From an uncultured Pseudomonadota bacterium (GTDB lineage Bacteria > UBA10199 > GCA-002796325 > 1-14-0-20-49-13), in contig CAZYHS010000002.1 of assembly GCA_964647545.1 (NCBI GenBank), positions 34,695-98,694 on the forward strand: a DNA stretch of 64,000 nt, given 5' to 3'. The position numbers and the translations under genes are program-made. How positions within the stretch are numbered: the first letter of the stretch is position 1; the number at the start of each line of letters is the position of its first letter. Below, one piece after another: positions 1 to 64,000 of the stretch. The notes below the pieces were generated by a model. That model worked only from the letters and a program-made list of their open reading frames with translations, ran no database searches and was not told the origin of the DNA.

Positions 1-1830
1 GACGCTGTTTTTGGGCTCGGCGTGCATTTGATGAAACTTGTCTCGGCTTTCAAAGCCGCCGCGCGTCAGTACGGCACCGAAAAACGCATTTTACTTTTGC
101 ACGGGCCGGTCGGCAGCGCAAAGAGCACGGTCGTGCGCATGATAAAAAAAGGTTTGGAAGCTTATTCGCGCACGCCGGAAGGGGCGATCTATTCGTTCGC
201 TTGGATGAAAAAAGACCTTAACGATGCCCGCAGCATTTTCGGCACGGCTAGCGAGATAAAATGTCCGATGCACGAAGAGCCGCTGCGTTTGATACCCGTT
301 GAATTGCGCGGGAAGATTTTGGGCGAGATAAACCGCAAATTAAGCGAGGACGATAAGATTATTCTCGAAGGCGATCTTTGCCCGTCGTGCCGCTATATTT
401 ACCGCGAGCTCATCAGCCACTATCAGGGCGACTGGGCCAAAGCCATGGAGCACATCAAGGTCCGCCGCATTCTTCTTTCCGAAAAAGACCGCATCGGAAT
501 CGGCACGTTCCAGCCGAAAGACGAAAAAAATCAGGATTCGACCGAGCTCACCGGCGATATCAATTATAGAAAGATCGCCGAATACGGTTCGGACTCCGAT
601 CCTCGCGCCTTCAACTTCGACGGCGAGTTCAATATCGCCAACCGCGGGCTCATCGAATTCATCGAGGTTTTAAAGCTCGACGTTGCGTTCCTTTATGATC
701 TGCTGGGAGCGTCCCAAGAACATAAGATTAAACCGAAAAAATTCGCGCAGACCGACATCGATGAGGTCATCATCGGTCACACGAACGAGGCGGAGTTCAA
801 GCGTTTTCAAAACAACGAGTACATGGAAGCGCTGCGCGACAGAACGGTAAGGATCGACCTGCCTTACATCACCAAGCTCCACGAAGAGATAAAGATTTAC
901 GAAAAAGATTATCGTCAGGACAGAGTTCGCGGCAAACATATCGCTCCGCACACGCTCGAAATGGCGGCAATGTGGGCGGTCTTAACGCGTTTGGAAGAAC
1001 CTAAAAAAGCGAATCTTACGCTCATGCAAAAGCTCAAGCTTTACGACGGCAAGAGCCTCCCCGGATTTACCGAAGACAACGTTAAAGAACTTCGCAAAGA
1101 GGCGGTGCGCGAAGGTCTAGACGGAATTTCACCGCGCTACATTCAAGACAAGATTTCGAACGCGCTCGTCAGCGAGGCGAGCGGCGGTTGCATCAACCCG
1201 TTCATGGTCTTGAACGAACTTGAAAGCGGGCTCAAACACCACGCGCTTCTCAAAGGCGACGACCAACGAAAACGATTCGCCGAATTGCTGGCGGTCGTGA
1301 AGGAAGAGTACGAAGATATCGTGAAGAACGAAGTTCAGCGAGCGATCTCGGCCGACGAAGATGCTATTTCGCGCCTCTGCTCGAACTACATCGACAATGT
1401 TAAGGCCTACACTCAGCGCGAAAAGGTGAAGAATAAATATACCGGTCAGGACGAGGAACCGGATGAAAGGCTTATGAGGTCGATCGAAGAGAAGATCGAC
1501 ATTCCCGAATCCCGCAAAGACGATTTCCGCCGCGAGATCATGAATTACATCGGTGCCCTCGCCATCGAAGGCAAGCAGTTCAATTACAAAATGAACGAAC
1601 GTCTTCATAAAGCGCTGGAACTGAAGCTTTTTGAAGATCAGAAAGATTCGATCAAGCTCACGAGCCTTGTCTCCAGCGTTGTTGACAAGGATACACAGGA
1701 GAAGATCGACGTCGTCAAGAGCCGTCTCATCAAGAATTACGGTTATTGCGAAACTTGCGCCACCGACGTTTTGAACTTCGTCGCGTCGATCTTTGCGCGC
1801 GGCGACATTAGAGAACGCGGCAGCAACTAA
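1..1830 (+). CDS. prkA: PrkA-family serine protein kinase (AAA+ ATPase N-domain), 5' end outside window
   Basis: The frame is open from base 1, and the translation ([13 protein letters not shown]...) runs into a Walker A motif [12 protein letters not shown] about 28 aa into the listed ORF. It aligns with the YeaG/PrkA N-terminal region, and the full-length family has about 100 aa before the P-loop, so the gene starts upstream of the window. It is followed by yeaH- and spoVR-like genes in the canonical order. Confidence 0.9.
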
Positions 1831-1855
1831 AGCCCGCTTGTTTTAGGGCCTTCAC

Positions 1856-2962
1856 ATGGCACAAAAGATCGAACAGGACATAAAACGTTTTCGCGACATC
1901 ATCCGCGGACGGATTAAAAAAGAGCTTAAAAAGTTCATCACCAGTTCCGAGCTTATCGGTAAAAAAGGTAAAGAGCTGGTGAGCATTCCGATTCCGCAGA
2001 TCGACATTCCGCACTTTGTCTATGGCGACAAAGAACAGGGTGGTGTTGGTCAAGGCGAAGGCGAAAATGGCGCGCCGCTCTCCCCCGGCGATGGGGACGA
2101 AGGGGCGTCGAAGGCCGGCAACGCGCCCGGCGAACATCTCCTTGAGGTCGAGGTCTCGTTTCAGGAGCTTGCAGAAATTTTAGGCGAAGAACTGGAACTG
2201 CCTAAGATTCAGCCGAAGGGCCACAGTGAAATCGAAAGCGCCAGAGTCCGCTACACGTCGATCGGCATGTCGGGGCCCGAATCTCTCAGACATTTCAAAA
2301 GAACCTACCGTCAGGCGCTCAAACGCCAGATCATGAGCGGCAGTTACGATCCTAAAAATCCGGTCATCATTCCCGTGCGCGAAGACAGACGTTATCGCAT
2401 GTGGAAAGAGGAGAAAAAACCCGAGACCAAGGCCGTTATTATTTACATGATGGATGTTTCGGGCTCGATGGGCAACGAACAGAAGGAGATCGTAAGACTT
2501 GAGGCCTTTTGGATCGACGCATGGCTTAAAAGCCAGTACAAAAATCTCGAGACCAAATACATAATCCACGACGCCGTAGCAAGAGAGGTCGATCGCGAGA
2601 CGTTTTTCCACACGAGAGAGAGCGGCGGAACGATAATTTCTTCGGCCTACAAAATGGCCTTAAAGATGATAGAAGAAAAATACAGTCCTCAAGAATGGAA
2701 TATTTATCCGTTCCATTTTTCCGACGGAGACAACTGGAGCGGCAACGATACCGACGAGTGCATTAAGCTTTTAAAAGAGCAGATCCTGCCGGTAGCCAAT
2801 GTTTTCTGTTACGGGCAGGTCGAGAGCGAATACGGAAGCGGGCAATTTTTGAAGGACCTAAATGAAAAACTTCCCAACGTTGAGAATTTGATCACGTCGA
2901 AAATCGAAAATAAGGACGCGATTCCTGCATCGATCAAAGATTTTTTAGGCAAGGGCAAATAG
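1856..2962 (+). CDS. yeaH: YeaH/DUF444 (UPF0229) protein with a C-terminal vWA/MIDAS domain
   Basis: It has the basic N-terminus typical of DUF444 and the MIDAS motif MMDVSGSMG. It sits 25 nt downstream of prkA and immediately before spoVR. Confidence 0.75.
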
Positions 2963-2965
2963 ACT

Positions 2966-4444
2966 ATGAACCTCACGCCCGATTTGGCAAAACTTAGAGA
3001 CGAGATCGAAGGCTATGCAAAGAGCTACGGCCTCGATTTCTATCCGGTGGTCTTTGAGGTGCTCGACTGGAAAGAACTCAACGAAGTAGCGTCGTACGGC
3101 GGGTTTCCCAGCCGCTATCCTCACTGGCGTTTTGGGATGGAATACGAAGATCTTTCGAAGCGCTATGCATGGGGGTTGTCCAAGATCTACGAAATGGTTA
3201 TAAATAACGACCCTTGCTACGCTTATCTTTTGTACGCAAACAGTACGGTCGATCAAAAACTTGTGATGGCGCACGTTTACGCCCATTGCGATTTTTTCAA
3301 GAACAACGTCTATTTTGCCCACACAAACCGGAAGATGATGGACGAAATGGGGAATCATCGCAGCCGGATCGTCCGCTACATAAATCGCTACGGTCAGGAC
3401 GTCGTCGAAGATTTTATCGACGCCTGTCTTTCGATAGATACTTTGATTGACGTGCACGGGCCGGCGATACGTCGTGTGCGCGAACATCGCGCCGCGCAGC
3501 TAAACGACGAACAGCGGACCGTGAGAAAATTAAAGAGCGGCCGGACCTACATGGACAAGTTCATCAATCCGCCGGAATTTTTACAGGAGCAGGCGCGGCG
3601 TATCGAAGAAGAAGAGAGGCTCGAACATAAATTTCCCGAAAGTCCGGAGCGCGACGTCATGGGGTTTCTGGTCGATTTTGCGCAGCTGGAAAAATGGCAG
3701 CGCGACATTTTGTCGATGATCCGCGAGGAGGCTTACTACTACCTTCCGCAGGGACAGACAAAGATAATGAACGAAGGCTGGGCGAGCTACTGGCATTCGA
3801 AAATCATGACCGAAAAAGCGCTGAGAGATTCGGAAATAATCGATTACGCCGACCACCATTCTGGCACGGTGGCGCAACAGCCCGGCAGACTCAATCCCTA
3901 CAAAATGGGGATCGAACTCATGCGCGATATTGAAGAACGCTGGAACAAAGGGCGCTTCGGCAAGGAATTCGACGACTGCGATAACCTTGTCGCTAAAGCC
4001 AAGTGGGACAAAAATCTTGGATTGGGCAGAAAGAAGATCTTTGAAGTTCGAAAGCTCTATTGCGATCTGACCTTCATCGACGAATATCTTACCCCCGAAT
4101 TTTGCAAACAGCAGAAACTTTTTACGTTCGCTTACAATCCGACCGCCGATCAGTATCTTATCGCCAGTCGCGAGTTCCTAAAGATAAAAAACCAGCTCCT
4201 GTTTCAGCTTACGAACTACGGGCATCCGATAATTTCGGTCGTGGACGGAAACTACAAGAACCGCGGCGAGCTTCTTTTGAAACATCAGCACGAAGGGGTC
4301 GATCTAAGGGTCGATTACGCGAAAGAGACGCTTAAAAACCTCAGCAAAATCTGGGGGCGTCCGGCAAATATCGAGACCGTTTCGCAAGATACCCCGAAGA
4401 TTTTCTCTTTCGACGGGAGCGAATTCAAAGAAGCTCGCGTTTGA
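2966..4444 (+). CDS. spoVR: SpoVR/YcgB family protein
   Basis: It is 492 aa and carries SpoVR-family motifs (GWASYWH, NEGWA). It is the third gene of the conserved prkA-yeaH-spoVR module, starting 3 nt after the yeaH stop. Confidence 0.85.
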   Translation: MNLTPDLAKLRDEIEGYAKSYGLDFYPVVFEVLDWKELNEVASYGGFPSRYPHWRFGMEYEDLSKRYAWGLSKIYEMVINNDPCYAYLLYANSTVDQKLVMAHVYAHCDFFKNNVYFAHTNRKMMDEMGNHRSRIVRYINRYGQDVVEDFIDACLSIDTLIDVHGPAIRRVREHRAAQLNDEQRTVRKLKSGRTYMDKFINPPEFLQEQARRIEEEERLEHKFPESPERDVMGFLVDFAQLEKWQRDILSMIREEAYYYLPQGQTKIMNEGWASYWHSKIMTEKALRDSEIIDYADHHSGTVAQQPGRLNPYKMGIELMRDIEERWNKGRFGKEFDDCDNLVAKAKWDKNLGLGRKKIFEVRKLYCDLTFIDEYLTPEFCKQQKLFTFAYNPTADQYLIASREFLKIKNQLLFQLTNYGHPIISVVDGNYKNRGELLLKHQHEGVDLRVDYAKETLKNLSKIWGRPANIETVSQDTPKIFSFDGSEFKEARV

Positions 4445-4448
4445 TTAT

Positions 4449-5201
4449 TTAAACGGTCGGAGTTCTTACACGTCTAATTACCATTGCAACCACCGGCGCG
4501 ATTATCATGCATGCGATCGACCCGAGGACCTTTTCGCCTATCGAAAAGGTGATGACGGTTCCGAAAAGGGCGATGGAAATATAAAAGAGCGGGTTGAAGA
4601 AACGCAACACGCCGCTTAACTTCAGGTTCGGATACCTAAGCCATCTGTTTTCTATCAGTTGAAAAATAAAGATGACCGTGAATGACACAAGCAGCCAGCC
4701 CAGAAAATTTGAGATGGGGACGCCGAAGTAGAGCCCGCCGTTCGGGTAATAGTATATTTTCCCCAGAAACCATCTATCTCCAAGCTTTGTCACGGGGTCG
4801 ATTATCACGTCGAGCAGCATGACCAGCCATGCGCCGAAAAGAGCCGTACGAAAATTTGCAAAAGTGTAGATCTTCTTTTGCTCGGAAATTTCGGTGCCTG
4901 TTTCGCCCAGAATAAAACGCGCGGTCGTAAGCCCCGCGAAAATCATGAAAGGATAGGATAGCGAATCCCAAAAAGGGACCCCCATGACCATAGGTTCGCC
5001 TTGCATGTTTTCGTAAATGTAATGATAGATCCCGTACGGAAATCCGTTGTTGATCGACGAAACCTCGCTGGCCCAAGCGATAAAATAGCCGAGCACGAGC
5101 CAGATGAACGTCTTTTTCCATCCCCAATAGATGCGTCCCAAAAAGATGAATGCCGCGAGAAACGCAAAAACGTACGGGCGGTTGATAAGCATTGCCAGCA
5201 T
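4449..5201 (-). CDS. Polytopic integral membrane protein (6-7 predicted TM helices), family unassigned
   Basis: The 250-aa ORF is rich in W, F and Y hydrophobic segments and is convergent with spoVR. Its start is 3 nt from the stop of the downstream epimerase gene on the same strand. I could not assign the function from sequence. Confidence 0.6.
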   Translation of the reverse strand: MLAMLINRPYVFAFLAAFIFLGRIYWGWKKTFIWLVLGYFIAWASEVSSINNGFPYGIYHYIYENMQGEPMVMGVPFWDSLSYPFMIFAGLTTARFILGETGTEISEQKKIYTFANFRTALFGAWLVMLLDVIIDPVTKLGDRWFLGKIYYYPNGGLYFGVPISNFLGWLLVSFTVIFIFQLIENRWLRYPNLKLSGVLRFFNPLFYISIALFGTVITFSIGEKVLGSIACMIIAPVVAMVIRRVRTPTV

Positions 5202-5204
5202 GGG

Positions 5205-6206
5205 TTAGATCCTCCCTTTGTTTGTAAAATATTCCAGCGCGTCTTGAAGGGTTTTTTCAAGCGGCCGTTCGGCCTGCCAGCCGAGCTCCATTTTTGCCAG
5301 CCGCGAATCCAGAAAGAAAGGAAATTCGCTGCCGGCGATCGTCTCGCGCAATTTTTTTACGGGAACGATTTTTGCCGCGGTTTTTATGACGCGGAAAGGC
5401 AATGGAAAAGAGATCGGCTTTCTGCCCGAGATTTTTTTTAGCATGCCGAACAGTTCGGTCAACATGACGTTCGTTCCGCCGATCAGATAACGCTGCCCGA
5501 CGCTTCCTTGTGTGATGGCGTTGATATGGGCGCTTGCCACGTCTCTAACATCGACAATATTGAATCCGGTTTCAAAAAAGAGAGGGACTCGGCCCCTTAG
5601 ATAGGAGAGCAAAAGTTTGTTCGGCGCGGTAAGGTTGATGTCGTTTGGTCCCATTACGGCGGTCGGATTGAGAATAACGGCTTCAAGCCCAAGATTTGCC
5701 GCCCCTTTGACATGTTCTTCGGCGAGATATTTGCTGTGACCGTAATCGAGCATCATATCGCCGAGCGTGCTTGGGCTTTGTTCGTTCAGTTCTTTTCCGA
5801 TGAGACCTTTTGAGCGTCTTGTCTTAGACGATATTCTAAGCGTTTCACAGCTGCTTGTATAGACGAGCCGTTTAACGCCAGCTTTTATTGCGGCCTCGAC
5901 GACGTTCATCGTGCCGCCGAGATTGGTGGCGATATAATCTGCCAGCCCGAATTGCCCGCTCTTCACAAGAGCTGCGGTGTGGATAACGACCTTTGCTTTG
6001 GCAACAGCTTTGCACACGTCGGAAGGATTTCGAATGTCTCCAAAGAAAAGTTCGAGTTTGTCGGCGATCGAATCGATATTTTCGAGGCTGGAACCTTTGC
6101 GCACAAATCCGGCGACGGAAAAGCCGCGTTTGACAAGCCCTCGCGCGATGTGAGAGCCGATGAATCCGTTGGCCCCCGTTATCAGGATCTTTTCGTTAAG
6201 GCTCAT
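5205..6206 (-). CDS. NAD-dependent epimerase/dehydratase family protein (HpnA / dihydroflavonol-reductase-like)
   Basis: It has the Rossmann motif ILITGANGFIGSHIARGLV near the N-terminus. The likely start is MSLNEK at 6206, and the longer ORF reaching 6251 would overlap the response-regulator gene. Confidence 0.8.
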   Translation of the reverse strand: MSLNEKILITGANGFIGSHIARGLVKRGFSVAGFVRKGSSLENIDSIADKLELFFGDIRNPSDVCKAVAKAKVVIHTAALVKSGQFGLADYIATNLGGTMNVVEAAIKAGVKRLVYTSSCETLRISSKTRRSKGLIGKELNEQSPSTLGDMMLDYGHSKYLAEEHVKGAANLGLEAVILNPTAVMGPNDINLTAPNKLLLSYLRGRVPLFFETGFNIVDVRDVASAHINAITQGSVGQRYLIGGTNVMLTELFGMLKKISGRKPISFPLPFRVIKTAAKIVPVKKLRETIAGSEFPFFLDSRLAKMELGWQAERPLEKTLQDALEYFTNKGRI

Positions 6207-7150
6207 TTGCGCATCATCTGGAGGAAAATTTTGACTATCTGAGGGTTCCATTGGCCGGAGTTGATCTCGTCTTCAATGATCTGCAAAGCGCGTTCGACCG
6301 GCAGCGCTTTGCGATAAGGTCTGTCGGTCGTCATTGCATCGAACGAATCGGCAACGGCAAGTATCATTCCAAACAGAGGGATCTGGTCGCCTTTGAGACC
6401 GTCGGGATAACCGCCTCCGTCGTAACGCTCGTGATGATGTCTTATGCAGGGGAGCGCCTCTTCGATCGATTTCAGTCGGCAGCATATTTCGTAACCGCGC
6501 AGCGAATGGCTCTTAACGTGGGCCATCTCTTCATCGGTTAGTCTGCCGGGCTTGAGCAAAATATCTTCTCTTACGCCGATCTTGCCGATGTCGTGCAGCA
6601 GTCCGCCTTTGCGGATAATCTCGATCTCGCGCTGCGAAAGTCCCATGCGCTTTGCGATATCGACAGAATGTTGTGCGACCCGCTCGGAATGGCCGCGAGT
6701 GTAAATATCCTTAGCTTCGAGCGCCCCTGCGAGAGAAAACAGAACGCTTTCGCTGGTGTCGAGGTCGTCGTGGAGCTCTTTCATTCTCAATAGCGATTTG
6801 ATTCGTGTGAGAAGCTCAAGCTTATTGAACGGCTTGACCAAAAAGTCGTCTGCCCCCAGTTCAATGGCTTTCAATTTGTCGTCTAACTCCTGAAGCGCGG
6901 TGATTACGATGACCGGAACGAACTGGGTCTCTTTGTTTTGCTTGATCCAGCGGCAGACTTCGAATCCGCTGATTTTCGGCATCATTAAATCGAGCAAAAC
7001 CATATCGGGAGGCGCCTTCGATATTTTTTGGAGAGCTTCTTCGCCATCAAACGCGACATCTATTTGATAATCATAGGGTTTTAACTGGGCTTTGAGAAGT
7101 TCGACATTAACTTTATTGTCGTCAACGATGAGTATTTGCGGCTTTGGCAT
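6203..7150 (-). CDS. Response regulator with a receiver domain and an HD-GYP domain (c-di-GMP phosphodiesterase type)
   Basis: The N-terminal receiver reads ILIVDDNKVNVELL ... LLDLMMP. The C-terminal HD-GYP reads LLHDIGKIG ... HHERYDGGGYPDGL. Confidence 0.85.
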   Translation of the reverse strand: MPKPQILIVDDNKVNVELLKAQLKPYDYQIDVAFDGEEALQKISKAPPDMVLLDLMMPKISGFEVCRWIKQNKETQFVPVIVITALQELDDKLKAIELGADDFLVKPFNKLELLTRIKSLLRMKELHDDLDTSESVLFSLAGALEAKDIYTRGHSERVAQHSVDIAKRMGLSQREIEIIRKGGLLHDIGKIGVREDILLKPGRLTDEEMAHVKSHSLRGYEICCRLKSIEEALPCIRHHHERYDGGGYPDGLKGDQIPLFGMILAVADSFDAMTTDRPYRKALPVERALQIIEDEINSGQWNPQIVKIFLQMMRK

Positions 7151-7227
7151 ATAAAAAAGCTAACAGAAATCGCCTTGACAGTAAATGTCTAAATCAAATA
7201 AGAGAGGCTTCTTTAAAAGGGGGACGC

Positions 7228-7590
7228 ATGTTTTTGCTTAGATGGATCAAAAAACTGATTGTTTTTGTTTTGATAATCGCCGGCGTTCTTTACATTGCAA
7301 ATTATCAGTACAAAGGTAAGAGCGTTAAAGAACATATTTTTGACGCGAAGAAGAGCGGACTTATCGGCGAAGCTGTCAAAGATCTGCAAACTTGGGTAAG
7401 CGAGCTTTTTAGGACCGGCAAAAAGGTTGCCGATGACGGGATAACAAAAAAAGACCGTGAAGAACTCGAAAAGGTCATAAGTTCCGAATTGAAAGACGGC
7501 GTTGACAAATTAAAGGAAGAAGCGGCCAAAAAAGCCAAAGAGGCGGCCGAAGCCGCCGCCAAAGCCGCAAAGGACGAAAGTAAAAATTAA
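7228..7590 (+). CDS. Small N-terminally anchored membrane protein with a Lys/Glu/Ala-rich helical tail
   Basis: An RBS aaaaggggga precedes the ATG at 7228. It has a TM segment IVFVLIIAGVLYI followed by a low-complexity charged C-terminus. The ORF-track start at 7144 is unlikely because it overlaps the divergent gene. Confidence 0.55.
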   Translation: MFLLRWIKKLIVFVLIIAGVLYIANYQYKGKSVKEHIFDAKKSGLIGEAVKDLQTWVSELFRTGKKVADDGITKKDREELEKVISSELKDGVDKLKEEAAKKAKEAAEAAAKAAKDESKN

Positions 7591-7600
7591 GGAGAATAAA

Positions 7601-7873
7601 ATGGCAGAGACAAAGAAATGCAGTATCGCAAATTGCAAACGCCCCCATCGCGCAAAAGGCTATTGCGATGTTCACTTCAAAAAGTGGCGTGCCGGCGAGG
7701 TCGAAGGTCACAAATCGCGCTACAAAACCTGTAAAGAAGAAGGATGCAAGAAGCCGATGTTCAAAAAAGGTATCTGCGAAGCCCACTATCAGGCGTTGAT
7801 GGCTTCGAAGAATCCGGCTCCGGCCGAAGCCAGCGCGGCGCCGGCGGCCGACGCGGCAGCTCCGTCAGCTTAA
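7601..7873 (+). CDS. Small Cys/His-rich protein with two tandem zinc-ribbon-like C-x4-C...G-x-C-x2-H repeats and an Ala/Pro-rich tail
   Basis: An RBS aaggag lies 8 nt upstream. The two internal repeats are CSIANCKRPHRAKGYCDVHFKKW and CKEEGCKKPMFKKGICEAHYQAL. I do not recognise the family. Confidence 0.55.
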   Translation: MAETKKCSIANCKRPHRAKGYCDVHFKKWRAGEVEGHKSRYKTCKEEGCKKPMFKKGICEAHYQALMASKNPAPAEASAAPAADAAAPSA

Positions 7874-7934
7874 GTTTTGAGACGGAAGATGAAGGTGACG
7901 TAAGTATTTAGCATCCCCGCTCGAAAGGGCGGGG

Positions 7935-8606
7935 ATGATTTTCATGAGCACACGAGAAGAACTTCTAAATATTTTCGAAGTGCTCTTAAAGCACTTTGGC
8001 CCGCAGAAATGGTGGCCCGCCGATTCGCCCTTCGAAGTGATGGTCGGCGCCATCCTTACGCAAAATACCAGCTGGTCAAACGTCGAAAGGGCGATAGCAA
8101 ATTTAAAGAACGCTAAGCTGCTTGACCCGCGAAAAATGCTTCGCCTTGACGCCGAGACGCTCGCAAACTTGATAAGACCCGCAGGCTATCCCAACGTAAA
8201 AACAAAAAGAATACAGAATTTTCTAAGATTTTTCGTCGAAGAGTTCAATGCGGACGTTGCGAAAATGGGGCGCGAGAGCGTCGATTCGCTTCGTGAAAAA
8301 CTCTTGAGCGTGAAAGGCGTGGGGCCGGAAACGGCCGATTCGATTTTGCTTTACGCGCTCGCAAAGCCCGTATTTGTTTGCGACGCCTACACCCACCGCA
8401 TTTTTTCTAGGCACGGCATGTTAGATGAAGGAGTCTCTTACGACGACGTGCGCGCTCTATTTATGGACAACCTCCCAAACGAAGAAAAGCTTTTCAACGA
8501 ATATCACGCGTTGATAGTTAAGACCGGCAAAGATTTTTGCCGGCCGCGTCCAAAGTGCGATTTGTGCCCGCTTGGGGCGCTGCTGAAAAAGCCTCTTAAG
8601 GTTTAA
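7935..8606 (+). CDS. HhH-GPD superfamily DNA glycosylase (endonuclease III-like) with a C-terminal 4-Cys cluster
   Basis: It has an HhH-GPD core (VGAILTQNTSWSNVERA ... GVGPETADSILLYAL) and a C-terminal C-x6-C-x2-C motif. Confidence 0.8.
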   Translation: MIFMSTREELLNIFEVLLKHFGPQKWWPADSPFEVMVGAILTQNTSWSNVERAIANLKNAKLLDPRKMLRLDAETLANLIRPAGYPNVKTKRIQNFLRFFVEEFNADVAKMGRESVDSLREKLLSVKGVGPETADSILLYALAKPVFVCDAYTHRIFSRHGMLDEGVSYDDVRALFMDNLPNEEKLFNEYHALIVKTGKDFCRPRPKCDLCPLGALLKKPLKV

Positions 8607-11181
8607 TTACCGAAAGAACGTAAGCCTTAAGGTCGAGATATCTCTTTGCCGTCGTCAAAACGTCCTGTCGGGTTACTTTTAATATCTTCTGCGGATACTG
8701 TTCCAGTTCGGCGATGCCCAGCCCGTAAAGTTCGTTGTAGGTGTAGCCGCTGGCCAGCGCGCTAACTCTCTGCTGGTCTAATTCGTAGGCTCCAACCATG
8801 TACTGTTTTGCGCGTTCGAGCTCTTCCGGCGAAACAAGCTCTTTGCTTATGAGCGACAGCTCGTTCTTGATGCCGTTAATGGCGGTCTCGGTTTTTGAGG
8901 GGTCGCAGCCGATGTAAACGGCGAAGTAGCCCTCTTCTGGGCCTACGTGCATGGTCGAGTTCACGGCATATGCGAGGCTCATCTTATCGCGCAGCGTCGA
9001 GAAGAGCCGGCCGCCTTGTCCGGCCAGAATGTGATTTAGCACGGCCAGTTTGTAATTGTCAGGCGAGCCGAGATGCGTCCCTAAAAATCCGAGAACGATG
9101 TGGGCTTGCTCTTTCCCCTTTTTTATTTTTTCGGCAGTAACGATATGTTTCGGCCGCACGATCTTTGCCTTTGGGGCTTTGAACCGGCCTATTTTTTTAA
9201 GGTCGATCCAGTCGTTCGCGAGCTTTTTTATCTCTTCGGGATTTACGTCTCCGACGACCGTGATGACAATGTCTGCCGGATTAAGATGGTTCTTCCAGAA
9301 TTTTCTGAGATCGTCGGCGGTCAGCGATGAAACCGTTTCTTTCGTTCCTGTGATGCGCATGCCGTAAGGGTGTTTGCCGTAAAGTGACTTCATGAACTGC
9401 GCAAAGGCCAGCCCCGTCAAATGGTCTTCCTGATTTTTTATCGTTTCGATCTGAAGGGCTTTTTCCTTTTCTACCTCTTTCTTATCGAACGACGGGGCGC
9501 ACATCACCTCGGCGAACATGCCGAAACCGTCGTAAAGTTTTTCACTTAAAAATTCGCAGCGCAGTCCGATAGCATTGCGTCCGCAGACCCCTTCGATCAT
9601 TCCGGCTATCGATTCGATCTTTTTGGCGACTTCGACAGCGTTGCGTTTTGCTGTTCCCTTTGTGATGCTTCTCGCGATGAGGTGTGAGATGCCGTTGTTC
9701 TTCGGAGTCTCGTGTCTTAGCCCGCCGTGCATCGCCGCGTAGATGGCGACAATCGGCAGGACGTGGTTTTCCCGAACGACAAGTTTAATGCCGTTCTTGA
9801 GGCGATAGAGTTTCGGCGCGCTCTTTTGCGATCTTTTCACGACGCTTGTTATTTTGTTCCTTGTGACCGCCGCCTCAAGGGCTTTCGCCGTCGGCTCTAC
9901 CTTCGCCTCTTTTGGGGAGAGGACTTCGAGCGTGCAGTTTTGAGGCGTCAGATATTTCATGGCAACGGCTCGTATCTCTTCGGCCGTCAGGTCGCCGAGT
10001 ACTTGAAAATAGCGCTTTTCAAATTCGTGGTCTCCGGCCGTCGCGGTGAAATAGGCGAATTTTGCCGACATGCCGCCGACCGTTTCCCGTTCGTAAACTT
10101 CGCTTGCGCGAATGTTTATCTTGGCGAGATTGAGCTCGTCGGCCGAAACGGTTTCGGTCGCAATTTTTTGTATCTCTTCCCAGATAGAATCGACAGCTTC
10201 GACAAGTTTTTCAGGTTGAGTGAGACCGCCTATCATGAACAGTCCCGGATATTTCGGCGTGAACGCGTAGCAATAGATCGTGTTCACGAGACGTTTTTTT
10301 TCCTTTACGATCTGCTCGAACCGGCTCGAATCGGCGCCGCCTAAAATGTGGGAAAGGACATCGAGCGCGGCTATGTCGGCGTGCGTAATTTCGGGGACGT
10401 GAAAGCCCATTATGAAATTGGTCGCCTGAATGTCCATCGAGCTTGTGTGAATCTTTAAGTTCGTTTGATGCGGCTCGGCCGGAACTACGACTGTTGGCGC
10501 GATGTTTTCGGGCTGTTTGAAACTTTCGAACGCTTTTGATATCTTTGAGAGCATGCTCTTGGTTTCAAAATCTCCGACCACGATGAACGTCATGTTCTTC
10601 GGCGTGTAGTGGCGCTTGTAGAACGAAAGGACCGTGCTTCGGTCGAACGATTTAACGACGTTTTCAAAACCTATGATGGGCCGGCCGTAAGTGTGCTTTG
10701 AAAATGCGTGCCTAAAAAGATTTTCACTGACGACGTGCCCGGGGTTGTCCTTACCTCTGCGGATCTCTTCGCAGATGACCTCAAGTTCGCGTTCCAGCTC
10801 CTGCTCGTCGAATAGCGGATTAATAACGGCGTCGGAAAGTATTTCGAGGCCTTTGTCCGAAAACCTGCTGGCCATGTTAACGTAAAAAACCGTCTGGTCG
10901 AAGCTTGTGTAGGCGTTTATGTCGCCGCCGGCGGCCTCTATTTCGCGGGCAACGGCGCTCACAGGACGCGTCGGCGTCCCTTTGAAGATCATGTGTTCGA
11001 TAACGTGACAAAGTCCGGCTTCGGCGTTGGTTTCGACGGCCGAACCGACGTTGACCAGAACGCTAAGACTGATGACGGGGGCGGAGTGATTTTCGCACAG
11101 CAGAACATCCATTCCGTTTGGGAGCGTGAATTTTGTAGTTTGCATGCACCGGTTTATAAGTGAGAGGGTGCCAAACGACAA
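8596..11181 (-). CDS. Tandem-domain M16 (pitrilysin/insulinase) family zinc peptidase
   Basis: The inverted zinc-binding motif HxxEH (CHVIEHMIFKGT) lies near the N-terminus. At 861 aa it is consistent with two fused M16 active/inactive halves. Confidence 0.85.
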   Translation of the reverse strand: MSFGTLSLINRCMQTTKFTLPNGMDVLLCENHSAPVISLSVLVNVGSAVETNAEAGLCHVIEHMIFKGTPTRPVSAVAREIEAAGGDINAYTSFDQTVFYVNMASRFSDKGLEILSDAVINPLFDEQELERELEVICEEIRRGKDNPGHVVSENLFRHAFSKHTYGRPIIGFENVVKSFDRSTVLSFYKRHYTPKNMTFIVVGDFETKSMLSKISKAFESFKQPENIAPTVVVPAEPHQTNLKIHTSSMDIQATNFIMGFHVPEITHADIAALDVLSHILGGADSSRFEQIVKEKKRLVNTIYCYAFTPKYPGLFMIGGLTQPEKLVEAVDSIWEEIQKIATETVSADELNLAKINIRASEVYERETVGGMSAKFAYFTATAGDHEFEKRYFQVLGDLTAEEIRAVAMKYLTPQNCTLEVLSPKEAKVEPTAKALEAAVTRNKITSVVKRSQKSAPKLYRLKNGIKLVVRENHVLPIVAIYAAMHGGLRHETPKNNGISHLIARSITKGTAKRNAVEVAKKIESIAGMIEGVCGRNAIGLRCEFLSEKLYDGFGMFAEVMCAPSFDKKEVEKEKALQIETIKNQEDHLTGLAFAQFMKSLYGKHPYGMRITGTKETVSSLTADDLRKFWKNHLNPADIVITVVGDVNPEEIKKLANDWIDLKKIGRFKAPKAKIVRPKHIVTAEKIKKGKEQAHIVLGFLGTHLGSPDNYKLAVLNHILAGQGGRLFSTLRDKMSLAYAVNSTMHVGPEEGYFAVYIGCDPSKTETAINGIKNELSLISKELVSPEELERAKQYMVGAYELDQQRVSALASGYTYNELYGLGIAELEQYPQKILKVTRQDVLTTAKRYLDLKAYVLSVIKP

Positions 11182-11205
11182 GACAAAAGTACGACCAAAG
11201 ATGCT

Positions 11206-12021
11206 CTAATAAAGGCGTTGATTGGTGCCGAATCGTGTGACGACCACGGCGCCAAGCCCCATGAACCATAGCATAGTTTTGACGAACGCTCCGACGACGG
11301 GGATAAGCGCGATCAAACCGATGGCTACAAATCCGACAAGGACCTCAAGCAGCATTGGTTGGTTCGGTTTTTTTATGGCGTTGAAAAATTTCAAACCGAT
11401 GAGCTGGCACATCGCCGCAAATCCGAAGAAGGTTGCGGCCGATACAAGCACTACAAGAACTGGGATCAGCGGAATTCCGACTATCGTTATAAGCAGCATT
11501 ACGCTTACAGGCGCCAGCAAAATGCTAGCGGCGATTCCGGCCAGAAGAGCTTTCCAAGGATGCATCTGCGTGAAATGCGAAACTCTGCCGATGTGAGCCG
11601 TGAAAAACAGGGCGCAAAGAATTAAAAGTGCGAACATCCCAGCGAGTATCAGCAGCGCGAGCGCCGCGACCACCCAGCTTCCCAGCAGGGGGAGAGTCAG
11701 CCACATTCCGTCGGTAGGAAGGCTTATCGGAGCTTTGGCGAAAAACGCCCCTTCACCTTTTTCGGTGTCGCCGAAGAAGACGACCGTGGAGCCTTCGACC
11801 CGTCCGCTTGGGCCCACTTCGACGTCGCCGCCGATGACAATAAGGTCTTTTGTAACCGTGCCCGACAACGCAACGTCGCCGCCGATGACTACGACGTGTT
11901 CGAGTTGATCGCCTGAGGGGATCGAAACATCTTCGCCGATCTTAACCAGATCTTTTGCCAGAGATGTCGCCGGAATTAGTGCAGCCGCCAATAGACAGAC
12001 GATCAATAGTTTTTTCAGCAT
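11206..12021 (-). CDS. Secreted/membrane protein with an N-terminal signal peptide, a short beta-helix-like (bactofilin/DUF-like) repeat region and a polytopic C-terminal membrane domain
   Basis: The start MLKKLLIVCLLAAALIPATSLA has a strong RBS (ggggga) 8 nt upstream. The longer ORF to 12072 lacks an RBS. The repeats read DVALSGTV / IVIGGDVEVGPSG. It lies immediately upstream of, and co-directional with, the M16 peptidase gene. Confidence 0.65.
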   Translation of the reverse strand: MLKKLLIVCLLAAALIPATSLAKDLVKIGEDVSIPSGDQLEHVVVIGGDVALSGTVTKDLIVIGGDVEVGPSGRVEGSTVVFFGDTEKGEGAFFAKAPISLPTDGMWLTLPLLGSWVVAALALLILAGMFALLILCALFFTAHIGRVSHFTQMHPWKALLAGIAASILLAPVSVMLLITIVGIPLIPVLVVLVSAATFFGFAAMCQLIGLKFFNAIKKPNQPMLLEVLVGFVAIGLIALIPVVGAFVKTMLWFMGLGAVVVTRFGTNQRLY

Positions 12022-12178
12022 GATTCCCCCTGTTTTTTTGTAATAATTACACCCGTAACGGGTTTTAGTCAACGGTGCCCTAGCGTCTCTTGCGTTATTT
12101 CCTGCCCATTTTATGACGACGCTCGGGCAATTATTTCCAGTTGCACTTTGAGGTCCATGCGGCTAAAAGTCCGCACCT

Positions 12179-13888
12179 ATGCGTTATCCGTTGTTTTGCT
12201 CGCTGATACCGTCCGAATTTTTATCCGGACTCGGTGCAAGGCACGAGCTTCTTACACACGACAAGCTGAAGGGGTTTGTCCCTTGCGAATATCAGTGCGT
12301 CTTTCACGAAAACCTTTGTTCTTATTCGAAGGTTCTTTTCGAGCATATTTCGTCGGCGACTCCCGCCTACGATTTTGTCGTGATCCCGGCCTCGTGCGAC
12401 GCTATGCGCAAGTTGTATTCGGCGCTGCAGGAAAAACTTCCGCGCGAGAAGCTTTTCTATTTCGATTTTCCGCGCGGCGGCGATCGTCTGGCGGTAGAGT
12501 TTTTTGCCGGAGAGTTGGCGAGGCTGAAGGAATTTGTCTCTTCTCATCCCCTAGGCATTGATCGGGAATCAGCTGCGTTCAATGGATCCCAGCTTAATAC
12601 CGCAGAAATGACAGCCGGTGCCGACATCACTTTGCCCGAAGAGGCCGCGAAAGGCGTCGGCGTGATCGGTTCGAACGTTGACCAGACCGCAATATCAAAG
12701 GCCGCCGAACTTTTTGGCGTGAAGCTTGTCGGAATATCCCGATGTATCGACAGAGCGGCCCCCGACGCTGCGATCATGAAAATGGTTTCGTCCAAAGCCT
12801 CTTTGAAAGAACTCGCGGCGGCTTACATAGACAGCAACCGCTGCCCGCGCAGCTTCAGGCCGCAGCGCCCGAAAGATATCGCTTCCGACGTTAAAAAAAG
12901 CGGCGTCAGCGCGCTTATTATCAGCACTTTAAAATTTTGCGATTTTTATCCGTTCGATCTTGTCGAGCTTGGGCGCGAACTGAAAGATATGCCCGTTTTA
13001 ATGCTCGAACATGATCTTACGTCAACAGACGAAGGGCAGATCATGACAAGACTTGGAGCTTTTTTTGAAAGTGTTTTCAGAGGTCGGCCCCGCGGCCCGT
13101 CCAAAAAACCTGTCGCCGGTTTTTTCGCCGGCGTCGATTCGGGCTCTCACGCAACAAAGGTCGTCATTGTGGACGGAAGCGGAAGATCGGTCGCCGAAGC
13201 CGTCGTCGCTACCGGAACTTCGGTGAAAAAGAGCGCGGAAGAGGCCCTCAAAAAAGCGATGAACGATTCAGAAATTTCGCGCCGCGACATTTCGCGCATC
13301 GTCGCCACCGGCTACGGAAGGGCCAATATAGATTTCGCCGACGAAAGAGTGACCGAGATCACCTGTCACGCGCTGGGGGCTCACGCGCGGCTTGGACACA
13401 AGGTCACCATCATCGATATCGGAGGTCAGGATTCAAAGGCCATCAGGGTCGCCTCCGACGGTTCGGTTGAAAAGTTCGCGATGAACGATAAATGCGCCGC
13501 AGGCACCGGACGCTTTCTGGAGGTCATCGCAGACCGTCTCGAAATGTCGTTGAGCGAATTTGCACAAATTGCCGGTCGAGCCAAAAAAGCGACTCCGGTG
13601 TCAAGCATGTGCTCGGTCTTTGCCGAGTCGGAGGTTATTTCGCTCATCGCGTCGGGCCAGCCGAAAGAGGCGATCGCAAAGGGGATACACGAAGCCATCG
13701 CCCTGAGAACGGTATCGCTTGTCAGACGCATAGACGGCGCCGAACCTTTCTATATGACCGGCGGAGTCGCCAAAAATCTTGCGCTGGTGGAAGAATTATC
13801 CAAAGGGCTCAACGCCGAGCTCAAGGTCGTGACGAATCCGCAAACGGTCGGCGCGCACGGCGCCGCCATATTTGCCTCCAGAATTTAG
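12179..13888 (+). CDS. 2-hydroxyacyl-CoA dehydratase/benzoyl-CoA reductase family subunit (N-terminal ~300 aa) fused to a C-terminal CoA-substrate-specific enzyme activase (BadF/BadG/BcrA/BcrD ATPase)
   Basis: The N-terminus (YPLFCSLIPSEFL) is of the HgdB/HgdA dehydratase type. The C-terminal half has the actin-like ATPase motif AGVDSGSHATKVVIVD and both cluster-bridging cysteines characteristic of HgdC-type activases (ITCHALGA; NDKCAAGTGRFLE). Confidence 0.75.
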   Translation: MRYPLFCSLIPSEFLSGLGARHELLTHDKLKGFVPCEYQCVFHENLCSYSKVLFEHISSATPAYDFVVIPASCDAMRKLYSALQEKLPREKLFYFDFPRGGDRLAVEFFAGELARLKEFVSSHPLGIDRESAAFNGSQLNTAEMTAGADITLPEEAAKGVGVIGSNVDQTAISKAAELFGVKLVGISRCIDRAAPDAAIMKMVSSKASLKELAAAYIDSNRCPRSFRPQRPKDIASDVKKSGVSALIISTLKFCDFYPFDLVELGRELKDMPVLMLEHDLTSTDEGQIMTRLGAFFESVFRGRPRGPSKKPVAGFFAGVDSGSHATKVVIVDGSGRSVAEAVVATGTSVKKSAEEALKKAMNDSEISRRDISRIVATGYGRANIDFADERVTEITCHALGAHARLGHKVTIIDIGGQDSKAIRVASDGSVEKFAMNDKCAAGTGRFLEVIADRLEMSLSEFAQIAGRAKKATPVSSMCSVFAESEVISLIASGQPKEAIAKGIHEAIALRTVSLVRRIDGAEPFYMTGGVAKNLALVEELSKGLNAELKVVTNPQTVGAHGAAIFASRI

Positions 13889-13897
13889 GGAACGAAA

Positions 13898-15193
13898 ATG
13901 GGTGCTAAACAAAAAATAGCCGGCGTCGGCATGAAATTCGTTAGAAAGGGGACGCTCGATCCGGCAAAGATGCTGAAGATAATGTCGCCGGTCGATAGAG
14001 TCCTGTCGCGAAATCTGTCAAAGACCGGCAGATACATTCGTCGGAATCAGCTCAAATACATCGCCGAAGCGCTAAAGGCCGAGAACCTGCGCGCATGGAC
14101 GAGCGTTCTTTTTCCGGCCGAAATTCTTCATCCGTTCGGGGTTTTACCTCTGAGTCTTGAGATACTTTCCGGAATTTTTTCAACTGTCGGGCTCTCGCGC
14201 GAGTTCCTCAATATTTCTCAGTCGTTCGGAGCGCCTCAGACGATATGCTCGTTTCACAGGCTGCTGGTGGGGCTTGCCAAGAGCCGATATTTCGCTCCGC
14301 CTAAATTTGTTGCGGCGACCTCGTTACTTTGTGACGGCAATCTTAAATCGTTTGCCGAAGCGGCCCGCGAAAGCGGCTCGGAGTTCGTTTATCTCGACAT
14401 CCCGTTCGAAGAAACAGCCCATTCGGTAAAATATTTGAAAGAGCAGCTTGAGGCCGCGGCCAGAAAGTTTGCCGAGGGGACGGGACAGAGATATTCGCTC
14501 GATGCGGTTAAACACTCGGTCACGCTGGCCGATAAGGGGCTCAAGCTCCTTTCGGACATCTGGAGCAAAAGGATCTCGGAACAGAACAATCTTTTTCGCG
14601 GCTACGAAATGGCGAACTTCTGTTTTCCGTCGCACTATCTTTTGGGGAGCCCGCTGCTTATCGACCTTTCTAACCGTGTTCTTAAAGGTCTTGCCGACAA
14701 AACCGACCGCAACAAAAAATACAAGACCCGCGCCCTTTCTAAAAAGGCAAAGCGCCTTATGTGGATGCACATCGTTCCTCAATACGACACGCGCATGTGG
14801 GATCTGCTCGACGACGGGGTTAATGCAAAGATCGTCTGTGAGGAGTACACGGCCCCGTATTGCTTTGGCTATGACGTGAACGACCCGTTCGGCTCGATAG
14901 CCCGCCGTTTGATACGGCATCCGTCTAACGGGCCGCTCTCCAGACGCGTCGAACACTCTCTTAGCGTGGCGAAAGATTTTAATGTTGACGGAGTCGTCCA
15001 TTATTCGAGCTGGGGATGTCATCAGGCGACGGGGAACGTCTCAATAATTGAAAAAGAATTTGAAAAGTGGGGGTTTAAATTTTTAAATCTCAACGGCGAC
15101 GCGGTTGACGCCAACAATACGACATTTGAGCAGCATCGCACACGCATTGAGGCCTTTCTCGAAGACATGTTCAGCACCGCGTCTTTGAAATGA
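13898..15193 (+). CDS. 2-hydroxyacyl-CoA dehydratase family subunit (HgdA/HgdB-like partner)
   Basis: The C-terminal region (GVVHYSSWGCHQATGNVSIIEKEFEKWGFKFLNLNGDAVD ... HRTRIEAF) matches the conserved C-terminus of the 2-hydroxyglutaryl-CoA dehydratase family. It starts 9 nt after the upstream activase-fusion gene. Confidence 0.7.
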   Translation: MGAKQKIAGVGMKFVRKGTLDPAKMLKIMSPVDRVLSRNLSKTGRYIRRNQLKYIAEALKAENLRAWTSVLFPAEILHPFGVLPLSLEILSGIFSTVGLSREFLNISQSFGAPQTICSFHRLLVGLAKSRYFAPPKFVAATSLLCDGNLKSFAEAARESGSEFVYLDIPFEETAHSVKYLKEQLEAAARKFAEGTGQRYSLDAVKHSVTLADKGLKLLSDIWSKRISEQNNLFRGYEMANFCFPSHYLLGSPLLIDLSNRVLKGLADKTDRNKKYKTRALSKKAKRLMWMHIVPQYDTRMWDLLDDGVNAKIVCEEYTAPYCFGYDVNDPFGSIARRLIRHPSNGPLSRRVEHSLSVAKDFNVDGVVHYSSWGCHQATGNVSIIEKEFEKWGFKFLNLNGDAVDANNTTFEQHRTRIEAFLEDMFSTASLK

Positions 15194-15240
15194 TAAACTG
15201 GGGGTTTTAGGCTCTAAAGGCCGGAATGACATCGTAAACA

Positions 15241-15345
15241 GTTAATTCGGTTAGGTCCGTTATTTCCGTTAACGGACTAAACGGAAATATCCGAACTAAC
15301 GGAATTAACCGAAATAACCGACGCAACTGGCCTAACCGAATCAAC
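15241..15345. repeat. Intergenic repeat element built from degenerate CCGTTAA / CGGTTAG / TAACCGA-type units (copy 1 of a dispersed family)
   Basis: It reads ...ggtccgttatttccgttaacggactaaacggaaatatccgaactaacggaattaaccgaaataaccgacgcaactggcctaaccgaatc... It has internal hairpins (tatttccgtt / aacggaaata). Motifs such as ccgttatttccgtt, gaattaaccga and ctaaccga recur at 26791-26883 and 38515-38596. Confidence 0.7.
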
Positions 15346-15346
15346 A

Positions 15347-15490
15347 AATTCAGGCGACTTATGTTTCAAGGGCCTCTCGCAGATCGATGCATCAAATGGC
15401 CTTGGTGCCGCATCGATCGAGAGTGGAGGTGCGTTTGCAGGCCGCAACCTGCAAACGACACAGTCCCTTGAAACATAAGTTGCCTGAAAG
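15347..15490 (+). other. Highly structured ~140-nt element: a 26-bp terminal inverted repeat enclosing two internal hairpins. It is a candidate cis-regulatory RNA or a miniature inverted-repeat element upstream of ogt.
   Basis: The outer arms are ttcaggcgacttatgtttcaaggg (15347-15372) and cccttgaaacataagttgcctgaa (15465-15490), which are complementary with one G-U position. Inner hairpin 1 spans 15374-15423 (ctctcg-ca-gatcgatgc ... gcatcgatcgagag). Inner hairpin 2 spans 15432-15457 (cgtttgcagg ccgcaa cctgcaaacg). It ends 45 nt before the ogt start. Confidence 0.6.
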
Positions 15491-15534
15491 TGTGTTCGGG
15501 AGATCCCCGCTTAATATCGCGGGAATGACAATGA

Positions 15535-15828
15535 ATGTTTAAAAATATTCAAATCGATTTTTCAAAGCTCGGCGGCACGCCTTTTCAAAACCGCGTCTGG
15601 AAAGAAATTCACAAGGTAAAATTCGGCAGAACTCTCACTTACAAAGAGCTCGCGCGTCGCGTCGGCCGGCCAAAAGCTTACAGAGCCACAGCTTCCGCGT
15701 GCGGAAAAAATCCGCTCCCGCTAATTATTCCGTGCCACAGAATTGTCGCGTCGAACGGCATCGGCGGGTTTTCGCTTGGCGTCGGACTGAAGCGGTGGCT
15801 TCTTTCGATCGAAGGCCTTTCCTACTGA
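15535..15828 (+). CDS. ogt: Short methylated-DNA-protein-cysteine methyltransferase (Ogt/MGMT C-terminal DNA-binding/active-site domain only)
   Basis: It has the active-site PCHR motif (IIPCHRIVASNG) and a helix-turn-helix (LTYKELARRVGRPKAYRA). At 97 aa it lacks the usual N-terminal domain. Confidence 0.8.
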   Translation: MFKNIQIDFSKLGGTPFQNRVWKEIHKVKFGRTLTYKELARRVGRPKAYRATASACGKNPLPLIIPCHRIVASNGIGGFSLGVGLKRWLLSIEGLSY

Positions 15829-15843
15829 AAATTCTTTTAACTT

Positions 15844-17118
15844 TTAATCGGCTTTTTTAGGCTCCTCTTTGAGAAAGCGAATGGCCGTAAAAAATCCCAG
15901 CAGCGCTAGCAGAGCGGTTGGATAGAAAGCAAAAGTGTAGCAGCCAAAGACGTCTTTTGCCTGACCGGAAATTATTCCTCCGACAATCGCGCCGATCCCG
16001 TAGGCCAGAAAGAGCGTGCCGTAGTTTCTTGCGTGATTTGCAACTCCGAAATAGACGGCGGTTGAAGTGGGGGCTATCGCAAGCCAGCCTCCTAGGCACA
16101 GCCAAAATCCAGAAAATGCCGCAACGTAAAGGGTGACGCTCTCAGGTTTGGCAAAAAGCATCAGGACCGACATTGCAAAAATGACGGCGAAATTTATTGC
16201 CGCCGCAGTGCGTGGAGATGTCCTGTCGGTGATGGCTCCGAAGAGTGGGCGTCCGACAGCGTTGAAAAGGGCGAAAATCCCTACAAGTCCGGCGGCTGTC
16301 GTGCCGGTCATTTTGATGACCTCGCTCCCGACAGGTTTTGAAATGCCTATCGCCATAAGGCCGGCGATGCTGCCGGCCAGAAAACAGACAAACAGACCCC
16401 AAAACTTTCTTGTTCTTAGCATTTCAGGGACAGAGAAATTTTTTTCCGTCGCTTGGACTCTTTTTGGCCGCCAGCCCGAAGGCTTCCAGTTTTTTGGCGG
16501 CAGGGTGAATAGCATGGAAAGCAAAACAAGCGCCCCCGTGAAGGCCAGTCCGAAGATTATAAATGTGTTCGGCAGCGAGATCGCCAGCTCTTCGGGGAGG
16601 AGTTCGTGAATATCTCCGATAAGTATGATGGCTATCTTGCCGGTTAAGAACGCCGATCCGCCGAAGCCGGCCAGCATTAACCCTGTGGCAAGCCCTTGCC
16701 GGTCCGGAAACCATCGGGCGCCGACGGCAATCGGACACGGATAGACCAGCCCGACTCCCGAGCCGGCAATAACACCGTAAGTCAAAACCAGCATCCACAC
16801 GTTGGACGCAAATCCCGAAAGCATCCAGCCAAGACCAACCAGCACGCTCCCCGCGAGGGCCATTTGTCGCACTCCGAACTTCTCTATGAAAAAACCGCCG
16901 ACAAACATCGTCACCGAAAAACAAAGTATGAATGTCATGAACGGAAAATTGCCGTGAGAAGCCGACGCTTCGAAAAGTTTTTCGACGGCCGGTTTAAAAA
17001 TGCTGTAGGTGTAAACGCTACCGAGGCAGAGATTCATTGCAAAGCCAGCAGCCACAAGCAGCCATCGGGAATTTTCCGGCTTGAGTCCGAACAGACGTTC
17101 GCTCGTCAGGTTTTCCAT
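15844..17118 (-). CDS. MFS transporter (oxalate/formate antiporter-like subfamily)
   Basis: It is 424 aa with 12 predicted TM helices and an MFS-type two-half layout with a central cytoplasmic loop (PPKNWKPSGWRPKRVQATEK). Confidence 0.8.
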   Translation of the reverse strand: MENLTSERLFGLKPENSRWLLVAAGFAMNLCLGSVYTYSIFKPAVEKLFEASASHGNFPFMTFILCFSVTMFVGGFFIEKFGVRQMALAGSVLVGLGWMLSGFASNVWMLVLTYGVIAGSGVGLVYPCPIAVGARWFPDRQGLATGLMLAGFGGSAFLTGKIAIILIGDIHELLPEELAISLPNTFIIFGLAFTGALVLLSMLFTLPPKNWKPSGWRPKRVQATEKNFSVPEMLRTRKFWGLFVCFLAGSIAGLMAIGISKPVGSEVIKMTGTTAAGLVGIFALFNAVGRPLFGAITDRTSPRTAAAINFAVIFAMSVLMLFAKPESVTLYVAAFSGFWLCLGGWLAIAPTSTAVYFGVANHARNYGTLFLAYGIGAIVGGIISGQAKDVFGCYTFAFYPTALLALLGFFTAIRFLKEEPKKAD

Positions 17119-17151
17119 GTGAGATTTTCTCCGGTCTATTTTTTCAGGACT

Positions 17152-17424
17152 TTAATAGCGCACCGAAAAAAAAGCAAATTCGTTCGTCGCGGGCAGATAT
17201 TCAAATTTCACTTCGTCAACTTTTGAGGCCGCCGGCCCTAGGTAGAGCCACTCAAGCAGTTCTTCAAGGGCCGCTTTTTCACCTTCGGCCATCACTTCGA
17301 CAGAGCCGTCATCTAAATTTTTCACCCAACCGGTAAGACGCAGATTCTTTGCCTGCGTTTCGGTGTTGGCGCGAAAGAAAACTCCCTGAACTTTTCCATA
17401 GACTTTTGCGTGCAGTCGTTTCAT
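17152..17424 (-). CDS. acyP: Acylphosphatase
   Basis: It has the motifs VYGKVQGVFFR and GWVKNLDDGSVEV. The start MKRLHAK at 17424 has an RBS aaggaaaa. At 91 aa it is typical of the family. Confidence 0.8.
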   Translation of the reverse strand: MKRLHAKVYGKVQGVFFRANTETQAKNLRLTGWVKNLDDGSVEVMAEGEKAALEELLEWLYLGPAASKVDEVKFEYLPATNEFAFFSVRY

Positions 17425-17509
17425 GTGTAAAGTTTTCCTTACACAAAAGGCTAATAAATTCAAGTCTTTATGTTGATTTTAAAAAAGTCGGATTTTTATG
17501 AAAATAGTT

Positions 17510-17610
17510 AGCAACTTTTTTGGCTCTACGCCGAAACTTCTCCCGAGTCCGGAGGAAGTATAAAAGGTTGCAAAAAATACAAAGCAACTTTTTTGTATTT
17601 TCGCCGAAAA
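17510..17610 (+). promoter_or_regulatory. Two ~28-bp direct repeats (agcaactttttt-g-N6-cgccgaaa) in the AT-rich leader of the low-GC gene. They may be an operator or duplicated promoter element.
   Basis: Repeat 1 is at 17510-17537 (agcaacttttttggctctacgccgaaa) and repeat 2 at 17583-17610 (agcaacttttttgtattttcgccgaaa). A short palindrome gttgc-N12-gcaac lies between them. The RBS aaggaggg is at 17639. Confidence 0.4.
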
Positions 17611-17650
17611 TATAAACGGAAGGTAATCTTATCTTTTTAAGGAGGGTTTT

Positions 17651-19219
17651 ATGGGTGAACCGAAAGTTAAAGAGTCAATTTTTACAAAATGGGTAGTTAT
17701 CGATTCTGCCGTTGAAAAGTGTAATGCTGAAGATACGCCTGAAGAAAAGGCAGAATGTTTTAAAGGCGCTTACTTCTTGCAGGTCAATGCTGCTAAGGAA
17801 GACTTTTCCCCTTACGCAGGTGCGGTGGGGGTAAAAGGTACTTTTGTTAGAGGTATCGGTGATCTTTGTTCTAATGTGTTCTTAAATGATGGCCCCGGAG
17901 TCAGCGATTTTTTCACAAATGAAAATGATTTTCGGGATCAGGTAGAAGCCATGCAGGCTTGCATGAATAGCATTAATGGTCTTGTCGACAGTTTTCAAAA
18001 AATTTCCCCGAACTGGAGAACAGACATTAGAGACGCAGCATCTGCTGAAAGAAAAAATACAGAGCCCCCAGCGGTTAATCTTCCCGCGTCCGCCGCTCAG
18101 ATATATATAGATAAGTACCGTGATCATTATGTTAGAGCGCTGATTAAGTGGGCGGTAGAAAACCAGCACAGGTTTACTGATGAGCAATTAAAAACGATTG
18201 CTCTTGCAATACATAATATTAAAGCTTCTAAAGAAGGGGCTGCTAGGCTGAAAGCAGAATATGAGGATATCGCCGATGTTGATAAAGAGGCTCGTCGTGC
18301 TGAAAAAGTAACAGTGAAAGGTGTGGTCGGTGTTGATAATAGATCGGGGTCGGCATTTAAAAGCGGAGTAAAAAAGATTTCCGCTGATGGCGACTCTATT
18401 TTAGATGTTAAAGTAGGTCTTGGTTTTAACTCACTTGATAAAAATAATCCAGCAGTTGCCGAGATGGTGAAGCCTGGTGGTAGTAGTATGTCAGGTTTTT
18501 CGTTTAATGGCGTTTCATTTGGGACCAGATTATTCTCTAAAGACTTCTTTACTCTAAAAACTGAAATGGCATTTGAGCTCAAAAGTGTTTCAATTATTCC
18601 AAAAGTGGAGTTTGCCGTTACAGAAAATGTGAAATTGGTTGCAGAAAATACTTTCAAAAATTCAAGCTATGAAAGCATGGCAATGAACTACACTCCGAAG
18701 GTTGGCGTTGAATTTGAAAGTAAGGAAGGTTGGTTGGCAGAAGCGGGCGGTCATGTTGGTGCAACGATTCCAAATGATGGTGGGAATTCTATTGCCTTTG
18801 ATGCCAATGCAAAAGTCCGTTGGTTTGATGGGTTCACAACGGGCTTGGAGTTTACCTATGGCGATCCGATTGGTCGAGCCGGCTATGCTATTGGGGCAGT
18901 AGCCGATGATTATAACACAAATGTTAAGCTTGTTAACGAATATGAATTTGAAAGTCCCCTCCTCGGACGTTTTAAGAATGTTGGTTTAACAGCTGAGTGG
19001 GCATATTTTGATAGATCAGTTGTGGCTGGTGGCGATGGCGGAGAGCTAGAGTATTCACTCAATATGTTTTCTACATATGCATCGGTTGCCCTTATTTTTA
19101 ATGACTTTTTAACTACAAAATTTAACGTGGGTTACATAGGTCTTTTCCCAAAGCTTGATTCGGCAGGAGATCCGATAAATGCTTTATATTTAGGTGCTGA
19201 GTTTGGGCTTGGGCTTTGA
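17651..19219 (+). CDS. Orphan 522-aa protein on a low-GC island: a helical N-terminal half, a beta-strand-rich C-terminal half with alternating hydrophobic residues (beta-barrel-like), and no N-terminal signal peptide
   Basis: It has a strong RBS. Base composition is visibly AT-richer than the flanks (low-40s % GC by eye versus mid/high-50s). The C-terminus is ...YLGAEFGLGL. I do not recognise the family. Confidence 0.7.
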   Translation: MGEPKVKESIFTKWVVIDSAVEKCNAEDTPEEKAECFKGAYFLQVNAAKEDFSPYAGAVGVKGTFVRGIGDLCSNVFLNDGPGVSDFFTNENDFRDQVEAMQACMNSINGLVDSFQKISPNWRTDIRDAASAERKNTEPPAVNLPASAAQIYIDKYRDHYVRALIKWAVENQHRFTDEQLKTIALAIHNIKASKEGAARLKAEYEDIADVDKEARRAEKVTVKGVVGVDNRSGSAFKSGVKKISADGDSILDVKVGLGFNSLDKNNPAVAEMVKPGGSSMSGFSFNGVSFGTRLFSKDFFTLKTEMAFELKSVSIIPKVEFAVTENVKLVAENTFKNSSYESMAMNYTPKVGVEFESKEGWLAEAGGHVGATIPNDGGNSIAFDANAKVRWFDGFTTGLEFTYGDPIGRAGYAIGAVADDYNTNVKLVNEYEFESPLLGRFKNVGLTAEWAYFDRSVVAGGDGGELEYSLNMFSTYASVALIFNDFLTTKFNVGYIGLFPKLDSAGDPINALYLGAEFGLGL

Positions 19220-19262
19220 TGGAGTGATGAGAGATTTTAATAATCAAAAGGGTTAAAGGGAT

Positions 19263-21893
19263 ATGAAAAATTATTCAAAAAATTTAGTGCTGGCCTTGGT
19301 TGCCGTAGCTTCAATGACGGCGATCGCAGCCTGTGGTGACGGTAACGCCGCCAAAGCGCCTGCTCCGCTTCCTTCCGAATCGTGCATTGCCACGATCTCG
19401 GCGGTCAAGGCGGGCGATAGCGAGGCGATGCCCGTAACGGGAGAACTCGCAATTGAAGACGGCGAGAGCGTAGTTCTTTCTTGGACTGTGTCTCCTGTCA
19501 CCGCGGCCACCCTTACAAGCGAACCAAGCGCGGTGGTCGGACAGGAAATCAAACTGGCCCTCACACCTCTTAACAAAGACGACAAGATCGACGAAGCGGC
19601 GGGAATCATACCCCCCAGCGAATCGGTCGGCGAAATGGAATTTAGAGCGCTAAAAAATGACGCCACTTTCACTGTTTCGGGCACCAACGCCGAAAAAGGC
19701 AAAGAGGCCACGACATGCAAAGCCAGCATAAGCGTTGTGATCATGCCGGCTCGGGCCGAAGTCAAAATCGACAAATTCGAAGCTTTGACCCCCGAGGTCG
19801 AAGTGAACCAGCCCGCGACCCTCTGCTGGCAGGTTAGCGGAAGCGACGTCGCAGTTTCGGTCAGCGATGAAGATGGCGAAGTTATAGAAAGCTCCTCGGA
19901 GGCCGAAGGTTCGGTCGAAGAGAGCGGCGCGGTCGAAGCGGCAAAGGCGATGCTCGGCGCGAAATCTCAGGAATCTCTTGAAACTTCGGCTCTTGAAACC
20001 GATGCCTGCACGGAAGTTAAACCCACAAAGACAACAACCTACACTTTGACGGCGGTGGCAAAAGACGGACGCATCGCCACCACGAGAGTCACGGTTCGAG
20101 TTAAAGCGCCGGAGATCAAAGCAGATATTTTCGCGAACAACATTCCGGAAAATCTTATTGTCACGCAGCCGGGCGAAGTCGAACTTAGCTGGAACGTTAC
20201 CCCTGCAGACGCCGTCGTAACCATAGACGGAATCGGCAAAGTGGCGTCTATCGGCAGCCAGAAAGTTACTGTAACCGATGATGTTACGACCTTCAGAATT
20301 ACGGCGACATACGACGATAAGGTCGTTACAAAAGATGTGCGCGTTGTGATTCAGCGCAACGCTGCTTCTCTTTACATGTTAAATCTTGCCAGCTCGGCCG
20401 CCGGCAGCGTGTTTGCCGGAGAGACGGTCAAGCTTTCTTGGAATCTTACTTCCGGCGAAGGGGCCGCTACGGCTCCCGAAGGGGCCAAGTTCTTCATCGA
20501 CGGGCCCGAAGGTCGCGTTGAAGTCAGCGGTAATTCCGCCGAATTCGCCCCGAAAGCGGCCGGAACCTACGTTGTTAGGATGCTTAGCTCCAACGGCGAA
20601 GTTGTCAGCAATCAGGTGAAAATCAATATCCGCAACTGGCAGATTCACGACCTCGGTTCGTCGCTGGGTTCTGTTGCGGCTGCCGATAAAAATACGGTTG
20701 TTGCGGCAAGTCTTGCAAATTCATACGACAGCGTCAAATTTGCAAAACTTTCAGGTAGAAAAACTCTCGAAAAGAGCACGCTTGACTATGGGAAATCTTA
20801 CAGTGGGCTCTTCTTTTCCAGCATGGATGTAAGCAAGTTGGCTGACTTTGGCGATATCACGGTGAACAATATCAGCGTTGATAAGGCAACCGGCCGTCTC
20901 TATGCTTCAATGACCGGCATGGTATTTTATTCAGACAACAAAGGTAGGTCGTGGACGCCGGTCGATTTTCTGCACGTTTTGTCGACAATGGTAAAAAACG
21001 ACAAAGACTTCCTTGAATACAAAGGTTGCAAAGGCGCGGCCCGCAAAGGTGCGTCGAACAAAAAACATGTTGTGATTGCTCTTCATGACGTTTGCGACGC
21101 CGAAGCGATCGGTGAAAGACTCCTTGTCGCAACGAACTGGGGCGTTTACTACAAAGATAATATCAATGCTTTTATGAAAGACGCCAAGTCGAGAGACAAA
21201 GACAAATGCTGGGTCGGCAACCCTTACGTTGCAAAATGTAAGAAGGTCGAAACGGCGTTGACCGGCACAACCGTCAACGTACTTGAATCGTTCGGCGGCG
21301 CGGTTTTCGCGGGCACGGAAAAGGGCGTTTTCGTCACAAGAGATAACGGCGAAACATGGAACGAATCAAACGGCGGCGACATGGACAGCTCGACGGTCGT
21401 CTATGCCCTTACGATCGATGCGGCCGGTAAAGCAATTTACGCTGCAGGCCCGAACGGAGTTTTTGTGGCCGAACTTGGCGGCGTGACATGGAAAAAGCTC
21501 GGTGACGCAGCAGGCGCGACAGTTGCTTACAGCGTAACGGTCGATCCGACAGTTGCTTCAACTCTCTACGTCGGCACCGACGCGGGCGCGTTCATTTCGC
21601 GCGACGCGGGTGCTACATGGGCGCCGATTTCATCTTCGATGAACTCGGTCGGCCCTGTTTATGGAGTTACGGCGGTCGAGTCAGGCGCAGGTACCGCGGT
21701 TTACGCCGCGACTGCAGACGGTCTCTATAGCTCATTTTCGACAACGATCGTTAACGAGCTTGTCGGCGGAGTGTCGCCGGCGCAGCCTGAAATTCCTGAG
21801 ACCACTCCCGAAACTCCCGTTATCGAGGAGCCGGTGACGACCCCGACCGACCCCGACACGGTAGCGGCAGATGCGATGAAATCGATGTTCTAA
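19263..21893 (+). CDS. Large lipoprotein with N-terminal Ig-like (Big-type) beta-sandwich repeats and a C-terminal BNR/Asp-box (S-x-D-x-G-x-T-W) beta-propeller-like region
   Basis: The lipobox is IAAC (LVLALVAVASMTAIAAC). It has repeated modules of about 90 aa. The Asp-boxes are SDNKGRSWTPV, TRDNGETWNES and SRDAGATWAPI. Confidence 0.8.
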   Translation: MKNYSKNLVLALVAVASMTAIAACGDGNAAKAPAPLPSESCIATISAVKAGDSEAMPVTGELAIEDGESVVLSWTVSPVTAATLTSEPSAVVGQEIKLALTPLNKDDKIDEAAGIIPPSESVGEMEFRALKNDATFTVSGTNAEKGKEATTCKASISVVIMPARAEVKIDKFEALTPEVEVNQPATLCWQVSGSDVAVSVSDEDGEVIESSSEAEGSVEESGAVEAAKAMLGAKSQESLETSALETDACTEVKPTKTTTYTLTAVAKDGRIATTRVTVRVKAPEIKADIFANNIPENLIVTQPGEVELSWNVTPADAVVTIDGIGKVASIGSQKVTVTDDVTTFRITATYDDKVVTKDVRVVIQRNAASLYMLNLASSAAGSVFAGETVKLSWNLTSGEGAATAPEGAKFFIDGPEGRVEVSGNSAEFAPKAAGTYVVRMLSSNGEVVSNQVKINIRNWQIHDLGSSLGSVAAADKNTVVAASLANSYDSVKFAKLSGRKTLEKSTLDYGKSYSGLFFSSMDVSKLADFGDITVNNISVDKATGRLYASMTGMVFYSDNKGRSWTPVDFLHVLSTMVKNDKDFLEYKGCKGAARKGASNKKHVVIALHDVCDAEAIGERLLVATNWGVYYKDNINAFMKDAKSRDKDKCWVGNPYVAKCKKVETALTGTTVNVLESFGGAVFAGTEKGVFVTRDNGETWNESNGGDMDSSTVVYALTIDAAGKAIYAAGPNGVFVAELGGVTWKKLGDAAGATVAYSVTVDPTVASTLYVGTDAGAFISRDAGATWAPISSSMNSVGPVYGVTAVESGAGTAVYAATADGLYSSFSTTIVNELVGGVSPAQPEIPETTPETPVIEEPVTTPTDPDTVAADAMKSMF

Positions 21894-21921
21894 AATTTAA
21901 GTCGTTTTAAAAAAATGATCA

Positions 21922-21956
21922 GGCCCTGCGAGAGAGATTTCGCAGGGCCTTTTTTA
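21922..21956 (+). terminator. Rho-independent terminator after the Ig/BNR lipoprotein gene
   Basis: The stem is ggccctgcg / cgcagggcc with a 10-nt loop, followed by TTTTTTT. Confidence 0.65.
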
Positions 21957-21995
21957 TTTGGTGCAAAATCGTCCCTCTTTGTTTATAAAGCCCAA

Positions 21996-22388
21996 ATGAA
22001 ATTCACCACATTTTTTGCAGTTTGTTTTGTTTCGCTGGCCTTGAGCCTCGCGTGCTTTGCCGGTGCCTCCTCAAAAAGTTCAAAGGGCCGGTCGGCCCAA
22101 GCGATCTCCGAGCAAGCCGAACCGTTTTTCGGCTGGCAAAAGCTCGATATCAACGCACGTCAAACGTGGGAAGATTACCGGCAGCTAAAAATGGAGCTGA
22201 TGATAAAATGCACCAAGCCTGTCGGTAAGGCCGAAAAGAAAATCATAAGCGAAGCCGGATTTATCCCGACAGTTTGTGCCGGCGATATTTGCACCGGAAA
22301 GATCGCTATTAACGACTTGCCGAAGCTTGCGACCGTCGATTTTTTACAGGCGGTTGAAGGGGCAAAGGCCCTTCATTACAAAAAATAG
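21996..22388 (+). CDS. Small secreted protein (signal peptide, ~105-aa mature) immediately upstream of the S8 protease. It may be an inhibitor or chaperone.
   Basis: The real start is MKFTTFFAVCFVSLALSLACFAGA with an AxA cleavage site. The ORF-track start at 21915 would run through the upstream terminator. Confidence 0.6.
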   Translation: MKFTTFFAVCFVSLALSLACFAGASSKSSKGRSAQAISEQAEPFFGWQKLDINARQTWEDYRQLKMELMIKCTKPVGKAEKKIISEAGFIPTVCAGDICTGKIAINDLPKLATVDFLQAVEGAKALHYKK

Positions 22389-22406
22389 ATCGAGGACGGG
22401 GGAGAG

Positions 22407-24695
22407 ATGAAAAACACAAAAAAAGTTTTGCTGGCCGTTGCTGCGTTTACGCTTTGCGCGTTATCTTTTAGTTCGCACGCTTCAAATAAGATCGACCCGC
22501 TGCTCGAAATTATGGCGGCACGGGGCCCCAAACAGGCGGCTACTTCAATGAAGGCCTTTGGAGTGGCTTCGTCGTCAGACGGTGTCGTAGAGGTGGAGGC
22601 CCTCGTGAAATCGGGCCCCGACGTCGGCGCTGCGGTCGAAGCGATCGAATCGGCAGGCGGCAAGGTCGGGTTGATCCTCGGCGATATCCTTACGGTTTCG
22701 ATGCCGCTCGATGCGGTTGCTGTCTTGGAGAACGAGCCCGACATTATTTACGTCGAGGCGGCCAAGCCTCTTTCGGCAAAGATGAACTTTGCCCGCACGG
22801 TTACCTTCGTTGACCTTGTTCAGAGCGGAAGCGGCACCGGAGGAACGCCCTACAACGGTAGCGGAGTTTTTGTCGGCGTCGTCGATAGCGGGATCGACTG
22901 CCAGCACGCCGATTTTTTCAGCGGAACGACCCCGCGTATCTACGCCTATTGGGACCAGACGGCTTCCGGCGACGGCGTCGCCGAGATCGCCGGAACTACC
23001 GGAGTTGAATATACCGGCGCCGATCTTGACATTGACGGCGCGTGTAAAAATTCTCCGGACGATCCGGCCTCCAATTCGGGGGGCGGACACGGCACTCACG
23101 TTGCCGGTATCGCGGCCGGTTCAAATTCGACCTACACAGGAGTTGCTCCGCAATCGAATCTTGTCGTCGTAAAACTGGACGAGTCGGGAGCTAGCGGCGG
23201 AACCAGCGGGCCTCTTGCAACGAGAATTCTCGAAGGTGTTCAATATATTTTCAAAAAAGCGCAGTCTTTAAAGAAACCGGCGGTCGTCAATCTTTCGATC
23301 GGCACATCGCTCGGCGCGCACGACGGCACCTCGCTTTTGGAAAAAGGTCTCGACAATCTTTTAATGGAGGACACCACCACCGAAAAACAGGGGCGTGCGA
23401 TCGTCAATGCAGTCGGCAACGAAAACGCCTATTACAACCGTCTTGCGACCGGCAACAACAACATAGGCGGTATTCACGCAGCCATTTCGCAGTCGGGCGG
23501 CTCGTCATGGGCTTATGAGATTCATTCGACAAACGCAACTGCGGGCCTTGTCGGAGGGACTTACGTTGACATCTGGCTTAATGCAGACAGCTCATGTTCG
23601 ATAGGCGTAAACGCACTCTACAAAGACGCGCATTCTCTTGCGGTCAGAATGATTCCGGTTCGCGCCGGCTACTCAAACAAGAACTCGCCCACCAAGATCG
23701 GCAACGTTTCGATGTACGTCGATTTCAGCGAGAACGTCAGCGCACTAAACGGCATGCAGCACGCCGTTGCGCTGATTGGAACGACCAGCCCCCTTGACCC
23801 TCAAATAGAAAACTATTCGCACGATCTCGTCTTTACGGGCAATTGTACCGGCAATGCGTGGATCTATTACGATAGCGTTGCTTACAATTATTTTTACAAC
23901 GGACACGCAGGTCAGATCTTCAACGACGGCGGGGTCACTTATCGTTATGTCGCCGGAGATTCAAATAACACCGCGACAATTCCGTCGACCGCAACGAAGG
24001 TAATTGCGGTCGGTTCATTCATGGCAAGAAATACTTACGTCGATATTAATGATCAGGTACGCAGCCAGCAAAGTGTAAGCTACGGCAGCGCCACCAACAT
24101 TTCTACCTTTTCAAGCCTTGGCCCGACCAGCGAACCGATTTCAAGCAACCGGCGCTATAAGCCGGACATCGGCGCTCCCGGGGAACCCATTATTTCAACT
24201 TTAACGACACAAAATACGGTGAGCGCTTCGTTAAAGGGCGACGCAACTCATTGGAAGATGCAGGGCTCGTCGATGGCATCTCCGCACGTGGCCGGCGTCG
24301 TCGCGCTCATGCTCAATAAGAACGGATGTCTCAAACCTTCCGTTGTCAAAAGTACCTTGCTTGGCACTGCCGATCAGGACTCTTACACCGGAGCTGTTCC
24401 CAATAATTATTGGGGATACGGCAAGGTCAACGCACAGAGCGCCGTGAATTCTACCAAAGCTAGAATATGTTCGCCCGACAACCCAGCCGAAGACGGTTGT
24501 GTTTACGATTCCGATTGCCCAAGCGGCTATTCGTGCGTCAATAACGTCTGCCAGAAAAATACAACGAAAACATGTTCACTTATTTTAAGCGGAACCCCGC
24601 AAAAGAGATCGTGGACAGATGTTTTGTCGCTGCTGTTTGGAATTGCCGTTGTGGGCGCTCTTAGAGCGAGAAAGTATTTTGACTCTATCAGATGA
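22407..24695 (+). CDS. Subtilisin-like serine protease (peptidase S8) with a signal peptide, a Cys-rich C-terminal module and a C-terminal hydrophobic helix plus basic tail
   Basis: The catalytic triad is in canonical order: D in VGVVDSGIDCQHADF, H in GGGHGTHVAGIAAG and S in GSSMASPHVAGVVALM. The C-terminus reads ...KTCSLILSGTPQKRSWTDVLSLLFGIAVVGALRARKYFDSIR. Confidence 0.9.
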   Translation: MKNTKKVLLAVAAFTLCALSFSSHASNKIDPLLEIMAARGPKQAATSMKAFGVASSSDGVVEVEALVKSGPDVGAAVEAIESAGGKVGLILGDILTVSMPLDAVAVLENEPDIIYVEAAKPLSAKMNFARTVTFVDLVQSGSGTGGTPYNGSGVFVGVVDSGIDCQHADFFSGTTPRIYAYWDQTASGDGVAEIAGTTGVEYTGADLDIDGACKNSPDDPASNSGGGHGTHVAGIAAGSNSTYTGVAPQSNLVVVKLDESGASGGTSGPLATRILEGVQYIFKKAQSLKKPAVVNLSIGTSLGAHDGTSLLEKGLDNLLMEDTTTEKQGRAIVNAVGNENAYYNRLATGNNNIGGIHAAISQSGGSSWAYEIHSTNATAGLVGGTYVDIWLNADSSCSIGVNALYKDAHSLAVRMIPVRAGYSNKNSPTKIGNVSMYVDFSENVSALNGMQHAVALIGTTSPLDPQIENYSHDLVFTGNCTGNAWIYYDSVAYNYFYNGHAGQIFNDGGVTYRYVAGDSNNTATIPSTATKVIAVGSFMARNTYVDINDQVRSQQSVSYGSATNISTFSSLGPTSEPISSNRRYKPDIGAPGEPIISTLTTQNTVSASLKGDATHWKMQGSSMASPHVAGVVALMLNKNGCLKPSVVKSTLLGTADQDSYTGAVPNNYWGYGKVNAQSAVNSTKARICSPDNPAEDGCVYDSDCPSGYSCVNNVCQKNTTKTCSLILSGTPQKRSWTDVLSLLFGIAVVGALRARKYFDSIR

Positions 24696-26428
24696 AGAAG
24701 ATAAAATTTCTAGTTATTTTGGGCTTTTTTGTTTTATCGCTTCCGGCTTTCGCAAAGGAGCCGAAGTTCATCGAAGAGTTTAGCGCCCTTTCGGAGCGAT
24801 GGGGGAGCCTTTCTGCAAACCAGCGCATGTTTTTAATGGGCTATGCATCGTACAGAGAAGGGCGTTTAAACGAAGCCAAACGTAAGTTTACCGCGATCGA
24901 CGGAAAGTATCCGCTGCTGCAGGGATACATTTCAGAGTTTTTGGCAAAGATCAAAAACGGAGGCGAAAGATATTCGTTCGTTGATAAGCAGGCCGACGCC
25001 GATAAGAATGCCGCAGCCCTCACTAAAATTTTCGAAAAGTCGCGCAGCCCCGATGACGCATACTCCGCAGCGCGCGCGCAGTTTGTCGCACGCGATTACC
25101 AAAAAGCCGCCGAACTTTTTTTGCTGGCCGAAAAGTCTCAGAAACAGCGGCTGTCGGCTCTTGAATATCTTGCCACCTGCTATGCAAGGCTCGAAAAATA
25201 TGACGAGGCCATAAAAATCCACGAACAGATCATCGACGAATTTCCGTCAAATAAAAAGGCGCATGCGAAGGCGTTGTTTAAGATCGGTTTTCTGCACCTC
25301 GACGGCGGAAATTACGAATCTGCGCGCGACGATTTTTCTATGCTGGAAAAATATTCCCATGACTACCAGCGCGAGCAGGTCAGGTGGTATCTTGCGTGGA
25401 TATCCTTAAAGTTGGGCGAGTTCGACCGTGCGGCTCGGCTGTTTTCGGACATTGAAAGACGCGGCGGCAAAGATTGGCCGGCTCGCGCCCGTTTCTGGCG
25501 TGCCGAATCGCTTGAACGTTCGGGCAAGCTAGAGGCGGCGAACGCAATTTACGAGTCAATCATGTCGAAGTCGCCGCTGACCTATTATGGGATTTTGTCC
25601 GCCTCGAAGCTGGGGCAAAAGATTTCCAAACTCCCCGACTTTACCGAAGAGGACGAGGCCGAAGCCGTGTCGGAGGCCGAAGCGAAAAATTCGCCGGAGA
25701 GTTCTAACGGAGAAGCTTCGGGCGAGATTGCTCCCGACGGTCTTGGCGAACGCGCTAAAATAATTCTTGAGCTCGACAGGCTTGATGTGAGCGAGCTCGT
25801 CAGTCTAGAGATCGACTCCTTGATGGCGAAGCCGCCAAAAGATGCCGACTGGAATTCAATTCTTGCGCTTGCGAAAAAGCACGACGCTTGGAATGCGGTC
25901 CGCAAAATGGCCAAGGGTAAGATACGCAGTCATTTAAAGGACGGAAAAAACCTCGCGTGGGAAGTGGCCTACCCGAATGCATGGAAAAAACTTGTCGAGG
26001 CAAACGGCGTTCGTTTTGGCGTCGATCCGAAATTTATCTGGTCGATCATGCGCGAAGAATCGACGTTCAGACCAAAAGTTGTGTCGCCGGCCGGCGCGGT
26101 AGGTCTCATGCAGTTAATGCCGAAGACCGCGGCGAAGATGGCGCAATTAGGCGGTAGGAGTTCGTTTGCCGCCGAACGTCTTTTTCATCCGGCGTTTAAT
26201 ATCGAAATGGGGACGCGCTATCTTGCATTTCTCACCAAGCGCTACAATGGCAATAAGTTCCTAGCTGCGGCCGCTTACAACGCCGGCGAACAGGCGGTTG
26301 ACAGGTGGATAAGCGACCAGAAAAATTTCAGCGAAGACTTTGTCGAAGAAATTCCCTACAAAGAGACACGCAATTACGTCAAAAAAGTTCTCAAGAGCTA
26401 CTGGATCTACAGCACGATTTATAAATAA
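24692..26428 (+). CDS. Soluble lytic murein transglycosylase (TPR/superhelical N-domain plus SLT catalytic domain)
   Basis: It has a signal peptide and TPR-like repeats. The SLT motifs are ESTFRPKVVSPAGAVGLMQLMPKTA (catalytic Glu) and AAYNAGEQAV. It overlaps the S8 stop by 4 nt. Confidence 0.85.
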   Translation: MKKIKFLVILGFFVLSLPAFAKEPKFIEEFSALSERWGSLSANQRMFLMGYASYREGRLNEAKRKFTAIDGKYPLLQGYISEFLAKIKNGGERYSFVDKQADADKNAAALTKIFEKSRSPDDAYSAARAQFVARDYQKAAELFLLAEKSQKQRLSALEYLATCYARLEKYDEAIKIHEQIIDEFPSNKKAHAKALFKIGFLHLDGGNYESARDDFSMLEKYSHDYQREQVRWYLAWISLKLGEFDRAARLFSDIERRGGKDWPARARFWRAESLERSGKLEAANAIYESIMSKSPLTYYGILSASKLGQKISKLPDFTEEDEAEAVSEAEAKNSPESSNGEASGEIAPDGLGERAKIILELDRLDVSELVSLEIDSLMAKPPKDADWNSILALAKKHDAWNAVRKMAKGKIRSHLKDGKNLAWEVAYPNAWKKLVEANGVRFGVDPKFIWSIMREESTFRPKVVSPAGAVGLMQLMPKTAAKMAQLGGRSSFAAERLFHPAFNIEMGTRYLAFLTKRYNGNKFLAAAAYNAGEQAVDRWISDQKNFSEDFVEEIPYKETRNYVKKVLKSYWIYSTIYK

Positions 26429-26491
26429 AAACGGTTAGGTCGGTTTAGTCGGTTAATCCTGTTAGTTCCGTTAACTGACTAAACCGTTTTT
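26426..26491. repeat. Hairpin/terminator-like element made of the CGGTTAG / CCGTTAA repeat units (copy 2 of the dispersed family). It may be a bidirectional terminator.
   Basis: It reads aaaaacggttaggtcggtttagtcggttaa-[tcctgttagttccg]-ttaactgactaaaccgttttt. It has tandem 9-mers cggttaggt / cggtttagt / cggttaatc, a long imperfect stem and flanking A- and T-runs. Confidence 0.6.
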
Positions 26492-26605
26492 TAAGTCACC
26501 CCCGAGGTCTTAATCGCCTGTTCGCCGCGTAGTATTGGCGGAGGGATCTCGCTTACATCTCTTGCGTCTTTGCGAGGAGCGCAAGGCGCGACGAAGCAAT
26601 CCCCC

Positions 26606-26646
26606 GTACGTAGCGGATACGTAGCGGTAACGTACGTAGCGGTAAC
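26606..26646. repeat. Three tandem copies of a ~13-bp unit (gta)cgtagcggtaac
   Basis: The copies are gtacgtagcggat / acgtagcggtaac / gtacgtagcggtaac. They lie inside the 459-bp intergenic region. Confidence 0.6.
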
Positions 26647-26733
26647 GGAGCAGCGCTGATAATTAATTAGTAAAATTAGCTGGTTAGACGAGGGTACATC
26701 TAAATTATTCGGCCCGTAGCGATCAGTAATTTT

Positions 26734-26761
26734 TTGCAATTGTGTTACGTGCAATTATAAC
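26734..26761 (+). promoter_or_regulatory. Sigma70-like promoter candidate (-35 TTGCAA, 16-nt spacer, -10 TATAAC) pointing into repeat copy 3. It could drive a small RNA.
   Basis: ttgcaa is at 26734-26739 and tataac at 26756-26761. No protein-coding gene lies downstream on this strand for 1.4 kb. A T-run is at 26883-26887. Confidence 0.3.
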
Positions 26762-26790
26762 TGAGTGAAAATAAAGGGTATTGTTCCGCG

Positions 26791-26883
26791 TTGCTCCGTT
26801 ACCGTGATCCGGTTATTTCCGTTTAGTCCGTTAACAGAATTAACCGACCTAACCGACAAAACCGAATTAACTGAACTAACTGA
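26791..26883. repeat. Intergenic repeat element, copy 3 of the CCGTTAA / TAACCGA family
   Basis: It reads ...ccggttatttccgtttagtccgttaacagaattaaccgacctaaccgacaaaaccgaattaactgaactaactga. It shares ccgttatttccgtt, gaattaaccga and ctaaccga with copy 1, and taactgaact with copy 4. Confidence 0.7.
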
Positions 26884-26887
26884 TTTT

Positions 26888-28027
26888 TCACCCATGCACT
26901 TTTTCATGTTCGGCCATTGCCTGCCGGTCGGTCATGCTGGCGATGTGATCGCAGACGATGCGGTGCGCGTCGCCCCCTTTGGAAATGAGGTCGCGCCGGA
27001 ATGACGGCAGACTATCGGTATTTTGCAAATAATAATTAAAGAGCTCTTCGATGATGAGCTGCGCTGTTTTCGTCATCTGCGCGACTTTCGGGTGCCGATA
27101 GAGATTTTTGAATAGAAATTTTCTCAGTTCGCCGATATCTTTTTTCATACCGCTTGAAAAAGCCACCAGTTCCTTGCCTCTCAATCGCACATCTTCGAGC
27201 GTAGCGATCTTTTTCGCCTCGATGTTTGCGCGTGTTTGCGTTTGCAGGTCGGTCACAAAAAGGTGAATGAGGCGTCTCACGATCTGGTATTTCAGCAGGA
27301 GCTTGCCGGCCTTGGGGTGCGCCTCTTTTGAAACCTCCAGCATTTTTTCCCAAAGCCTCACTTCGCCAAGTCGGTCAAAATGGAGCAGCCCAGATTCGAG
27401 CCCGTCGTCGAGGTCGTGATTCAAATAGGCGATTTCGTCGGCGATGTTGACGATCTGCGCTTCGAGCGTTGCGTAGCCGGTCCCTTCAAAATCTTTGCCG
27501 GTGGCCTTGTCGTACTCGCCGGAGTGTTTTGCAATTCCCTCAAGTACCTCGAACGTTAAATTGAGGCCGCGAAAATCGACGTAGCGAAATTCAAGCTCGG
27601 TGACGACACGATAGCTCTGACGATTGTGTTCGAACCCGCCAAAATCTTTCATGAGCTCGTCGAGTGCATATTCGCCGGCGTGTCCGAAAGGCGTGTGACC
27701 CAGATCGTGGGCGAGGGCGATCGCCTCGGCGAGGTCTTCGTTGAGGCCAAGCGTCCTTGCGATTCCGCGCGAAATTTGGGCGACTTCAAGGGTGTGGGTG
27801 AGGCGGGTGCGGTAGTAGTCGCCTTCGTGGTTCACGAAAACCTGTGTTTTATATTCGAGTTTGCGGAATGCCTCGCTGTGAATGATGCGGTCGCGGTCGC
27901 GCTGGAAGGCCGAGCGGAATTCGCACTCGTGCTCTTTGAACTTCCGGCCGCGCGATTTGCTGGAGATGGCGGCAAAAGGGGCTAAAACCTCTCTTTCGCG
28001 CGCCTCATATTCTTGGCGTAGGATCAT
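26888..28027 (-). CDS. dgt: dGTPase-like deoxynucleoside triphosphate triphosphohydrolase (HD domain)
   Basis: The N-terminal motif RDRDRIIHSEAFRKLEYKTQVF ... RLTHTLEVAQISRGIA and the metal-binding HD motif LAHDLGHTPFGH are present. Confidence 0.85.
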   Translation of the reverse strand: MILRQEYEAREREVLAPFAAISSKSRGRKFKEHECEFRSAFQRDRDRIIHSEAFRKLEYKTQVFVNHEGDYYRTRLTHTLEVAQISRGIARTLGLNEDLAEAIALAHDLGHTPFGHAGEYALDELMKDFGGFEHNRQSYRVVTELEFRYVDFRGLNLTFEVLEGIAKHSGEYDKATGKDFEGTGYATLEAQIVNIADEIAYLNHDLDDGLESGLLHFDRLGEVRLWEKMLEVSKEAHPKAGKLLLKYQIVRRLIHLFVTDLQTQTRANIEAKKIATLEDVRLRGKELVAFSSGMKKDIGELRKFLFKNLYRHPKVAQMTKTAQLIIEELFNYYLQNTDSLPSFRRDLISKGGDAHRIVCDHIASMTDRQAMAEHEKVHG

Positions 28028-28153
28028 GATAAAAACCTATTTCAAAGCATGTGTCGGGCGTCAATAGCTAATTCGGAGGCCTTTTCTAATGCTTGACGTG
28101 CGGCTCTTTTGCGTGTTAGCAACCCTCCTCGCAAAAAAGGAGAATCTCCCCAA

Positions 28154-29458
28154 ATGGTCGACATGGACAAACTTGTATCCCTTTGTAAAAGAAGGGGTTT
28201 TATTTTCCAAAATTCCGAGATTTATGGCGGACTTAGCGGCTTTTGGGATTTTGGCCCGATGGGCGCCGAAATGAAACGCCGCATCCGTGACTCGTGGTGG
28301 AATTACATGGTGCGCGACCGCGACAACGTTGTCGGCATCGACACTTCAATCATCGCTCATCCTCAAACATGGGTCGCCAGCGGCCACGTCGAGAGCTTTT
28401 CCGACCCGATGATCGATTGCAAAAAATGCAAAAAACGCTATCGCGCAGACGACATCCCCGAAAGTAAAAAATATCCAAAAGGCGTTTGCCCCGAATGCGG
28501 CGGCGAATTCACCGACGCCCGTCAGTTTAATTTAATGTTCCAGACCCACGTCGGCGCCCTTGCCGATGCAGGTTCGGTCGCCTATTTGCGCCCCGAAACC
28601 TGCCAATCGATTTTTACGCAATTTAAAAACGTCTGCGCTACAAGCCGCCAGAAGATTCCGTTCGGCATCGCGCAGATCGGCAAGGCCTTCCGCAACGAAA
28701 TTACGCCGCGCAATTTCATCTTCCGCAGCCGCGAATTCGAACAGATGGAGATGGAATTTTTCTGCCGCGACGAAGAGAGTGAAAAGTGGTTCGATTACTG
28801 GGTTGGCGAGCGCTACAACTGGTTCCAGAAGCTCGGCATCAAAAAAGAGAGCCTCACGCTTCGCCCGCACGAGAAACATGAGCTTGCGCACTATGCCCGT
28901 GGCTGCACCGACGTCGAGTTCAACATGCCATGGGGCATGTCGGAACTTGAAGGCATTGCCAATCGCGGAAATTTCGATCTGTCGCAGCACATTAAAACCA
29001 GCGGCAAAGATCTAAGCTGGTTCGACGAGGCGGCAAAAGAGAGATACGTTCCGTCTGTCATTGAATCAAGCGTCGGAGTCGACAGAACGCTGCTTGCAAT
29101 TTTGGTCGATGCCTACCGCGAAGAGGATGTCAAAGGCGAAACGCGCGTGGTTATGGGTTTTGGCGCCGCCGTTGCTCCGTACCAAGTCGCGGTCTTCCCG
29201 CTCTCCGGCAAACTTTGCGAACCTGCGCAGAAGATCGAACGCGACCTGCGCAAACAGTTCGTAAGCGATTTCGACGACGCCGGTTCGATCGGCAAAAGGT
29301 ACCGCCGTCACGACGAGATCGGCACGCCGTTCTGTGTGACCTACGATTTTGAATCGGAAAATGACCGCGCTGTCACCGTCCGCGAACGCGACTCCATGCA
29401 GCAGGAGAGAGTTTCGGTCGATCAGCTGGCAAATTATTTGAGAGAAAAGTTGTTCTAA
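28154..29458 (+). CDS. glyQS: Glycine--tRNA ligase, homodimeric alpha2 (class II, eukaryote/archaeal-type) form
   Basis: The N-terminus reads LVSLCKRRGFIFQNSEIYGGLSGFWDFGPMG. It has a zinc-binding Cys cluster and class II motifs. The start was chosen at MVDMDK, and the MDKLV alternative lies 9 nt further downstream. Confidence 0.88.
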   Translation: MVDMDKLVSLCKRRGFIFQNSEIYGGLSGFWDFGPMGAEMKRRIRDSWWNYMVRDRDNVVGIDTSIIAHPQTWVASGHVESFSDPMIDCKKCKKRYRADDIPESKKYPKGVCPECGGEFTDARQFNLMFQTHVGALADAGSVAYLRPETCQSIFTQFKNVCATSRQKIPFGIAQIGKAFRNEITPRNFIFRSREFEQMEMEFFCRDEESEKWFDYWVGERYNWFQKLGIKKESLTLRPHEKHELAHYARGCTDVEFNMPWGMSELEGIANRGNFDLSQHIKTSGKDLSWFDEAAKERYVPSVIESSVGVDRTLLAILVDAYREEDVKGETRVVMGFGAAVAPYQVAVFPLSGKLCEPAQKIERDLRKQFVSDFDDAGSIGKRYRRHDEIGTPFCVTYDFESENDRAVTVRERDSMQQERVSVDQLANYLREKLF

Positions 29459-29553
29459 AAGGAAGCGAAAATTAGTTGCAAGACAGCCAAGGCTTTGTGA
29501 CCGCGGTCGTCCTAAAACATCTTTCGCAAATTAAAATAAAGGAGATAGAAAAA

Positions 29554-32241
29554 ATGTCGAAGAAATACATCTACACCTTCGGCCCCAGCCATACAGATGG
29601 CAATTCCAAGATGAAGGACATCTTGGGCGGTAAAGGGGCCAACCTCGCCGAAATGGCAGGACTTGGAATTCCGGTTCCTCCCGGATTTACGATCTCGACC
29701 GAGGTTTGCGCTTTGTTCAACGAAAACAACAAGCAGCTTCCCAAAGGTCTCGATCAGGAAATTCGCGAAGGGCTTGCTTTCGTCGAAAAGAAAATGGAAG
29801 CGAAGTTCGGCGACACAAAGAATCCGTTGCTGGTTTCGGTAAGAAGCGGCGCCCGCGCATCTATGCCCGGCATGATGGACACAATTCTTAACTTGGGCCT
29901 CAACAACGAAACTCTCGCCGGATTGATCGAACGCACCGGCAACGCGCGTTTCGGCTATGACGCTTATCGCCGTTTCATTCAGATGTACTCGGATGTCGTT
30001 ATGGGCGTTTCGCGCCACGACATGGAGCACATGATCGACGACGTCAAAAAAGCAAAAGGTGTGAAACTCGACACCGACCTGACAGCCGACGACTGGAAAG
30101 CGCTTTGCGGCAAGTTCAAAGCCTACGTCCTTGAAAAATCGGGCAAGGCTTTCCCCGACGATCCGTGGGAACAGCTCGTTGGAGCTATCGGCGCAGTTTT
30201 CAATTCGTGGATGAACAAACGCGCAATTGAATATCGCCGTCTCAACAACATTCCGGCACAGTGGGGCACAGCAGTAAACGTGCAGGCCATGGTGTTCGGT
30301 AACATGGGCGAAGATTGCGCAACCGGCGTTGCCTTCACTCGCGATCCGGCGACTGGCGCGAAGCTCTTTTTCGGCGAATACCTCGTCAACGCACAGGGCG
30401 AAGACGTTGTGGCCGGCATCCGTACTCCGCAGCCGATCAACATCGCGGCTAAAAAGAGCGACAGCGAAAGATCTCTCGAAGAGGTCATGCCGAAAGCGTA
30501 CGGCGAGCTCGAAAAGATCTATCAGAAGCTCGAGAAGCACTATCGCGACATGCAGGACATCGAATTCACGATCCAGCAGGGCAAGCTCTGGATGCTCCAG
30601 ACCCGTAACGGCAAACGCACGGCCGCAGCCTCTGTGAAGATAGCGGTCGATATGGCCAAAGAGGGTCTTATTTCGAAAGAAGAAGCGGTGCTGCGTGTCG
30701 AACCGGCACAGCTCGACCAGCTTTTGCACCCGACATTCGATCCTAAGGCGCCAAAAGATGTTGTCGCCAAAGGTCTTCCCGCCTCCCCCGGAGCCGCGGT
30801 CGGAAGAGCCGTATTCACAGCCGACGAAGCGCAGATCTGGGCAGAGAAGGGCGAAAAGGTCATTCTTGTCAGACTTGAAACTTCGCCGGACGACATTCAC
30901 GGCATGAACGTTGCTCAGGGCATTTTGACGGCGCGCGGCGGTATGACAAGCCACGCGGCGGTCGTTGCCCGCGGCATGGGTAAGTGCTGCGTAGCAGGTT
31001 GCGGAGACATCACGGTCGAAGCCTCCAAGAAAGAATTCCACACCAAGAGCGGCAAATCCTTCAAAGAAGGCGATTGGATTTCGCTCAACGGTTCAAGCGG
31101 CGAAGTTATTTCAGGCAAAGTCCCGACAGTTGAACCGCAGCTGACCGGCGAATTCGGCGAATTGATGGGCTGGGTTGACAAGCTGCGCAAGCTGCGCGTC
31201 CGCACGAACGCAGACACACCGCACGATTCCGAGGTCGCCAAAAAATTCGGCGCCGAAGGTATCGGCCTCTGTCGCACCGAGCACATGTTCTTCGATCCCG
31301 AACGTATCGATGCGATGCGCGAAATGATCGTCGCCGACGAGCTCGATTCACGCAAAAAAGCTCTGGCGAAACTTCTCCCGTACCAGAAGAACGACTTCAT
31401 CGGAATTTTCCGCGTGATGAACGGCATGCCGGTCACGGTTCGTCTGCTTGACCCGCCGCTGCACGAATTTTTGCCGCACAAGGAGAGCGAAATTGTCGAA
31501 TTTTCCAAAAAGATCGGCATCAGCGCCGATAAGCTGCGCGACAAAGTTGCCAGCCTTCACGAGTTCAACCCGATGCTCGGCCACCGCGGTTGCCGTCTCG
31601 GCGTGACCTATCCTGAGATCTACGCGATGCAGACTCAGGCGGTCATGGAAGCCGTTTGCGAACTCAAACGCGATGAAAATATCGATTCTCACGCAGAGAT
31701 CGAAATTCCGCTGGTCGGACACGTCAACGAACTGAAGTTCCTGCGTGCGGTTTGCGATAAGGTGGCTCAGGACGTGATTGCCAAGTACAACGTTAAAGTT
31801 CACTACACGATCGGCACAATGATCGAACTTGTCCGTGCCGCAATTACGGCCGACGAGATCGCCGAATATGCCGACTTCTTCTCGTTTGGAACGAACGATC
31901 TCACGCAGACGACCTTCGGTCTGTCGCGCGACGATGCCGGACGTTTCCTCAAAGAATACGTCGAGAAGAAACTTCTGCCGAGCGATCCTTTCGTCGCAAT
32001 CGACCGCGACGGCGTCGGCAAGATCATGCAGATCGCGATCGAGCGCGGCCGCAAGACCAAGCCGAAACTCGAAATCGGTATCTGCGGTGAACATGGCGGA
32101 GAACCGTCGAGCGTCGAATTCTGTCATGAGATCGGCCTTGATTTTGTAAGCTGTTCGCCTTACCGCGTGCCTATCGCGCGCCTTGCGGCTGCACAGGCGG
32201 TCCTTAAAGAAAAAGGGGTCGCTGAGTCATCGACGAAATAA
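29554..32241 (+). CDS. ppdK: Pyruvate, phosphate dikinase
   Basis: The start MSKKYIYTFGP has an RBS aaggag. The catalytic His region is GGMTSHAAVVARGMGKCCV and the C-terminal PEP-utilising TIM barrel reads GTNDLTQ. The length is about 895 aa. Confidence 0.9.
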   Translation: MSKKYIYTFGPSHTDGNSKMKDILGGKGANLAEMAGLGIPVPPGFTISTEVCALFNENNKQLPKGLDQEIREGLAFVEKKMEAKFGDTKNPLLVSVRSGARASMPGMMDTILNLGLNNETLAGLIERTGNARFGYDAYRRFIQMYSDVVMGVSRHDMEHMIDDVKKAKGVKLDTDLTADDWKALCGKFKAYVLEKSGKAFPDDPWEQLVGAIGAVFNSWMNKRAIEYRRLNNIPAQWGTAVNVQAMVFGNMGEDCATGVAFTRDPATGAKLFFGEYLVNAQGEDVVAGIRTPQPINIAAKKSDSERSLEEVMPKAYGELEKIYQKLEKHYRDMQDIEFTIQQGKLWMLQTRNGKRTAAASVKIAVDMAKEGLISKEEAVLRVEPAQLDQLLHPTFDPKAPKDVVAKGLPASPGAAVGRAVFTADEAQIWAEKGEKVILVRLETSPDDIHGMNVAQGILTARGGMTSHAAVVARGMGKCCVAGCGDITVEASKKEFHTKSGKSFKEGDWISLNGSSGEVISGKVPTVEPQLTGEFGELMGWVDKLRKLRVRTNADTPHDSEVAKKFGAEGIGLCRTEHMFFDPERIDAMREMIVADELDSRKKALAKLLPYQKNDFIGIFRVMNGMPVTVRLLDPPLHEFLPHKESEIVEFSKKIGISADKLRDKVASLHEFNPMLGHRGCRLGVTYPEIYAMQTQAVMEAVCELKRDENIDSHAEIEIPLVGHVNELKFLRAVCDKVAQDVIAKYNVKVHYTIGTMIELVRAAITADEIAEYADFFSFGTNDLTQTTFGLSRDDAGRFLKEYVEKKLLPSDPFVAIDRDGVGKIMQIAIERGRKTKPKLEIGICGEHGGEPSSVEFCHEIGLDFVSCSPYRVPIARLAAAQAVLKEKGVAESSTK

Positions 32242-32302
32242 CGGTCTGCCCCAATTAGGGCCGGCTTGAATTGAAACGAACAAGAGGGGGAGGAGCACAC
32301 AG

Positions 32303-33457
32303 ATGAAACGACTTGCTAAAATGCTACGAGACTTCAACAGGGCTTTAGCGGTTGGGTTTGTGTCGCTTCTCCTCCTTTTTTCTTCTTCATGCACCGGCGG
32401 AGATATCTTTCCCGAAATCGGCGACACGGTTTACAACCCGATTGCAGTCGTTACCGATGCCGCCGCCGGCAGATTGTATCTTGTTAATTCAAATTATACC
32501 GTTTACTACAGCAGCGGCTCCTTTCAGGCCTATGACATAACGGCTCCCGACAGCCCCGTTTTGATGGAGACGGTGGCGATAAATAGTTTTTCGGGGCATA
32601 TGCACTTTGACGCGGCCGCAAAGCGCATCTATCTCACCAATCGCTATTCGGAAGATGGTTTCGGCGATCCGGCAGACCACGTCTTTCGTGTCAACGTAGA
32701 TGAAGCGAGCGCGAATTATCTCGAAATTGAGGAGTTTGCCGACGGGAAAAATCCTTTCGGTCTTTTTTACGATGCCGCCACTCAAGTTTACTACATCGCC
32801 AGCGCAAATTCGGCTTTGGACTATTTCACCGATCCGTCGAGCATTTCGGCGTTCGATTTGACTAATGTCGAGCTGTCGGAAGGCTATCTCGAATGGTCCG
32901 ATTTTCGTGACGTCGCCGTGGTCGGCGATCAGGCTTGGCTTTCGAGGGCTTCCGGCGGGGTGATGGTTTTCGACATCGCCGGCGAAAAGTGCGACTATTT
33001 TTTCAACGATTTTTTGGCTCCGCGCGCAATTTCAACCGACGGAACGTACATTTATCTTACGAGCGTCGAGTCGGTAAGCGGAACGGCAACCCCGACTCTT
33101 TACGTGCTTGATCCTTCAAAGGTGCCCGTAAGAAGCGGAAATACGACCTGCCAAATAACTCCCAAGGCGTCTATTGACGATTTTATAGTTGCGAGTCCTA
33201 CGACCGGTGCGAACACTCAGGAAATTCTTATCTCCGACGATTATATTTTTGTCTCCAATCAGGACGCCAATACCGTGTCGGTCGTCTCCAGAGCCGACTT
33301 TACTAAGGTGAAAGATATCACGGTCGGCAAAGGCCCGTTCGGTCTCGGTCTGTACAGTCCGGCCGGTATCGACACCTATCTTTATGTCACGAATTTAACT
33401 TCCAACAACGTTTCAATTATCGACATAGCGACTCTTACCCTTTTGAAGAACTTTTAA
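32303..33457 (+). CDS. Secreted/lipoprotein beta-propeller protein (YVTN-family repeats)
   Basis: It has a signal peptide with Cys (LLLLFSSSCTG). Propeller-blade motifs include LYLVNSNYTVYY, IYLTNRYSEDGF and LYVTNLTSNNVSIIDIATL. Confidence 0.75.
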   Translation: MKRLAKMLRDFNRALAVGFVSLLLLFSSSCTGGDIFPEIGDTVYNPIAVVTDAAAGRLYLVNSNYTVYYSSGSFQAYDITAPDSPVLMETVAINSFSGHMHFDAAAKRIYLTNRYSEDGFGDPADHVFRVNVDEASANYLEIEEFADGKNPFGLFYDAATQVYYIASANSALDYFTDPSSISAFDLTNVELSEGYLEWSDFRDVAVVGDQAWLSRASGGVMVFDIAGEKCDYFFNDFLAPRAISTDGTYIYLTSVESVSGTATPTLYVLDPSKVPVRSGNTTCQITPKASIDDFIVASPTTGANTQEILISDDYIFVSNQDANTVSVVSRADFTKVKDITVGKGPFGLGLYSPAGIDTYLYVTNLTSNNVSIIDIATLTLLKNF

Positions 33458-33568
33458 ACCGGCGGCAATTTTTTTCAATTTTCAACCCGCTTTTTTTGAG
33501 AAAAACTCAAGAATTTACCAACAATTTTATTTACAAGTTTCAAAGGGTTAGCTAAAGTCTGCCGCATT

Positions 33569-36500
33569 ATGCGCCTGAAATCACTCGAACTTATCGGATT
33601 TAAATCCTTCGTTGATAGAACCGTAGTTTCATTCGACGAAGGTATCACTTCTGTTGTCGGTCCGAACGGCAGCGGCAAATCAAACGTTGTCGACGGCATC
33701 CGCTGGGTCATGGGTGAACAGTCGGCCAAGCAGCTGCGCGGCTGTGACATGAGCGACGTTATTTTTAACGGCAGCGAAGCCCGCCCTGCAACCGGCATGG
33801 CCAGCGTGTTTCTTACGTTCGACAATTCCGACGGGCGCGCGCCGGCCGAGTATGCCAGCTATTCCGAGATCACCATCGGCCGCAGGCTTTATCGCAGCGG
33901 CGAGAGCGAATATTACATCAACAAAGTTCCGTGCCGTCTCAAAGACATCACCGAATTTTTCTTGGGAACCGGCGTCGGCACAAAGGCCTATTCGATAGTC
34001 GAACAGGGGCAGGTCGAGCGCATCGTTTCTGCTAAGCCGGAGGAAAGACGCGCCCTTCTTGAAGAAGCGGCCGGTATTTCGAAGTTCAAAATGCACCGCG
34101 ACGCCGCTCTGCGCAAGATCGAAGCGACAAAACAAAATCTTGCAAGGCTGGCCGACATCATTTCCGAGCTTGAGCATCAGAGAAATTCACTTTCGCGACA
34201 GGCCAAGAAAGCCGAACGCTATAAAGAATTTGCCGATGAGTTGAAAAATCTCGACCTCGGCCTTGCTTCGCACAAATGGCGGCAGTGGAGCTCCGAAGCT
34301 TCAGCCTTAAGAGCGAAGCTCGAAGAGCTTTCGCGCGAAGAGGCTTCAAAAGGGGCCGCGCTTTCCACCGAAGAGACGCAGATCGATTCGGCAAGGCTTG
34401 AGCTCACCGAAACAGAGCGCTCTTTGAACTCGCTGCAAGAGAAGAACTACGAGCTGCAGAACGCGCTCCGATTGAACGAAGCCGAAGTGAAATTTAAAAC
34501 CGACGCTCTCGCTCAAAGACGCGCCCGCATTGAAGAAGATTCCCGAGAGATAGTTGAATTAAAGACCAAAAAAGAAGAGCGGATAAAAGAGCTGGAGTCC
34601 CACAACAACACGAAAGTAAATTCGGACATCGAGCTGGCATCTTTTGAAGAGACGGTCGCCGAAATAGAAGCTCGCCTTAAAGAATTTCAGGAGCGTCTTT
34701 CCGCGGTCGGCGCCGAAGTCGAGTCGGCAAGGCGCGAAGCCGTCGAACAGATCCGCATTTCGAGCAGCGCCAAGGCGCGCATCGAGCAGGTCGAACGTTT
34801 GGACGCGGACATAACTTCCAAGGTCGCCGTCAATCAGACCGAGATCGATTCGATCGATTCAAAGATTTCTGAAATTCAAGCTGCGATTGCCGCCGCCGAA
34901 GGTCTCGTCAGCGAAATGCGCGGCACAAAAGAGAGTTTAAGTCAGGAAATTTCCAGACTCACCAATGAAACAACCTCTGCGAAGGGCGACCTGCAACATT
35001 ATCAGGTAGAGCTCGAGGATTTTAGCCGCAGTCTCTCCTCCAAAAAGAGCCGCTTGAGCTCGCTGGAAGAACTTTGCCAGTCTTACGAAGGTTATCACGA
35101 CGGCGTTAAAGCTGTTTTAAAAAGACGCGCCGAGTCGCCCGAATTCAGCGGCATCTACGGCACGTTGAGCGAGGTTGTCGAGACCGAACCGAAATATGAA
35201 ACGGCTCTAAGCGCGGCTCTCGGCGACAAGCTGCAGTACGTTGTCGTTAAGTCGCAGCACGAGGGTGTGGCGGCGATCGATTATCTCAAAACGCAGGCCG
35301 CGGGACGTTCGACATTTGTGCCGATGGAGATATCGGGCGGCGAGACAGAGATGGCGGCCTCTTCGGTTACAGGCGAAGGGGTGATCGGCCCCATGCTGAA
35401 CTTTGTTAAGTTTAACAACGAATATTCGGCGGTCTGCCGGCATCTGTTAAACGACATCGTGCTTGTCGAAGATCTCGGCAAGGCGGTAGGCGTATGGCAG
35501 TCGGGCGGCCGAAAAAACACGGTTGTGACCCTCGAAGGCGATGTGATCGACATGCATGGCGTGTTAAGCGGCGGTTCGGGACACGATTCATCGAAACAAT
35601 TCCTCGCGAATAAACGCGAGATAGCAGATTTAAAGCAGGAGACGGCAAGGCTTGCCGACGAAGTGGCGTCGCGTTCCGCCAAGGTGAGCGAACTTCGCGA
35701 TCGTGTGCAGGTCAACGAGGCTCGCATTGCACAGCTCAAAAACCAGTCGCACGCTCACGAGGTCGATTTTGTCCACAAAGAACGCGATCTTTCCGGTATG
35801 GCCAAAGAGATCGAGAACTGGCGCAGAAACCGCGATCGTCTCACCCTTGAGACGGCGACGATTGCCGAACAACAGCTTGCTTTAAGAAGAGAGCGTGACG
35901 AACTGAACACGAAAATCGAGACCGCTTGCGCGATACAATCGGCAAGCGAAGCAAAAGTTGCGGAGCTTGCGACCGCATCCGACGGCGTTCGTGCCGAGCT
36001 CGCTAAGGTGAACGAAGAGCTGACCACCAAAAAAGTTCAGCTGGCCGCATCGCAGGAGCAGGCTACAAATCTCGATCGGGACATAAAACGTATTTCAGAT
36101 GACATCGCAGATATCGAACGTCAGATATCTTCGCGCGACAACGATATTGTCGAAGGTAACGCTGAGATCGAAAGCAACGAGCGCGCATTGGCCAACGCAA
36201 AGAGCGAAATTTCGCGCCTTGTGCAGGAGATAGACGCCGTTACGGTTTCACAGAACGAATTAAAACTTAAATACGACAAGATGACCGAGGACGTTCGCGC
36301 GAAGGAGCTTGCGCTGCGTGAGCTTCGCAGGACTTACGAAGACGTTAAAAATCAGGTCATGGACCTCAAACTTGAAGATACGAAGCAGACGGAGAAGATC
36401 TTTTATCTCGAACGTGAAATTCAGGAACGTTATCACATCGATCTGGCCAGCAGAAACGCAGAGTTCTCGCTTGATATAAAAACCTCCGAGCAGGCAGAAG

Positions 36501-37255
36501 GAGAGGCGTCTTCAACAACTCCTTCCGAAGCCGAGCAGCTTCAGTCGATCGAAGGCAGAGTTACCGAACTCAAAGAGAAGATCGAAAAGATCGGCGCGGT
36601 CAATACCGATGCAATTAATGAGTATCAAGGGGTTGCCGAGCGCTACGATTTCTTAATGAAGCAGTCTGAGGACCTCAAAACCTCGATCGATACGCTGCAG
36701 AAGGCGATCATCAGGATCAATCGCACAAGTAAGGAACGTTTCTTTGAAACCTTTAACGCGGTTAACGACAGGTTCAAAACTCTTTTCCCGCGACTGTTCC
36801 ACGGCGGTGGAAAGGCCGAGCTCATCCTGACAGATCAGGAAAATATTCTTGAAAGCGGCATTGAGATAGTCGCGCAGCCCCCGGGAAAGAAGTTGCAGAG
36901 CGTTGGGTTGCTGTCGGGGGGTGAAAAGGCCCTTGTCGCCATCACTTTCATCTTCTCGATATTTCTCATTAAGCCGAGCCCATTCTGTTTGCTTGATGAA
37001 GTCGATGCCCCTCTTGACGATGCCAACATCGATCGCTTCAATCAGCTCGTGCGCGAGATGAGCAACCTCTCGCAGTTCATCATGATTACGCACAATCGCA
37101 GAACGATGGAGCTTGCCGACACTCTTTACGGCGTCACAATGGAAGACCCCGGCATCTCCAAGATCGTTTCGGTGAAGCTTGAGAATAGAAGAAGTCAGCA
37201 GCCTGAAACGCAGTCGAACGCCGAGTCGGGAGACCAGTCGCAAAGCGCTGCCTGA
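33569..37255 (+). CDS. smc: Chromosome segregation protein SMC
   Basis: The N-terminal Walker A is GPNGSGKSNVVDGIRWVMGEQ. It has long coiled coils and a central hinge. The C-terminal signature LSGGEKALVAITFIF and Walker B LLDEVDAPLD are present. It is 1228 aa. Confidence 0.92.
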   Translation: MRLKSLELIGFKSFVDRTVVSFDEGITSVVGPNGSGKSNVVDGIRWVMGEQSAKQLRGCDMSDVIFNGSEARPATGMASVFLTFDNSDGRAPAEYASYSEITIGRRLYRSGESEYYINKVPCRLKDITEFFLGTGVGTKAYSIVEQGQVERIVSAKPEERRALLEEAAGISKFKMHRDAALRKIEATKQNLARLADIISELEHQRNSLSRQAKKAERYKEFADELKNLDLGLASHKWRQWSSEASALRAKLEELSREEASKGAALSTEETQIDSARLELTETERSLNSLQEKNYELQNALRLNEAEVKFKTDALAQRRARIEEDSREIVELKTKKEERIKELESHNNTKVNSDIELASFEETVAEIEARLKEFQERLSAVGAEVESARREAVEQIRISSSAKARIEQVERLDADITSKVAVNQTEIDSIDSKISEIQAAIAAAEGLVSEMRGTKESLSQEISRLTNETTSAKGDLQHYQVELEDFSRSLSSKKSRLSSLEELCQSYEGYHDGVKAVLKRRAESPEFSGIYGTLSEVVETEPKYETALSAALGDKLQYVVVKSQHEGVAAIDYLKTQAAGRSTFVPMEISGGETEMAASSVTGEGVIGPMLNFVKFNNEYSAVCRHLLNDIVLVEDLGKAVGVWQSGGRKNTVVTLEGDVIDMHGVLSGGSGHDSSKQFLANKREIADLKQETARLADEVASRSAKVSELRDRVQVNEARIAQLKNQSHAHEVDFVHKERDLSGMAKEIENWRRNRDRLTLETATIAEQQLALRRERDELNTKIETACAIQSASEAKVAELATASDGVRAELAKVNEELTTKKVQLAASQEQATNLDRDIKRISDDIADIERQISSRDNDIVEGNAEIESNERALANAKSEISRLVQEIDAVTVSQNELKLKYDKMTEDVRAKELALRELRRTYEDVKNQVMDLKLEDTKQTEKIFYLEREIQERYHIDLASRNAEFSLDIKTSEQAEGEASSTTPSEAEQLQSIEGRVTELKEKIEKIGAVNTDAINEYQGVAERYDFLMKQSEDLKTSIDTLQKAIIRINRTSKERFFETFNAVNDRFKTLFPRLFHGGGKAELILTDQENILESGIEIVAQPPGKKLQSVGLLSGGEKALVAITFIFSIFLIKPSPFCLLDEVDAPLDDANIDRFNQLVREMSNLSQFIMITHNRRTMELADTLYGVTMEDPGISKIVSVKLENRRSQQPETQSNAESGDQSQSAA

Positions 37256-37275
37256 TTTTGGAAAATAAAAAATAA

Positions 37276-37313
37276 AAAACCCCGCCAGCCTTACGGTTAG
37301 CGGGGTTTTTGTT
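37276..37313. terminator. Bidirectional rho-independent terminator between smc (+) and the convergent small gene (-)
   Basis: It reads aaaaaaCCCCGC-cagccttacggtta-GCGGGGtttttgtttg. A GC-rich 6-bp stem is flanked by an A-run and a T-run. Confidence 0.7.
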
Positions 37314-37328
37314 TGCGTTAAGAAAAGC

Positions 37329-37667
37329 TTAGATCGCTTTTTGAACCGTCTTTGTCTTTTCGCGCATACGTTCGATGCGTGAGAGGAAAGAGCTCGCGCG
37401 GGCGATCGATGAGTTAATGCGGTTCTTTTCGTGAACGCATTTCACTTTTTTGCCCTCTTCAACAAGAGCTTTGCGCTTTTTGGAAGTGCGCTCTTCGTCC
37501 TTATCCAACTTTTCGAGGCGCGATTTCAAAACTTCCTTCGCGTGCTTTTTGAAGGCCGCTTCAAAGGCCTTTTGCCCCTCTTTTGAGGTGCGCTTTGTTT
37601 TGTTTTTCTTGAACTCCGGATTATCCTTAAGGAAATCGGCCCAAGTATATTTTTTGTTTAGTGACAT
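37329..37667 (-). CDS. Small (112 aa) highly basic Lys-rich hypothetical protein
   Basis: The ORF has a good RBS context and a Lys/Glu-rich helical sequence (KKNKTKRTSKEGQKAFEAAFKKHAKEVLK). It lies directly upstream, on the same strand, of tRNA-Ala. The family is unrecognised. Confidence 0.5.
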   Translation of the reverse strand: MSLNKKYTWADFLKDNPEFKKNKTKRTSKEGQKAFEAAFKKHAKEVLKSRLEKLDKDEERTSKKRKALVEEGKKVKCVHEKNRINSSIARASSFLSRIERMREKTKTVQKAI

Positions 37668-37690
37668 ATTTTCTCCAATCGAGTTACCGG

Positions 37691-37718
37691 CTAAAAACGC
37701 CGCTATCGGATAAGCGGC
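37691..37718 (-). terminator. Short hairpin plus U-run downstream of tRNA-Ala (minus strand)
   Basis: On the minus strand it reads gccgcttatccgatagcggc followed by gttttta, giving a 6-bp GC stem. Confidence 0.4.
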
Positions 37719-37733
37719 CTGTTACAGACTTTG

Positions 37734-37806
<73 letters not shown>

Positions 37807-37851
37807 TCTAAAATTTAAAGCTTCCGGCCGACGCCGCAAAGCCGGCACCTC

Positions 37852-38514
37852 TTATACGTTCCTGCCCAAAATATCAAGTGTTATCTGATCCAGCCGGCTG
37901 ACAATGTGGTCGGCCTTTGAGAGGTCTTGATTTGAGCCTGTCACGGGAGATTTCAGGGCGATAGCCAGACAGCCGGCAGCCTTTGCCGCCTCTATCCCCT
38001 TGGTTGCGTCTTCTATCACGGCGCAGCTGCTTGGAGGGGTAGAAAGGCCCTTTGCGGCCATTATAAAGGCATCTGGGGCCGGTTTGGGGTTGAGAACATC
38101 GTTTCCCGTGACGACCACGCTAAAAAAATCCTTTAATTTCAACTGGTTAATAACTTCATCAACATATTCTGGAACCCCGCTGGAGGCGACGGCACATTTA
38201 AAACCCCATTTTTTAATGTTTTCGACCAGTTCAAAGAGGCCCGGCATCGGTTCGACCCCTTTTTTCACAAGCTTCATAAAATATTTATCGCGGTGGCTGG
38301 TCAGTTCGGCGACATCGACCTTCATTTGAAAATGGTCGGCCAGAATTTCCATGATCTCTTTTATGCGCATGCCGTAGATCGACTGGCGGAGTTCTTCCGG
38401 AAGTTTCGGGGTCTTTATACCGAAATCCATCAGAGCCTGTTCGTATGCGGTGAAATGCAAAAAAGAGCTGTTAACAATCGTGTCGTCGAGGTCAAAAATT
38501 ATTGCTTCGATCAT
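37852..38514 (-). CDS. HAD-superfamily hydrolase, subfamily IA (beta-phosphoglucomutase/phosphatase-like)
   Basis: Motif I is IIFDLDDTIVNS. It has the characteristic cap-domain spacing and a C-terminal motif (GIEAAKAAG). Confidence 0.8.
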   Translation of the reverse strand: MIEAIIFDLDDTIVNSSFLHFTAYEQALMDFGIKTPKLPEELRQSIYGMRIKEIMEILADHFQMKVDVAELTSHRDKYFMKLVKKGVEPMPGLFELVENIKKWGFKCAVASSGVPEYVDEVINQLKLKDFFSVVVTGNDVLNPKPAPDAFIMAAKGLSTPPSSCAVIEDATKGIEAAKAAGCLAIALKSPVTGSNQDLSKADHIVSRLDQITLDILGRNV

Positions 38515-38596
38515 AATTAACCCGGTTTTGTCTGTTAGTTCTGTTAATTCCGTTATTTCAGTTCCAGCAGTGGATAACTGAACTGATCATTCGTTA
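38515..38596. repeat. Intergenic repeat element, copy 4 of the family, filling exactly the 82-bp gap between two minus-strand genes
   Basis: It reads ataattaacccggttttgtctgttagttctgttaattccgttatttcagttccagcagtggataactgaactgatcattcg. It shares ttccgttatttc and taactgaact with the other copies. Confidence 0.65.
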
Positions 38597-40279
38597 TTAT
38601 TTTTTGGAAAGTTCTGTTGTGACGATCGCGTTCACTTCGTCAGCTATGCGGTCGGTCTCTTTAATTGCCTGTTCTGCGCGGCTGCGGATTTTTGTGACCC
38701 ACTCGGAGTCGGAAATTCCACCCAGATTGATCAAAACGTTGTAGTAGGCGCCGTGAGCCGATGCGCGCCCCATGAGGGCCGCGACGCCGGCGTCGGAAAG
38801 TGAATTCTGGTTTCCGTTTTCTGCGGCGACTTTTGCGATGTCCAGCATTTTCGGGGTTGCTTCAAGAACTGAAAGTGGAACGAGCGTTGCGCCTTTGTTC
38901 GCTTCGCAAATCGCCGCGGCGCGCTTTGCCTTTTCTTCGTCGGTTGTTTTCGGCATGCCAAAGCAGGCCATGACCTTGTTGAAAGCATCGGTGTCGTCGT
39001 CGATTGCTTTTAGCATTGCCTCTTTTATCTTTTGCGCTTCGACGCCGATCTCCTGCATTTTGTTGTTGTGGGCTTCGTATCCTTTTTTGCCGTGAGTGAG
39101 AGCTGCGACCATCGAGGTGAGGGCGGCAGATAGCGAGCCGGCAAGGGCGGCTACCGAACCCCCTCCGGGGGCCGCCGAGTTGCGCGAAAGTTCGTTAGTG
39201 AAATCGGTGACCGTCATTCCTGTGAGCATAGGTTTTACCTCGAAGTGTTTTTCGATTATTTTTTTGTCGGCGTCGAACGGGGCCACGTCGTTTAAGCCTA
39301 AAGAGATTATAGCCGTTTTGATAATGTCCTCTTCGGGAATCCCCGCCGTCGTGTTTTGCTTCTGCAAATAGTGAAGTCCGCATTCGATGAGCGAACGCTT
39401 TGGGACAAGCCCGACGATCTCCGAGCCGGTCACTCGCACGCCGTACTTTTCGCCCTCTTTAATGGCGGCGTCAAAGACTTGTTGCATCGATGTTACGTGG
39501 TAGTTCGTCAGGTTGATCGTTATCTGCGCGCGGAAATATTCGGGAATGTACCAGCCGGTAGCCTTGCATTCTTTGAATAGGCCGGGGACGTAAACCGTTT
39601 CGCCGTTCGCATCGACGACTTTTTCGCCGCTTGCGTCGCGCTTGATGCGGCCGCGTTCACGCAGCGCGAATGCAATGTCCTTTGCGATCTTCGTGCTCGT
39701 CGTGTTCAGATTGATGTTGTAGGCTATCAGAAAATTTCGTGCGCCGATGACCGTCGCGCCCGATTTTGCGATCGACTCGCTCCATTTTTCGGGGCCGAAG
39801 TCGGGCCTGAATTTGCCTGATTCGAGCTTTGTTTTTAGCGCTTCGTATTCGCCGCTTCTGATGTCGGCGAGATTTCTGCGTTCGGGGGTCTGCGCTGCGA
39901 ATTCGTAGAGATAGACCGGAATGCCGAGTTCGCTTCCGACTCTTTTGGCCAGTATTTTGGAGAGCTCGACGCATTCGTCCATTGTGACGTTTGCTACCGG
40001 AACGAACGGGCAGACGTCTGTCGCCCCTTGTCTTGCGTGTTCGCCGCTGTGATGCCGCATGTCGATGACTTCCTGAGCTTTTTTAATGCCTAAAAATGCG
40101 GCTTCAAGAACGGCGTCAGGTTCGCCGGCGAACGTAACTACTGTGCGGTTTGTTGCGGCCCCCGGATCGACATCGAGGACTCTCACGCCGGCCATTCGCG
40201 CGATTTCGCTTGTGATCTGGTCGATCTTTGCCTTGTCGCGGCCTTCGCTAAAATTTGGTACGCACTCGACAATTTTCAT
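38597..40279 (-). CDS. ftcD: Bifunctional glutamate formimidoyltransferase / formimidoyltetrahydrofolate cyclodeaminase (FTCD-like)
   Basis: The N-terminal formiminotransferase motif is KIVECVPNFSEGRD. At 560 aa it is comparable to animal FTCD (formiminotransferase plus a C-terminal helical cyclodeaminase domain). Confidence 0.8.
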   Translation of the reverse strand: MKIVECVPNFSEGRDKAKIDQITSEIARMAGVRVLDVDPGAATNRTVVTFAGEPDAVLEAAFLGIKKAQEVIDMRHHSGEHARQGATDVCPFVPVANVTMDECVELSKILAKRVGSELGIPVYLYEFAAQTPERRNLADIRSGEYEALKTKLESGKFRPDFGPEKWSESIAKSGATVIGARNFLIAYNINLNTTSTKIAKDIAFALRERGRIKRDASGEKVVDANGETVYVPGLFKECKATGWYIPEYFRAQITINLTNYHVTSMQQVFDAAIKEGEKYGVRVTGSEIVGLVPKRSLIECGLHYLQKQNTTAGIPEEDIIKTAIISLGLNDVAPFDADKKIIEKHFEVKPMLTGMTVTDFTNELSRNSAAPGGGSVAALAGSLSAALTSMVAALTHGKKGYEAHNNKMQEIGVEAQKIKEAMLKAIDDDTDAFNKVMACFGMPKTTDEEKAKRAAAICEANKGATLVPLSVLEATPKMLDIAKVAAENGNQNSLSDAGVAALMGRASAHGAYYNVLINLGGISDSEWVTKIRSRAEQAIKETDRIADEVNAIVTTELSKK

Positions 40280-40317
40280 AGTTTATCCTGAAAATCTGTT
40301 TTAATTTCGCGCATCTT

Positions 40318-41493
40318 ATGGCAACAAAAGCCCGATTTCGCAACGAGATTTTAGATATGAAAAAACGCTCGATAAAAGACATTCCGCTGGATGAATTGCC
40401 TAAACTTGCCGAGGAGCTCGGCCAGAAAAAATTCGTGGCTGCGCAGCTTGTCGATTGGCTCTATAAAAAATGTGTGAGCTCGTTTGACGAAATGACGAGC
40501 TTGTCGAAACCTCTGCGTCAGCAGTTGAATCAGAAATTTTACGTGAGCCGATTGAAACTGGCAAAGAAACAAATTTCAAGCGACGGCACGCAAAAATATG
40601 CATGGAAGCTTTCGGACGGCAACGTGGTCGAGAGCGTTTTAATTCCGAGCGAAGAATATACCAAAGCCAGCAAATACGAAAAAGAGAAGGTGCCGCGGGA
40701 TGAGTGGCGCAAGCGTCTGACCTTGTGCGTTTCGACGCAGGTCGGCTGCGCGATGGGTTGCCAATTTTGCCGCACCGCCGACTTGGGGTTTATCAGAAAT
40801 CTTATGCAAAGCGAGATCATCGACCAGATAATCGATTCGCAGCGCGAATTTAACGGCTCCGATAAGATCACCCACTCGTCGGCGCGTATTTCTAACGTCG
40901 TGCTGATGGGAATGGGCGAGCCGCTGGCCAATTATGACAACGTGATGAGCGCCGTGAAAATCATGCTAAATTCGAAGGCGTTCAATTTGTCGAAGCGGCA
41001 TTTGACACTTTCTACTTCAGGACTTGTTGACGGAATCGAACGCATGGCCAAAGACGATCTTGGAATTAAACTTGCTCTGTCGCTGAATGCCACGACCGAC
41101 GAGCTGCGCGGTAAGATCATGCCTGTGAATAAAAAATATCCGCTGGCGAAGGTCTTTGAAGCTCTTAAAAAATTCGCATTCGAAACAGACGCCTACCGGA
41201 TAACTTTTGAATATGTGCTGCTGGCCGATCTTAACGACGGCGTTGAAGATGCAAAACGCCTTGTGCGTTTGATTTCCAATGTGCCGGCGAAGGTGAATTT
41301 AATTCCATTCAACGGGTTTGAAGACGCAGAATTTAAATCGCCTGACGAGGCGACTGTCGAGAGGTTCGCGCAATATCTTCGCAACAAGAACATTCAGGTT
41401 AATATTCGCGCCAGCCGCGGGCAGGACATCCTTGCCGCCTGCGGCCAGCTTGCGGCCAAGAATAACACACGACAGATGAAACAGCCTTCTTGA
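40318..41493 (+). CDS. rlmN: Dual-specificity 23S rRNA/tRNA adenine-C2 methyltransferase RlmN (radical SAM)
   Basis: The radical-SAM cluster motif is CVSTQVGCAMGCQFCRT. The second conserved Cys region and an RlmN-type N-terminal domain are present. An alternative start MKKRSIK lies at 40357. Confidence 0.85.
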   Translation: MATKARFRNEILDMKKRSIKDIPLDELPKLAEELGQKKFVAAQLVDWLYKKCVSSFDEMTSLSKPLRQQLNQKFYVSRLKLAKKQISSDGTQKYAWKLSDGNVVESVLIPSEEYTKASKYEKEKVPRDEWRKRLTLCVSTQVGCAMGCQFCRTADLGFIRNLMQSEIIDQIIDSQREFNGSDKITHSSARISNVVLMGMGEPLANYDNVMSAVKIMLNSKAFNLSKRHLTLSTSGLVDGIERMAKDDLGIKLALSLNATTDELRGKIMPVNKKYPLAKVFEALKKFAFETDAYRITFEYVLLADLNDGVEDAKRLVRLISNVPAKVNLIPFNGFEDAEFKSPDEATVERFAQYLRNKNIQVNIRASRGQDILAACGQLAAKNNTRQMKQPS

Positions 41494-41565
41494 TTTATTA
41501 TATTTTTAGTTTAATATCTTCGTACTCAATTTTGTAATACCGAACAATTGGAAGGGGAAACATCA

Positions 41566-43650
41566 ATGAAAAAGCTTTATTCTAAAGTAACGTCGCTGCT
41601 GGTTTTGGCAATGCTTGCCGTAGGGTGCGGCGGAGGAGGTTCGTCCACAATAACGGTCACTCTTGCCCCTGCCGATGGTGCTAAAAACCAAACGGCAAGT
41701 GTTAGCGTCAAGGCAACTTTTAGCGCTGCCGTAACGGCTCCAACGGCAGGGTGGGAAAGTGTTTTTACAGTTAAGAAGGCCGGCGGGGTAAATGAATGTA
41801 ATGCATACGAATTGGATCAGACTTCAACTATTCTAACCTGCTTGCACGATGATTTTGAAGGCGAGACAGAGTACACCTCATCCATGCTTGCATTTTCGAA
41901 CGTAATTGCAGCGTCTGCCAAATTCACCACTGCCGGCACGGATTCATATTCGATCGGCGGAGTTCTGACGGGGCTTGCCAGCTCTCGCAATGTTGTTCTG
42001 CAAAACAATGGCGGTGACAATCTTACGCTTACGGCAAATGGTAATTTTACATTCGGTACAGAGTTAAACAACGGGGATGCCTATGCAGTTACCGTAAAAA
42101 CAGCTCCTACAGGACAAGCCTGTAAGGTGACCAACGGAACCGGCACGGTCAATACGGCCAATGTTACAAATATTGCGGTGGCTTGCGAGAGCAGATGGCT
42201 TTCCGGAAATTTTAACATGATTTATTCCCCTGCTCTTGTCGCAGATTTTAAAGTGACATTAAGTGACAACGGTGTAGGAATTGCTTCGGGTAAAACGGCC
42301 TCAAATTATAATATTTCGATCGCTTATACATCGGGATACGCAACTTGCGCAGGTTCAATCACTGCCGAAAATACAAATATCAAATGTGGCGGATGTTCGA
42401 TCGCGCCAAATGGAGACACAGTTAGTTTCACGGCCTGTCCGATTCCAGATACCGGTTCAACCAATATTACTTTCAGCAAATTGCCGATCGGTGACGGTTC
42501 GCTTACCGGCACTTACGCCCTTGGGGATTCGCTTTATACAATGCAAGAGAATGCGAACGAGGGGTTGTCGGCTAGCGACCCTGCCCAAGTGACAATTTAC
42601 TATTCAAAAGGATATGCAGCTTGCAATGCCATAGTTTCAGGGGAGGATCCGGAAGCCTGCTCGGCCTGCGCTATTTTGGAAGGCGGCAACAGACTTAATC
42701 TTACTTGCCCCGGCGTTGGGGAGATATCTTTAATTAAAGTGGCTACCGTGGCCTTTACTCCGCTTAACGGTACTAGCGGCGTCGAAACAGACACTTTGAT
42801 TAAGGCCACGTTCAGCAAAGCCGTATCTGCCCCTGAAGGCGGATGGGATACAGTTTTTACAGTTAAAAATGCGGCGGGGACGGGCACAAATGTGTGCACT
42901 GGATATGCTTTTAATGGCCCCCAGACAGAGGTGACATGCCTTCATGAGGCTTTAGCGGAAGGTGCGGTCTATAAGGCCGATATCTCTGATTTAGATGGGG
43001 TTTTGGATGGTTCCGCAGAATTTACTCCTCTTACGGCAAGCATTACTTCCAAAGATTCTCCTGTCAGTACAACAGCTGGTAATACGGTCACGGTTTCCGT
43101 TCAGTTTAGCAGAGTTCCGGAGATTGAGCCGACAGTTACCGTGGCTGGAGGAACGGCTGAAGCCGGTGCTTGTGCTTCCTCGGGGCTCGATCATAATTAT
43201 GAGTGCGAGATTAACAGCGTTGCCGGTTGCTCGACCAATGTAAACTATTCGGTTGGGATAAAGCTGAGCACTATTAGCATGAATGGTTTTGCGTTCAACT
43301 CTCTAGACGATGAATTTCAATGGGGTAACGACATTCTAACCGATATGATAGCTGCCGACGCTTCCAAATGCTGGGATAAACAGGAGACATCGGGGGACAT
43401 CGAAACAGTTTATAACATGGATACAGAGGGGATCAATTTCATAGTGTCCAATGGTGGTGGGCCATACGTTGAGCTGGCTAAGTCTTTTACATTTGAGTCC
43501 GATGACAACCTTGCGGTTTCGGCAAAGATAATGCCGGCCATCCAAGTGCCTTCGACAGATGGTTCCGAGTCCAAACTATTCTTTGCGGACCCAACCCAAG
43601 AGGCCAGAATAGGGTTTCAGGGGGGGGCAATATCCGGCGTTTGGGTTTGA
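41566..43650 (+). CDS. Large repetitive lipoprotein (Ser/Thr/Gly/Asn-rich, internal ~350-aa duplications). Its reading frame is interrupted at a G8 tract.
   Basis: The start MKKLYSKV has an RBS ggaagggg and the lipobox is LAVGC. The segment SAAVTAPTAGWESVFTVKKAGGVNECNAYELDQTSTILTCLHD is repeated as SKAVSAPEGGWDTVFTVKNAAGTGTNVCTGYAFNGPQTEVTCLHEA. The stop at 43648-43650 lies 21 nt after the poly-G run at 43620-43627. Confidence 0.75.
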   Translation: MKKLYSKVTSLLVLAMLAVGCGGGGSSTITVTLAPADGAKNQTASVSVKATFSAAVTAPTAGWESVFTVKKAGGVNECNAYELDQTSTILTCLHDDFEGETEYTSSMLAFSNVIAASAKFTTAGTDSYSIGGVLTGLASSRNVVLQNNGGDNLTLTANGNFTFGTELNNGDAYAVTVKTAPTGQACKVTNGTGTVNTANVTNIAVACESRWLSGNFNMIYSPALVADFKVTLSDNGVGIASGKTASNYNISIAYTSGYATCAGSITAENTNIKCGGCSIAPNGDTVSFTACPIPDTGSTNITFSKLPIGDGSLTGTYALGDSLYTMQENANEGLSASDPAQVTIYYSKGYAACNAIVSGEDPEACSACAILEGGNRLNLTCPGVGEISLIKVATVAFTPLNGTSGVETDTLIKATFSKAVSAPEGGWDTVFTVKNAAGTGTNVCTGYAFNGPQTEVTCLHEALAEGAVYKADISDLDGVLDGSAEFTPLTASITSKDSPVSTTAGNTVTVSVQFSRVPEIEPTVTVAGGTAEAGACASSGLDHNYECEINSVAGCSTNVNYSVGIKLSTISMNGFAFNSLDDEFQWGNDILTDMIAADASKCWDKQETSGDIETVYNMDTEGINFIVSNGGGPYVELAKSFTFESDDNLAVSAKIMPAIQVPSTDGSESKLFFADPTQEARIGFQGGAISGVWV
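43620..43627 (+). repeat. G8 homopolymer tract at the junction of two co-directional ORFs. It is a candidate slipped-strand phase-variation site, or a frameshift error.
   Basis: It reads cag-ggggggg-caa. Removing one G puts 41566-43650 in frame with 43658-44107, and the alternative frame is open from 43613. Confidence 0.6.
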
Positions 43651-43657
43651 CTATCTT

Positions 43658-44107
43658 ATGTTATTGCGGGGAGAGGTGTTTGAGCTGCCGGATACTTGGA
43701 CTGGAATTAACGCTGCTGCAAAGGCTGATGGCGCTTTTGGTTCAATGTCATATGATCAGTCTTATTACGCGTGCGTGGTCCACTTTAACGGAAGCGTTAC
43801 GTCATATTTGAGTCTTGATGGTTCGACTTGGATACAGACGGGGAGTTCAAATATGGAGTGCAATCTAGCAATGCCTGACCATTGCACTAATTTGTCTGAT
43901 TTAACGAATTATGACACGACCCGATGGAATTCGTTGATAACCCAGATACATGCTAGTGCGACATTCGGTGAAGGGTCAGAAGCTGCAAATTTTACGCAAG
44001 CCTTTGGGTATATGAGATTTAATACAGATTCCGAAGCGGTTGACGGCACATCTGCGAGCTGCCCATCGCTTGATATAGGGACTCCGCATAATGACGAGCC
44101 AAAGTGA
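43658..44107 (+). CDS. Probable C-terminal continuation (149 aa) of the upstream lipoprotein, separated by a -1 frameshift at the G8 tract
   Basis: It has the same S/T/G/N-rich composition and no RBS of its own. The frame is open upstream to 43613, inside the preceding gene. It is followed by a strong terminator. Confidence 0.55.
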   Translation: MLLRGEVFELPDTWTGINAAAKADGAFGSMSYDQSYYACVVHFNGSVTSYLSLDGSTWIQTGSSNMECNLAMPDHCTNLSDLTNYDTTRWNSLITQIHASATFGEGSEAANFTQAFGYMRFNTDSEAVDGTSASCPSLDIGTPHNDEPK

Positions 44108-44127
44108 TTTTTTTCAAGATAATAAAA

Positions 44128-44156
44128 AGCCCCGAGCAAAAACTCGGGGCTTTTTC
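44128..44156 (+). terminator. Rho-independent terminator
   Basis: It reads aaaaAGCCCCGAG-caaaaa-CTCGGGGCTtttttcatttt. Confidence 0.75.
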
Positions 44157-44248
44157 ATTTTAAGCTAGTTTTTCCGCCGCTTGCAAATGCGCCCGATTAG
44201 TGATAGCGCCGGTTTGAATCAATAAATCAAATTAACGGAGAGGTAATT

Positions 44249-45112
44249 ATGGCGGAGAGACTTGTCGGTATTATCGGCGGTAGCGGTTTGTATGGGATGG
44301 AAGGGTTTAAAATTATTGAAGAAAGACGCGTTTCTACCCCGTTTGGCGAGCCGAGCGATGCGGTTATCATAGGCGAGCTTTCGGGGCGTAGGGTAGCTTT
44401 CATGCCGCGTCACGGTCGAGGACATCTTATCAATCCCAGTAAGATCAATTATCGCGCCAATATTTTTGCAATGAAATCTGTTGGGGTCGAGTGGCTAATT
44501 TCTGTCAGCGCCGTCGGCTCTTTGCGCGAGGAGATCGTCCCCGGGCACCTTGTGATTGTTGACCAGTTCATCGACAAGACCAACGGACGCACTCAGTCGT
44601 TTTACGATGACGGCGTCGTGGTGCACGTTGCATTTGCCGACCCAGTCTGTAAAGAGCTTGCCGGCATGCTCTATGAGTCCGCTAAAAAACTTGGAGTGAC
44701 CGTTCATAACGGCGGCGCTTATGTTTGCATGGAAGGTCCCGCGTTTTCAACCCGCGCCGAATCTCACATGCATCGCGCGTGGGGTGCAAATGTCGTCGGT
44801 ATGACGAACATGCCCGAGGCTAAGCTCGCACGAGAGGCCGAAATTTGCTACTCGACGATCGCTTTAGCGACCGATTACGACTGCTGGCGCGCCGGCGAAC
44901 ATGTCTCTGCCGACATGGTGGTTGCGACAGTTAAAAAGAATATCGCAAACGCGCAGCGTGTGTTGCGCGATGTGATCCCAAACATATCGGCCGACCGCAA
45001 ATGTGCTTGCGCACACGCTCTTCAAGGTGCAGTTCAGTCAGACGTTTCAAAGGTTACGCCTAAGACCCGCGAGAAATACGCCGTGTTGCTCGGCAGCGTG
45101 CTTGGGAAATAG
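44249..45112 (+). CDS. mtnP: S-methyl-5'-thioadenosine phosphorylase
   Basis: It has the PNP/MTAP family N-terminus RLVGIIGGSGLY. The motifs NMPEAKLAREAEICY and ALATDYDCW are present. Confidence 0.88.
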   Translation: MAERLVGIIGGSGLYGMEGFKIIEERRVSTPFGEPSDAVIIGELSGRRVAFMPRHGRGHLINPSKINYRANIFAMKSVGVEWLISVSAVGSLREEIVPGHLVIVDQFIDKTNGRTQSFYDDGVVVHVAFADPVCKELAGMLYESAKKLGVTVHNGGAYVCMEGPAFSTRAESHMHRAWGANVVGMTNMPEAKLAREAEICYSTIALATDYDCWRAGEHVSADMVVATVKKNIANAQRVLRDVIPNISADRKCACAHALQGAVQSDVSKVTPKTREKYAVLLGSVLGK

Positions 45113-45119
45113 GTGAAAT

Positions 45120-45617
45120 ATGCATGTTGGCGAATATTTAAAAAGCGAGCGCGAAAAAAGAGGGATTTCTCTTGAAGAGGTCGCTCGCATTACAAAAGTC
45201 ACCATCAGATATCTGCAGACCATCGAGGCCGGCAGTGTCGAGGGACTTCCCAGTACGATCTTTGTGCGCGGGTTCGTGAAAGACTACGCAAAAACGATAG
45301 GTCTTGACGGCGACGATATCGTAAAAAGATTTGATGCCGAAAAGAAGATCGTTCGCTCAAATCACGTTGCATATCACTCGCCGCTAGGGCTCGATGAACA
45401 GCGTGTGGCCGCAAGCGCTGCGAATGCCGCAAAAGACGCGGTGACGCCCCAACGCGGTGTAAAGCGAAGTGTTGTGTGCGTTTCAACCGCCCGCAAGAAG
45501 CGCGAATATTTTTCAAAGGCAAAGGCTCTCTTGAAAAGGCATGTTACAGGGCGCGTCGTTTTTTTCATAATCGCGTCGATTGTCGTCGGACTTGCGGCCT
45601 TTTGTTCGGCCCGCTGA
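45120..45617 (+). CDS. RodZ-like helix-turn-helix (XRE) protein with a C-terminal tail-anchor TM and no periplasmic domain
   Basis: The HTH is GEYLKSEREKRGISLEEVARITKVTIRYLQTIE. The RodZ-type signature STIFVRGFVKDYAKTIGLD is present. There is a single TM at the extreme C-terminus (VVFFIIASIVVGLAAF). Confidence 0.65.
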   Translation: MHVGEYLKSEREKRGISLEEVARITKVTIRYLQTIEAGSVEGLPSTIFVRGFVKDYAKTIGLDGDDIVKRFDAEKKIVRSNHVAYHSPLGLDEQRVAASAANAAKDAVTPQRGVKRSVVCVSTARKKREYFSKAKALLKRHVTGRVVFFIIASIVVGLAAFCSAR

Positions 45618-45621
45618 AAAC

Positions 45622-46338
45622 ATGGAATACAAAAGCCCATCGATAATTTTAAGGACGATCGATTTCGGTGAGGCCGACCGTCTGGTGACTTTCTTTACGT
45701 CTGAACACGGAAAACAGAAGGGGGTCGCAAAGAACGCCAAGAAATCGGCAAGACGTTTTGGCGGAGGACTGGAGCCCGGTTCTGTGGTGATGGCCCGCTA
45801 TGTCGATAGATCGGGGGCCGAGATCGTAAGGTTCGAAGATGTCGTTGTCGAATTCCCCGTCTGGCGCATTGCGACGTCGTTGCCTAAAATAGCGATGCTC
45901 GGAGTTTCTCTCGAACTGGCCGACAAAATGCTGCCGGCCGGGCTTGTTTCGAAAGGGCGATTCGAGCTTTTGGTGAGATGGATAAGATTTCTGGCGGAAG
46001 AGGAGCCTCGCGAGGCTCATCTTCACGCCTTTTTTTGCAGATGGCTTTCGGCCTCGGGGTTAAATCCGGTTTTCGACAAGTGCGCTTCATGTAGTGCGCC
46101 GGACGCCGCCTCGTGGTTCATTTCCATTCAACATGGCGGCTTGATATGCGACGGTTGCGTCGGTTCTAACGCCGAGTTCAAAGTCGATGCGGCTACAAAA
46201 GCTTATCTCACGTCGCTTTCCTCGGGGACCTTGCCGCAAGCCGGCAGTAAAACGGCCGGCGATATTTTTGAGGCGATCGTAACGCATGCCGCCGCGTCAA
46301 AGCTTAGGTCGCTTGATGTTTTACACGAACTAAAATGA
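45622..46338 (+). CDS. recO: DNA repair protein RecO
   Basis: The N-terminal OB-fold reads SPSIILRTIDFGEADRLVTFFTSEHGK. The C-terminal zinc motif is CASCSAPD ... CDGC. The start is MEYKSP at 45622. Confidence 0.85.
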   Translation: MEYKSPSIILRTIDFGEADRLVTFFTSEHGKQKGVAKNAKKSARRFGGGLEPGSVVMARYVDRSGAEIVRFEDVVVEFPVWRIATSLPKIAMLGVSLELADKMLPAGLVSKGRFELLVRWIRFLAEEEPREAHLHAFFCRWLSASGLNPVFDKCASCSAPDAASWFISIQHGGLICDGCVGSNAEFKVDAATKAYLTSLSSGTLPQAGSKTAGDIFEAIVTHAAASKLRSLDVLHELK

Positions 46339-47207
46339 AGCAACGTGATTTTGACATAGCGATACTTCTATCGGTGCTCCTGCATCTTTTATTTGTGGGA
46401 TTTTTCTATTTTGTCGGCCCGCTTTTAGAGACAGATCGGGAGACTGTCGCGCCGATCGAAGTCTTTTTGCAAAAACCCGACGGAGGCTGGCAGATCGCCG
46501 ATATTGATGAGCCCGCCGTTCAGCAAAAACCCGACAAATCGCGGCTTCTTGGGATGTACAACCAGAAGGCCGACGAAGAGACGGTCGCATTAAGCCGGAC
46601 CGGTCCGCGTGGAAGCGGCGGCGGACAGAAGCAGGGGAGCAAAGGGAGCCCGAAGACAGGCTCGGACAGCGCTGAAAAACAGAAAACTGCCCAGCGTGAA
46701 AAAATATCGCCCAAACAAAAGGGGAAGGATATTAATCTCTATCAGTTCGACCGGAAAATATTTTCGTCGAACAAGCCGCAGCAAAAGTCCGATTCGATGA
46801 TGATATCCAGCGGCCGCGGAGAGGGGGGCCTCTCCGAAGATTTCTTCCCCGATTTCAAAGTCGGCGGCAAAACCTACGTCAACGTTTTGCGTTATCCCGA
46901 AGTTGAGTATTTCGTACGTTTGAAGAGAATTTTTAGAATGACTTGGGATCCGGTCAGCGCGATTCGCAGCAAGCCCGTTAATTTGTCGGTGTCGCGCGGA
47001 GTCGTTTCGTGTGTTTTGGGGGTTTCGGTCGATAAAGCCGGAAATATGTCGGAGCTGTTCGTGCTTAAAAGTTCCGGAATACCGGTCTATGACGCTGAAG
47101 CTCTACGCACAATCCGTGCCTCGAGCCCGTTTGCCAGCCCGCCGGAAAAATTCCTCGAAAAGGACGGCGTCCTTCGTATGAGCTGGACCTTCGCCCTTTA
47201 TATCTGA
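46335..47207 (+). CDS. TonB-family protein (N-terminal TM, Pro/Lys/Gly-rich linker, C-terminal TonB domain)
   Basis: The start overlaps the recO stop (ATGA). The TM is ILLSVLLHLLFVGFFYFVGPL. The C-terminal domain reads VSCVLGVSVDKAGNMSELFVLKSSGIPVYDAEALRTIRASSPFASPP. Confidence 0.7.
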   Translation: MKQRDFDIAILLSVLLHLLFVGFFYFVGPLLETDRETVAPIEVFLQKPDGGWQIADIDEPAVQQKPDKSRLLGMYNQKADEETVALSRTGPRGSGGGQKQGSKGSPKTGSDSAEKQKTAQREKISPKQKGKDINLYQFDRKIFSSNKPQQKSDSMMISSGRGEGGLSEDFFPDFKVGGKTYVNVLRYPEVEYFVRLKRIFRMTWDPVSAIRSKPVNLSVSRGVVSCVLGVSVDKAGNMSELFVLKSSGIPVYDAEALRTIRASSPFASPPEKFLEKDGVLRMSWTFALYI

Positions 47208-47217
47208 CCCGCTTAGA

Positions 47218-47793
47218 TCAATAGAACACGGCCTGCAATCCAAGAAGCGCGGTGCCACCTATGAAAAATGCACCATCACCGTTTGCTTTGCCTCCGCCGA
47301 TGTGGCCCAAGATCTCGGTGTAAAACGCCAAAGGCGACCTAGGCGAAAATGGCACGATGTCGATGTGCAATCCGGCGGTAAAGGCAAGCGCCCAATAGCT
47401 TCCGGACGATGAACCGTCATCGGAGGGTTCGCCGATCCCGACATAGCCACCTTCACCTGAGCCTCTTATTGGGCCCCATTCGCCCGAAAGACCGACGCGC
47501 GAACCGAACTGCAGCCAATCCGACATCGATATCGAAGCGACGTAAGAGGAGGTCAGACGGTTTGCTCCGCTGCCCAGAAGTCTGTGGTATTCGATTATGT
47601 TCCAGTCGATATGGGCGGTGACCTTTTGGCATTTATTTATAAATGGCAAGCACGTCTCAGATGCTGACAGGCCGGTAAGATTTAACCCGCCGCCAACGGG
47701 AATGCTTAGCCCTCCCTGATTTGAATATGAAATGCCGCCCGTAGCTATCGGGCTAAGTCCGAAATATAAACTTGTGTCTCCAAGAAAACCCAT
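47218..47793 (-). CDS. Gly/Ser-rich hypothetical protein with an outer-membrane-beta-barrel-like C-terminus (...LLGLQAVFY) and no obvious signal peptide
   Basis: The start MGFLGD at 47793 has an excellent RBS (aaggagg). The longer ORF reaching 47865 would overlap the upstream BNR gene by 56 nt. Confidence 0.5.
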   Translation of the reverse strand: MGFLGDTSLYFGLSPIATGGISYSNQGGLSIPVGGGLNLTGLSASETCLPFINKCQKVTAHIDWNIIEYHRLLGSGANRLTSSYVASISMSDWLQFGSRVGLSGEWGPIRGSGEGGYVGIGEPSDDGSSSGSYWALAFTAGLHIDIVPFSPRSPLAFYTEILGHIGGGKANGDGAFFIGGTALLGLQAVFY

Positions 47794-47809
47794 AATTTCC
47801 TCCTTGTAA

Positions 47810-48946
47810 TTAGTTTGCCTTGCTTGTGATTCGTGAACTGAACAGACCTTTATCGGTTCCGACAAAAATGGACGCGCCGTCCGACGAAATGGTTCTTACT
47901 TCGTTGAACGGAGCTCCTTCGACCTTGCTCCATGATGTTCCTTGGGCCCCTTTAAAAAATAATCCGTCTAAAGTGCCGGCGAAAGTTGTGTCGCCTGTCG
48001 TAAGGATAGCCATGACATCCGACAGTTCACCGGCTTCAGACCATTCAGAATTTTTGTATTCGCTAATGTCGCTTGAGGTGCCGGCAAGATAATTGCCTGA
48101 GCTTATGACATGAATGGAGAGGACGTTCTTTCCTTTCAGGCCGGTCATTTCCCATTTTTCTCCCATGTCGCCGCTCTTCCAAAAGCCGTTGCTTGTAGCC
48201 GCCAACAGGAGACCGCCGTCTTTTTCGATATCGTTAACCACCAGTCCGAACAGTTCGTTTCCGCCTGTGTTTTTGATCGGGGCGCCGCTCCACAGATACG
48301 ACCTGTTGCTAGGCTCAAGAATGTGCTGCAAGATTTTGTCGTTATAAACAAGCCCTTGATCGTAGGCTACAATCGCTCTGTTTCCAGAAAAAATTATGTC
48401 GCAAACCCGCCTGACACCGATCGTCTCTTTTTTCCCTGACGAGGTGACTCCCTTCTGCTGAGCTCCCTTACAGGTCAGATGCGAACCGCTTTCGCCTCCT
48501 TGCGTTGAGATGGTTCTTAACGTGTCGACCACGTGCCAATCTGCGCCGTTATTTTCCGAATAGAAAAGAAAGCCGCTTGTTCCGGCAAATGCTCGAGCGC
48601 CAAAAAATGCTATCGCCGAGATCGGAAAGTCGGCAAAGCGTTCAAAATTATCCTTGGGCCATTTTATCGCTTTAAATTTTTCAACCGTTGCGATCAGGTC
48701 TATGGAATTGTTTTTCCACAGCTGGTTTGAAAAAACATCGACCGAACTTAACGCCGGCGATTCATTGGCGTTGCCGGTCATAAGAGGTCTTCCTGAACCG
48801 TCTGTTGCGATCGAATACGTGTCTGAATCTGTAAGTTGCTCCCAGTTAAACGGCGCAGTAGCGTTTGCAAATGCATTGGCCGCCGTAAAAGCAATAAATG
48901 AAAATACAGCTAGAAACGCGACTGCGAGTTGATAAGCTCTCTTCAT
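47810..48946 (-). CDS. Secreted BNR/Asp-box repeat protein (beta-propeller, Ycf48/sortilin-like)
   Basis: The signal peptide is MKRAYQLAVAFLAVFSFIAFTAANAFA. The Asp-box motifs are SENNGADWHVV, SGDMGEKWEMT and GAQGTSWSKV. Confidence 0.7.
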   Translation of the reverse strand: MKRAYQLAVAFLAVFSFIAFTAANAFANATAPFNWEQLTDSDTYSIATDGSGRPLMTGNANESPALSSVDVFSNQLWKNNSIDLIATVEKFKAIKWPKDNFERFADFPISAIAFFGARAFAGTSGFLFYSENNGADWHVVDTLRTISTQGGESGSHLTCKGAQQKGVTSSGKKETIGVRRVCDIIFSGNRAIVAYDQGLVYNDKILQHILEPSNRSYLWSGAPIKNTGGNELFGLVVNDIEKDGGLLLAATSNGFWKSGDMGEKWEMTGLKGKNVLSIHVISSGNYLAGTSSDISEYKNSEWSEAGELSDVMAILTTGDTTFAGTLDGLFFKGAQGTSWSKVEGAPFNEVRTISSDGASIFVGTDKGLFSSRITSKAN

Positions 48947-49021
48947 AAAATTTCTCCTAAAATTGAAAATTATAAATGACCTAAACTTTTCGGCCGATAT
49001 TATAAAAAGTTGCTAAATTAT

Positions 49022-49060
49022 TTAAAAAAAAGCCGGCACCGCATGAAGCGGTACCGGCTT
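49022..49060 (-). terminator. Rho-independent terminator downstream of gcvPB (minus strand)
   Basis: On the minus strand it reads aagccggtaccgc-ttcat-gcggtgccggcttttttttaa. The stem is 11 bp with one mismatch, followed by a U8 run. Confidence 0.7.
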
Positions 49061-49077
49061 GATAATAAACATGTTTT

Positions 49078-50523
49078 TTAATGTTGTCCGCAATTACATC
49101 CGGCCCCTGCCGCACACATCTCTTCTTTCGGGCCTTTCCAGATAAGGCGCGCCTCTTTGACCGCTTTGGCTTCGTCAAGGCGTCTGCGATAGGTTTTTGT
49201 CGGAGCGTTCTTTAGCAGGTCGGGATTTTCCTTAGCTTCGGCGGCAATTTTTAGCATGATATCGCAAAATTCATCGCAAGCCGCCTTGTTCTCCGATTCG
49301 GTCGGCTCGATCATGATTGCCCCGTGAACTATCAGCGGGAAATAGATCGTCGGCGGATGCATGCCGTAGTCCATAAGCCTTTTTGCGACATCGAGCGTTT
49401 TTACGCCGTTTTCATTTTGAAATTTGTCGGAGAAAACGCATTCGTGGAGCGAAGAACCTTCGTACGGAAGGTGGTAGGCCCCTTTGAGGCGGGCCTTCAC
49501 GTAAGCCGCATTGAGCACAGCAAGCTCTGTCGAACGCTTTAGCCCTTCTGCGCCAAGCTCACGAATGTAGGTGTAGGCCCTTACGCAGACGGCAAAATTG
49601 CCGTAGAAAGCCTTTACACGGCCGATCGACTTTTCGCCTTCCGGAAGAAAAGGGGTGAGTTCCTTTTTAACTCCGATAGGACCGGCTCCGGGGCCGCCTC
49701 CGCCGTGCGGAGTGGCGAACGTCTTGTGCAGGTTGAAGTGCATGACGTCGATGCCGAATTCTCCGGGACGCGCGATTCCCATGAGTGCGTTGAGGTTCGC
49801 TCCGTCCATGTAAACAAGTCCGCCTTTTGCGTGAACGATGTCGGCGACCTCTTTTATGTGGCGCTCAAAAATGCCGAGCGTGTTCGGGTTTGTGATCATG
49901 ATCGCGGCGACATCTTCGTCCATAGCCGCTTTCACGGCTTCCGGCGAGAGGCATCCGTCGGGGCCGCTCTTTAATTCGACCACCGAATAGCCGCAAATAG
50001 CGGTGCTGGCGGGATTTGTTCCGTGCGCGCTGTCGGGGATTAAAACTTTCTTGCGCGGATTTCCCTTGGCTTCGTGATAGGCGCGAACGACCAGCATGCC
50101 GGTGAGTTCACCGTGAGCTCCTGCCGCCGGTTGCAACGTGACCTTGTCCATACCGCTGATTTCGGCGAGGTAATTTTCGAGGTTTTTTATCAGCTCGAAA
50201 TTTCCTTCGACCGTATCTTTTGGCTGGTAGGGATGTGTTAGCGCAAATCCCGTAAGAGCGGCGGCTGCGTCGGCAGACTTTGGATTGTACTTCATCGTGC
50301 ACGAGCCGAGAGGATAGAAGCCGGCGTCCTTGTTATAATTGTAGGTCGAAAGTCTTACAAAGTGACGCACCACATCGGCCTCTGAAAGTTCGGGGAGGGC
50401 GGGGGCGTTCTTTCTTTTAAGCTTCACCGGAAACTCGGCGCGCGAAACGTTCGATTCGGGGAGCGAAAAGCCGGTGCGGCCGGCGACGCTTTGTTCAAAG
50501 ATCGATCTTTCTTCGAGTATCAT
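49078..50523 (-). CDS. gcvPB: Glycine dehydrogenase (decarboxylating) subunit 2 (P-protein C-terminal half, PLP-binding)
   Basis: It is 481 aa and follows gcvPA in a split P-protein arrangement. A PLP-lysine region is present (FNLHKTF). Confidence 0.9.
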   Translation of the reverse strand: MILEERSIFEQSVAGRTGFSLPESNVSRAEFPVKLKRKNAPALPELSEADVVRHFVRLSTYNYNKDAGFYPLGSCTMKYNPKSADAAAALTGFALTHPYQPKDTVEGNFELIKNLENYLAEISGMDKVTLQPAAGAHGELTGMLVVRAYHEAKGNPRKKVLIPDSAHGTNPASTAICGYSVVELKSGPDGCLSPEAVKAAMDEDVAAIMITNPNTLGIFERHIKEVADIVHAKGGLVYMDGANLNALMGIARPGEFGIDVMHFNLHKTFATPHGGGGPGAGPIGVKKELTPFLPEGEKSIGRVKAFYGNFAVCVRAYTYIRELGAEGLKRSTELAVLNAAYVKARLKGAYHLPYEGSSLHECVFSDKFQNENGVKTLDVAKRLMDYGMHPPTIYFPLIVHGAIMIEPTESENKAACDEFCDIMLKIAAEAKENPDLLKNAPTKTYRRRLDEAKAVKEARLIWKGPKEEMCAAGAGCNCGQH

Positions 50524-50588
50524 AAATTAGAATCTCCACGGGGGATCCTTCGGTCGCTTAGCGCGACCTCGGGATGGCCCTCAACGGG

Positions 50589-51920
50589 TCACCTTTTGAT
50601 TGCGTTGGCAAGGAGGTCGATTTGCTCCTTGCTGTTGAGTTCGGTCACGCAGACGAGCAGACAGTTTTTGTACGCCGGAAACCATTTTCCGAGGGCTACC
50701 CCCGCGAAAATATTTTTTGTCGCGAGCTCTTTGACCACATCTTCGGCGTCGCGGTTTGTGTCGATGACGAACTCGTTAAAAGTTGTGCCGCTAAATTTTA
50801 CTTTCGTGCCGTTTGCGGCGAGCTTTGACTTGGCATATTCGGCCAAATCGAAGTTCAACTGGGCAAGTTTTTCGATGCCCTGTTTGCCGATAAGCGATAG
50901 ATAGACCGCAGCCGTTGTGGCGCATAGCGCTTCGTTCGAACAGATGTTCGATGTCGCCTTTTCGCGGCGGATGTGCTGCTCGCGCGTTGCGAAGGTCAAA
51001 ACGTAGCCGAGCTTGCCGTCGGCGTCCAAGGTCTGTCCGACTATGCGGCCGGGCATCTGACGCAGGAATTTTTCTTTTGCGGCAAAGATGCCGAGGTTCG
51101 GCCCGCCGAAATTTGTGCCGCAACCGAAGGCCTGACCTTCGGCGCAGACGATGTCGGCGCCCAAGTTTCCGGGAGCTTCAAGAAGTCCCATTGAAATAGG
51201 CTCGCAAACGACGGCCGTGAAAATTCCGCCGGCCTTGTGCACAATTTCTGAAAGTTCGGCGATGTTTTCGACTACGCCGAAGAAGTTCGGATAGCCGGCG
51301 ATAAGTCCTGCCGCCTTGTCGTTACATTCGTCGCGCAGGTGCGACATGTTGATCGCACCGGTTTCGTCGTGAGAGATAAGCACTATCTCAGCGTTGCTTG
51401 GCTTGAGAATCGTGCGCATTGTTTCGATGTATTCGGGGTGAAGCGTGTCGGCCACCAGAATGCGCGGACGTTTTGTCGAGCGCAGCGATATCATTGCGGC
51501 TTCGACAGTTGCTGTTGCGCCGTCGTAGTGAGATGCGTTTGAAACGTCCATGCCGAAAAGGGCGCAGATCATCGACTGGTATTCAAATACCGTCTGAAGC
51601 GTTCCCTGACTGATTTCGGGCTGGTAAGGTGTGTAAGGCGTTATAAATTCACTGCGTGTGACGATCGTTTTGACCGCCGACGGGACGAAATGTCTGTACG
51701 AACCGGCCCCGAGAAAACTGACTGCGTCGGTTTTGTTCTTTTTGCAAAGCTCGTCGAGGTGCGACATGAGCTCCTGCTCGCTCAAAGGCTTTGGCAGCTT
51801 CATTTCGCCTTTGATGCGGATTTCCTCGGGGATAGAATCAAAAAGGTCGCCGATGTCCTTGACGCCGGCGACCTTTAACATTTCCCTCGTCTCCAGATCG
51901 GTGTGGGGAAGGTATCTCAT
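50589..51920 (-). CDS. gcvPA: Glycine dehydrogenase (decarboxylating) subunit 1 (P-protein N-terminal half)
   Basis: It is 443 aa. The N-terminus is MRYLPHTDLETREMLKVAGV, typical of GcvPA. Confidence 0.9.
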   Translation of the reverse strand: MRYLPHTDLETREMLKVAGVKDIGDLFDSIPEEIRIKGEMKLPKPLSEQELMSHLDELCKKNKTDAVSFLGAGSYRHFVPSAVKTIVTRSEFITPYTPYQPEISQGTLQTVFEYQSMICALFGMDVSNASHYDGATATVEAAMISLRSTKRPRILVADTLHPEYIETMRTILKPSNAEIVLISHDETGAINMSHLRDECNDKAAGLIAGYPNFFGVVENIAELSEIVHKAGGIFTAVVCEPISMGLLEAPGNLGADIVCAEGQAFGCGTNFGGPNLGIFAAKEKFLRQMPGRIVGQTLDADGKLGYVLTFATREQHIRREKATSNICSNEALCATTAAVYLSLIGKQGIEKLAQLNFDLAEYAKSKLAANGTKVKFSGTTFNEFVIDTNRDAEDVVKELATKNIFAGVALGKWFPAYKNCLLVCVTELNSKEQIDLLANAIKR

Positions 51921-51926
51921 ATTTTT

Positions 51927-52316
51927 TTATGCTTTCTCTTCTGAAACGAATTCCTCGTATTCTTTTGCGTCCATGAGGTCGTTGAGTTCGTTTGTGTCGC
52001 TCATTTCGATCTTGCAGATCCAGCCTTCGTTGTAGGGATCTTCGTTGACCGTTTCCGGATTGTCCTTAAGAGGTTCGTTGATTTCGACGACCTTGCCAGA
52101 GATGGGGGCATAAACGTCGCTGACCGATTTGACCGATTCGACCACGCCGAAAGCGTCGCCCTTTGAGATGATCTCGCCGTCGTCGGGAAGTTCGACATAG
52201 ACGATGTCGCCCATTTGTTCCTGTGCGTAGTCGGTGATCCCCATTGTGGCGATCTTGCCGTCAACTTTTATCCATTCGTGCTCTTTTGTGTATTTCACGT
52301 CGTCTGCGAATTCCAT
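51927..52316 (-). CDS. gcvH: Glycine cleavage system H protein (lipoyl carrier)
   Basis: It is 129 aa. The lipoyl-lysine motif ESVKSVSDVYAP is present. Confidence 0.9.
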   Translation of the reverse strand: MEFADDVKYTKEHEWIKVDGKIATMGITDYAQEQMGDIVYVELPDDGEIISKGDAFGVVESVKSVSDVYAPISGKVVEINEPLKDNPETVNEDPYNEGWICKIEMSDTNELNDLMDAKEYEEFVSEEKA

Positions 52317-52343
52317 GATTCCTCCGTTGAATTATGAAGCGAT

Positions 52344-53447
52344 TTATTTTTTATAGAAAGGGGTCTCGATGACCTCTGCTAGCCGCATGCGTCCGCGTAT
52401 GTCAACGAAAAATTTTGAACCGATCGCTCCTTTTGCAACAGGTACCAGCGCGCAGCCGATCGGTTTTTTAAGAGAAGGCGACATTGTGCCGCTGGTGACG
52501 TGTCCGATGGGTTCGTTTGAGGGAGAACCGTCGGCAAGGATGTCGAATACTTTGTAGCCGTCACGCGGAATACCGGCTTCCGTTAAGGTAAAGCCGACGA
52601 CCTTGCGTTTGATGCCTTCGGCTTTGAGCTTTTCGATCGCCGCTTTGCCGATAAAATCTGACTTCGCCAGTTTTACGACCCAGTTGAGGCCGGCTTCTAG
52701 AGGGCTGATCCCTTCGTTCATTTCGTGCCCATAGAGCGTGTATTTCATTTCGAGGCGTAGCGTGTCGCGTGCGCCGAGTCCGACCGGCACCAGTCCCATA
52801 GGTTTGCCGGTCTCAAGAAGCAGTTGCCAGATGTGAGCGGCTTTGTCCGGCGGCATGAAAAGTTCAAAACCGTCTTCGCCTGTGTAACCGGTACGGGCAA
52901 GCAGACAGTCGTTTACGTCGCCCAGATTTCCGTATGCAAAATGAAATGTTTTGATCGATGAAAGATCGGCCTTCGTGATTTTTTGGACGATTTCTGCGGC
53001 CTTTGGTCCTTGAATCGCGATGAGCGCGAAGTCGTCGCTTCTGTTGGTGACCTTGACGTCGCCTTGAACGTGGCTTGTGACCCACGCCCAGTCTTTATCG
53101 ATGTTTGCGGCGTTAACCACGAGCATCATGTGTTCGGGGTTGAAGCGATAGACGATAACATCGTCGACCGGCGTTCCTTTCTCGTTGCAAAGGAGCGAAT
53201 AGACCGCTTGCCCGTTCACAAGTTTTTCGGCGTCGTTGGTCGTAAGATGGTTCACACACTTGAGGGCGTCTTTGCCTTTGAATTCGAACTGGCCCATATG
53301 GCTGACGTCGAAAAGGCCGGCGGCGTTTCTTACCGCGAGGTGTTCTTCTATGACGCCGGTGTAGAGGACGGGCATTTCCCATCCGCCGAATTCGACCATT
53401 TTACCTTTTGCCTTGATGTGTTCGTTGAAAAGCGGAGTGCGTTTCAT
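52344..53447 (-). CDS. gcvT: Aminomethyltransferase (glycine cleavage T protein)
   Basis: It is 367 aa. The GcvT N-terminus reads KRTPLFNEHIKAKGKMVEFGGWEMPVLY. Confidence 0.9.
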   Translation of the reverse strand: MKRTPLFNEHIKAKGKMVEFGGWEMPVLYTGVIEEHLAVRNAAGLFDVSHMGQFEFKGKDALKCVNHLTTNDAEKLVNGQAVYSLLCNEKGTPVDDVIVYRFNPEHMMLVVNAANIDKDWAWVTSHVQGDVKVTNRSDDFALIAIQGPKAAEIVQKITKADLSSIKTFHFAYGNLGDVNDCLLARTGYTGEDGFELFMPPDKAAHIWQLLLETGKPMGLVPVGLGARDTLRLEMKYTLYGHEMNEGISPLEAGLNWVVKLAKSDFIGKAAIEKLKAEGIKRKVVGFTLTEAGIPRDGYKVFDILADGSPSNEPIGHVTSGTMSPSLKKPIGCALVPVAKGAIGSKFFVDIRGRMRLAEVIETPFYKK

Positions 53448-53506
53448 TTTTTTCTCCCGTTCTTGTCATGCCCGCGAAGCGTAATGCGGGGAAGACCGTC
53501 TATTCA

Positions 53507-54349
53507 TTATTTGCCGTGCGCCAGTTTGTAGGCGTTGAGCGTGTTTTTCATGAGCATTGCAATCGTCATAGGCCCGACGCCTCCGGGGACCGGCGTGATG
53601 AAACTTGCGTTCTTGCTTGCTTCGGCAAAATCGACGTCGCCCGTCAGTTTTCCTTCTGCGTTGCGGTTGATGCCGACGTCAAGAACGACGGCCCCTTTTT
53701 TGACCCAGTCGCCACGAACGAAGTTTGCCTTGCCGATTGCGGCGACAACGACATCTGCCGAACGAACTACGTCGGGGAGGTTTTGCGTGCGCGAATGGCA
53801 GATCGTTATCGTTGCGTGGCGTTCAAGGAGCATGATCGACATCGGCTTGCCGACGATGTTCGATCTGCCGATTATGACGGCGTGCTTTCCCTTGAGGTCG
53901 TAGCCGATCGAATCGAGCATCTCCATGACGCCGTACGGAGTGCACGGGCGCAGTCCCTTTTGCCCTGTGAGGAGTCGGCCCATGCTTACCGGATGAAATC
54001 CATCGACATCTTTGTCGGGGTTGATCGAATTGAGGACCTTTTGCGAGTCGATGTGATTTGGAAGAGGGAGCTGAATTAAAATGCCGTGAACCGCTTCGTC
54101 GTAGTTCAGTTTGTGGACAAGGGCCAGCAGTTCTTCTTCGGTGGTAGTCTCCGGAAGAGTATGGTCAAAACTTGTGATGCCGATCTCGGCGCACGCTTTC
54201 TTTTTATTGCGCACATAGACCTGACTTGCGGGGTCGCTTCCAACCAGTACGACCGCAAGGCCGGGGACGATCTTTGATTCTGCAATTTCGGTTTTAATGG
54301 AATTTCTGACTTTTTCGGCAAGGAGTTTGCCGTCGATTAGGTTTGTCAT
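53507..54349 (-). CDS. folD: Bifunctional 5,10-methylene-THF dehydrogenase / 5,10-methenyl-THF cyclohydrolase
   Basis: It is 280 aa. The motifs [12 protein letters not shown] ... [21 protein letters not shown] and [10 protein letters not shown] are present. Confidence 0.9.
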
Positions 54350-54389
54350 GGCGGCTAACTAGTAAACGCCTCCGCTCATTGTCAACGAA

Positions 54390-57300
54390 TTAAAAAAGTT
54401 TCTGGAGGAGAGAGCGGGTTGCCGACAAAATTTCCTTCGCGTTCTTATCGGGATGCCTGAAAAACAGGTCGGCCGGCTGCCTGAACGCGAAATTTTTGGG
54501 GTCCTTATTTACAAGCGATAGAACGGTTTGTGGGTTTACATGCGTAGCCTGATTAAATTTTACGACGATCGAGCCGCGCTCATAGGATATAGAATTTACC
54601 TTAAGTTTACGAGCTAAAATCTTGATTTCTATGACTTTTAACAGATTGATGGTTTCGGGTGGAATGCTACCGAACCGGTCGGTTATTTCGGCCGCCATGG
54701 TATCGAGCTCTTCGACGTTTTCCAGCTCGGCCAATCTGCGGTAGAGGACAAGTCTTTGCCCTTCGTCGCCGACGAAGCTGGTCGGGATGAACGCTTCGAC
54801 CGGCAGCGATATTTCTGCGTCGGTCTTTACCTCTTCGGGCTGGCCTTGTAACTGCCGGATGGCTCTCTCCAGCAGCTCCATGTACATTTCAAATCCGATG
54901 GCGTTAATATGCCCCGACTGCTGCGCTCCGAGCAGGTTTCCGGCGCCGCGAATTTCCAGATCGTGCATAGCGATCTGAAAGCCGCTGCCGAGCTCCGTGT
55001 AACGCTGAAGAAGCGCCAGTCTCTTTTGAGCGGTAACGCCTACGACTTCGTCTTTGGGTTTGAGAAGGTAGGCGTAGGCCTGAACGTTCGATCTGCCGAC
55101 GCGTCCTCTTAACTGATAGAGTTGCGCCAGCCCCATTCTGTCGGCCCGATTTATAATGATCGTGTTTGCGCTTGAAATGTCTATCCCCGATTCGATGATG
55201 GTCGTACAAAGGAGGACGTTCGCCTTTTTTTCAAGGAAACGGATCATTACGTCTTCGAGTTCGCCTTCGTTCATCTGACCGTGTCCTACGACAATTCTGG
55301 CCTCTGGGACTATCTTGGCAAGCATCTCCGCCATTCGATTGATAGTTTCGACGCGGTTGTGCACGAAAAAGACCTGCCCGCCGCGCGCAAGTTCGCCCAT
55401 GATCGCCCCGCGGATGAGCGTTTCGTCGAATTCGGCCACGAATGTGCGAATGGCCAGACGATTGGCCGGCGGCGTGTTAATGATGCTTATGTCGCGCAGT
55501 CCGGCAAGCGACATGTGAAGCGTACGCGGGATCGGCGTGGCCGTCATTGTGATGGTGTCGATTTGCGTCTTGAGTTTGCGGATGCGCTCTTTGTGTGCGA
55601 CGCCGAAGTGATGTTCTTCGTCGATGACGAGCAGCCCAAGGTCTGAATATTTTATGTCGCGCCCCAGCAGTTTGTGAGTGCCGACGATGATGTCAATTTG
55701 CCCCTTGGCCAGCTCGGCGACGATGTGCCGTTGTTCGGAGGCCGTTCTAAAGCGCGACAGCATTTCGATGCGGACCGGCCACTTTTCAAAGCGCGTGAGA
55801 AAGTTTTCGTAGTGCTGAAAAGCGAGAACTGTCGTCGGCACAAGAACCGCGACCTGCTTACCGTCGAGCACCGCTTTGAATGCGGCGCGCATCGCCACTT
55901 CGGTTTTCCCGTAGCCGACGTCGCCGCATATGAGGCGGTCGGCCGGCGTATCTTTCTGCATGTCCTTGAGAGTCTCTTCGATTGCGCGCAGCTGGTCGGG
56001 GGTTTCGTCGAACGGAAACGCGGCCTCAAATTCTTCGAACGAATGGTCGGGGGGAGAGAACGCAAATCCCCCTTTGACTTTTCTGGCGGCGTAAATTTTT
56101 AGTAGCTCTAGCGCCATGGTTCTTATTTCGGAGTTGACCTTTTGCTGGGTTTTGCTCCAGCGCGTGCCGCCGAGTTTGTCTAGCGAAACGTGGTCGGGGT
56201 CTCCGATGTAACGGCTGATGAGATTGATGCGCCAGACCGGCAGATAGAGTTTGTCCTCTCCAAGGTACTGCAAAAGCATGAAATCGTTTTTGGTGCCGCC
56301 GAGGTCGAGATTTTTTAGCCCTAAAAAACGGCCGATGCCGTGGTCTTTGTGAATTACGAGGTCGCCGCTTGCAAGTTCGCTGAAGTCGGTGAATGTTTGC
56401 AGCGCCGATGCGACCGGCGCTCTGCGGTTTATCTTTGTGCCGAATATCGTTTCGTCGGTGAGTAGCGCAATATTATCGTCAAGAGAGGCAAAGGCTCCGG
56501 AAATTTCGCCGAGCATGACCCACACGTTGGAGCGCCCAAGAGTCAGGACCTCGGAGAACGAGCCTTCGAATATTTCGGAGGCGACCCCCTGCCAGCGCAG
56601 CAGGTCGAGCACTCTTTCGGCTTGCGTTGTCGTGTGACAGGTCACGACGATCTTCATCGACATTTCCTGCCAAGCTCGTATTTGTTTAATGGCCGCCGCT
56701 ACCGGTTTGTCTGCGGGAGAGAGACGTTTTTCAAGTGTCTGTGCGTCCAAGCCGCTTGTGAGGGTTCTGTGCGTGATGCTCTGGAATTTCCGGCCTGAAG
56801 CTAGGTCTTCGAAAGTCGTCTTTTTAAGTGCCGGAAGTATCTCGTCATCGAACAGCTCGTCGGGGGCGATTATTTTTTCGATATGTTTTGCCGCCTCACG
56901 TGCGCTTTGCAGCCGGTCGAAAAGTTTCTTCCGCGCCGAGTCGAGGGAAATTTCGTCATCGAGATAGACCAGCGTCTCTTCGGGGAGATAGTCGCTAAGG
57001 GATGCGCACTTGTTGTAAAAGAGCGGCATCAGCGTTTCGGTGGCCGGCCCGTAGAAATTGTTGGCGATCCCTTCGGCAAATTCCCGCCGCTCGCTTGCCT
57101 TGATTTCATGAGTGTCGCAGCGATCTTTTAAACGGCTGTTGAGAAGCTCTTTGCTTTGCTCCGTAAGGACGATATTTCGCGCCGGAATGAGCTCGAACTC
57201 GCTAATTGAAAAACTCGAGCGCTGAGTTGAAGGATCGAAGGTCCGAATTGATGTGATTTCGTCGCCGTCGAGTTCGCATCTTACGGGGCGATCGAGGGTG

Positions 57301-57845
57301 GGAGAATAAATGTCGATGATGCCGCCCCGAGTTGAAAATGCCCCTTCGTCCTCGACGAGCGGCTGATTTATATAGCCGGCCTCGACAAGCCATGCCGACA
57401 GCTCTTCGATGGATATTCTGTCATGCAGCCTGACGATGCGTTTGTGCTTTGAAAAGATAGATGGCGGCGGAAGCTTTCTGAGCACGGCGCCAAGCGGAGC
57501 GATGATCGCTATCGGCTCTTTCTGCCAAAGTTTGTGCAGCAGACGCAGTCTATCGACCCAGATGTCCGGCTGGCAGGTCAAATGCGTGTAGGGGAGAGCG
57601 TCGGGAGTTAAAAATTCGCAGACTTCCGCCTTAAGCCGGCCCGTCGTGAAGAATTCGAGGTCGGCTTTGATTGATGAAGCCGACTTTTCGTCTGGGGTGA
57701 CAACGACTATCGTTCTTCGCGGACTTGCCGACCATTCTGTTGCAAGTCTGTAAGCAAGAAAGCTGCGCACTTCTATCCTCGTTTGATTGGCGGCTAATAA
57801 CTGTTTGTTGTGCGCAATGTCAATATGTGTTATCTTGGCGCACAT
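54390..57845 (-). CDS. mfd: Transcription-repair coupling factor Mfd
   Basis: It has an UvrB-homology N-terminal region and a central RecG-like SF2 helicase (GDVGYGKTEVAMRAAF; DEEHHFGV). The C-terminal TRCF domain is present. The start was chosen at the internal Met (MCAKITHID) at 57845, and the longer ORF reaches 57926. Confidence 0.88.
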   Translation of the reverse strand: MCAKITHIDIAHNKQLLAANQTRIEVRSFLAYRLATEWSASPRRTIVVVTPDEKSASSIKADLEFFTTGRLKAEVCEFLTPDALPYTHLTCQPDIWVDRLRLLHKLWQKEPIAIIAPLGAVLRKLPPPSIFSKHKRIVRLHDRISIEELSAWLVEAGYINQPLVEDEGAFSTRGGIIDIYSPTLDRPVRCELDGDEITSIRTFDPSTQRSSFSISEFELIPARNIVLTEQSKELLNSRLKDRCDTHEIKASERREFAEGIANNFYGPATETLMPLFYNKCASLSDYLPEETLVYLDDEISLDSARKKLFDRLQSAREAAKHIEKIIAPDELFDDEILPALKKTTFEDLASGRKFQSITHRTLTSGLDAQTLEKRLSPADKPVAAAIKQIRAWQEMSMKIVVTCHTTTQAERVLDLLRWQGVASEIFEGSFSEVLTLGRSNVWVMLGEISGAFASLDDNIALLTDETIFGTKINRRAPVASALQTFTDFSELASGDLVIHKDHGIGRFLGLKNLDLGGTKNDFMLLQYLGEDKLYLPVWRINLISRYIGDPDHVSLDKLGGTRWSKTQQKVNSEIRTMALELLKIYAARKVKGGFAFSPPDHSFEEFEAAFPFDETPDQLRAIEETLKDMQKDTPADRLICGDVGYGKTEVAMRAAFKAVLDGKQVAVLVPTTVLAFQHYENFLTRFEKWPVRIEMLSRFRTASEQRHIVAELAKGQIDIIVGTHKLLGRDIKYSDLGLLVIDEEHHFGVAHKERIRKLKTQIDTITMTATPIPRTLHMSLAGLRDISIINTPPANRLAIRTFVAEFDETLIRGAIMGELARGGQVFFVHNRVETINRMAEMLAKIVPEARIVVGHGQMNEGELEDVMIRFLEKKANVLLCTTIIESGIDISSANTIIINRADRMGLAQLYQLRGRVGRSNVQAYAYLLKPKDEVVGVTAQKRLALLQRYTELGSGFQIAMHDLEIRGAGNLLGAQQSGHINAIGFEMYMELLERAIRQLQGQPEEVKTDAEISLPVEAFIPTSFVGDEGQRLVLYRRLAELENVEELDTMAAEITDRFGSIPPETINLLKVIEIKILARKLKVNSISYERGSIVVKFNQATHVNPQTVLSLVNKDPKNFAFRQPADLFFRHPDKNAKEILSATRSLLQKLF

Positions 57846-59070
57846 GGCAGACGAAAACAGCAGAAGAGGAATACAGCCGGTCGGTGTGGGAGATAAAAAA
57901 GCGGTCGATGACGTTGAGCACCGCATGCCCGATCAGGTCGAAGATGAACAGCCTCAGGGACAGGTTCAGAGAAGGTCCCAGCATGGCGAATATGAAACCG
58001 CCAGACCCAGAGGCCGAGAGAGTTTCAATATTTTTAAGGTCGCCGAGTCGGCGATGCAGAGCTTTAGATTGCCGGGGACGAGCCGACTGGTAGTCGATAA
58101 ACGCAAGTCGGCCGAAGAGGGGCGCGACAAGGCCAATAAGGCCGACGAGAAGCGGGCCGAAAAGCGCGCTGTGGCCGAAGGCGAGCTGGAAATAAAAGAG
58201 GGTAAGGCTCAGAAGACCCGAGAAAAGAGCTATGAAAATTATCTGGGAGAACGGCGTTCTCCGGTCAGACAGGAACAGCAAATTCAAAGAAGCGAAAGGC
58301 CTCTCTCTAATTTTGAAAAACTCGTCATAGAGCGATTTGAAAATTCCCAAGAGCTTGAGCAGGCGCTAAAGGGCGAGAACGCCAAGTTCGCCGAAAAAAC
58401 CCCCGAACAATGGCGGGAATTCTTCTCAAAATTCGAGGGCCGGACACAGTTTAAAAAGACAGACCTTGCCGAGATATCCGAGTTTTTGTTTCGTGGCGTT
58501 GTAAAAAAGGGGGATTCCGGCAAGGCCGTAATGATAACCGATATAATTTTGAAAAGCGGGGTCGCCGAAAAATTCGCACGCATCGGGCTTCTTTATCAGA
58601 AGATCGCCGAATTTGTTTCGAAGCTCGTGCCGGGCGACCAAATAACGAAACAGCAGCTTGCCGACGCATTGTTCGCCGAACAGCTTGCCTACCTAGCGTT
58701 AAATCCCCCTTCAACCGAAGCGGAGCTCGCGGCCGCGGCGCGCGAAAAAATGGGGATATTCGCCAGAGAATCGACCGAAGCTTGGATTTCAAGCGAACTT
58801 GGAATTAACGCGGCCAAAAAAGAAGAGGCCGAACAGCGCGCTCAGTCTGCCCGTAAAGGTCGCAGGAAAAAGAGCGGATTCTTCGGAGGCCTTTTTAGCG
58901 GCGAGGACGATCTTGTGGAAAGCGGCGGGCAGGGGGTTGGCTGGTGGAGCTGGGGGCGTCTTGACCGCGCGAGAAAGTCCGGTGTGAAAAAAGCGGTCTA
59001 TTCGTTCGTTTTGATAATTTTCGTTCTGCTTTGCCTCTTCCTTATCGACAGATTCCTCGTGGGCAAATGA
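57844..59070 (+). CDS. Hypothetical tail-anchored membrane protein with a long charged/low-complexity cytoplasmic N-region and a single C-terminal TM
   Basis: The + frame is uninterrupted for over 1.2 kb and has purine-rich first and GC-rich third codon positions. The C-terminal TM is VYSFVLIIFVLLCLFLI. The start is uncertain, and a competing antisense ORF is listed under rejected. Confidence 0.5.
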   Translation: MADENSRRGIQPVGVGDKKAVDDVEHRMPDQVEDEQPQGQVQRRSQHGEYETARPRGRESFNIFKVAESAMQSFRLPGTSRLVVDKRKSAEEGRDKANKADEKRAEKRAVAEGELEIKEGKAQKTREKSYENYLGERRSPVRQEQQIQRSERPLSNFEKLVIERFENSQELEQALKGENAKFAEKTPEQWREFFSKFEGRTQFKKTDLAEISEFLFRGVVKKGDSGKAVMITDIILKSGVAEKFARIGLLYQKIAEFVSKLVPGDQITKQQLADALFAEQLAYLALNPPSTEAELAAAAREKMGIFARESTEAWISSELGINAAKKEEAEQRAQSARKGRRKKSGFFGGLFSGEDDLVESGGQGVGWWSWGRLDRARKSGVKKAVYSFVLIIFVLLCLFLIDRFLVGK

Positions 59071-59131
59071 GAGACGATTTGCGGCAATAAATTCTTTCGC
59101 GACGTTCAAAAGATGTGTTATAAAACCGCCC

Positions 59132-59890
59132 ATGTTATTAATTCCAGTCATGTATTTGAGAGGCGGAATGGTTCTCAAACCGGCCGGCTCGGGCGGGCCG
59201 TCGGTAAAAACCGATCCGCTTGAGCTTGCGCGCGATTGGTTCAACGCCGGCTGCGAGCTGATTCATATCGTCGATCTCGACGTCCCCGCCAGCGGTCATT
59301 CTCCAAATAGCGATCTTCTTGTCCGCATGTCGGGCGAATTGAAGCTTGGATTTCAAATAGAAGCCAATATCCGTTCGGTCGATACGGCTCAGAGCTATTT
59401 CGGCGCCGGCGCTGTTCGCCTCTTGCTCGGTTCGATCGCCTATCAGAAGCCGGCATTTTTGGCCGAGCTTTGCCGTGCTTTCCCCGGAAAGATCGCGACG
59501 CAAATCGACGTCAGGCGCGGCAAGGTGCAGATAAAGGGCTACGCGGTCGCCGCCAATAAGACCGCTCTCGATTATGTCGAGCAGTTCAAAGAGGCGGGGG
59601 TCACGACCGTCTTTTATTCCGATAGCGAGGAAGAGGGAGTTTTAAAACCGGCCGACTTCGGAAGAATTCGCGAATTTTTGCGCAAGGCGCTCATTAAAAC
59701 CATCCACACCACAGACGTGGCCACAGGCTACGACATCGAAAAGCTTATCATGCTGGAGTCTTACGGATTGCTTGGCACAATGCTATGCCGCTCGTTGTAT
59801 GAAGGCCGAGTAAACCTCGAAAGCGCGATAACTCTCGTGAAGGAAAAGAGCGAAGGGCATTTCGACGAACCCACCTACACAGACAGATGA
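59132..59890 (+). CDS. HisA/HisF-family (beta/alpha)8-barrel protein, divergent paralog
   Basis: It aligns with HisA over its full length (LLIPVMYLRGG ... IHIVDLD ... QIDVRRGKVQIKGY). The N-terminal catalytic Asp position (IPAIDL in HisA) is Tyr here (IPVMYL). There are no other his genes nearby. Confidence 0.65.
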   Translation: MLLIPVMYLRGGMVLKPAGSGGPSVKTDPLELARDWFNAGCELIHIVDLDVPASGHSPNSDLLVRMSGELKLGFQIEANIRSVDTAQSYFGAGAVRLLLGSIAYQKPAFLAELCRAFPGKIATQIDVRRGKVQIKGYAVAANKTALDYVEQFKEAGVTTVFYSDSEEEGVLKPADFGRIREFLRKALIKTIHTTDVATGYDIEKLIMLESYGLLGTMLCRSLYEGRVNLESAITLVKEKSEGHFDEPTYTDR

Positions 59891-60255
59891 CCGACAACGT
59901 TTGGGAGGACCCAAAAATGGATTGCATCTTTTGTAAAATTGCAAACGGCGAAATCAAGACCGATTTTGTCTATGAGGACGATACGGTGGTGGCTTTTAAC
60001 GATCTGCATCCGGCTGCTCCGACGCACATTCTTTTCGTGCCGAAAAAACATTACGCAACTTTCAACGATGTTCCCGATGACGACAGCATCATGTCAGAAA
60101 TCGAGCGTGCCATCAGAAATGTCGCAAAAAAGCTCGGGCTTTTGGAACGCGGCTATCGAGTTGTGACCAATGTTAACCGCGAGGGGGGACAAGTTGTCTA
60201 TCATCTTCACGTCCACATGCTCGGCGGACGCGCACTTGAAGACAAAATGGGTTAA
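59887..60255 (+). CDS. HIT-family (histidine triad) nucleotide hydrolase
   Basis: The motifs are CIFCKIANGEI and HxHxHxx (HLHVHMLGG). An alternative start MDCIFCKI lies at 59917. Confidence 0.85.
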   Translation: MTDNVWEDPKMDCIFCKIANGEIKTDFVYEDDTVVAFNDLHPAAPTHILFVPKKHYATFNDVPDDDSIMSEIERAIRNVAKKLGLLERGYRVVTNVNREGGQVVYHLHVHMLGGRALEDKMG

Positions 60256-60258
60256 ATT

Positions 60259-61821
60259 ATGGAACCAATAATTTGCATCGATCCGGCGACGCTTGAGGAA
60301 ATCGGAAGGGTGGAGCCTTGCGGTGAACAGAAGGTGAAAGAGCTGGTTTCGAAGGCCAGAGCGTCGCATCCGGTTTGGAACAGAATTTCCATGAACGAAC
60401 GGGCCGCGGCGATACTTCGGGCGAGGCGTTATCTGCTTGAAAATATCGACGACTTTGCAATGACAATTACGCGCGACAACGGCAAGCCGCTTGTCGAATC
60501 TATGTCGGCCGAAATTCTGCCGGTAGCCGATCTTTTGCGCTGGGTCGCGACCGACGGAAAGAAAATACTAAGCGAGCGGCCTCTCGATATCGGCGTTTTC
60601 AAAATGCTTTTGCGCAGCTCTTCCATAAGATTTCAGCCGCTTGGAGTCGTGGCGGTGATCAGCCCGTGGAACTATCCATTTTCCATTCCGGTCGGCGCTA
60701 TCGCGATGGCGCTTCTTGCCGGAAATTGCGTGGTTTTCAAGCCGAGCTCGGCAACGGCGCTGGTCGGCAAAAAGATCGAAGAGATGTTTAGCGCGGCAGG
60801 ATTACCCGAGTTCGTTTTTACTCATGTCGCCGGCGGAGCCGCCACAGGCGAGGCTCTTCTCAATTCAAGGATCGACAAGGTTATTTTTACCGGCTCGGTC
60901 GGGATCGGCCGGCATGTCGGAGAGGTCTGCAGCAGAAATCTTGTCCCCAGCGTGCTTGAGCTTGGAGGCAAAGATGCGGCGATAATAATGAGGGACGCCG
61001 ATCTTGACGTTGCATCGTCGGCGGTTGTCTGGGGCGCCTTCACAAACAACGGTCAATGTTGCGCGTCGGTAGAACGCTGCTATGTCGATTCGTCGGTGTT
61101 CGAGAGATTCACAAAGCTTGTGGTGGAAAAGACAAAGCGTCTGCGCATCGGTGTCGGAACGAACCCGTCAACCGACATCGGCCCTATGACCACCGAAGCC
61201 CAATTAAACGTCGTTGCCGCGCAGGTCGAAGATGCAAGAAGACGCGGTGCCCAGATACTTTGCGGCGGAAGGCGTCCCGAAAAACTTTGGGACGGAAGTG
61301 TGGCGGCGGGCTGGTACTATGAACCGACGGTTCTTGTCGGAGTTGACCATTCTTTCGAGTGCGTTGCCGAGGAGACCTTCGGTCCGCTGCTTCCTGTCAT
61401 GCCGTTCGAGGACGAACAGCAAGCTGTCCGCCTTGCCAACGACAGCCAATACGGGCTGAATGCGTATGTTTTTGGCGGTGATCTTAAGAGCGCAAAGAGA
61501 GTTGCGCATCAGCTCAGGGCCGGAACTGTCGCGATCAACGAGTGTGTTTACACTCATGCGATTCCATCGACCCCTTGGGGCGGAGTTTGTCATTCTGGCT
61601 GGGGGCGAGCTCACGGCGAGTTTGGATTTATGGAGATGGTGAACGTGCATCATATTCATGTGAACAGATTGCGCATGATAAAAGATTTCTGGTGGTATCC
61701 ATATTCCGGAAAACTGTACGGCATTTTAAAACGTCTATCTCGCACGCTGACGTTGGGTTTTGCCGGACTTCCGCGAGCCTTGCCCGACCTTATGCGGGGA
61801 TTTTTACGTAAAAAAATATAA
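60259..61821 (+). CDS. NAD(P)-dependent aldehyde dehydrogenase family protein
   Basis: The catalytic Cys region is FTNNGQCCASVERCYV. The Glu region ELGGKDAAII and the NAD-binding motif GSVGIGRHVG are present. Confidence 0.85.
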   Translation: MEPIICIDPATLEEIGRVEPCGEQKVKELVSKARASHPVWNRISMNERAAAILRARRYLLENIDDFAMTITRDNGKPLVESMSAEILPVADLLRWVATDGKKILSERPLDIGVFKMLLRSSSIRFQPLGVVAVISPWNYPFSIPVGAIAMALLAGNCVVFKPSSATALVGKKIEEMFSAAGLPEFVFTHVAGGAATGEALLNSRIDKVIFTGSVGIGRHVGEVCSRNLVPSVLELGGKDAAIIMRDADLDVASSAVVWGAFTNNGQCCASVERCYVDSSVFERFTKLVVEKTKRLRIGVGTNPSTDIGPMTTEAQLNVVAAQVEDARRRGAQILCGGRRPEKLWDGSVAAGWYYEPTVLVGVDHSFECVAEETFGPLLPVMPFEDEQQAVRLANDSQYGLNAYVFGGDLKSAKRVAHQLRAGTVAINECVYTHAIPSTPWGGVCHSGWGRAHGEFGFMEMVNVHHIHVNRLRMIKDFWWYPYSGKLYGILKRLSRTLTLGFAGLPRALPDLMRGFLRKKI

Positions 61822-61893
61822 CTACAGGTTTAACGTTGTTTAAGATTGTTTAGGTGGTTTAAGCTCGTTTAAATCGCTTAAATCGTTTAAGAG
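61822..61893. repeat. Tandem array of about seven ~10-bp GTTTAAnnnn units filling the intergenic gap between convergent genes
   Basis: The units are gtttaacgtt / gtttaagatt / gtttaggtg / gtttaagctc / gtttaaatcgc / ttaaatc / gtttaagagg. Confidence 0.7.
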
Positions 61894-61895
61894 GC

Positions 61896-63152
61896 TCAGG
61901 CGAGGTTGCGTGTGATTTCTGCGCCGAGCCCGATCAATTTCTCTTCGATTTTTTCGTAGCCTCTATCTAGGTGATAGATCCTTTGAATTTCGGTTGTCCC
62001 TTCGGCTGCAAGCCCGGCTAAAACCAGCGATGCGCTGGCGCGTAGATCGGTCGCCATGACAGGAGCACCGTGAAGCTTTTCGACGCCTCTAATGATCGCA
62101 GCCTTTCCTTCGACCTTGATATCGGCGCCCAGCCGTAGCAGCTCCTGCACGTGCATGAATCTGTTCTCAAAAATATTTTCGGTAACTATCGACGACCCTT
62201 CCGCTAGGGTCAGGCACGCCATTGTTTGAGCCTGAAGATCGGTCGCAAATCCCGGATAGGGGGCTGTCGGAACATCGACCGCTTTAAGTCGTCCGCGACC
62301 TTTGACTCTGAAACTCTTTGGGTCGAGTTCCTCAATTTCGCATCCGGCCTCTCTCAACTTTTGCAGCAGCGCTTCAACGTGAGTTACGTTTGCGTTTGTG
62401 ACGGTTACGTCGCCGCGCGTTATCGCCGCTGCGCAAGCGAACGTCCCCGCTTCAATTCTGTCGGGAATTATTTCGTGTGTTGCGCTGCGCAGTTCTTTTA
62501 CCCCTTCGATGACGATACGGTCTGAGCCGGCGCCGGAAATGCGAGCCCCCATGGCCGTCAGATAGTCGGCGAGGTTTAGCACTTCGGGCTCCTTTGCCGC
62601 GTTTTCAATTATCGTCGTTCCGTCGGCGAGCACGGCTGCCATAATGATATTTTCGGTGCCGGTGACCGTTACGTTGTCAAAGCGGATATTTGCGCCCCGA
62701 AGTTTTTTTGTGCGTCCGGTTATGTAGCCTTCGTCGAGTTTGAAATCGACCCCCATCGCCTCAAGGGCTTTGACGTGGAGATCTAGCGGCCTTGCGCCGA
62801 TCGCGCATCCGCCGGGGAGTGAGACCTTTGCATGCCCGAACCTTGCAATCATAGGCCCGAGAACGAGGCTCGATGCGCGCATTGTTTTTACGATGTCGTA
62901 CGGAGCCTCCGAGCAGTATCTGCCGGCGTGATGCAGAGTATAGACCCCGTCTGTTTCGCTCGCTTCGATCCCGATGTGGCACAAAAGTTTCGCCATGGTT
63001 TTAATGTCGGCGACGTGCGGCACGTTTTTAAGAACGTGGGTCCCCTCGGCAAGTATGCTTGCGGCCATGCATGGAAGGGCGGCGTTCTTCGCGCCGCTGA
63101 TCTTGACGGATCCCTTAAGATGCCGTCCGCCTTTAATGATGAGTTTATCCAT
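61896..63152 (-). CDS. murA: UDP-N-acetylglucosamine 1-carboxyvinyltransferase
   Basis: The start MDKLIIKGG has an RBS ggagaaaat. The motifs KISGAKNAALP and active-site Cys LPGGCAIGARP are present. Confidence 0.9.
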   Translation of the reverse strand: MDKLIIKGGRHLKGSVKISGAKNAALPCMAASILAEGTHVLKNVPHVADIKTMAKLLCHIGIEASETDGVYTLHHAGRYCSEAPYDIVKTMRASSLVLGPMIARFGHAKVSLPGGCAIGARPLDLHVKALEAMGVDFKLDEGYITGRTKKLRGANIRFDNVTVTGTENIIMAAVLADGTTIIENAAKEPEVLNLADYLTAMGARISGAGSDRIVIEGVKELRSATHEIIPDRIEAGTFACAAAITRGDVTVTNANVTHVEALLQKLREAGCEIEELDPKSFRVKGRGRLKAVDVPTAPYPGFATDLQAQTMACLTLAEGSSIVTENIFENRFMHVQELLRLGADIKVEGKAAIIRGVEKLHGAPVMATDLRASASLVLAGLAAEGTTEIQRIYHLDRGYEKIEEKLIGLGAEITRNLA

Positions 63153-63153
63153 T

Positions 63154-64000
63154 TTATTTTCTCCTCGAGGCGAAAACAAATCTATCCACACCGCTCAAAT
63201 CTTTTAAAACGCCGGCATTTTCAAAACATGCGCCTGCAGAAAGCAGCTCCTTCACCTTTTGTGCCTGATTTTCACCGAGTTCAATGAAGAGCGAACCCCC
63301 TTTAGACAGATATCCCGGCGAAATTTTACATATCTTTGTGACGATGTCGAGCCCGTCCTCTCCGCCGTCCAGCGCAAGGTGCGGCTCGAAATTCTTTATC
63401 TCTTCCTGAAGGGTTGCGATCTCATTTTTAGGAACGTAAGGGGGGTTGGTGACAATGAGATCGAACTTTTCACCTGATGTCAGAGCGCTAAAAAGGTCGC
63501 TCTTTAAAATTTTAGCCCGTTCATTTAATGACGCTGTGTTGGCCGACGCCATTCTGACCGCGGCTTCCGAAATGTCGGCGCCGATAAAAACGGCGTCGGG
63601 GAGATGTTGCGCTAGTGCGGCAATTATCGCGCCGCTCCCCGTGCAAAGGTCGAGAATTCTTGCGCCGGAAGGTTTATTTTCCCTGATGTGCTTGAGAGCG
63701 AAATCGACGAGCATTTCTGTTTCGGGGCGCGGGATCAAAACTCCTTGCGCCACGCATATTTTAGCGCCGTAAAAATCGACGTTCCCCAAAATGTACTGGA
63801 GCGGTTCGCGTCTGCTTCTTCGTTGAACCAGCTCTTTGAACTTCGCCAGTTCGGCCGCGCTAAGCGGCATTTCAAATTTCAAATAGAGGTCGATGCGTTT
63901 GAGCGAAAGCAGATGCCCCAGCAGCAGTTCTGCGTCGAGACGCGGGTTGGGGACGCCGTGTCGCGTGAAATATTCCGTCGTCCATTCGATGAGTTTTAAA
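63154..64000 (-). CDS. prmC: Release factor glutamine N5-methyltransferase PrmC (HemK), N-terminus beyond the window end
   Basis: It has the NPPYVP motif and the SAM-binding motif ILDLCTGSGAI. The reading frame stays open upstream of the ORF-track TTG start through to base 64000 (LKLIEWTTEYFTRHGVPNPRLDAELLLGHLL...), which is the typical PrmC N-terminus. Confidence 0.85.
   Translation of the reverse strand, partial: LKLIEWTTEYFTRHGVPNPRLDAELLLGHLLSLKRIDLYLKFEMPLSAAELAKFKELVQRRSRREPLQYILGNVDFYGAKICVAQGVLIPRPETEMLVDFALKHIRENKPSGARILDLCTGSGAIIAALAQHLPDAVFIGADISEAAVRMASANTASLNERAKILKSDLFSALTSGEKFDLIVTNPPYVPKNEIATLQEEIKNFEPHLALDGGEDGLDIVTKICKISPGYLSKGGSLFIELGENQAQKVKELLSAGACFENAGVLKDLSGVDRFVFASRRK

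What the first reader, a model, noticed from the sequence alone, without database searches (positions are those of the whole stretch)
17465..19260. Single-gene low-GC island encoding an orphan 522-aa protein with a beta-barrel-like C-terminal half
This ~1.8 kb block is clearly AT-richer than both flanks (low-40s versus mid/high-50s % GC by eye). It has an AT-rich leader and a strong RBS. The protein has no N-terminal signal peptide. Its first ~230 aa look helical and contain Cys, and the last ~280 aa show alternating-hydrophobic beta-strand patterning ending in ...GAEFGLGL. The composition points to horizontal acquisition, and the function is unknown. It could be a toxin or effector, a phage-derived protein, or a secreted protein exported by a non-Sec route.
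Basis: partly seen in the sequence, partly recalled or inferred. Interest (0 to 1): 0.6.

Follow-up and report, generated by a model that had tools for sequence, protein, structure and literature searches.

The report
Strain-variable orphan gene in envelope operon
This low-GC gene is not an inserted island: it fills a fixed slot at the head of a cell-envelope operon where nearly identical strains carry versions only ~27% alike, and the protein has no known relatives or fold.

Summary
ORF 17651-19219 (+) encodes 522 aa behind an AAGGAGG RBS. It is the most AT-rich 1.6 kb of the window (GC 0.414). Its GC3 is 0.325 against 0.589±0.046 for 41 other ORFs. It has no signal peptide, and none is possible upstream.

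It is not an insertion. In two metagenomes the same slot holds a 542-aa homolog only 27-29% identical, with no detectable DNA similarity. The slot lies between the acylphosphatase gene and a BNR lipoprotein gene. The 16 flanking genes are 94-100% identical. Identity stops 8 nt into the ORF and resumes about 20-33 nt after the stop. Synonymous sites are saturated (pS 0.80, flank dS 0.03-0.07), so the alleles are ancient.

These two proteins are the only family members among about 15 billion. No Pfam, NCBIfam, PHROGs, PADLOC or PDB hit was found, and both AlphaFold runs failed (pLDDT 33-34).

X heads a tightly packed five-gene run whose other four products all carry export signals. Two of those genes contain their own hypervariable patches.

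Best reading: a strain-variable exposed envelope protein exchanged by recombination in conserved flanks. The evolutionary part is well supported. Function, location and export route are inferred.

The parts
17464..17650 (+). Conserved AT-rich intergenic leader of gene X, not part of the swapped segment. It carries a 36-nt direct repeat (17501-17536 and 17574-17609), a perfect 10-bp palindrome (17574-17583 / 17592-17601) and the RBS AAGGAGG (17639-17645).
   Evidence: There is 1 mismatch in about 210 nt against the allele-B strain. The leader RNA folds with z = -2.8, and an anti-SD-like CUUCUCCC pairs with the RBS in the minimum-free-energy structure. No Rfam family matches.
17651..19219 (+). 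Gene X, allele A: a 522-aa orphan protein, acidic (pI 4.9), with no signal peptide and no TM helix.
   Evidence: The only relative in 1.84 billion cluster representatives is P0002.
17651..18295 (+). N-terminal domain (residues 1-215), predicted helical. It carries four Cys (24, 36, 73, 104) conserved in both alleles, plus the conserved motifs SIFT, ECFK and KNTEPP. The two alleles are 34% identical here.
18296..19216 (+). C-terminal domain (residues 216-522). It is Cys-free, Gly- and aromatic-rich, and predicted as about 16 long amphipathic beta-strands. Conserved motifs are NSIA, GDPIG and GGD. The two alleles are 25% identical here.
   Evidence: The Foldseek search gave no significant hit.
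17659..19239 (+). The swapped segment: the ORF body from codon 3 onwards plus a short 3' tail. It has no detectable DNA similarity to the allele-B strains.
   Evidence: blastn identity ends at 17658 and resumes at 19240. The base-level alignment places resumption at about 19252. The 5' junction is shown.
19263..21893 (+). Second gene of the run: an 876-aa lipoprotein with a BNR/sortilin-type propeller. It is 94% identical between strains and contains a hypervariable patch at about 20640-21240.
   Evidence: pS 0.75 and pN 0.30 in codons 481-540. The lipobox is shown.
21915..22388 (+). Third gene: a small exported protein of unknown function. The signal-like hydrophobic stretch begins at the internal Met28.
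   Evidence: It is 98.7% identical between strains.
22407..24695 (+). Fourth gene: an S8 subtilase with a Sec signal, a Cys-rich module and a C-terminal hydrophobic anchor. Divergent patches lie at about 24040-24440 and 24640-24740.
24692..26428 (+). Fifth gene: a TPR plus SLT lytic transglycosylase with a Sec signal. It overlaps the S8 gene by 4 nt.

Best explanation
Gene X is the hypervariable first gene of a five-gene cell-envelope operon in an uncultured diderm bacterium. The operon order is X, BNR lipoprotein, small exported protein, S8 protease, SLT transglycosylase.

X exists in the population as at least two anciently diverged alleles. They share length, a two-domain architecture, four Cys and several short motifs, but only about 27% of residues. 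The alleles are exchanged between nearly identical genomes by homologous recombination. The crossovers fall in the conserved leader and start codon on one side and in the conserved RBS region of the next gene on the other. The low GC3 and T-rich third positions are the signature of that separate history, not of a newly inserted island.

Most likely role (inferred, not shown): an exposed envelope component. It would have a helical N-domain, possibly stapled by two disulfides, and an amphipathic beta-sheet C-domain that forms a barrel or a sheet array. It would be held polymorphic by negative frequency-dependent selection from phages, predators or other surface-recognising agents. It would reach the envelope without a Sec signal, by a route that is still unknown.
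For: SHOWN
1. Same slot, same architecture, 27-29% identity. P0002 lies between the same acylphosphatase and BNR genes.
2. 16 flanking genes are 94-100% identical, median about 99%.
3. DNA identity is 99% upstream to 17658 and 96% downstream from 19240, with nothing detectable in between.
4. Synonymous sites in X are saturated (pS 0.795, pN 0.50), against dS 0.03-0.07 in the MFS, 157-aa and SLT genes. The divergence is therefore old, not merely fast protein evolution.
5. Both alleles keep intact 522- and 542-aa ORFs with conserved Cys and motifs, so both are under purifying selection.
6. Each allele is seen in two independent samples. A is in the window and L001. B is in L002 and L003/L004. 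The allele-B junctions and the allele-A 3' junction are confirmed by independent assemblies.
7. Gaps between the five genes are 43, 21, 18 and -4 nt. No terminator-like site was found on the + strand after X.
8. All four downstream products carry Sec or lipoprotein signals.
9. Two further localised hypervariable patches, with saturated pS, lie in the BNR and S8 genes. They are separated from X by about 99-100% identical DNA. More than 20 kb of other shared sequence has none.
10. There is no paralog in the window and none from the same genome in the protein collection, so a silent-cassette system is unlikely.

INFERRED
- Envelope location, from the operon context, the four conserved Cys confined to one domain, and the acidic, Cys-free, Gly- and aromatic-rich amphipathic beta C-domain.
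- The selective agent.
- The export route.
Against: - No signal peptide is present, and none is possible in either allele. No secretion-system genes appear in the 64-kb window. Envelope localisation therefore lacks a mechanism.
- Both structure predictions failed (pLDDT 34 and 33). No structural match is significant. The fold is therefore unknown.
- Amphipathic strands fit soluble beta-sandwiches as well as barrels.
- Only two alleles and roughly six samples are known, so balancing selection cannot be told from one or two recent imports.
- Co-transcription is inferred from gene spacing only.
Confidence: 0.5

Rival explanations
1. Plain horizontal acquisition. A foreign single-gene island was inserted between the acylphosphatase and BNR genes, with no particular selective maintenance.
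For: X has an extreme GC3 and codon-usage deviation. It is an orphan in all databases searched.
Against: - The slot is filled by a homolog of the same architecture in the sister strains, and no empty site was seen.
- The borders coincide with the start codon and the next gene's RBS.
- The leader is native.
- There is no integrase, tRNA, IS element or target duplication at the borders.
- The neighbouring BNR protein is just as lineage-restricted, so part of the orphan status reflects poor sampling of the lineage.
Confidence: 0.12
2. X is a cytoplasmic protein, for example a single-gene anti-phage or abortive-infection factor, or a pore-forming toxin kept inside the cell until triggered. It would be hypervariable because of an arms race with phage proteins.
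For: X has no signal peptide. It is a low-GC, hypervariable single gene, as is common for defence genes. It has a sensor-like helical domain plus a possibly membrane-active beta domain.
Against: - There is no PADLOC, Pfam or NCBIfam match, and no NTPase, nuclease or other effector motif.
- X sits at the head of an operon of four exported envelope proteins, not in a defence island.
- The adjacent S8 protease is itself exported, so it cannot act as a cytoplasmic activator.
- No allele-specific partner or immunity ORF lies in the swapped segment.
- The independent hypervariable patches lie in extracytoplasmic neighbours.
Confidence: 0.2
3. X is a surface-layer or adhesin-type protein secreted by a type 1 secretion system through a C-terminal signal. 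C. crescentus RsaA and C. fetus SapA are signal-less examples of this kind (my own knowledge).
For: - No N-terminal signal.
- Acidic pI of 4.9.
- A Cys-free, beta-rich C-terminal part.
- A conserved GGD element near the C-terminus.
- A long, structured leader and a strong RBS, as seen for abundant surface proteins.
- Strain hypervariability, which is typical of S-layer genes.
Against: - There are no RTX nonapeptide repeats, only a single GGD.
- No ABC, MFP or TolC genes lie in the operon or the window.
- Four conserved Cys are unusual for T1SS substrates.
- X's codon usage runs opposite to the probably highly expressed PPDK gene (GC3 0.657). It therefore does not look translationally optimised.
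Confidence: 0.13
4. X is a classical BAM-assembled outer-membrane beta-barrel, such as a porin or an Msp/Tpr-like protein with a periplasmic N-domain.
For: - The organism appears to be a diderm (TonB C-terminal domain protein).
- The C-domain has OMP-like composition and about 16 amphipathic strands.
- The weak Foldseek list is dominated by membrane barrels.
- The size and two-domain layout recall Treponema Msp (my own knowledge).
Against: - There is no Sec signal in either allele.
- The C-terminus ends in Leu rather than an aromatic residue.
- No OMP, MOSP_N or MOSP_C hit appears, even at E ≤ 10.
- All structural matches are non-significant, and they come from a pLDDT-33 model.
Confidence: 0.05

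Closest known systems
Replacement-type flexible genomic islands and allele-class surface loci. Examples are P. aeruginosa pilA and fpvA, E. coli fliC and OMP genes under mosaic evolution, and the C. difficile S-layer cassette (my own knowledge). See also PMC12175518 on mosaic evolution of E. coli OMP genes and PMC13043062 on plug-and-play capsule loci, both seen only as abstracts.
   Same: - A fixed chromosomal slot with highly conserved flanks.
- Deeply divergent alleles with atypical composition.
- Sharp recombination borders.
- Neighbouring surface genes with a mosaic of divergent patches.
   Different: The protein belongs to none of those families. It has no signal peptide. Only two alleles are known so far. 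The selective agent and the host organism are unknown.
Treponema Msp/Tpr proteins (Pfam MOSP_N plus MOSP_C).
   Same: - About 520-540 aa.
- An N-terminal non-barrel domain followed by a beta-rich C-terminal half.
- Strong between-strain variability.
- A subtilase gene nearby, with a weak partial hit of the S8 gene to dentilisin PrtP.
   Different: There is no sequence match to MOSP_N or MOSP_C, even at E ≤ 10. X has no signal peptide. The host lineage is unidentified.
T1SS-secreted S-layer proteins (RsaA, SapA).
   Same: Signal-less, acidic, beta-rich, strain-variable, and preceded by a long leader and a strong RBS.
   Different: X has no RTX repeats and no adjacent transporter genes. It also has four conserved Cys.
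Three-domain Cry-type toxins.
   Same: No signal peptide. An N-terminal bundle of about 7 long helices over roughly 215 aa is followed by all-beta domains.
   Different: There is no Endotoxin_N, M or C hit. X is shorter. It sits in a chromosomal envelope operon rather than a toxin context.

Membership tests
Horizontally acquired genomic island (insertion) | Presence/absence polymorphism: an empty site in close relatives. | tested here: not met
   All relatives that span the site carry a divergent homolog in the slot.
Horizontally acquired genomic island (insertion) | Mobility hallmarks at the borders: integrase, tRNA, IS element or direct repeats. | tested here: not met
   No such genes flank X. 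No flanking direct repeats were found. The borders fall at the start codon and at the next gene's RBS.
Horizontally acquired genomic island (insertion) | Deviant base composition and codon usage. | tested here: met
   GC3 is 0.325 against 0.589±0.046, and the CAI-like index is 0.596 against 0.706±0.034.
Replacement-type hypervariable surface locus (allele classes at a fixed slot) | Homologous but deeply divergent alleles between near-identical flanks, with sharp borders. | tested here: met
   Amino-acid identity is 27%, against 94-100% in 16 flanking genes. X has pS 0.795 against flank dS 0.03-0.07.
Replacement-type hypervariable surface locus (allele classes at a fixed slot) | The product is exposed on the cell surface. 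| not testable with these tools
   There is only context: an operon of four exported proteins and hypervariable patches in two of them. X itself has no export signal.
Replacement-type hypervariable surface locus (allele classes at a fixed slot) | Multiple alleles co-circulating in one population. | tested here: inconclusive
   Only two alleles are known, each in two samples. Contig L016 ends exactly at the swap border, at window 17659. This is compatible with an assembly branch but proves nothing.
Classical outer-membrane beta-barrel (Sec plus BAM substrate) | N-terminal Sec signal peptide. | tested here: not met
   There is no hydrophobic core (score 1.37, against 2.48 or more in the neighbours). 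An in-frame stop lies 9 codons upstream in both alleles.
Classical outer-membrane beta-barrel (Sec plus BAM substrate) | C-terminal beta-signal ending in an aromatic residue. | tested here: not met
   The alleles end in ...AEFGLGL and ...GVFIEL. The last strand is amphipathic, but the terminal residue is Leu.
Classical outer-membrane beta-barrel (Sec plus BAM substrate) | An even number of amphipathic transmembrane strands closing into a barrel. | tested here: inconclusive
   About 16 strands with significant dyad amphipathicity are predicted. The model has pLDDT 33, and no structural hit is significant.
Treponema Msp/Tpr (MOSP_N / MOSP_C) | A match to the Pfam MOSP_N or MOSP_C profile. | tested here: not met
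   No Pfam family at E ≤ 10, for whole proteins or for the separated halves of both alleles.
T1SS substrate / RTX-type S-layer protein | Gly-Asp nonapeptide repeats and an adjacent ABC/MFP/OMF transporter. | tested here: not met
   There is a single conserved GGD and no repeats. No transporter genes lie in the window. The rest of the genome was not available.
Known anti-phage defence systems | A match to a PADLOC model or a recognisable effector domain. | tested here: not met
   No PADLOC hit for either allele at E ≤ 1. No Pfam or NCBIfam domain.
Phage-derived protein | Homology to phage protein families or viral contigs, or phage genes nearby. | tested here: not met
   No PHROGs hit at E ≤ 1. 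No relative in IMG/VR contigs. The neighbours are housekeeping and envelope genes.
Polymorphic toxin or bacteriocin with cognate immunity | An allele-specific immunity gene that travels with the variable toxin segment. | tested here: not met
   The swapped segment holds only the X ORF. The small and antisense ORFs differ between alleles.
Three-domain Cry toxins | A match to the Endotoxin_N, M or C profile. | tested here: not met
   No Pfam hits.
Silent-cassette antigenic variation (sap, tprK, pilS type) | Paralogous donor copies in the same genome. | tested here: not met
   No paralog in the 64-kb window. Only one family member comes from the NCBI genome, out of about 15 billion proteins. Unassembled parts of the genome cannot be excluded.

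The most novel reading that the evidence does not exclude
X founds a new class of envelope or outer-membrane beta-proteins that reach the surface without a Sec signal.

Support is thin. A second, unrelated signal-less, Gly-rich beta-type protein lies in the same window (47218-47793, -). It has an OMP-like aromatic C-terminus and sits next to another exported BNR-like protein. This hints that the uncultured lineage may have a non-Sec pathway for such proteins, with X as its hypervariable, phage- or predator-exposed member.
Probability: 0.08. Interest if true: 0.85.

Novelty: new variant of a known kind. Interest (0 to 1): 0.45.

Why it matters
If the reading is right, three things follow.
- The locus marks the main strain-discriminating surface determinant of an uncultured, poorly sampled diderm lineage. 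It would be the place to look for phage receptors or kin and predator recognition.
- It adds a protein family with no detectable relatives or known fold to the short list of replacement-type hypervariable loci.
- The missing export signal poses a concrete, testable question about how such a protein reaches the envelope.

For scanning practice, the lesson is that a low-GC single-gene block is not necessarily an insertion. Comparison with sister strains turned an 'island' into an allele slot.

Tried and rejected
Homology and family searches on X
- Pfam, NCBIfam, PHROGs and PADLOC gave nothing, for whole proteins and for split domains of both alleles, up to E = 10.
- PDB sequence searches with the single protein and with the two-sequence profile gave nothing.
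- The word-indexed search found only the protein itself, with the single sequence and again with the alignment.
- The exhaustive HMMER search found one relative, P0002.

Searches of sequence collections
- GTDB species representatives, scanned with the X alignment and with the BNR neighbour, gave no relatives.
- The metagenome scan with the BNR alignment returned only generic BNR-domain hits.
- The viral contig scan returned none.
- Exact look-ups of flanking proteins found only short contigs that stop before or at X, and no third allele.

Structure
- AlphaFold on the full length and on the C-domain gave pLDDT 34 and 33. The coordinates were not used.
- Foldseek against the PDB gave no significant hit.

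RNA and literature
- Rfam on the leader and on the whole window found only tRNA-Ala.
- Searches for the sample accessions and for signal-less barrel families found nothing specific.

Ideas rejected
- Upstream start with a signal peptide: an in-frame stop rules it out.
- Internal repeats or paralogs: none.
- S8 pseudogene in sample 3300026163: the split is a scaffold gap of NN.
- Fast positive selection alone: synonymous sites are saturated.
- Translational optimisation as the cause of the odd codon usage: the bias runs opposite to PPDK and other high-CAI genes.
Full report
**1. Observation**

The ORF at 17651-19219 (+) is real.
- It is preceded by an AT-rich 187-nt intergenic leader and the RBS AAGGAGG, 5 nt before the ATG.
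- Its GC is 0.414, against 0.512 for the window. No other 1.57-kb stretch is as AT-rich.
- The deviation is at synonymous sites. GC1 and GC2 are ordinary. GC3 is 0.325 against 0.589±0.046 in 41 other ORFs, and a CAI-like index is 0.596 against 0.706±0.034.
- Third positions are 42% T, against 22% in the neighbouring gene.
- X's GC3 is also well below every other exported-protein gene in the window (0.45-0.59).
- An in-frame TAA lies 9 codons upstream, so no N-terminal extension exists. The N-terminus has no hydrophobic core.

**2. Orphan status**
- Pfam, NCBIfam, PHROGs, PADLOC and PDB sequence searches return nothing, even at E = 10 and with the two halves searched separately.
- A word-indexed search of 5.8 billion proteins finds only the protein itself.
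- An exhaustive HMMER pass over 1.84 billion cluster representatives finds one relative. This is P0002: 542 aa, E = 8e-26, 27-29% identity.
- The two proteins align end to end. They share four Cys (24, 36, 73, 104 in X) and the short motifs SIFT, ECFK, KNTEPP, NSIA, GDPIG and GGD.
- A control matters here. The neighbouring BNR lipoprotein is equally lineage-restricted. The lineage was not found in two scans of GTDB species representatives. Part of the orphan status therefore reflects poor sampling.

**3. The key result: a fixed slot with swapped content**

P0002 lies on a 12.9-kb JGI contig (L002) at exactly the same position. The gene order there is MGMT-like protein, MFS transporter, acylphosphatase, P0002, BNR lipoprotein, 157-aa protein, S8 protease, SLT. 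A second JGI sample carries the same allele (99.9% identical), split over two contigs that end inside the gene. An independent Logan assembly (L001) reproduces the window's allele and its 3' junction at 100%.

Between the window and these strains:
- 16 shared genes are 94-100% identical at the protein level (median about 99%), while X is 27%.
- DNA identity is 99% up to window 17658, which is 8 nt into the ORF. It is 96% from 19240 onwards. Nothing is detectable in between.
- The leader differs at 1 of about 210 positions. In the base-level alignment, downstream identity resumes about 10 nt before the BNR start codon.

What is exchanged is therefore the ORF body plus a short tail. The promoter region, leader, RBS and start codon are native. 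There are no mobility genes, tRNA or flanking repeats at the borders. No second ORF is shared by the two versions of the segment.

**4. Age of the divergence**

Nei-Gojobori estimates give pS 0.795 (saturated) and pN 0.50 for X. The MFS, 157-aa and SLT genes give dS 0.03-0.07.

Fast protein evolution alone cannot saturate synonymous sites. The two alleles are therefore far older than the genomes they sit in. Both keep long intact ORFs and conserved motifs, so both are functional.

The flanks are almost identical right up to the borders. This fits alleles circulating within one recombining population better than a single import from a distant donor, although two alleles cannot settle the point. 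Allele B is less deviant in composition (GC3 0.468).

**5. Context**

X is followed, at gaps of 43, 21, 18 and -4 nt, by four genes:
- a lipoprotein with a BNR/sortilin-type propeller;
- a small exported protein;
- an S8 subtilase with a Cys-rich module and a C-terminal anchor;
- a TPR-SLT lytic transglycosylase.

All four have clear Sec or lipoprotein signals. No terminator-like site was found on the + strand after X.

The same operon holds two further sharply bounded hypervariable patches. One is in the BNR gene (about 20640-21240, up to 37 mismatches per 100 nt, pS 0.75). The other is in the S8 gene (about 24040-24440, up to 30 per 100 nt). Both are separated from X by DNA with 0-3 mismatches per 100 nt, and both coincide roughly with GC dips. 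More than 20 kb of other shared sequence shows nothing comparable.

The operon as a unit therefore looks like the strain-variable face of the cell. A TonB C-terminal-domain protein elsewhere in the window indicates a diderm.

**6. The protein**
- It is acidic (pI 4.9) and has no TM helix.
- The N-terminal 215 residues are predicted helical and hold all four conserved Cys.
- The C-terminal 300 residues are Cys-free and rich in Gly and aromatics.
- Both AlphaFold runs failed (pLDDT 34 and 33), so no coordinates are trusted.
- Their secondary structure suggests 7-9 helices followed by about 16 long strands. Those strands show dyad amphipathicity well beyond shuffles (2.75 against 1.48±0.28). The strands were chosen by the model, which favours such patterns.
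- Foldseek against the PDB gives no significant match (best E = 0.24, TM ≤ 0.28). The weak list is dominated by membrane barrels, which shows only that the model is an up-down meander.
A soluble beta-sandwich or a sheet array fits equally well.

**7. Explanation and rivals**

Best reading (confidence about 0.5 overall): X is a replacement-type hypervariable locus encoding an exposed envelope component. Its alleles are exchanged by homologous recombination in conserved flanks and are probably kept diverse by frequency-dependent selection.
- The evolutionary half rests on direct sequence comparison and is solid.
- Localisation, the selective agent and the export route are inferences.
- The missing signal peptide is the main unexplained point.

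Rivals:
- a cytoplasmic defence or toxin protein (0.2);
- a T1SS-secreted S-layer-type protein (0.13);
- a plain inserted island (0.12);
- a classical BAM-assembled outer-membrane protein (0.05).

The evidence for and against each rival, and the defining features tested for each family, are set out in the structured sections of this report.

**8. Novelty and score**

The evolutionary pattern is a known kind. Examples are allele classes at pilA, fpvA, fliC, OMP genes and S-layer cassettes (my own knowledge). PMC12175518 and PMC13043062 are general precedents, seen only as abstracts. The protein family, its fold and its signal-less state are not known.

I rate it a new variant of a known kind, with interest 0.45. 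It is a clean and instructive case and a possible handle on a new envelope protein class, but it currently has no demonstrated function or mechanism.

Noticed in passing
window 20640-21240 (inside the BNR lipoprotein gene 19263-21893): A sharply bounded hypervariable patch against the sister strains: 16-37 mismatches per 100 nt, against 0-3 elsewhere. In codons 481-540, pS is 0.75 and pN is 0.30. It overlaps a GC dip of about 0.46. This is an independent mosaic segment in an exported protein next to X.
   Followed up: yes
window 24040-24440 and 24640-24740 (S8 protease gene 22407-24695, and the start of the SLT gene): More divergent patches (10-30 mismatches per 100 nt) and a 9-nt indel against the sister strains. 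A GC dip (about 0.455) lies at and just downstream of this region (24400-24999).
   Followed up: partly
window 47218-47793 (-), with orf378 at 47810-48946 (-): A second signal-less protein: 191 aa, Gly-rich and beta-type, starting MGFLGD... behind AAGGAGG-N6-ATG. It ends in an OMP-like ...LLGLQAVFY. It lies 17 nt downstream of a Sec-signal protein with a BNR-like C-terminus. It has no Pfam hit and no similarity to X. It parallels X in lacking an export signal while sitting next to a BNR-type exported protein.
   Followed up: partly
window 17464-17650 (leader of X): The leader holds several features:
- a 36-nt direct repeat (17501-17536 and 17574-17609, 81% identical);
- a perfect 10-bp palindrome (17574-17583 / 17592-17601);
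- a predicted RNA fold with z = -2.8, in which CUUCUCCC (17539-17546) pairs with the RBS;
- a 21-codon uORF (MKIVSNFFGSTPKLLPSPEEV) at 17498-17563.
These may be regulatory. The leader is 99% conserved between strains, and no Rfam family matches.
   Followed up: partly
L016 (Logan SRR11845624), ending at window 17659: This independent short contig stops exactly at the first allele-specific base of X. Other short contigs (L017, L018) also stop just before X. This is compatible with assembly-graph branching caused by co-existing alleles, but it is not proof.
   Followed up: partly
window ~15237-15309 and ~26802-26873: Short related sequences (78-91% identity, in both orientations) appear in two intergenic regions that bracket the wider locus. 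They were seen as blastn cross-hits through L004. They may be a small repeated intergenic element.
   Followed up: no
window 41548-43650 (+): A 700-aa Big_5-domain lipoprotein has the second-lowest GC3 (0.452) and CAI-like index (0.619) in the window. It may be another variable surface gene. No sister-strain sequence covered it.
   Followed up: no
window 9482-9571 (-): ARAGORN calls a 90-nt tRNA-Arg(acg) inside the M16 peptidase ORF (8596-11181). Rfam at gathering threshold does not confirm it and finds only tRNA-Ala at 37734-37806. It is probably a false positive.
   Followed up: partly
L003 4533-6777 (JGI 3300026163): The S8 protease is called as two genes there (477 + 285 aa). The split is caused by a scaffold gap (NN replacing 35 nt), not by a real frameshift.
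   Followed up: yes

What the first reader, a model, noticed from the sequence alone, without database searches (positions are those of the whole stretch)
41566..44107. G8 homopolymer tract splits an ~850-aa repetitive lipoprotein gene into two ORFs: phase-variable switch or frameshift error
The 700-aa lipoprotein ORF stops 21 nt after a run of eight G (43620-43627). In the -1 deletion frame, translation continues without a stop (Q G G Q Y P A F G F D Y L M L L R G E V ...) through the 149-aa downstream ORF to 44107. That ORF has the same Ser/Thr/Gly/Asn-rich composition, no RBS, and a strong terminator right after it. The protein has large internal duplications. Surface lipoproteins controlled by poly-G slippage are a classic contingency-locus design. 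Alternatively this is a homopolymer sequencing error or a recent pseudogenisation.
Basis: seen in the sequence. Interest (0 to 1): 0.55.

Follow-up and report, generated by a model that had tools for sequence, protein, structure and literature searches.

The report
Poly-G frameshift splits surface lipoprotein gene
A run of eight G's really does cut one 846-residue surface lipoprotein gene of an uncultured bacterium into two reading frames, through the middle of a sugar-binding-type domain; the same break is present in a second strain, so it is not a sequencing error, and it is most likely an ordinary slippage-type on/off switch seen in the "off" state.

Summary

A sequencing error is unlikely. 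Two JGI metagenome contigs of a conspecific strain (about 97.5% ANI, with a different flanking haplotype) also carry G8. The assemblies show no homopolymer-length disagreement over about 37 kb.

The downstream part is not decaying. It has no stop codons, its indels are in frame, and pN/pS is 0.37 in the ORF2 frame against about 1.5 in the other frames (p=0.018).

A reversible slipped-strand switch resting in the OFF state is the best reading (about 0.45), but it is unproven. No G7, G9 or G10 allele was found, and the window holds no second long G/C tract. A recent or adaptive truncation is the main rival. This is a new member of a known kind, of modest interest.

The parts
41476..41504 (+). 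Promoter-like site upstream of the lipoprotein gene (ATGAAA-17-TATATT)
   Evidence: Consensus scan. This is only a 9/12 match and is not evidence of function.
41550..41558 (+). Shine-Dalgarno-like GGAAGGGGA, 7 nt before the ORF1 ATG
   Evidence: Read from the sequence.
41566..43650 (+). ORF1: 694-aa truncated lipoprotein as encoded with G8, ending in the out-of-frame tail AISGVWV*
   Evidence: The public collection holds the identical 694-aa protein, P0001.
41566..41628 (+). Signal peptide with lipobox LLVLAMLAVG|C (Cys21), followed by GGGGSS
   Evidence: Match to a lipobox pattern that I wrote from memory of PROSITE PS51257. Homologues carry the same ...[SAG]CGGG lipobox.
41653..41928 (+). 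Big_5 (bacterial Ig-like) domain 1
   Evidence: Pfam PF13205 with 2 stretches. Repeat alignment to domain 2: 38% identity, E 1e-19.
41944..42189 (+). Repeat module of about 80 aa (SYSIGGVLTG...NIAVACE) that many large repetitive proteins also carry
   Evidence: The distant hits cover only about 10% of the query. That this module is the shared part is my inference; I did not align the hits to confirm it.
42310..42711 (+). Two Cys-rich modules (an old internal duplication)
   Evidence: 32% identity, E 2e-6.
42745..43026 (+). Big_5 domain 2
   Evidence: Pfam PF13205, best stretch aa 395-475, E 3.2e-9.
43036..43278 (+). Beta-sandwich linker domain that precedes the C-terminal domain and is conserved in the family
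   Evidence: Alignment A2 and strands E8-E54 of the model.
43294..44107 (+). C-terminal concanavalin-A-like lectin/glucanase-fold domain (FNSLDDEF...CW...FGYMRF...SASCP), interrupted by the frameshift
43620..43627 (+). G8 homopolymer, the frameshift site. G7 or G10 gives the full-length protein. G8 gives a stop after 7 codons. G9 gives a nonsense tail of about 60 aa.
   Evidence: The same G8 is present in L002 and L003.
43628..43657 (+). The +1-frame codons QYPAFGFDYL between the tract and ORF2's ATG. They are homologous to intact relatives, which shows that the ancestral gene read through here.
   Evidence: P0127 has ...QYP...DFMLLMG. L010 has FAYDFMILYR, and its tblastn match starts at query residue 168.
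43658..44107 (+). ORF2: 149 aa, annotated separately in the source genome. It is the C-terminal 3/5 of the jelly-roll domain and has no SD sequence and no signal peptide.
   Evidence: (P0121). Its Met is residue 174 of the model, inside strand E171-178.
44124..44155 (.). Hairpin with a 14-bp stem and T-runs on both sides (bidirectional terminator-like) that ends the transcription unit

Best explanation
Shown here: positions 41566-44107 are one ancestral gene for a surface lipoprotein of about 846 aa. Its layout is signal peptide and lipobox, Big_5 Ig-like domains, repeat modules, then a C-terminal concanavalin-A-like beta-jelly-roll domain. A one-base excess in a G tract (G8 instead of G7) shifts the frame in the middle of that last domain. 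The encoded product is therefore a 694-aa lipoprotein that lacks about 3/5 of the jelly roll. The rest of the domain survives as an intact, untranslatable +1-frame ORF. The G8 is real in the DNA and is shared by two strain lineages of the same species.

Inferred: the tract acts as a slipped-strand (replication slippage) ON/OFF switch of the contingency-locus type. Loss of one G or gain of two restores the full-length protein with its lectin-like head, and G8 or G9 switches it off. All sampled populations are predominantly OFF, with ON cells expected as a minority. Periodic selection of ON cells would explain why the downstream frame is still open and still under purifying selection.
For: One gene, split:
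- phmmer against 1.84 billion representatives finds P0127 (E 1.5e-32, 36% identity) and about ten other lipoproteins that align to fused residues 4-317 in a single stretch.
- The alignment shows conserved motifs on both sides of the break, and +1-frame homology starts before ORF2's ATG.

Real, not an error:
- L002 and L003 come from two JGI samples and carry a different haplotype, with 4 substitutions in the 27 nt upstream of the tract. Both have G8.
- About 37 kb of window-versus-JGI alignment contains no homopolymer-length differences.

Downstream part maintained:
- It has no stop codon in 160 codons in either lineage, and the gene lengths called in L002 and L003 (148 and 147 aa against 149) imply that the indels are in frame.
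- The ORF2 frame shows 10 synonymous and 13 nonsynonymous changes, pN/pS 0.37, against about 1.5 in the other two frames. Fisher p=0.018 against neutrality.
- This is not different from the upstream part (0.22; p=0.19).

Fits the switch design:
- The product is a predicted surface lipoprotein with a lectin-like head.
- The gene is a divergence hotspot: 91.4% identity against about 97.5% for the surrounding genome, and pN 3-15 times that of its neighbours.
- No downstream gene is put at risk, because a terminator follows directly.
- There is a precedent for a consensus-OFF G-tract switch in a non-pathogen. The Bifidobacterium breve UCC2003 pilin genes are split by a G tract, and the two ORFs were annotated separately there too (PMC9187656).
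Against: - No tract-length polymorphism was seen. All three assemblies have G8.
- Exact look-ups of the G7, G9 and G10 products in a 15-billion-protein collection found nothing. A homologue search with the fused C-terminus found only the split ORF2.
- The window holds no other G/C tract of 7 or more, so there is no sign of a genome-wide contingency repertoire.
- The tract arises trivially from CAG GGG GGG, and GGG is a common Gly codon in this gene (17 of 70).
- The closest intact homologue has no tract at the site.
- G8 is at the short end of tracts known to switch at high rates, and the organism's mismatch-repair status is unknown.
- The selection signal rests on 23 substitutions. In a recombining population (mosaic pS of 0-0.20 in neighbouring genes), some of them could have been imported from lineages where the gene was intact.
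Confidence: 0.45

Rival explanations
1. One-way lesion. A G7-to-G8 slip truncated the gene recently, or truncation was favoured and spread between strains by recombination. The downstream ORF is a young pseudogene remnant that has not yet had time to decay. Reversion plays no biological role.
For: All assemblies are G8 and no ON allele was found. The 300 nt around the tract (43400-43730) are 97-99% identical between strains, while the rest of the gene is 86-95% identical. That is compatible with recent exchange of a segment carrying G8. Neighbouring genes show mosaic pS. There is only one long G/C tract in 64 kb.
Against: G8 sits on two different flanking haplotypes. The downstream frame shows purifying selection that cannot be told apart from that on the upstream part. 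There are no secondary disabling mutations in either lineage.
Confidence: 0.3
2. Recoding. G8 is the functional genotype. A fraction of transcripts (RNA-polymerase slippage on the G run) or of ribosomes (+1 slip of tRNA-Gly on GGG GGG G) yields the full-length protein, so the gene makes both a truncated and a full-length lipoprotein.
For: G8 is conserved in both strain lineages while the downstream frame is kept. Perfect re-pairing of the tRNA is possible in the +1 frame on GGG_GGG_G (read from the sequence). The A/G-rich run resembles the Shine-Dalgarno-like stimulator of prfB (my own recollection, not tested here).
Against: The 0-frame codon after the slip site is GCA, which is not a stop codon; whether it is rare was not measured. 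The stop lies 7 codons further on. No unusual RNA structure follows the tract (z 0.25). There is no Rfam match. The closest intact homologue has no tract. The known bacterial transcriptional-slippage sites listed in PMC3711429 are runs of A or T.
Confidence: 0.1
3. Sequencing or assembly artefact: the true tract is G7 and the gene is intact.
For: Homopolymers are the classic site of indel errors. The JGI contigs break 87-108 nt upstream of the tract and carry N's 150 nt downstream, so this region was hard to assemble.
Against: Three assemblies from three samples and two haplotypes give the same length. There is no other homopolymer disagreement in about 37 kb, and the coding indels elsewhere in the comparison, bar two noted separately, are in frame or compensated.
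Confidence: 0.05
4. Two genuine genes. ORF2 is translated on its own by termination-reinitiation, since its ATG lies 7 nt after ORF1's stop.
For: Stop and start lie within 10 nt of each other, which is the translational-coupling signature used in PMC3711429. The source genome annotates two proteins.
Against: ORF2 starts inside a beta-strand of a single jelly-roll domain. It has no signal peptide, so it could not meet the exported N-terminal half. It has no Shine-Dalgarno sequence. Homology in its frame extends upstream of its ATG. The full-length homologues aligned here are single proteins.
Confidence: 0.03

Closest known systems
Intragenic G-tract ON/OFF switches of the Bifidobacterium breve UCC2003 sortase-dependent pilin genes (bbr_0113, bbr_1889; PMC9187656)
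   Same: Both are surface-protein genes of a non-pathogen split into two annotated ORFs by a homopolymeric G tract. In both, the downstream ORF lacks a Shine-Dalgarno sequence and a secretion signal, and the reference genotype is OFF. In B. breve the full-length product needs replication slippage, as is proposed here.
   Different: In B. breve the tract lies near the 5' end, so OFF abolishes the protein, and slippage was measured directly by maximum-depth sequencing. Here the tract lies 80% of the way along the gene, so OFF still yields a 694-aa lipoprotein that lacks only its C-terminal domain. No length heterogeneity has been observed here.
Poly-G/poly-C contingency loci of Campylobacter, Neisseria, Haemophilus and Helicobacter (simple-sequence-repeat phase variation; PMC5953494, PMC539331, and the review cited in PMC3711429)
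   Same: A homopolymeric G tract lies inside the coding region of a surface-exposed product, and frame restoration depends on tract length.
   Different: Those organisms carry many such tracts per genome, often of 8-13 G or more, with documented length polymorphism within and between strains. Here there is one G8 in 64 kb, with no polymorphism, in an uncultured free-living lineage. From my own knowledge: switching rates fall steeply below about 8 G and depend on mismatch-repair status.
Mycoplasma surface-lipoprotein phase variation by a coding-region homopolymer (M. fermentans P78 poly-A; Theiss and Wise 1997, cited in PMC3711429)
   Same: A lipoprotein whose expression is toggled by a frameshift in a short homopolymer within the coding sequence.
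   Different: That case involves a poly-A tract in a host-associated mollicute and was demonstrated experimentally. The proteins are unrelated.
Unnamed family of Big_5 / ConA-like-domain lipoproteins (P0127, P0128, P0129, P0131-P0144; MAGs labelled Nitrospirales, Myxococcales and 'bacterium')
   Same: Shared architecture: a lipobox ...CGGG, Big_5 domain(s), a beta-sandwich linker, and a C-terminal domain with the motifs FNSxDxEF, CW, Y.C, DG, NM.C, F.RF and SADCP.
   Different: The window protein is longer, with an extra repeat module, two Cys-rich modules and a second Big_5 domain. Among the members whose full gene could be inspected, it is the only one interrupted.

Membership tests
Simple-sequence-repeat (slipped-strand) phase-variable contingency locus | A slippage-prone repeat tract (homopolymer of about 7-8 or more) lies inside the reading frame or promoter | tested here: met
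   G8 at 43620-43627, inside the coding sequence.
Simple-sequence-repeat (slipped-strand) phase-variable contingency locus | Changes in tract length toggle between full-length and truncated product | tested here: met
   In silico only: G7 and G10 give 846 and 847 aa, G5/G8/G11 give about 694 aa, and G6/G9 give about 748 aa.
Simple-sequence-repeat (slipped-strand) phase-variable contingency locus | Tract-length polymorphism between strains or assemblies | tested here: not met
   The window, L002 and L003 all have G8. The G7, G9 and G10 products are absent from the 15-billion-protein collection. No fused close relative was found. The sample is only two lineages.
Simple-sequence-repeat (slipped-strand) phase-variable contingency locus | Tract-length heterogeneity within a population, with reversible switching | not testable with these tools
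   This needs raw reads or amplicon sequencing of SRR11845625 and of JGI samples 3300027914 and 3300026163.
Simple-sequence-repeat (slipped-strand) phase-variable contingency locus | The OFF-state downstream frame is kept open and under purifying selection | tested here: met
   pN/pS is 0.37 in the ORF2 frame against about 1.5 in the other frames, p=0.018. There are no stops, and the gene lengths imply in-frame indels. The sample is small (23 substitutions).
Simple-sequence-repeat (slipped-strand) phase-variable contingency locus | The product is exposed at the cell surface | tested here: met
   Prediction only: lipobox LLVLAMLAVGC, Big_5 Ig-like domains, and a ConA-like lectin fold.
Simple-sequence-repeat (slipped-strand) phase-variable contingency locus | The genome carries a repertoire of such tracts beyond chance | tested here: inconclusive
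   There is only one G/C run of 7 or more in 64 kb, and none besides the same site in about 47 kb of conspecific contigs. The whole genome was not available.
Programmed +1 ribosomal frameshift (prfB type) or transcriptional slippage | A shift site with a stimulator: a stop or rare codon in the A site, a correctly spaced Shine-Dalgarno-like element, or an RNA structure | tested here: not met
   The A-site codon after GGG GGG is GCA, and the stop is 7 codons downstream. The fold z-score is 0.25. There is no Rfam element.
Programmed +1 ribosomal frameshift (prfB type) or transcriptional slippage | The frameshift site is conserved across homologues of several genera | tested here: not met
   It is conserved only in the two conspecific strains. 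The full-length homologues aligned here are unshifted, and the closest one, P0127, has no tract at the site.
Decaying pseudogene | Neutral evolution (dN/dS about 1) and secondary disabling mutations downstream of the lesion | tested here: not met
   A very young pseudogene cannot be excluded.
Big_5 / ConA-like-domain lipoprotein family (unnamed) | Lipobox, Big_5 domain(s), and a contiguous C-terminal domain with the motifs FNSxDxEF...CW...F.RF...SADCP | tested here: met
   Pfam PF13205, phmmer hits spanning the whole domain, and the invariant columns of alignment A2. The contiguity criterion is met only by the G7 or G10 reading.

The most novel reading that the evidence does not exclude
G8 is the selected, stable genotype. 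The gene is decoded in two ways. Standard reading gives a 694-aa lipoprotein without the lectin head. Slippage of RNA polymerase or a +1 ribosomal slip on the G run gives a minority full-length form. If so, a poly-G tract would be serving as a fixed-ratio recoding signal in a free-living bacterium, rather than as a DNA-level switch.
Probability: 0.1. Interest if true: 0.6.

Novelty: new member of a known kind. Interest (0 to 1): 0.3.

Why it matters
If the switch reading is right, this is a contingency-type locus in an uncultured, free-living lineage. Its nearest named RlmN relatives are 'Deltaproteobacteria bacterium' MAGs at 56-58% identity. Phase variation has been studied almost entirely in host-associated bacteria. 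The locus would toggle a lectin-like head on an otherwise retained surface lipoprotein, which may bear on attachment, phage or predator evasion.

There is also a practical point. The public annotation lists two unrelated hypothetical proteins (694 aa and 149 aa) where there is one gene. The 149-aa 'protein' is a domain fragment and should not seed protein families.

Taken on its own, a homopolymer frameshift in a surface-protein gene is a common and well-understood situation.

Tried and rejected
- A full-length homologue search was swamped by a shared 80-aa repeat module and gave no orthologue apart from the protein itself.
- A search with the C-terminus alone found only ORF2.
- Two metagenome-contig scans, one by protein and one by a DNA pattern allowing G6-G10, found nothing. 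That collection evidently lacks even the JGI contigs that were found by another route.
- The genome-contig scan returned only three distant homologues and not the source genome.
- Exact look-ups of P0001 and ORF2 found no contig on record.
- A literature search for the sample accessions found nothing.
- The two G7 runs near the homologue in L007 lie in the neighbouring 657-aa ORF, outside the homologue, and are not relevant.
- I considered a +1 slip at the stop context GUU UGA C. It would give ...AISGVWV-DYLMLL.... Homologues match the FGFDY reading better (FAYDF in L010), tRNA-Val re-pairing would be poor, and no Shine-Dalgarno-like element is correctly spaced. I rejected this as the main route.
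- I considered a -1 heptamer (G GGU UUG). It is in the wrong register and would lead to the wrong frame.
- PADLOC, NCBIfam and Pfam scans of the two ORFs in the strain-specific insertion gave only one weak hit.
Full report
**1. What is in the sequence**

Positions 43620-43627 are eight G's. This is the only G or C run of seven or more in the 64-kb window. G+C run counts fall 58, 7, 0 and 1 for lengths 5 to 8.

ORF1 starts at the ATG at 41566, preceded by GGAAGGGGA 7 nt upstream, and ends at the TGA at 43648-43650. It encodes 694 aa.

ORF2 (43658-44107, 149 aa) is in the +1 frame. It has no Shine-Dalgarno sequence and is followed by a 14-bp hairpin with T-runs at 44124-44155.

- G7 or G10 fuses the two ORFs into 846 or 847 aa.
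- G8 stops after seven out-of-frame codons (AISGVWV*).
- G6 and G9 give a nonsense tail of about 60 aa.

The two ORFs share an unusual composition: S+T+G+N is 38% and 36%, against 21-23% in housekeeping genes of the window.

**2. It is one gene**

A phmmer search of 1.84 billion representative proteins with the fused C-terminal 322 residues returned the two halves as separate database entries (P0001, P0121). It also returned a set of lipoproteins: P0127 (582 aa, 36% identity, E 1.5e-32), P0128, P0129, P0131-P0134, P0136, P0137, P0140 and P0144. Each of these aligns to residues about 4-317 in a single stretch, straight across the break at residue 163/164.

In the alignment (A2), conserved motifs lie on both sides of the break:
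- upstream: FNSxDxEF, CW, DFAVS;
- downstream: Y.C, Y.S.DG, NM.C, FGY.RF, SADCP.

The break itself falls in a variable, indel-rich loop. The +1-frame codons between the tract and ORF2's ATG (QYPAFGFDYL) are homologous to intact relatives. P0127 has QYP...DFMLLMG, and a further relative in L010 has FAYDFMILYR, with its tblastn match starting at residue 168, six codons before ORF2's Met.

The N-terminal part has a lipobox (LLVLAMLAVG|C) and two Big_5 Ig-like domains (PF13205). The two Big_5 domains are 38% identical to each other. There is also a repeat module shared with many large repetitive proteins and two Cys-rich modules.

**3. It is not a sequencing error**

The neighbouring genes led to contigs of a conspecific strain in two JGI metagenomes:
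- L004 and L003 from sample 3300026163;
- L005 and L002 from sample 3300027914.

These are 97.3-97.6% identical to the window over about 37 kb. L002 and L003 cover the tract, and both have G8. Their flanking haplotype differs from the window at four positions in the 27 nt upstream.

Across all the window-versus-JGI alignments there is not one homopolymer-length difference. Most indels are intergenic, multiples of three, or a compensating pair. The exceptions are a 1-nt indel at the 3' end of rlmN and a 2-nt deletion in one sample; neither is in a long homopolymer run. A systematic error that gave the same wrong length in three assemblies and nowhere else is improbable.

**4. The downstream part is being maintained**

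Between the two lineages:

| Region | Synonymous | Nonsynonymous | pS | pN | dN/dS or pN/pS |
|---|---|---|---|---|---|
| ORF1 (to 43512) | 98 | 70 | 0.209 | 0.047 | dN/dS 0.20 |
| After the tract, ORF2 frame | 10 | 13 | 0.098 | 0.036 | pN/pS 0.37 |

The other two frames of the downstream part give about 1.5. The departure from neutrality downstream is significant but rests on few sites (Fisher p=0.018). It does not differ from the upstream part (p=0.19). Neither lineage has a stop in the 160 downstream codons, where chance would give p of about 1e-4 to 1e-5. The called gene lengths (147 and 148 aa against 149) imply that the indels there are in frame.

One caveat applies. The population is recombining, since neighbouring genes have pS from 0 to 0.20. 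The 300 nt around the tract are 97-99% identical, while the rest of the gene is 86-95% identical. Part of the signal may therefore predate the lesion, and the G8 segment may have been exchanged between strains.

**5. What it most likely is**

Steps shown here: a real +1G frameshift at a slippage-prone tract truncates a surface lipoprotein within its lectin-like C-terminal domain. The lesion is shared by two haplotypes. The remainder of the gene is intact and constrained.

Step inferred: the tract works as a reversible slipped-strand ON/OFF switch, and the sampled populations are predominantly OFF. This fits the gene class. The product is a surface lipoprotein, and the gene is a divergence hotspot at 91.4% identity against 97.5% for its surroundings, with pN 3-15 times that of its neighbours. 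It also has a close precedent in the Bifidobacterium breve pilin genes. Those are split by a G tract, annotated as two ORFs, and OFF in the reference genome, and the full-length pilin depends on replication slippage at the tract (PMC9187656).

Against this reading:
- No length polymorphism was found.
- No second long G/C tract occurs in the window.
- The tract is a trivial consequence of CAG GGG GGG in a gene where GGG is a common Gly codon.
- The nearest intact homologue has no tract at the site.

My probabilities are:
- switch: about 0.45;
- one-way recent or adaptive truncation: about 0.30;
- recoding on G8: about 0.10;
- artefact: about 0.05;
- two genuine genes: about 0.03.

**6. Recoding**

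I considered recoding and rank it low. A +1 slip of tRNA-Gly on GGG GGG G would re-pair perfectly. However, the next 0-frame codon is GCA, not a stop, the stop is seven codons away, nothing folds unusually downstream (z 0.25), and Rfam finds nothing.

A slip at the stop context GUU UGA C would give a junction (VWV-DY) that matches the homologues less well than the DNA-level reading (FGF-DY).

The known bacterial transcriptional-slippage sites listed in PMC3711429 are A or T runs.

**7. Comparison with known systems, and novelty**

The locus works like a homopolymer contingency locus. It meets the structural criteria: a tract in frame, length-dependent frame restoration, a predicted surface product, and a maintained OFF-state frame. 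It fails the one tested population criterion, length polymorphism between assemblies, on a sample of only two lineages. Within-population heterogeneity could not be tested. It should be filed as a candidate, not as a demonstrated member.

The protein belongs to an unnamed family of Big_5 / ConA-like-domain lipoproteins found in MAGs labelled Nitrospirales, Myxococcales and 'bacterium'. The host is an uncultured lineage whose RlmN is only 56-58% identical to the nearest named relatives, which are 'Deltaproteobacteria bacterium' MAGs.

Novelty: a new member of a known kind. Interest is modest, at 0.3.

The main practical consequence is an annotation correction, because the 694-aa and 149-aa entries are one gene. 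The locus also gives a clear, cheap test, which is to count G's in the reads.

Noticed in passing
window 41566-44107 compared with L004/L003: The lipoprotein gene is a divergence hotspot between conspecific strains: 91.4% nucleotide identity against about 97.5% in the flanks. pN is 0.047, against 0.000-0.015 in the neighbouring genes. A hypervariable patch at 43733-43932 is only 87.6% identical and contains an in-frame indel.
   Followed up: partly
L002:1, L003:1 (= window 43533); end of L004 (= window 43512): Contigs from two different JGI samples start at exactly the same base, 87 nt upstream of the G tract. The upstream contig of one of those samples ends 20 nt before that base. L002 and L003 also carry short runs of N (5 and 2) at about window 43773. 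The assemblers had trouble here, which could reflect co-existing alleles in the population.
   Followed up: no
window 47204-49094: This is a 1.9-kb insertion relative to the JGI strain, where 88 nt stand in its place. It carries two minus-strand genes. One is a 378-aa protein with a hydrophobic, signal-peptide-like N-terminus and only a weak NCBIfam hit (F510_1955 family glycosylhydrolase, E 4.7e-8, below the cut-off). The other is a Gly-rich protein of about 190 aa. Neither has a Pfam or PADLOC match.
   Followed up: partly
window 32863 (L005:~870): In JGI sample 3300027914 a 2-nt deletion (TA) splits the 384-aa ORF (window 32303-33457) into ORFs of 201 and 164 aa. The window and L004 have it intact.
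   Followed up: no
window 30318-47203 compared with L002-L005: Synonymous divergence between the two strains is strongly mosaic from gene to gene: pS is 0.000 in the 384-aa ORF, 0.005 in SMC, 0.17 in FTCD and 0.20 in MTAP. This indicates frequent homologous recombination in the population.
   Followed up: partly
L010:1-468 (Logan SRR22387827): A distant relative (P0130, 117 aa) consists of only the C-terminal half of the same jelly-roll domain. Its homology begins at the position equivalent to the window's break, and an in-frame stop lies at nt 31-33. The contig starts at nt 1, so it cannot be told whether this is a second split copy at the same loop.
   Followed up: partly
window 41472 (3' end of rlmN) and 51162/51165: A 1-nt indel alters the last residues of RlmN between the strains (391 against 386 aa). 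A compensating pair of a 1-nt deletion and a 1-nt insertion, 3 nt apart, lies in the 443-aa glycine-cleavage (GDC-P domain) gene.
   Followed up: no
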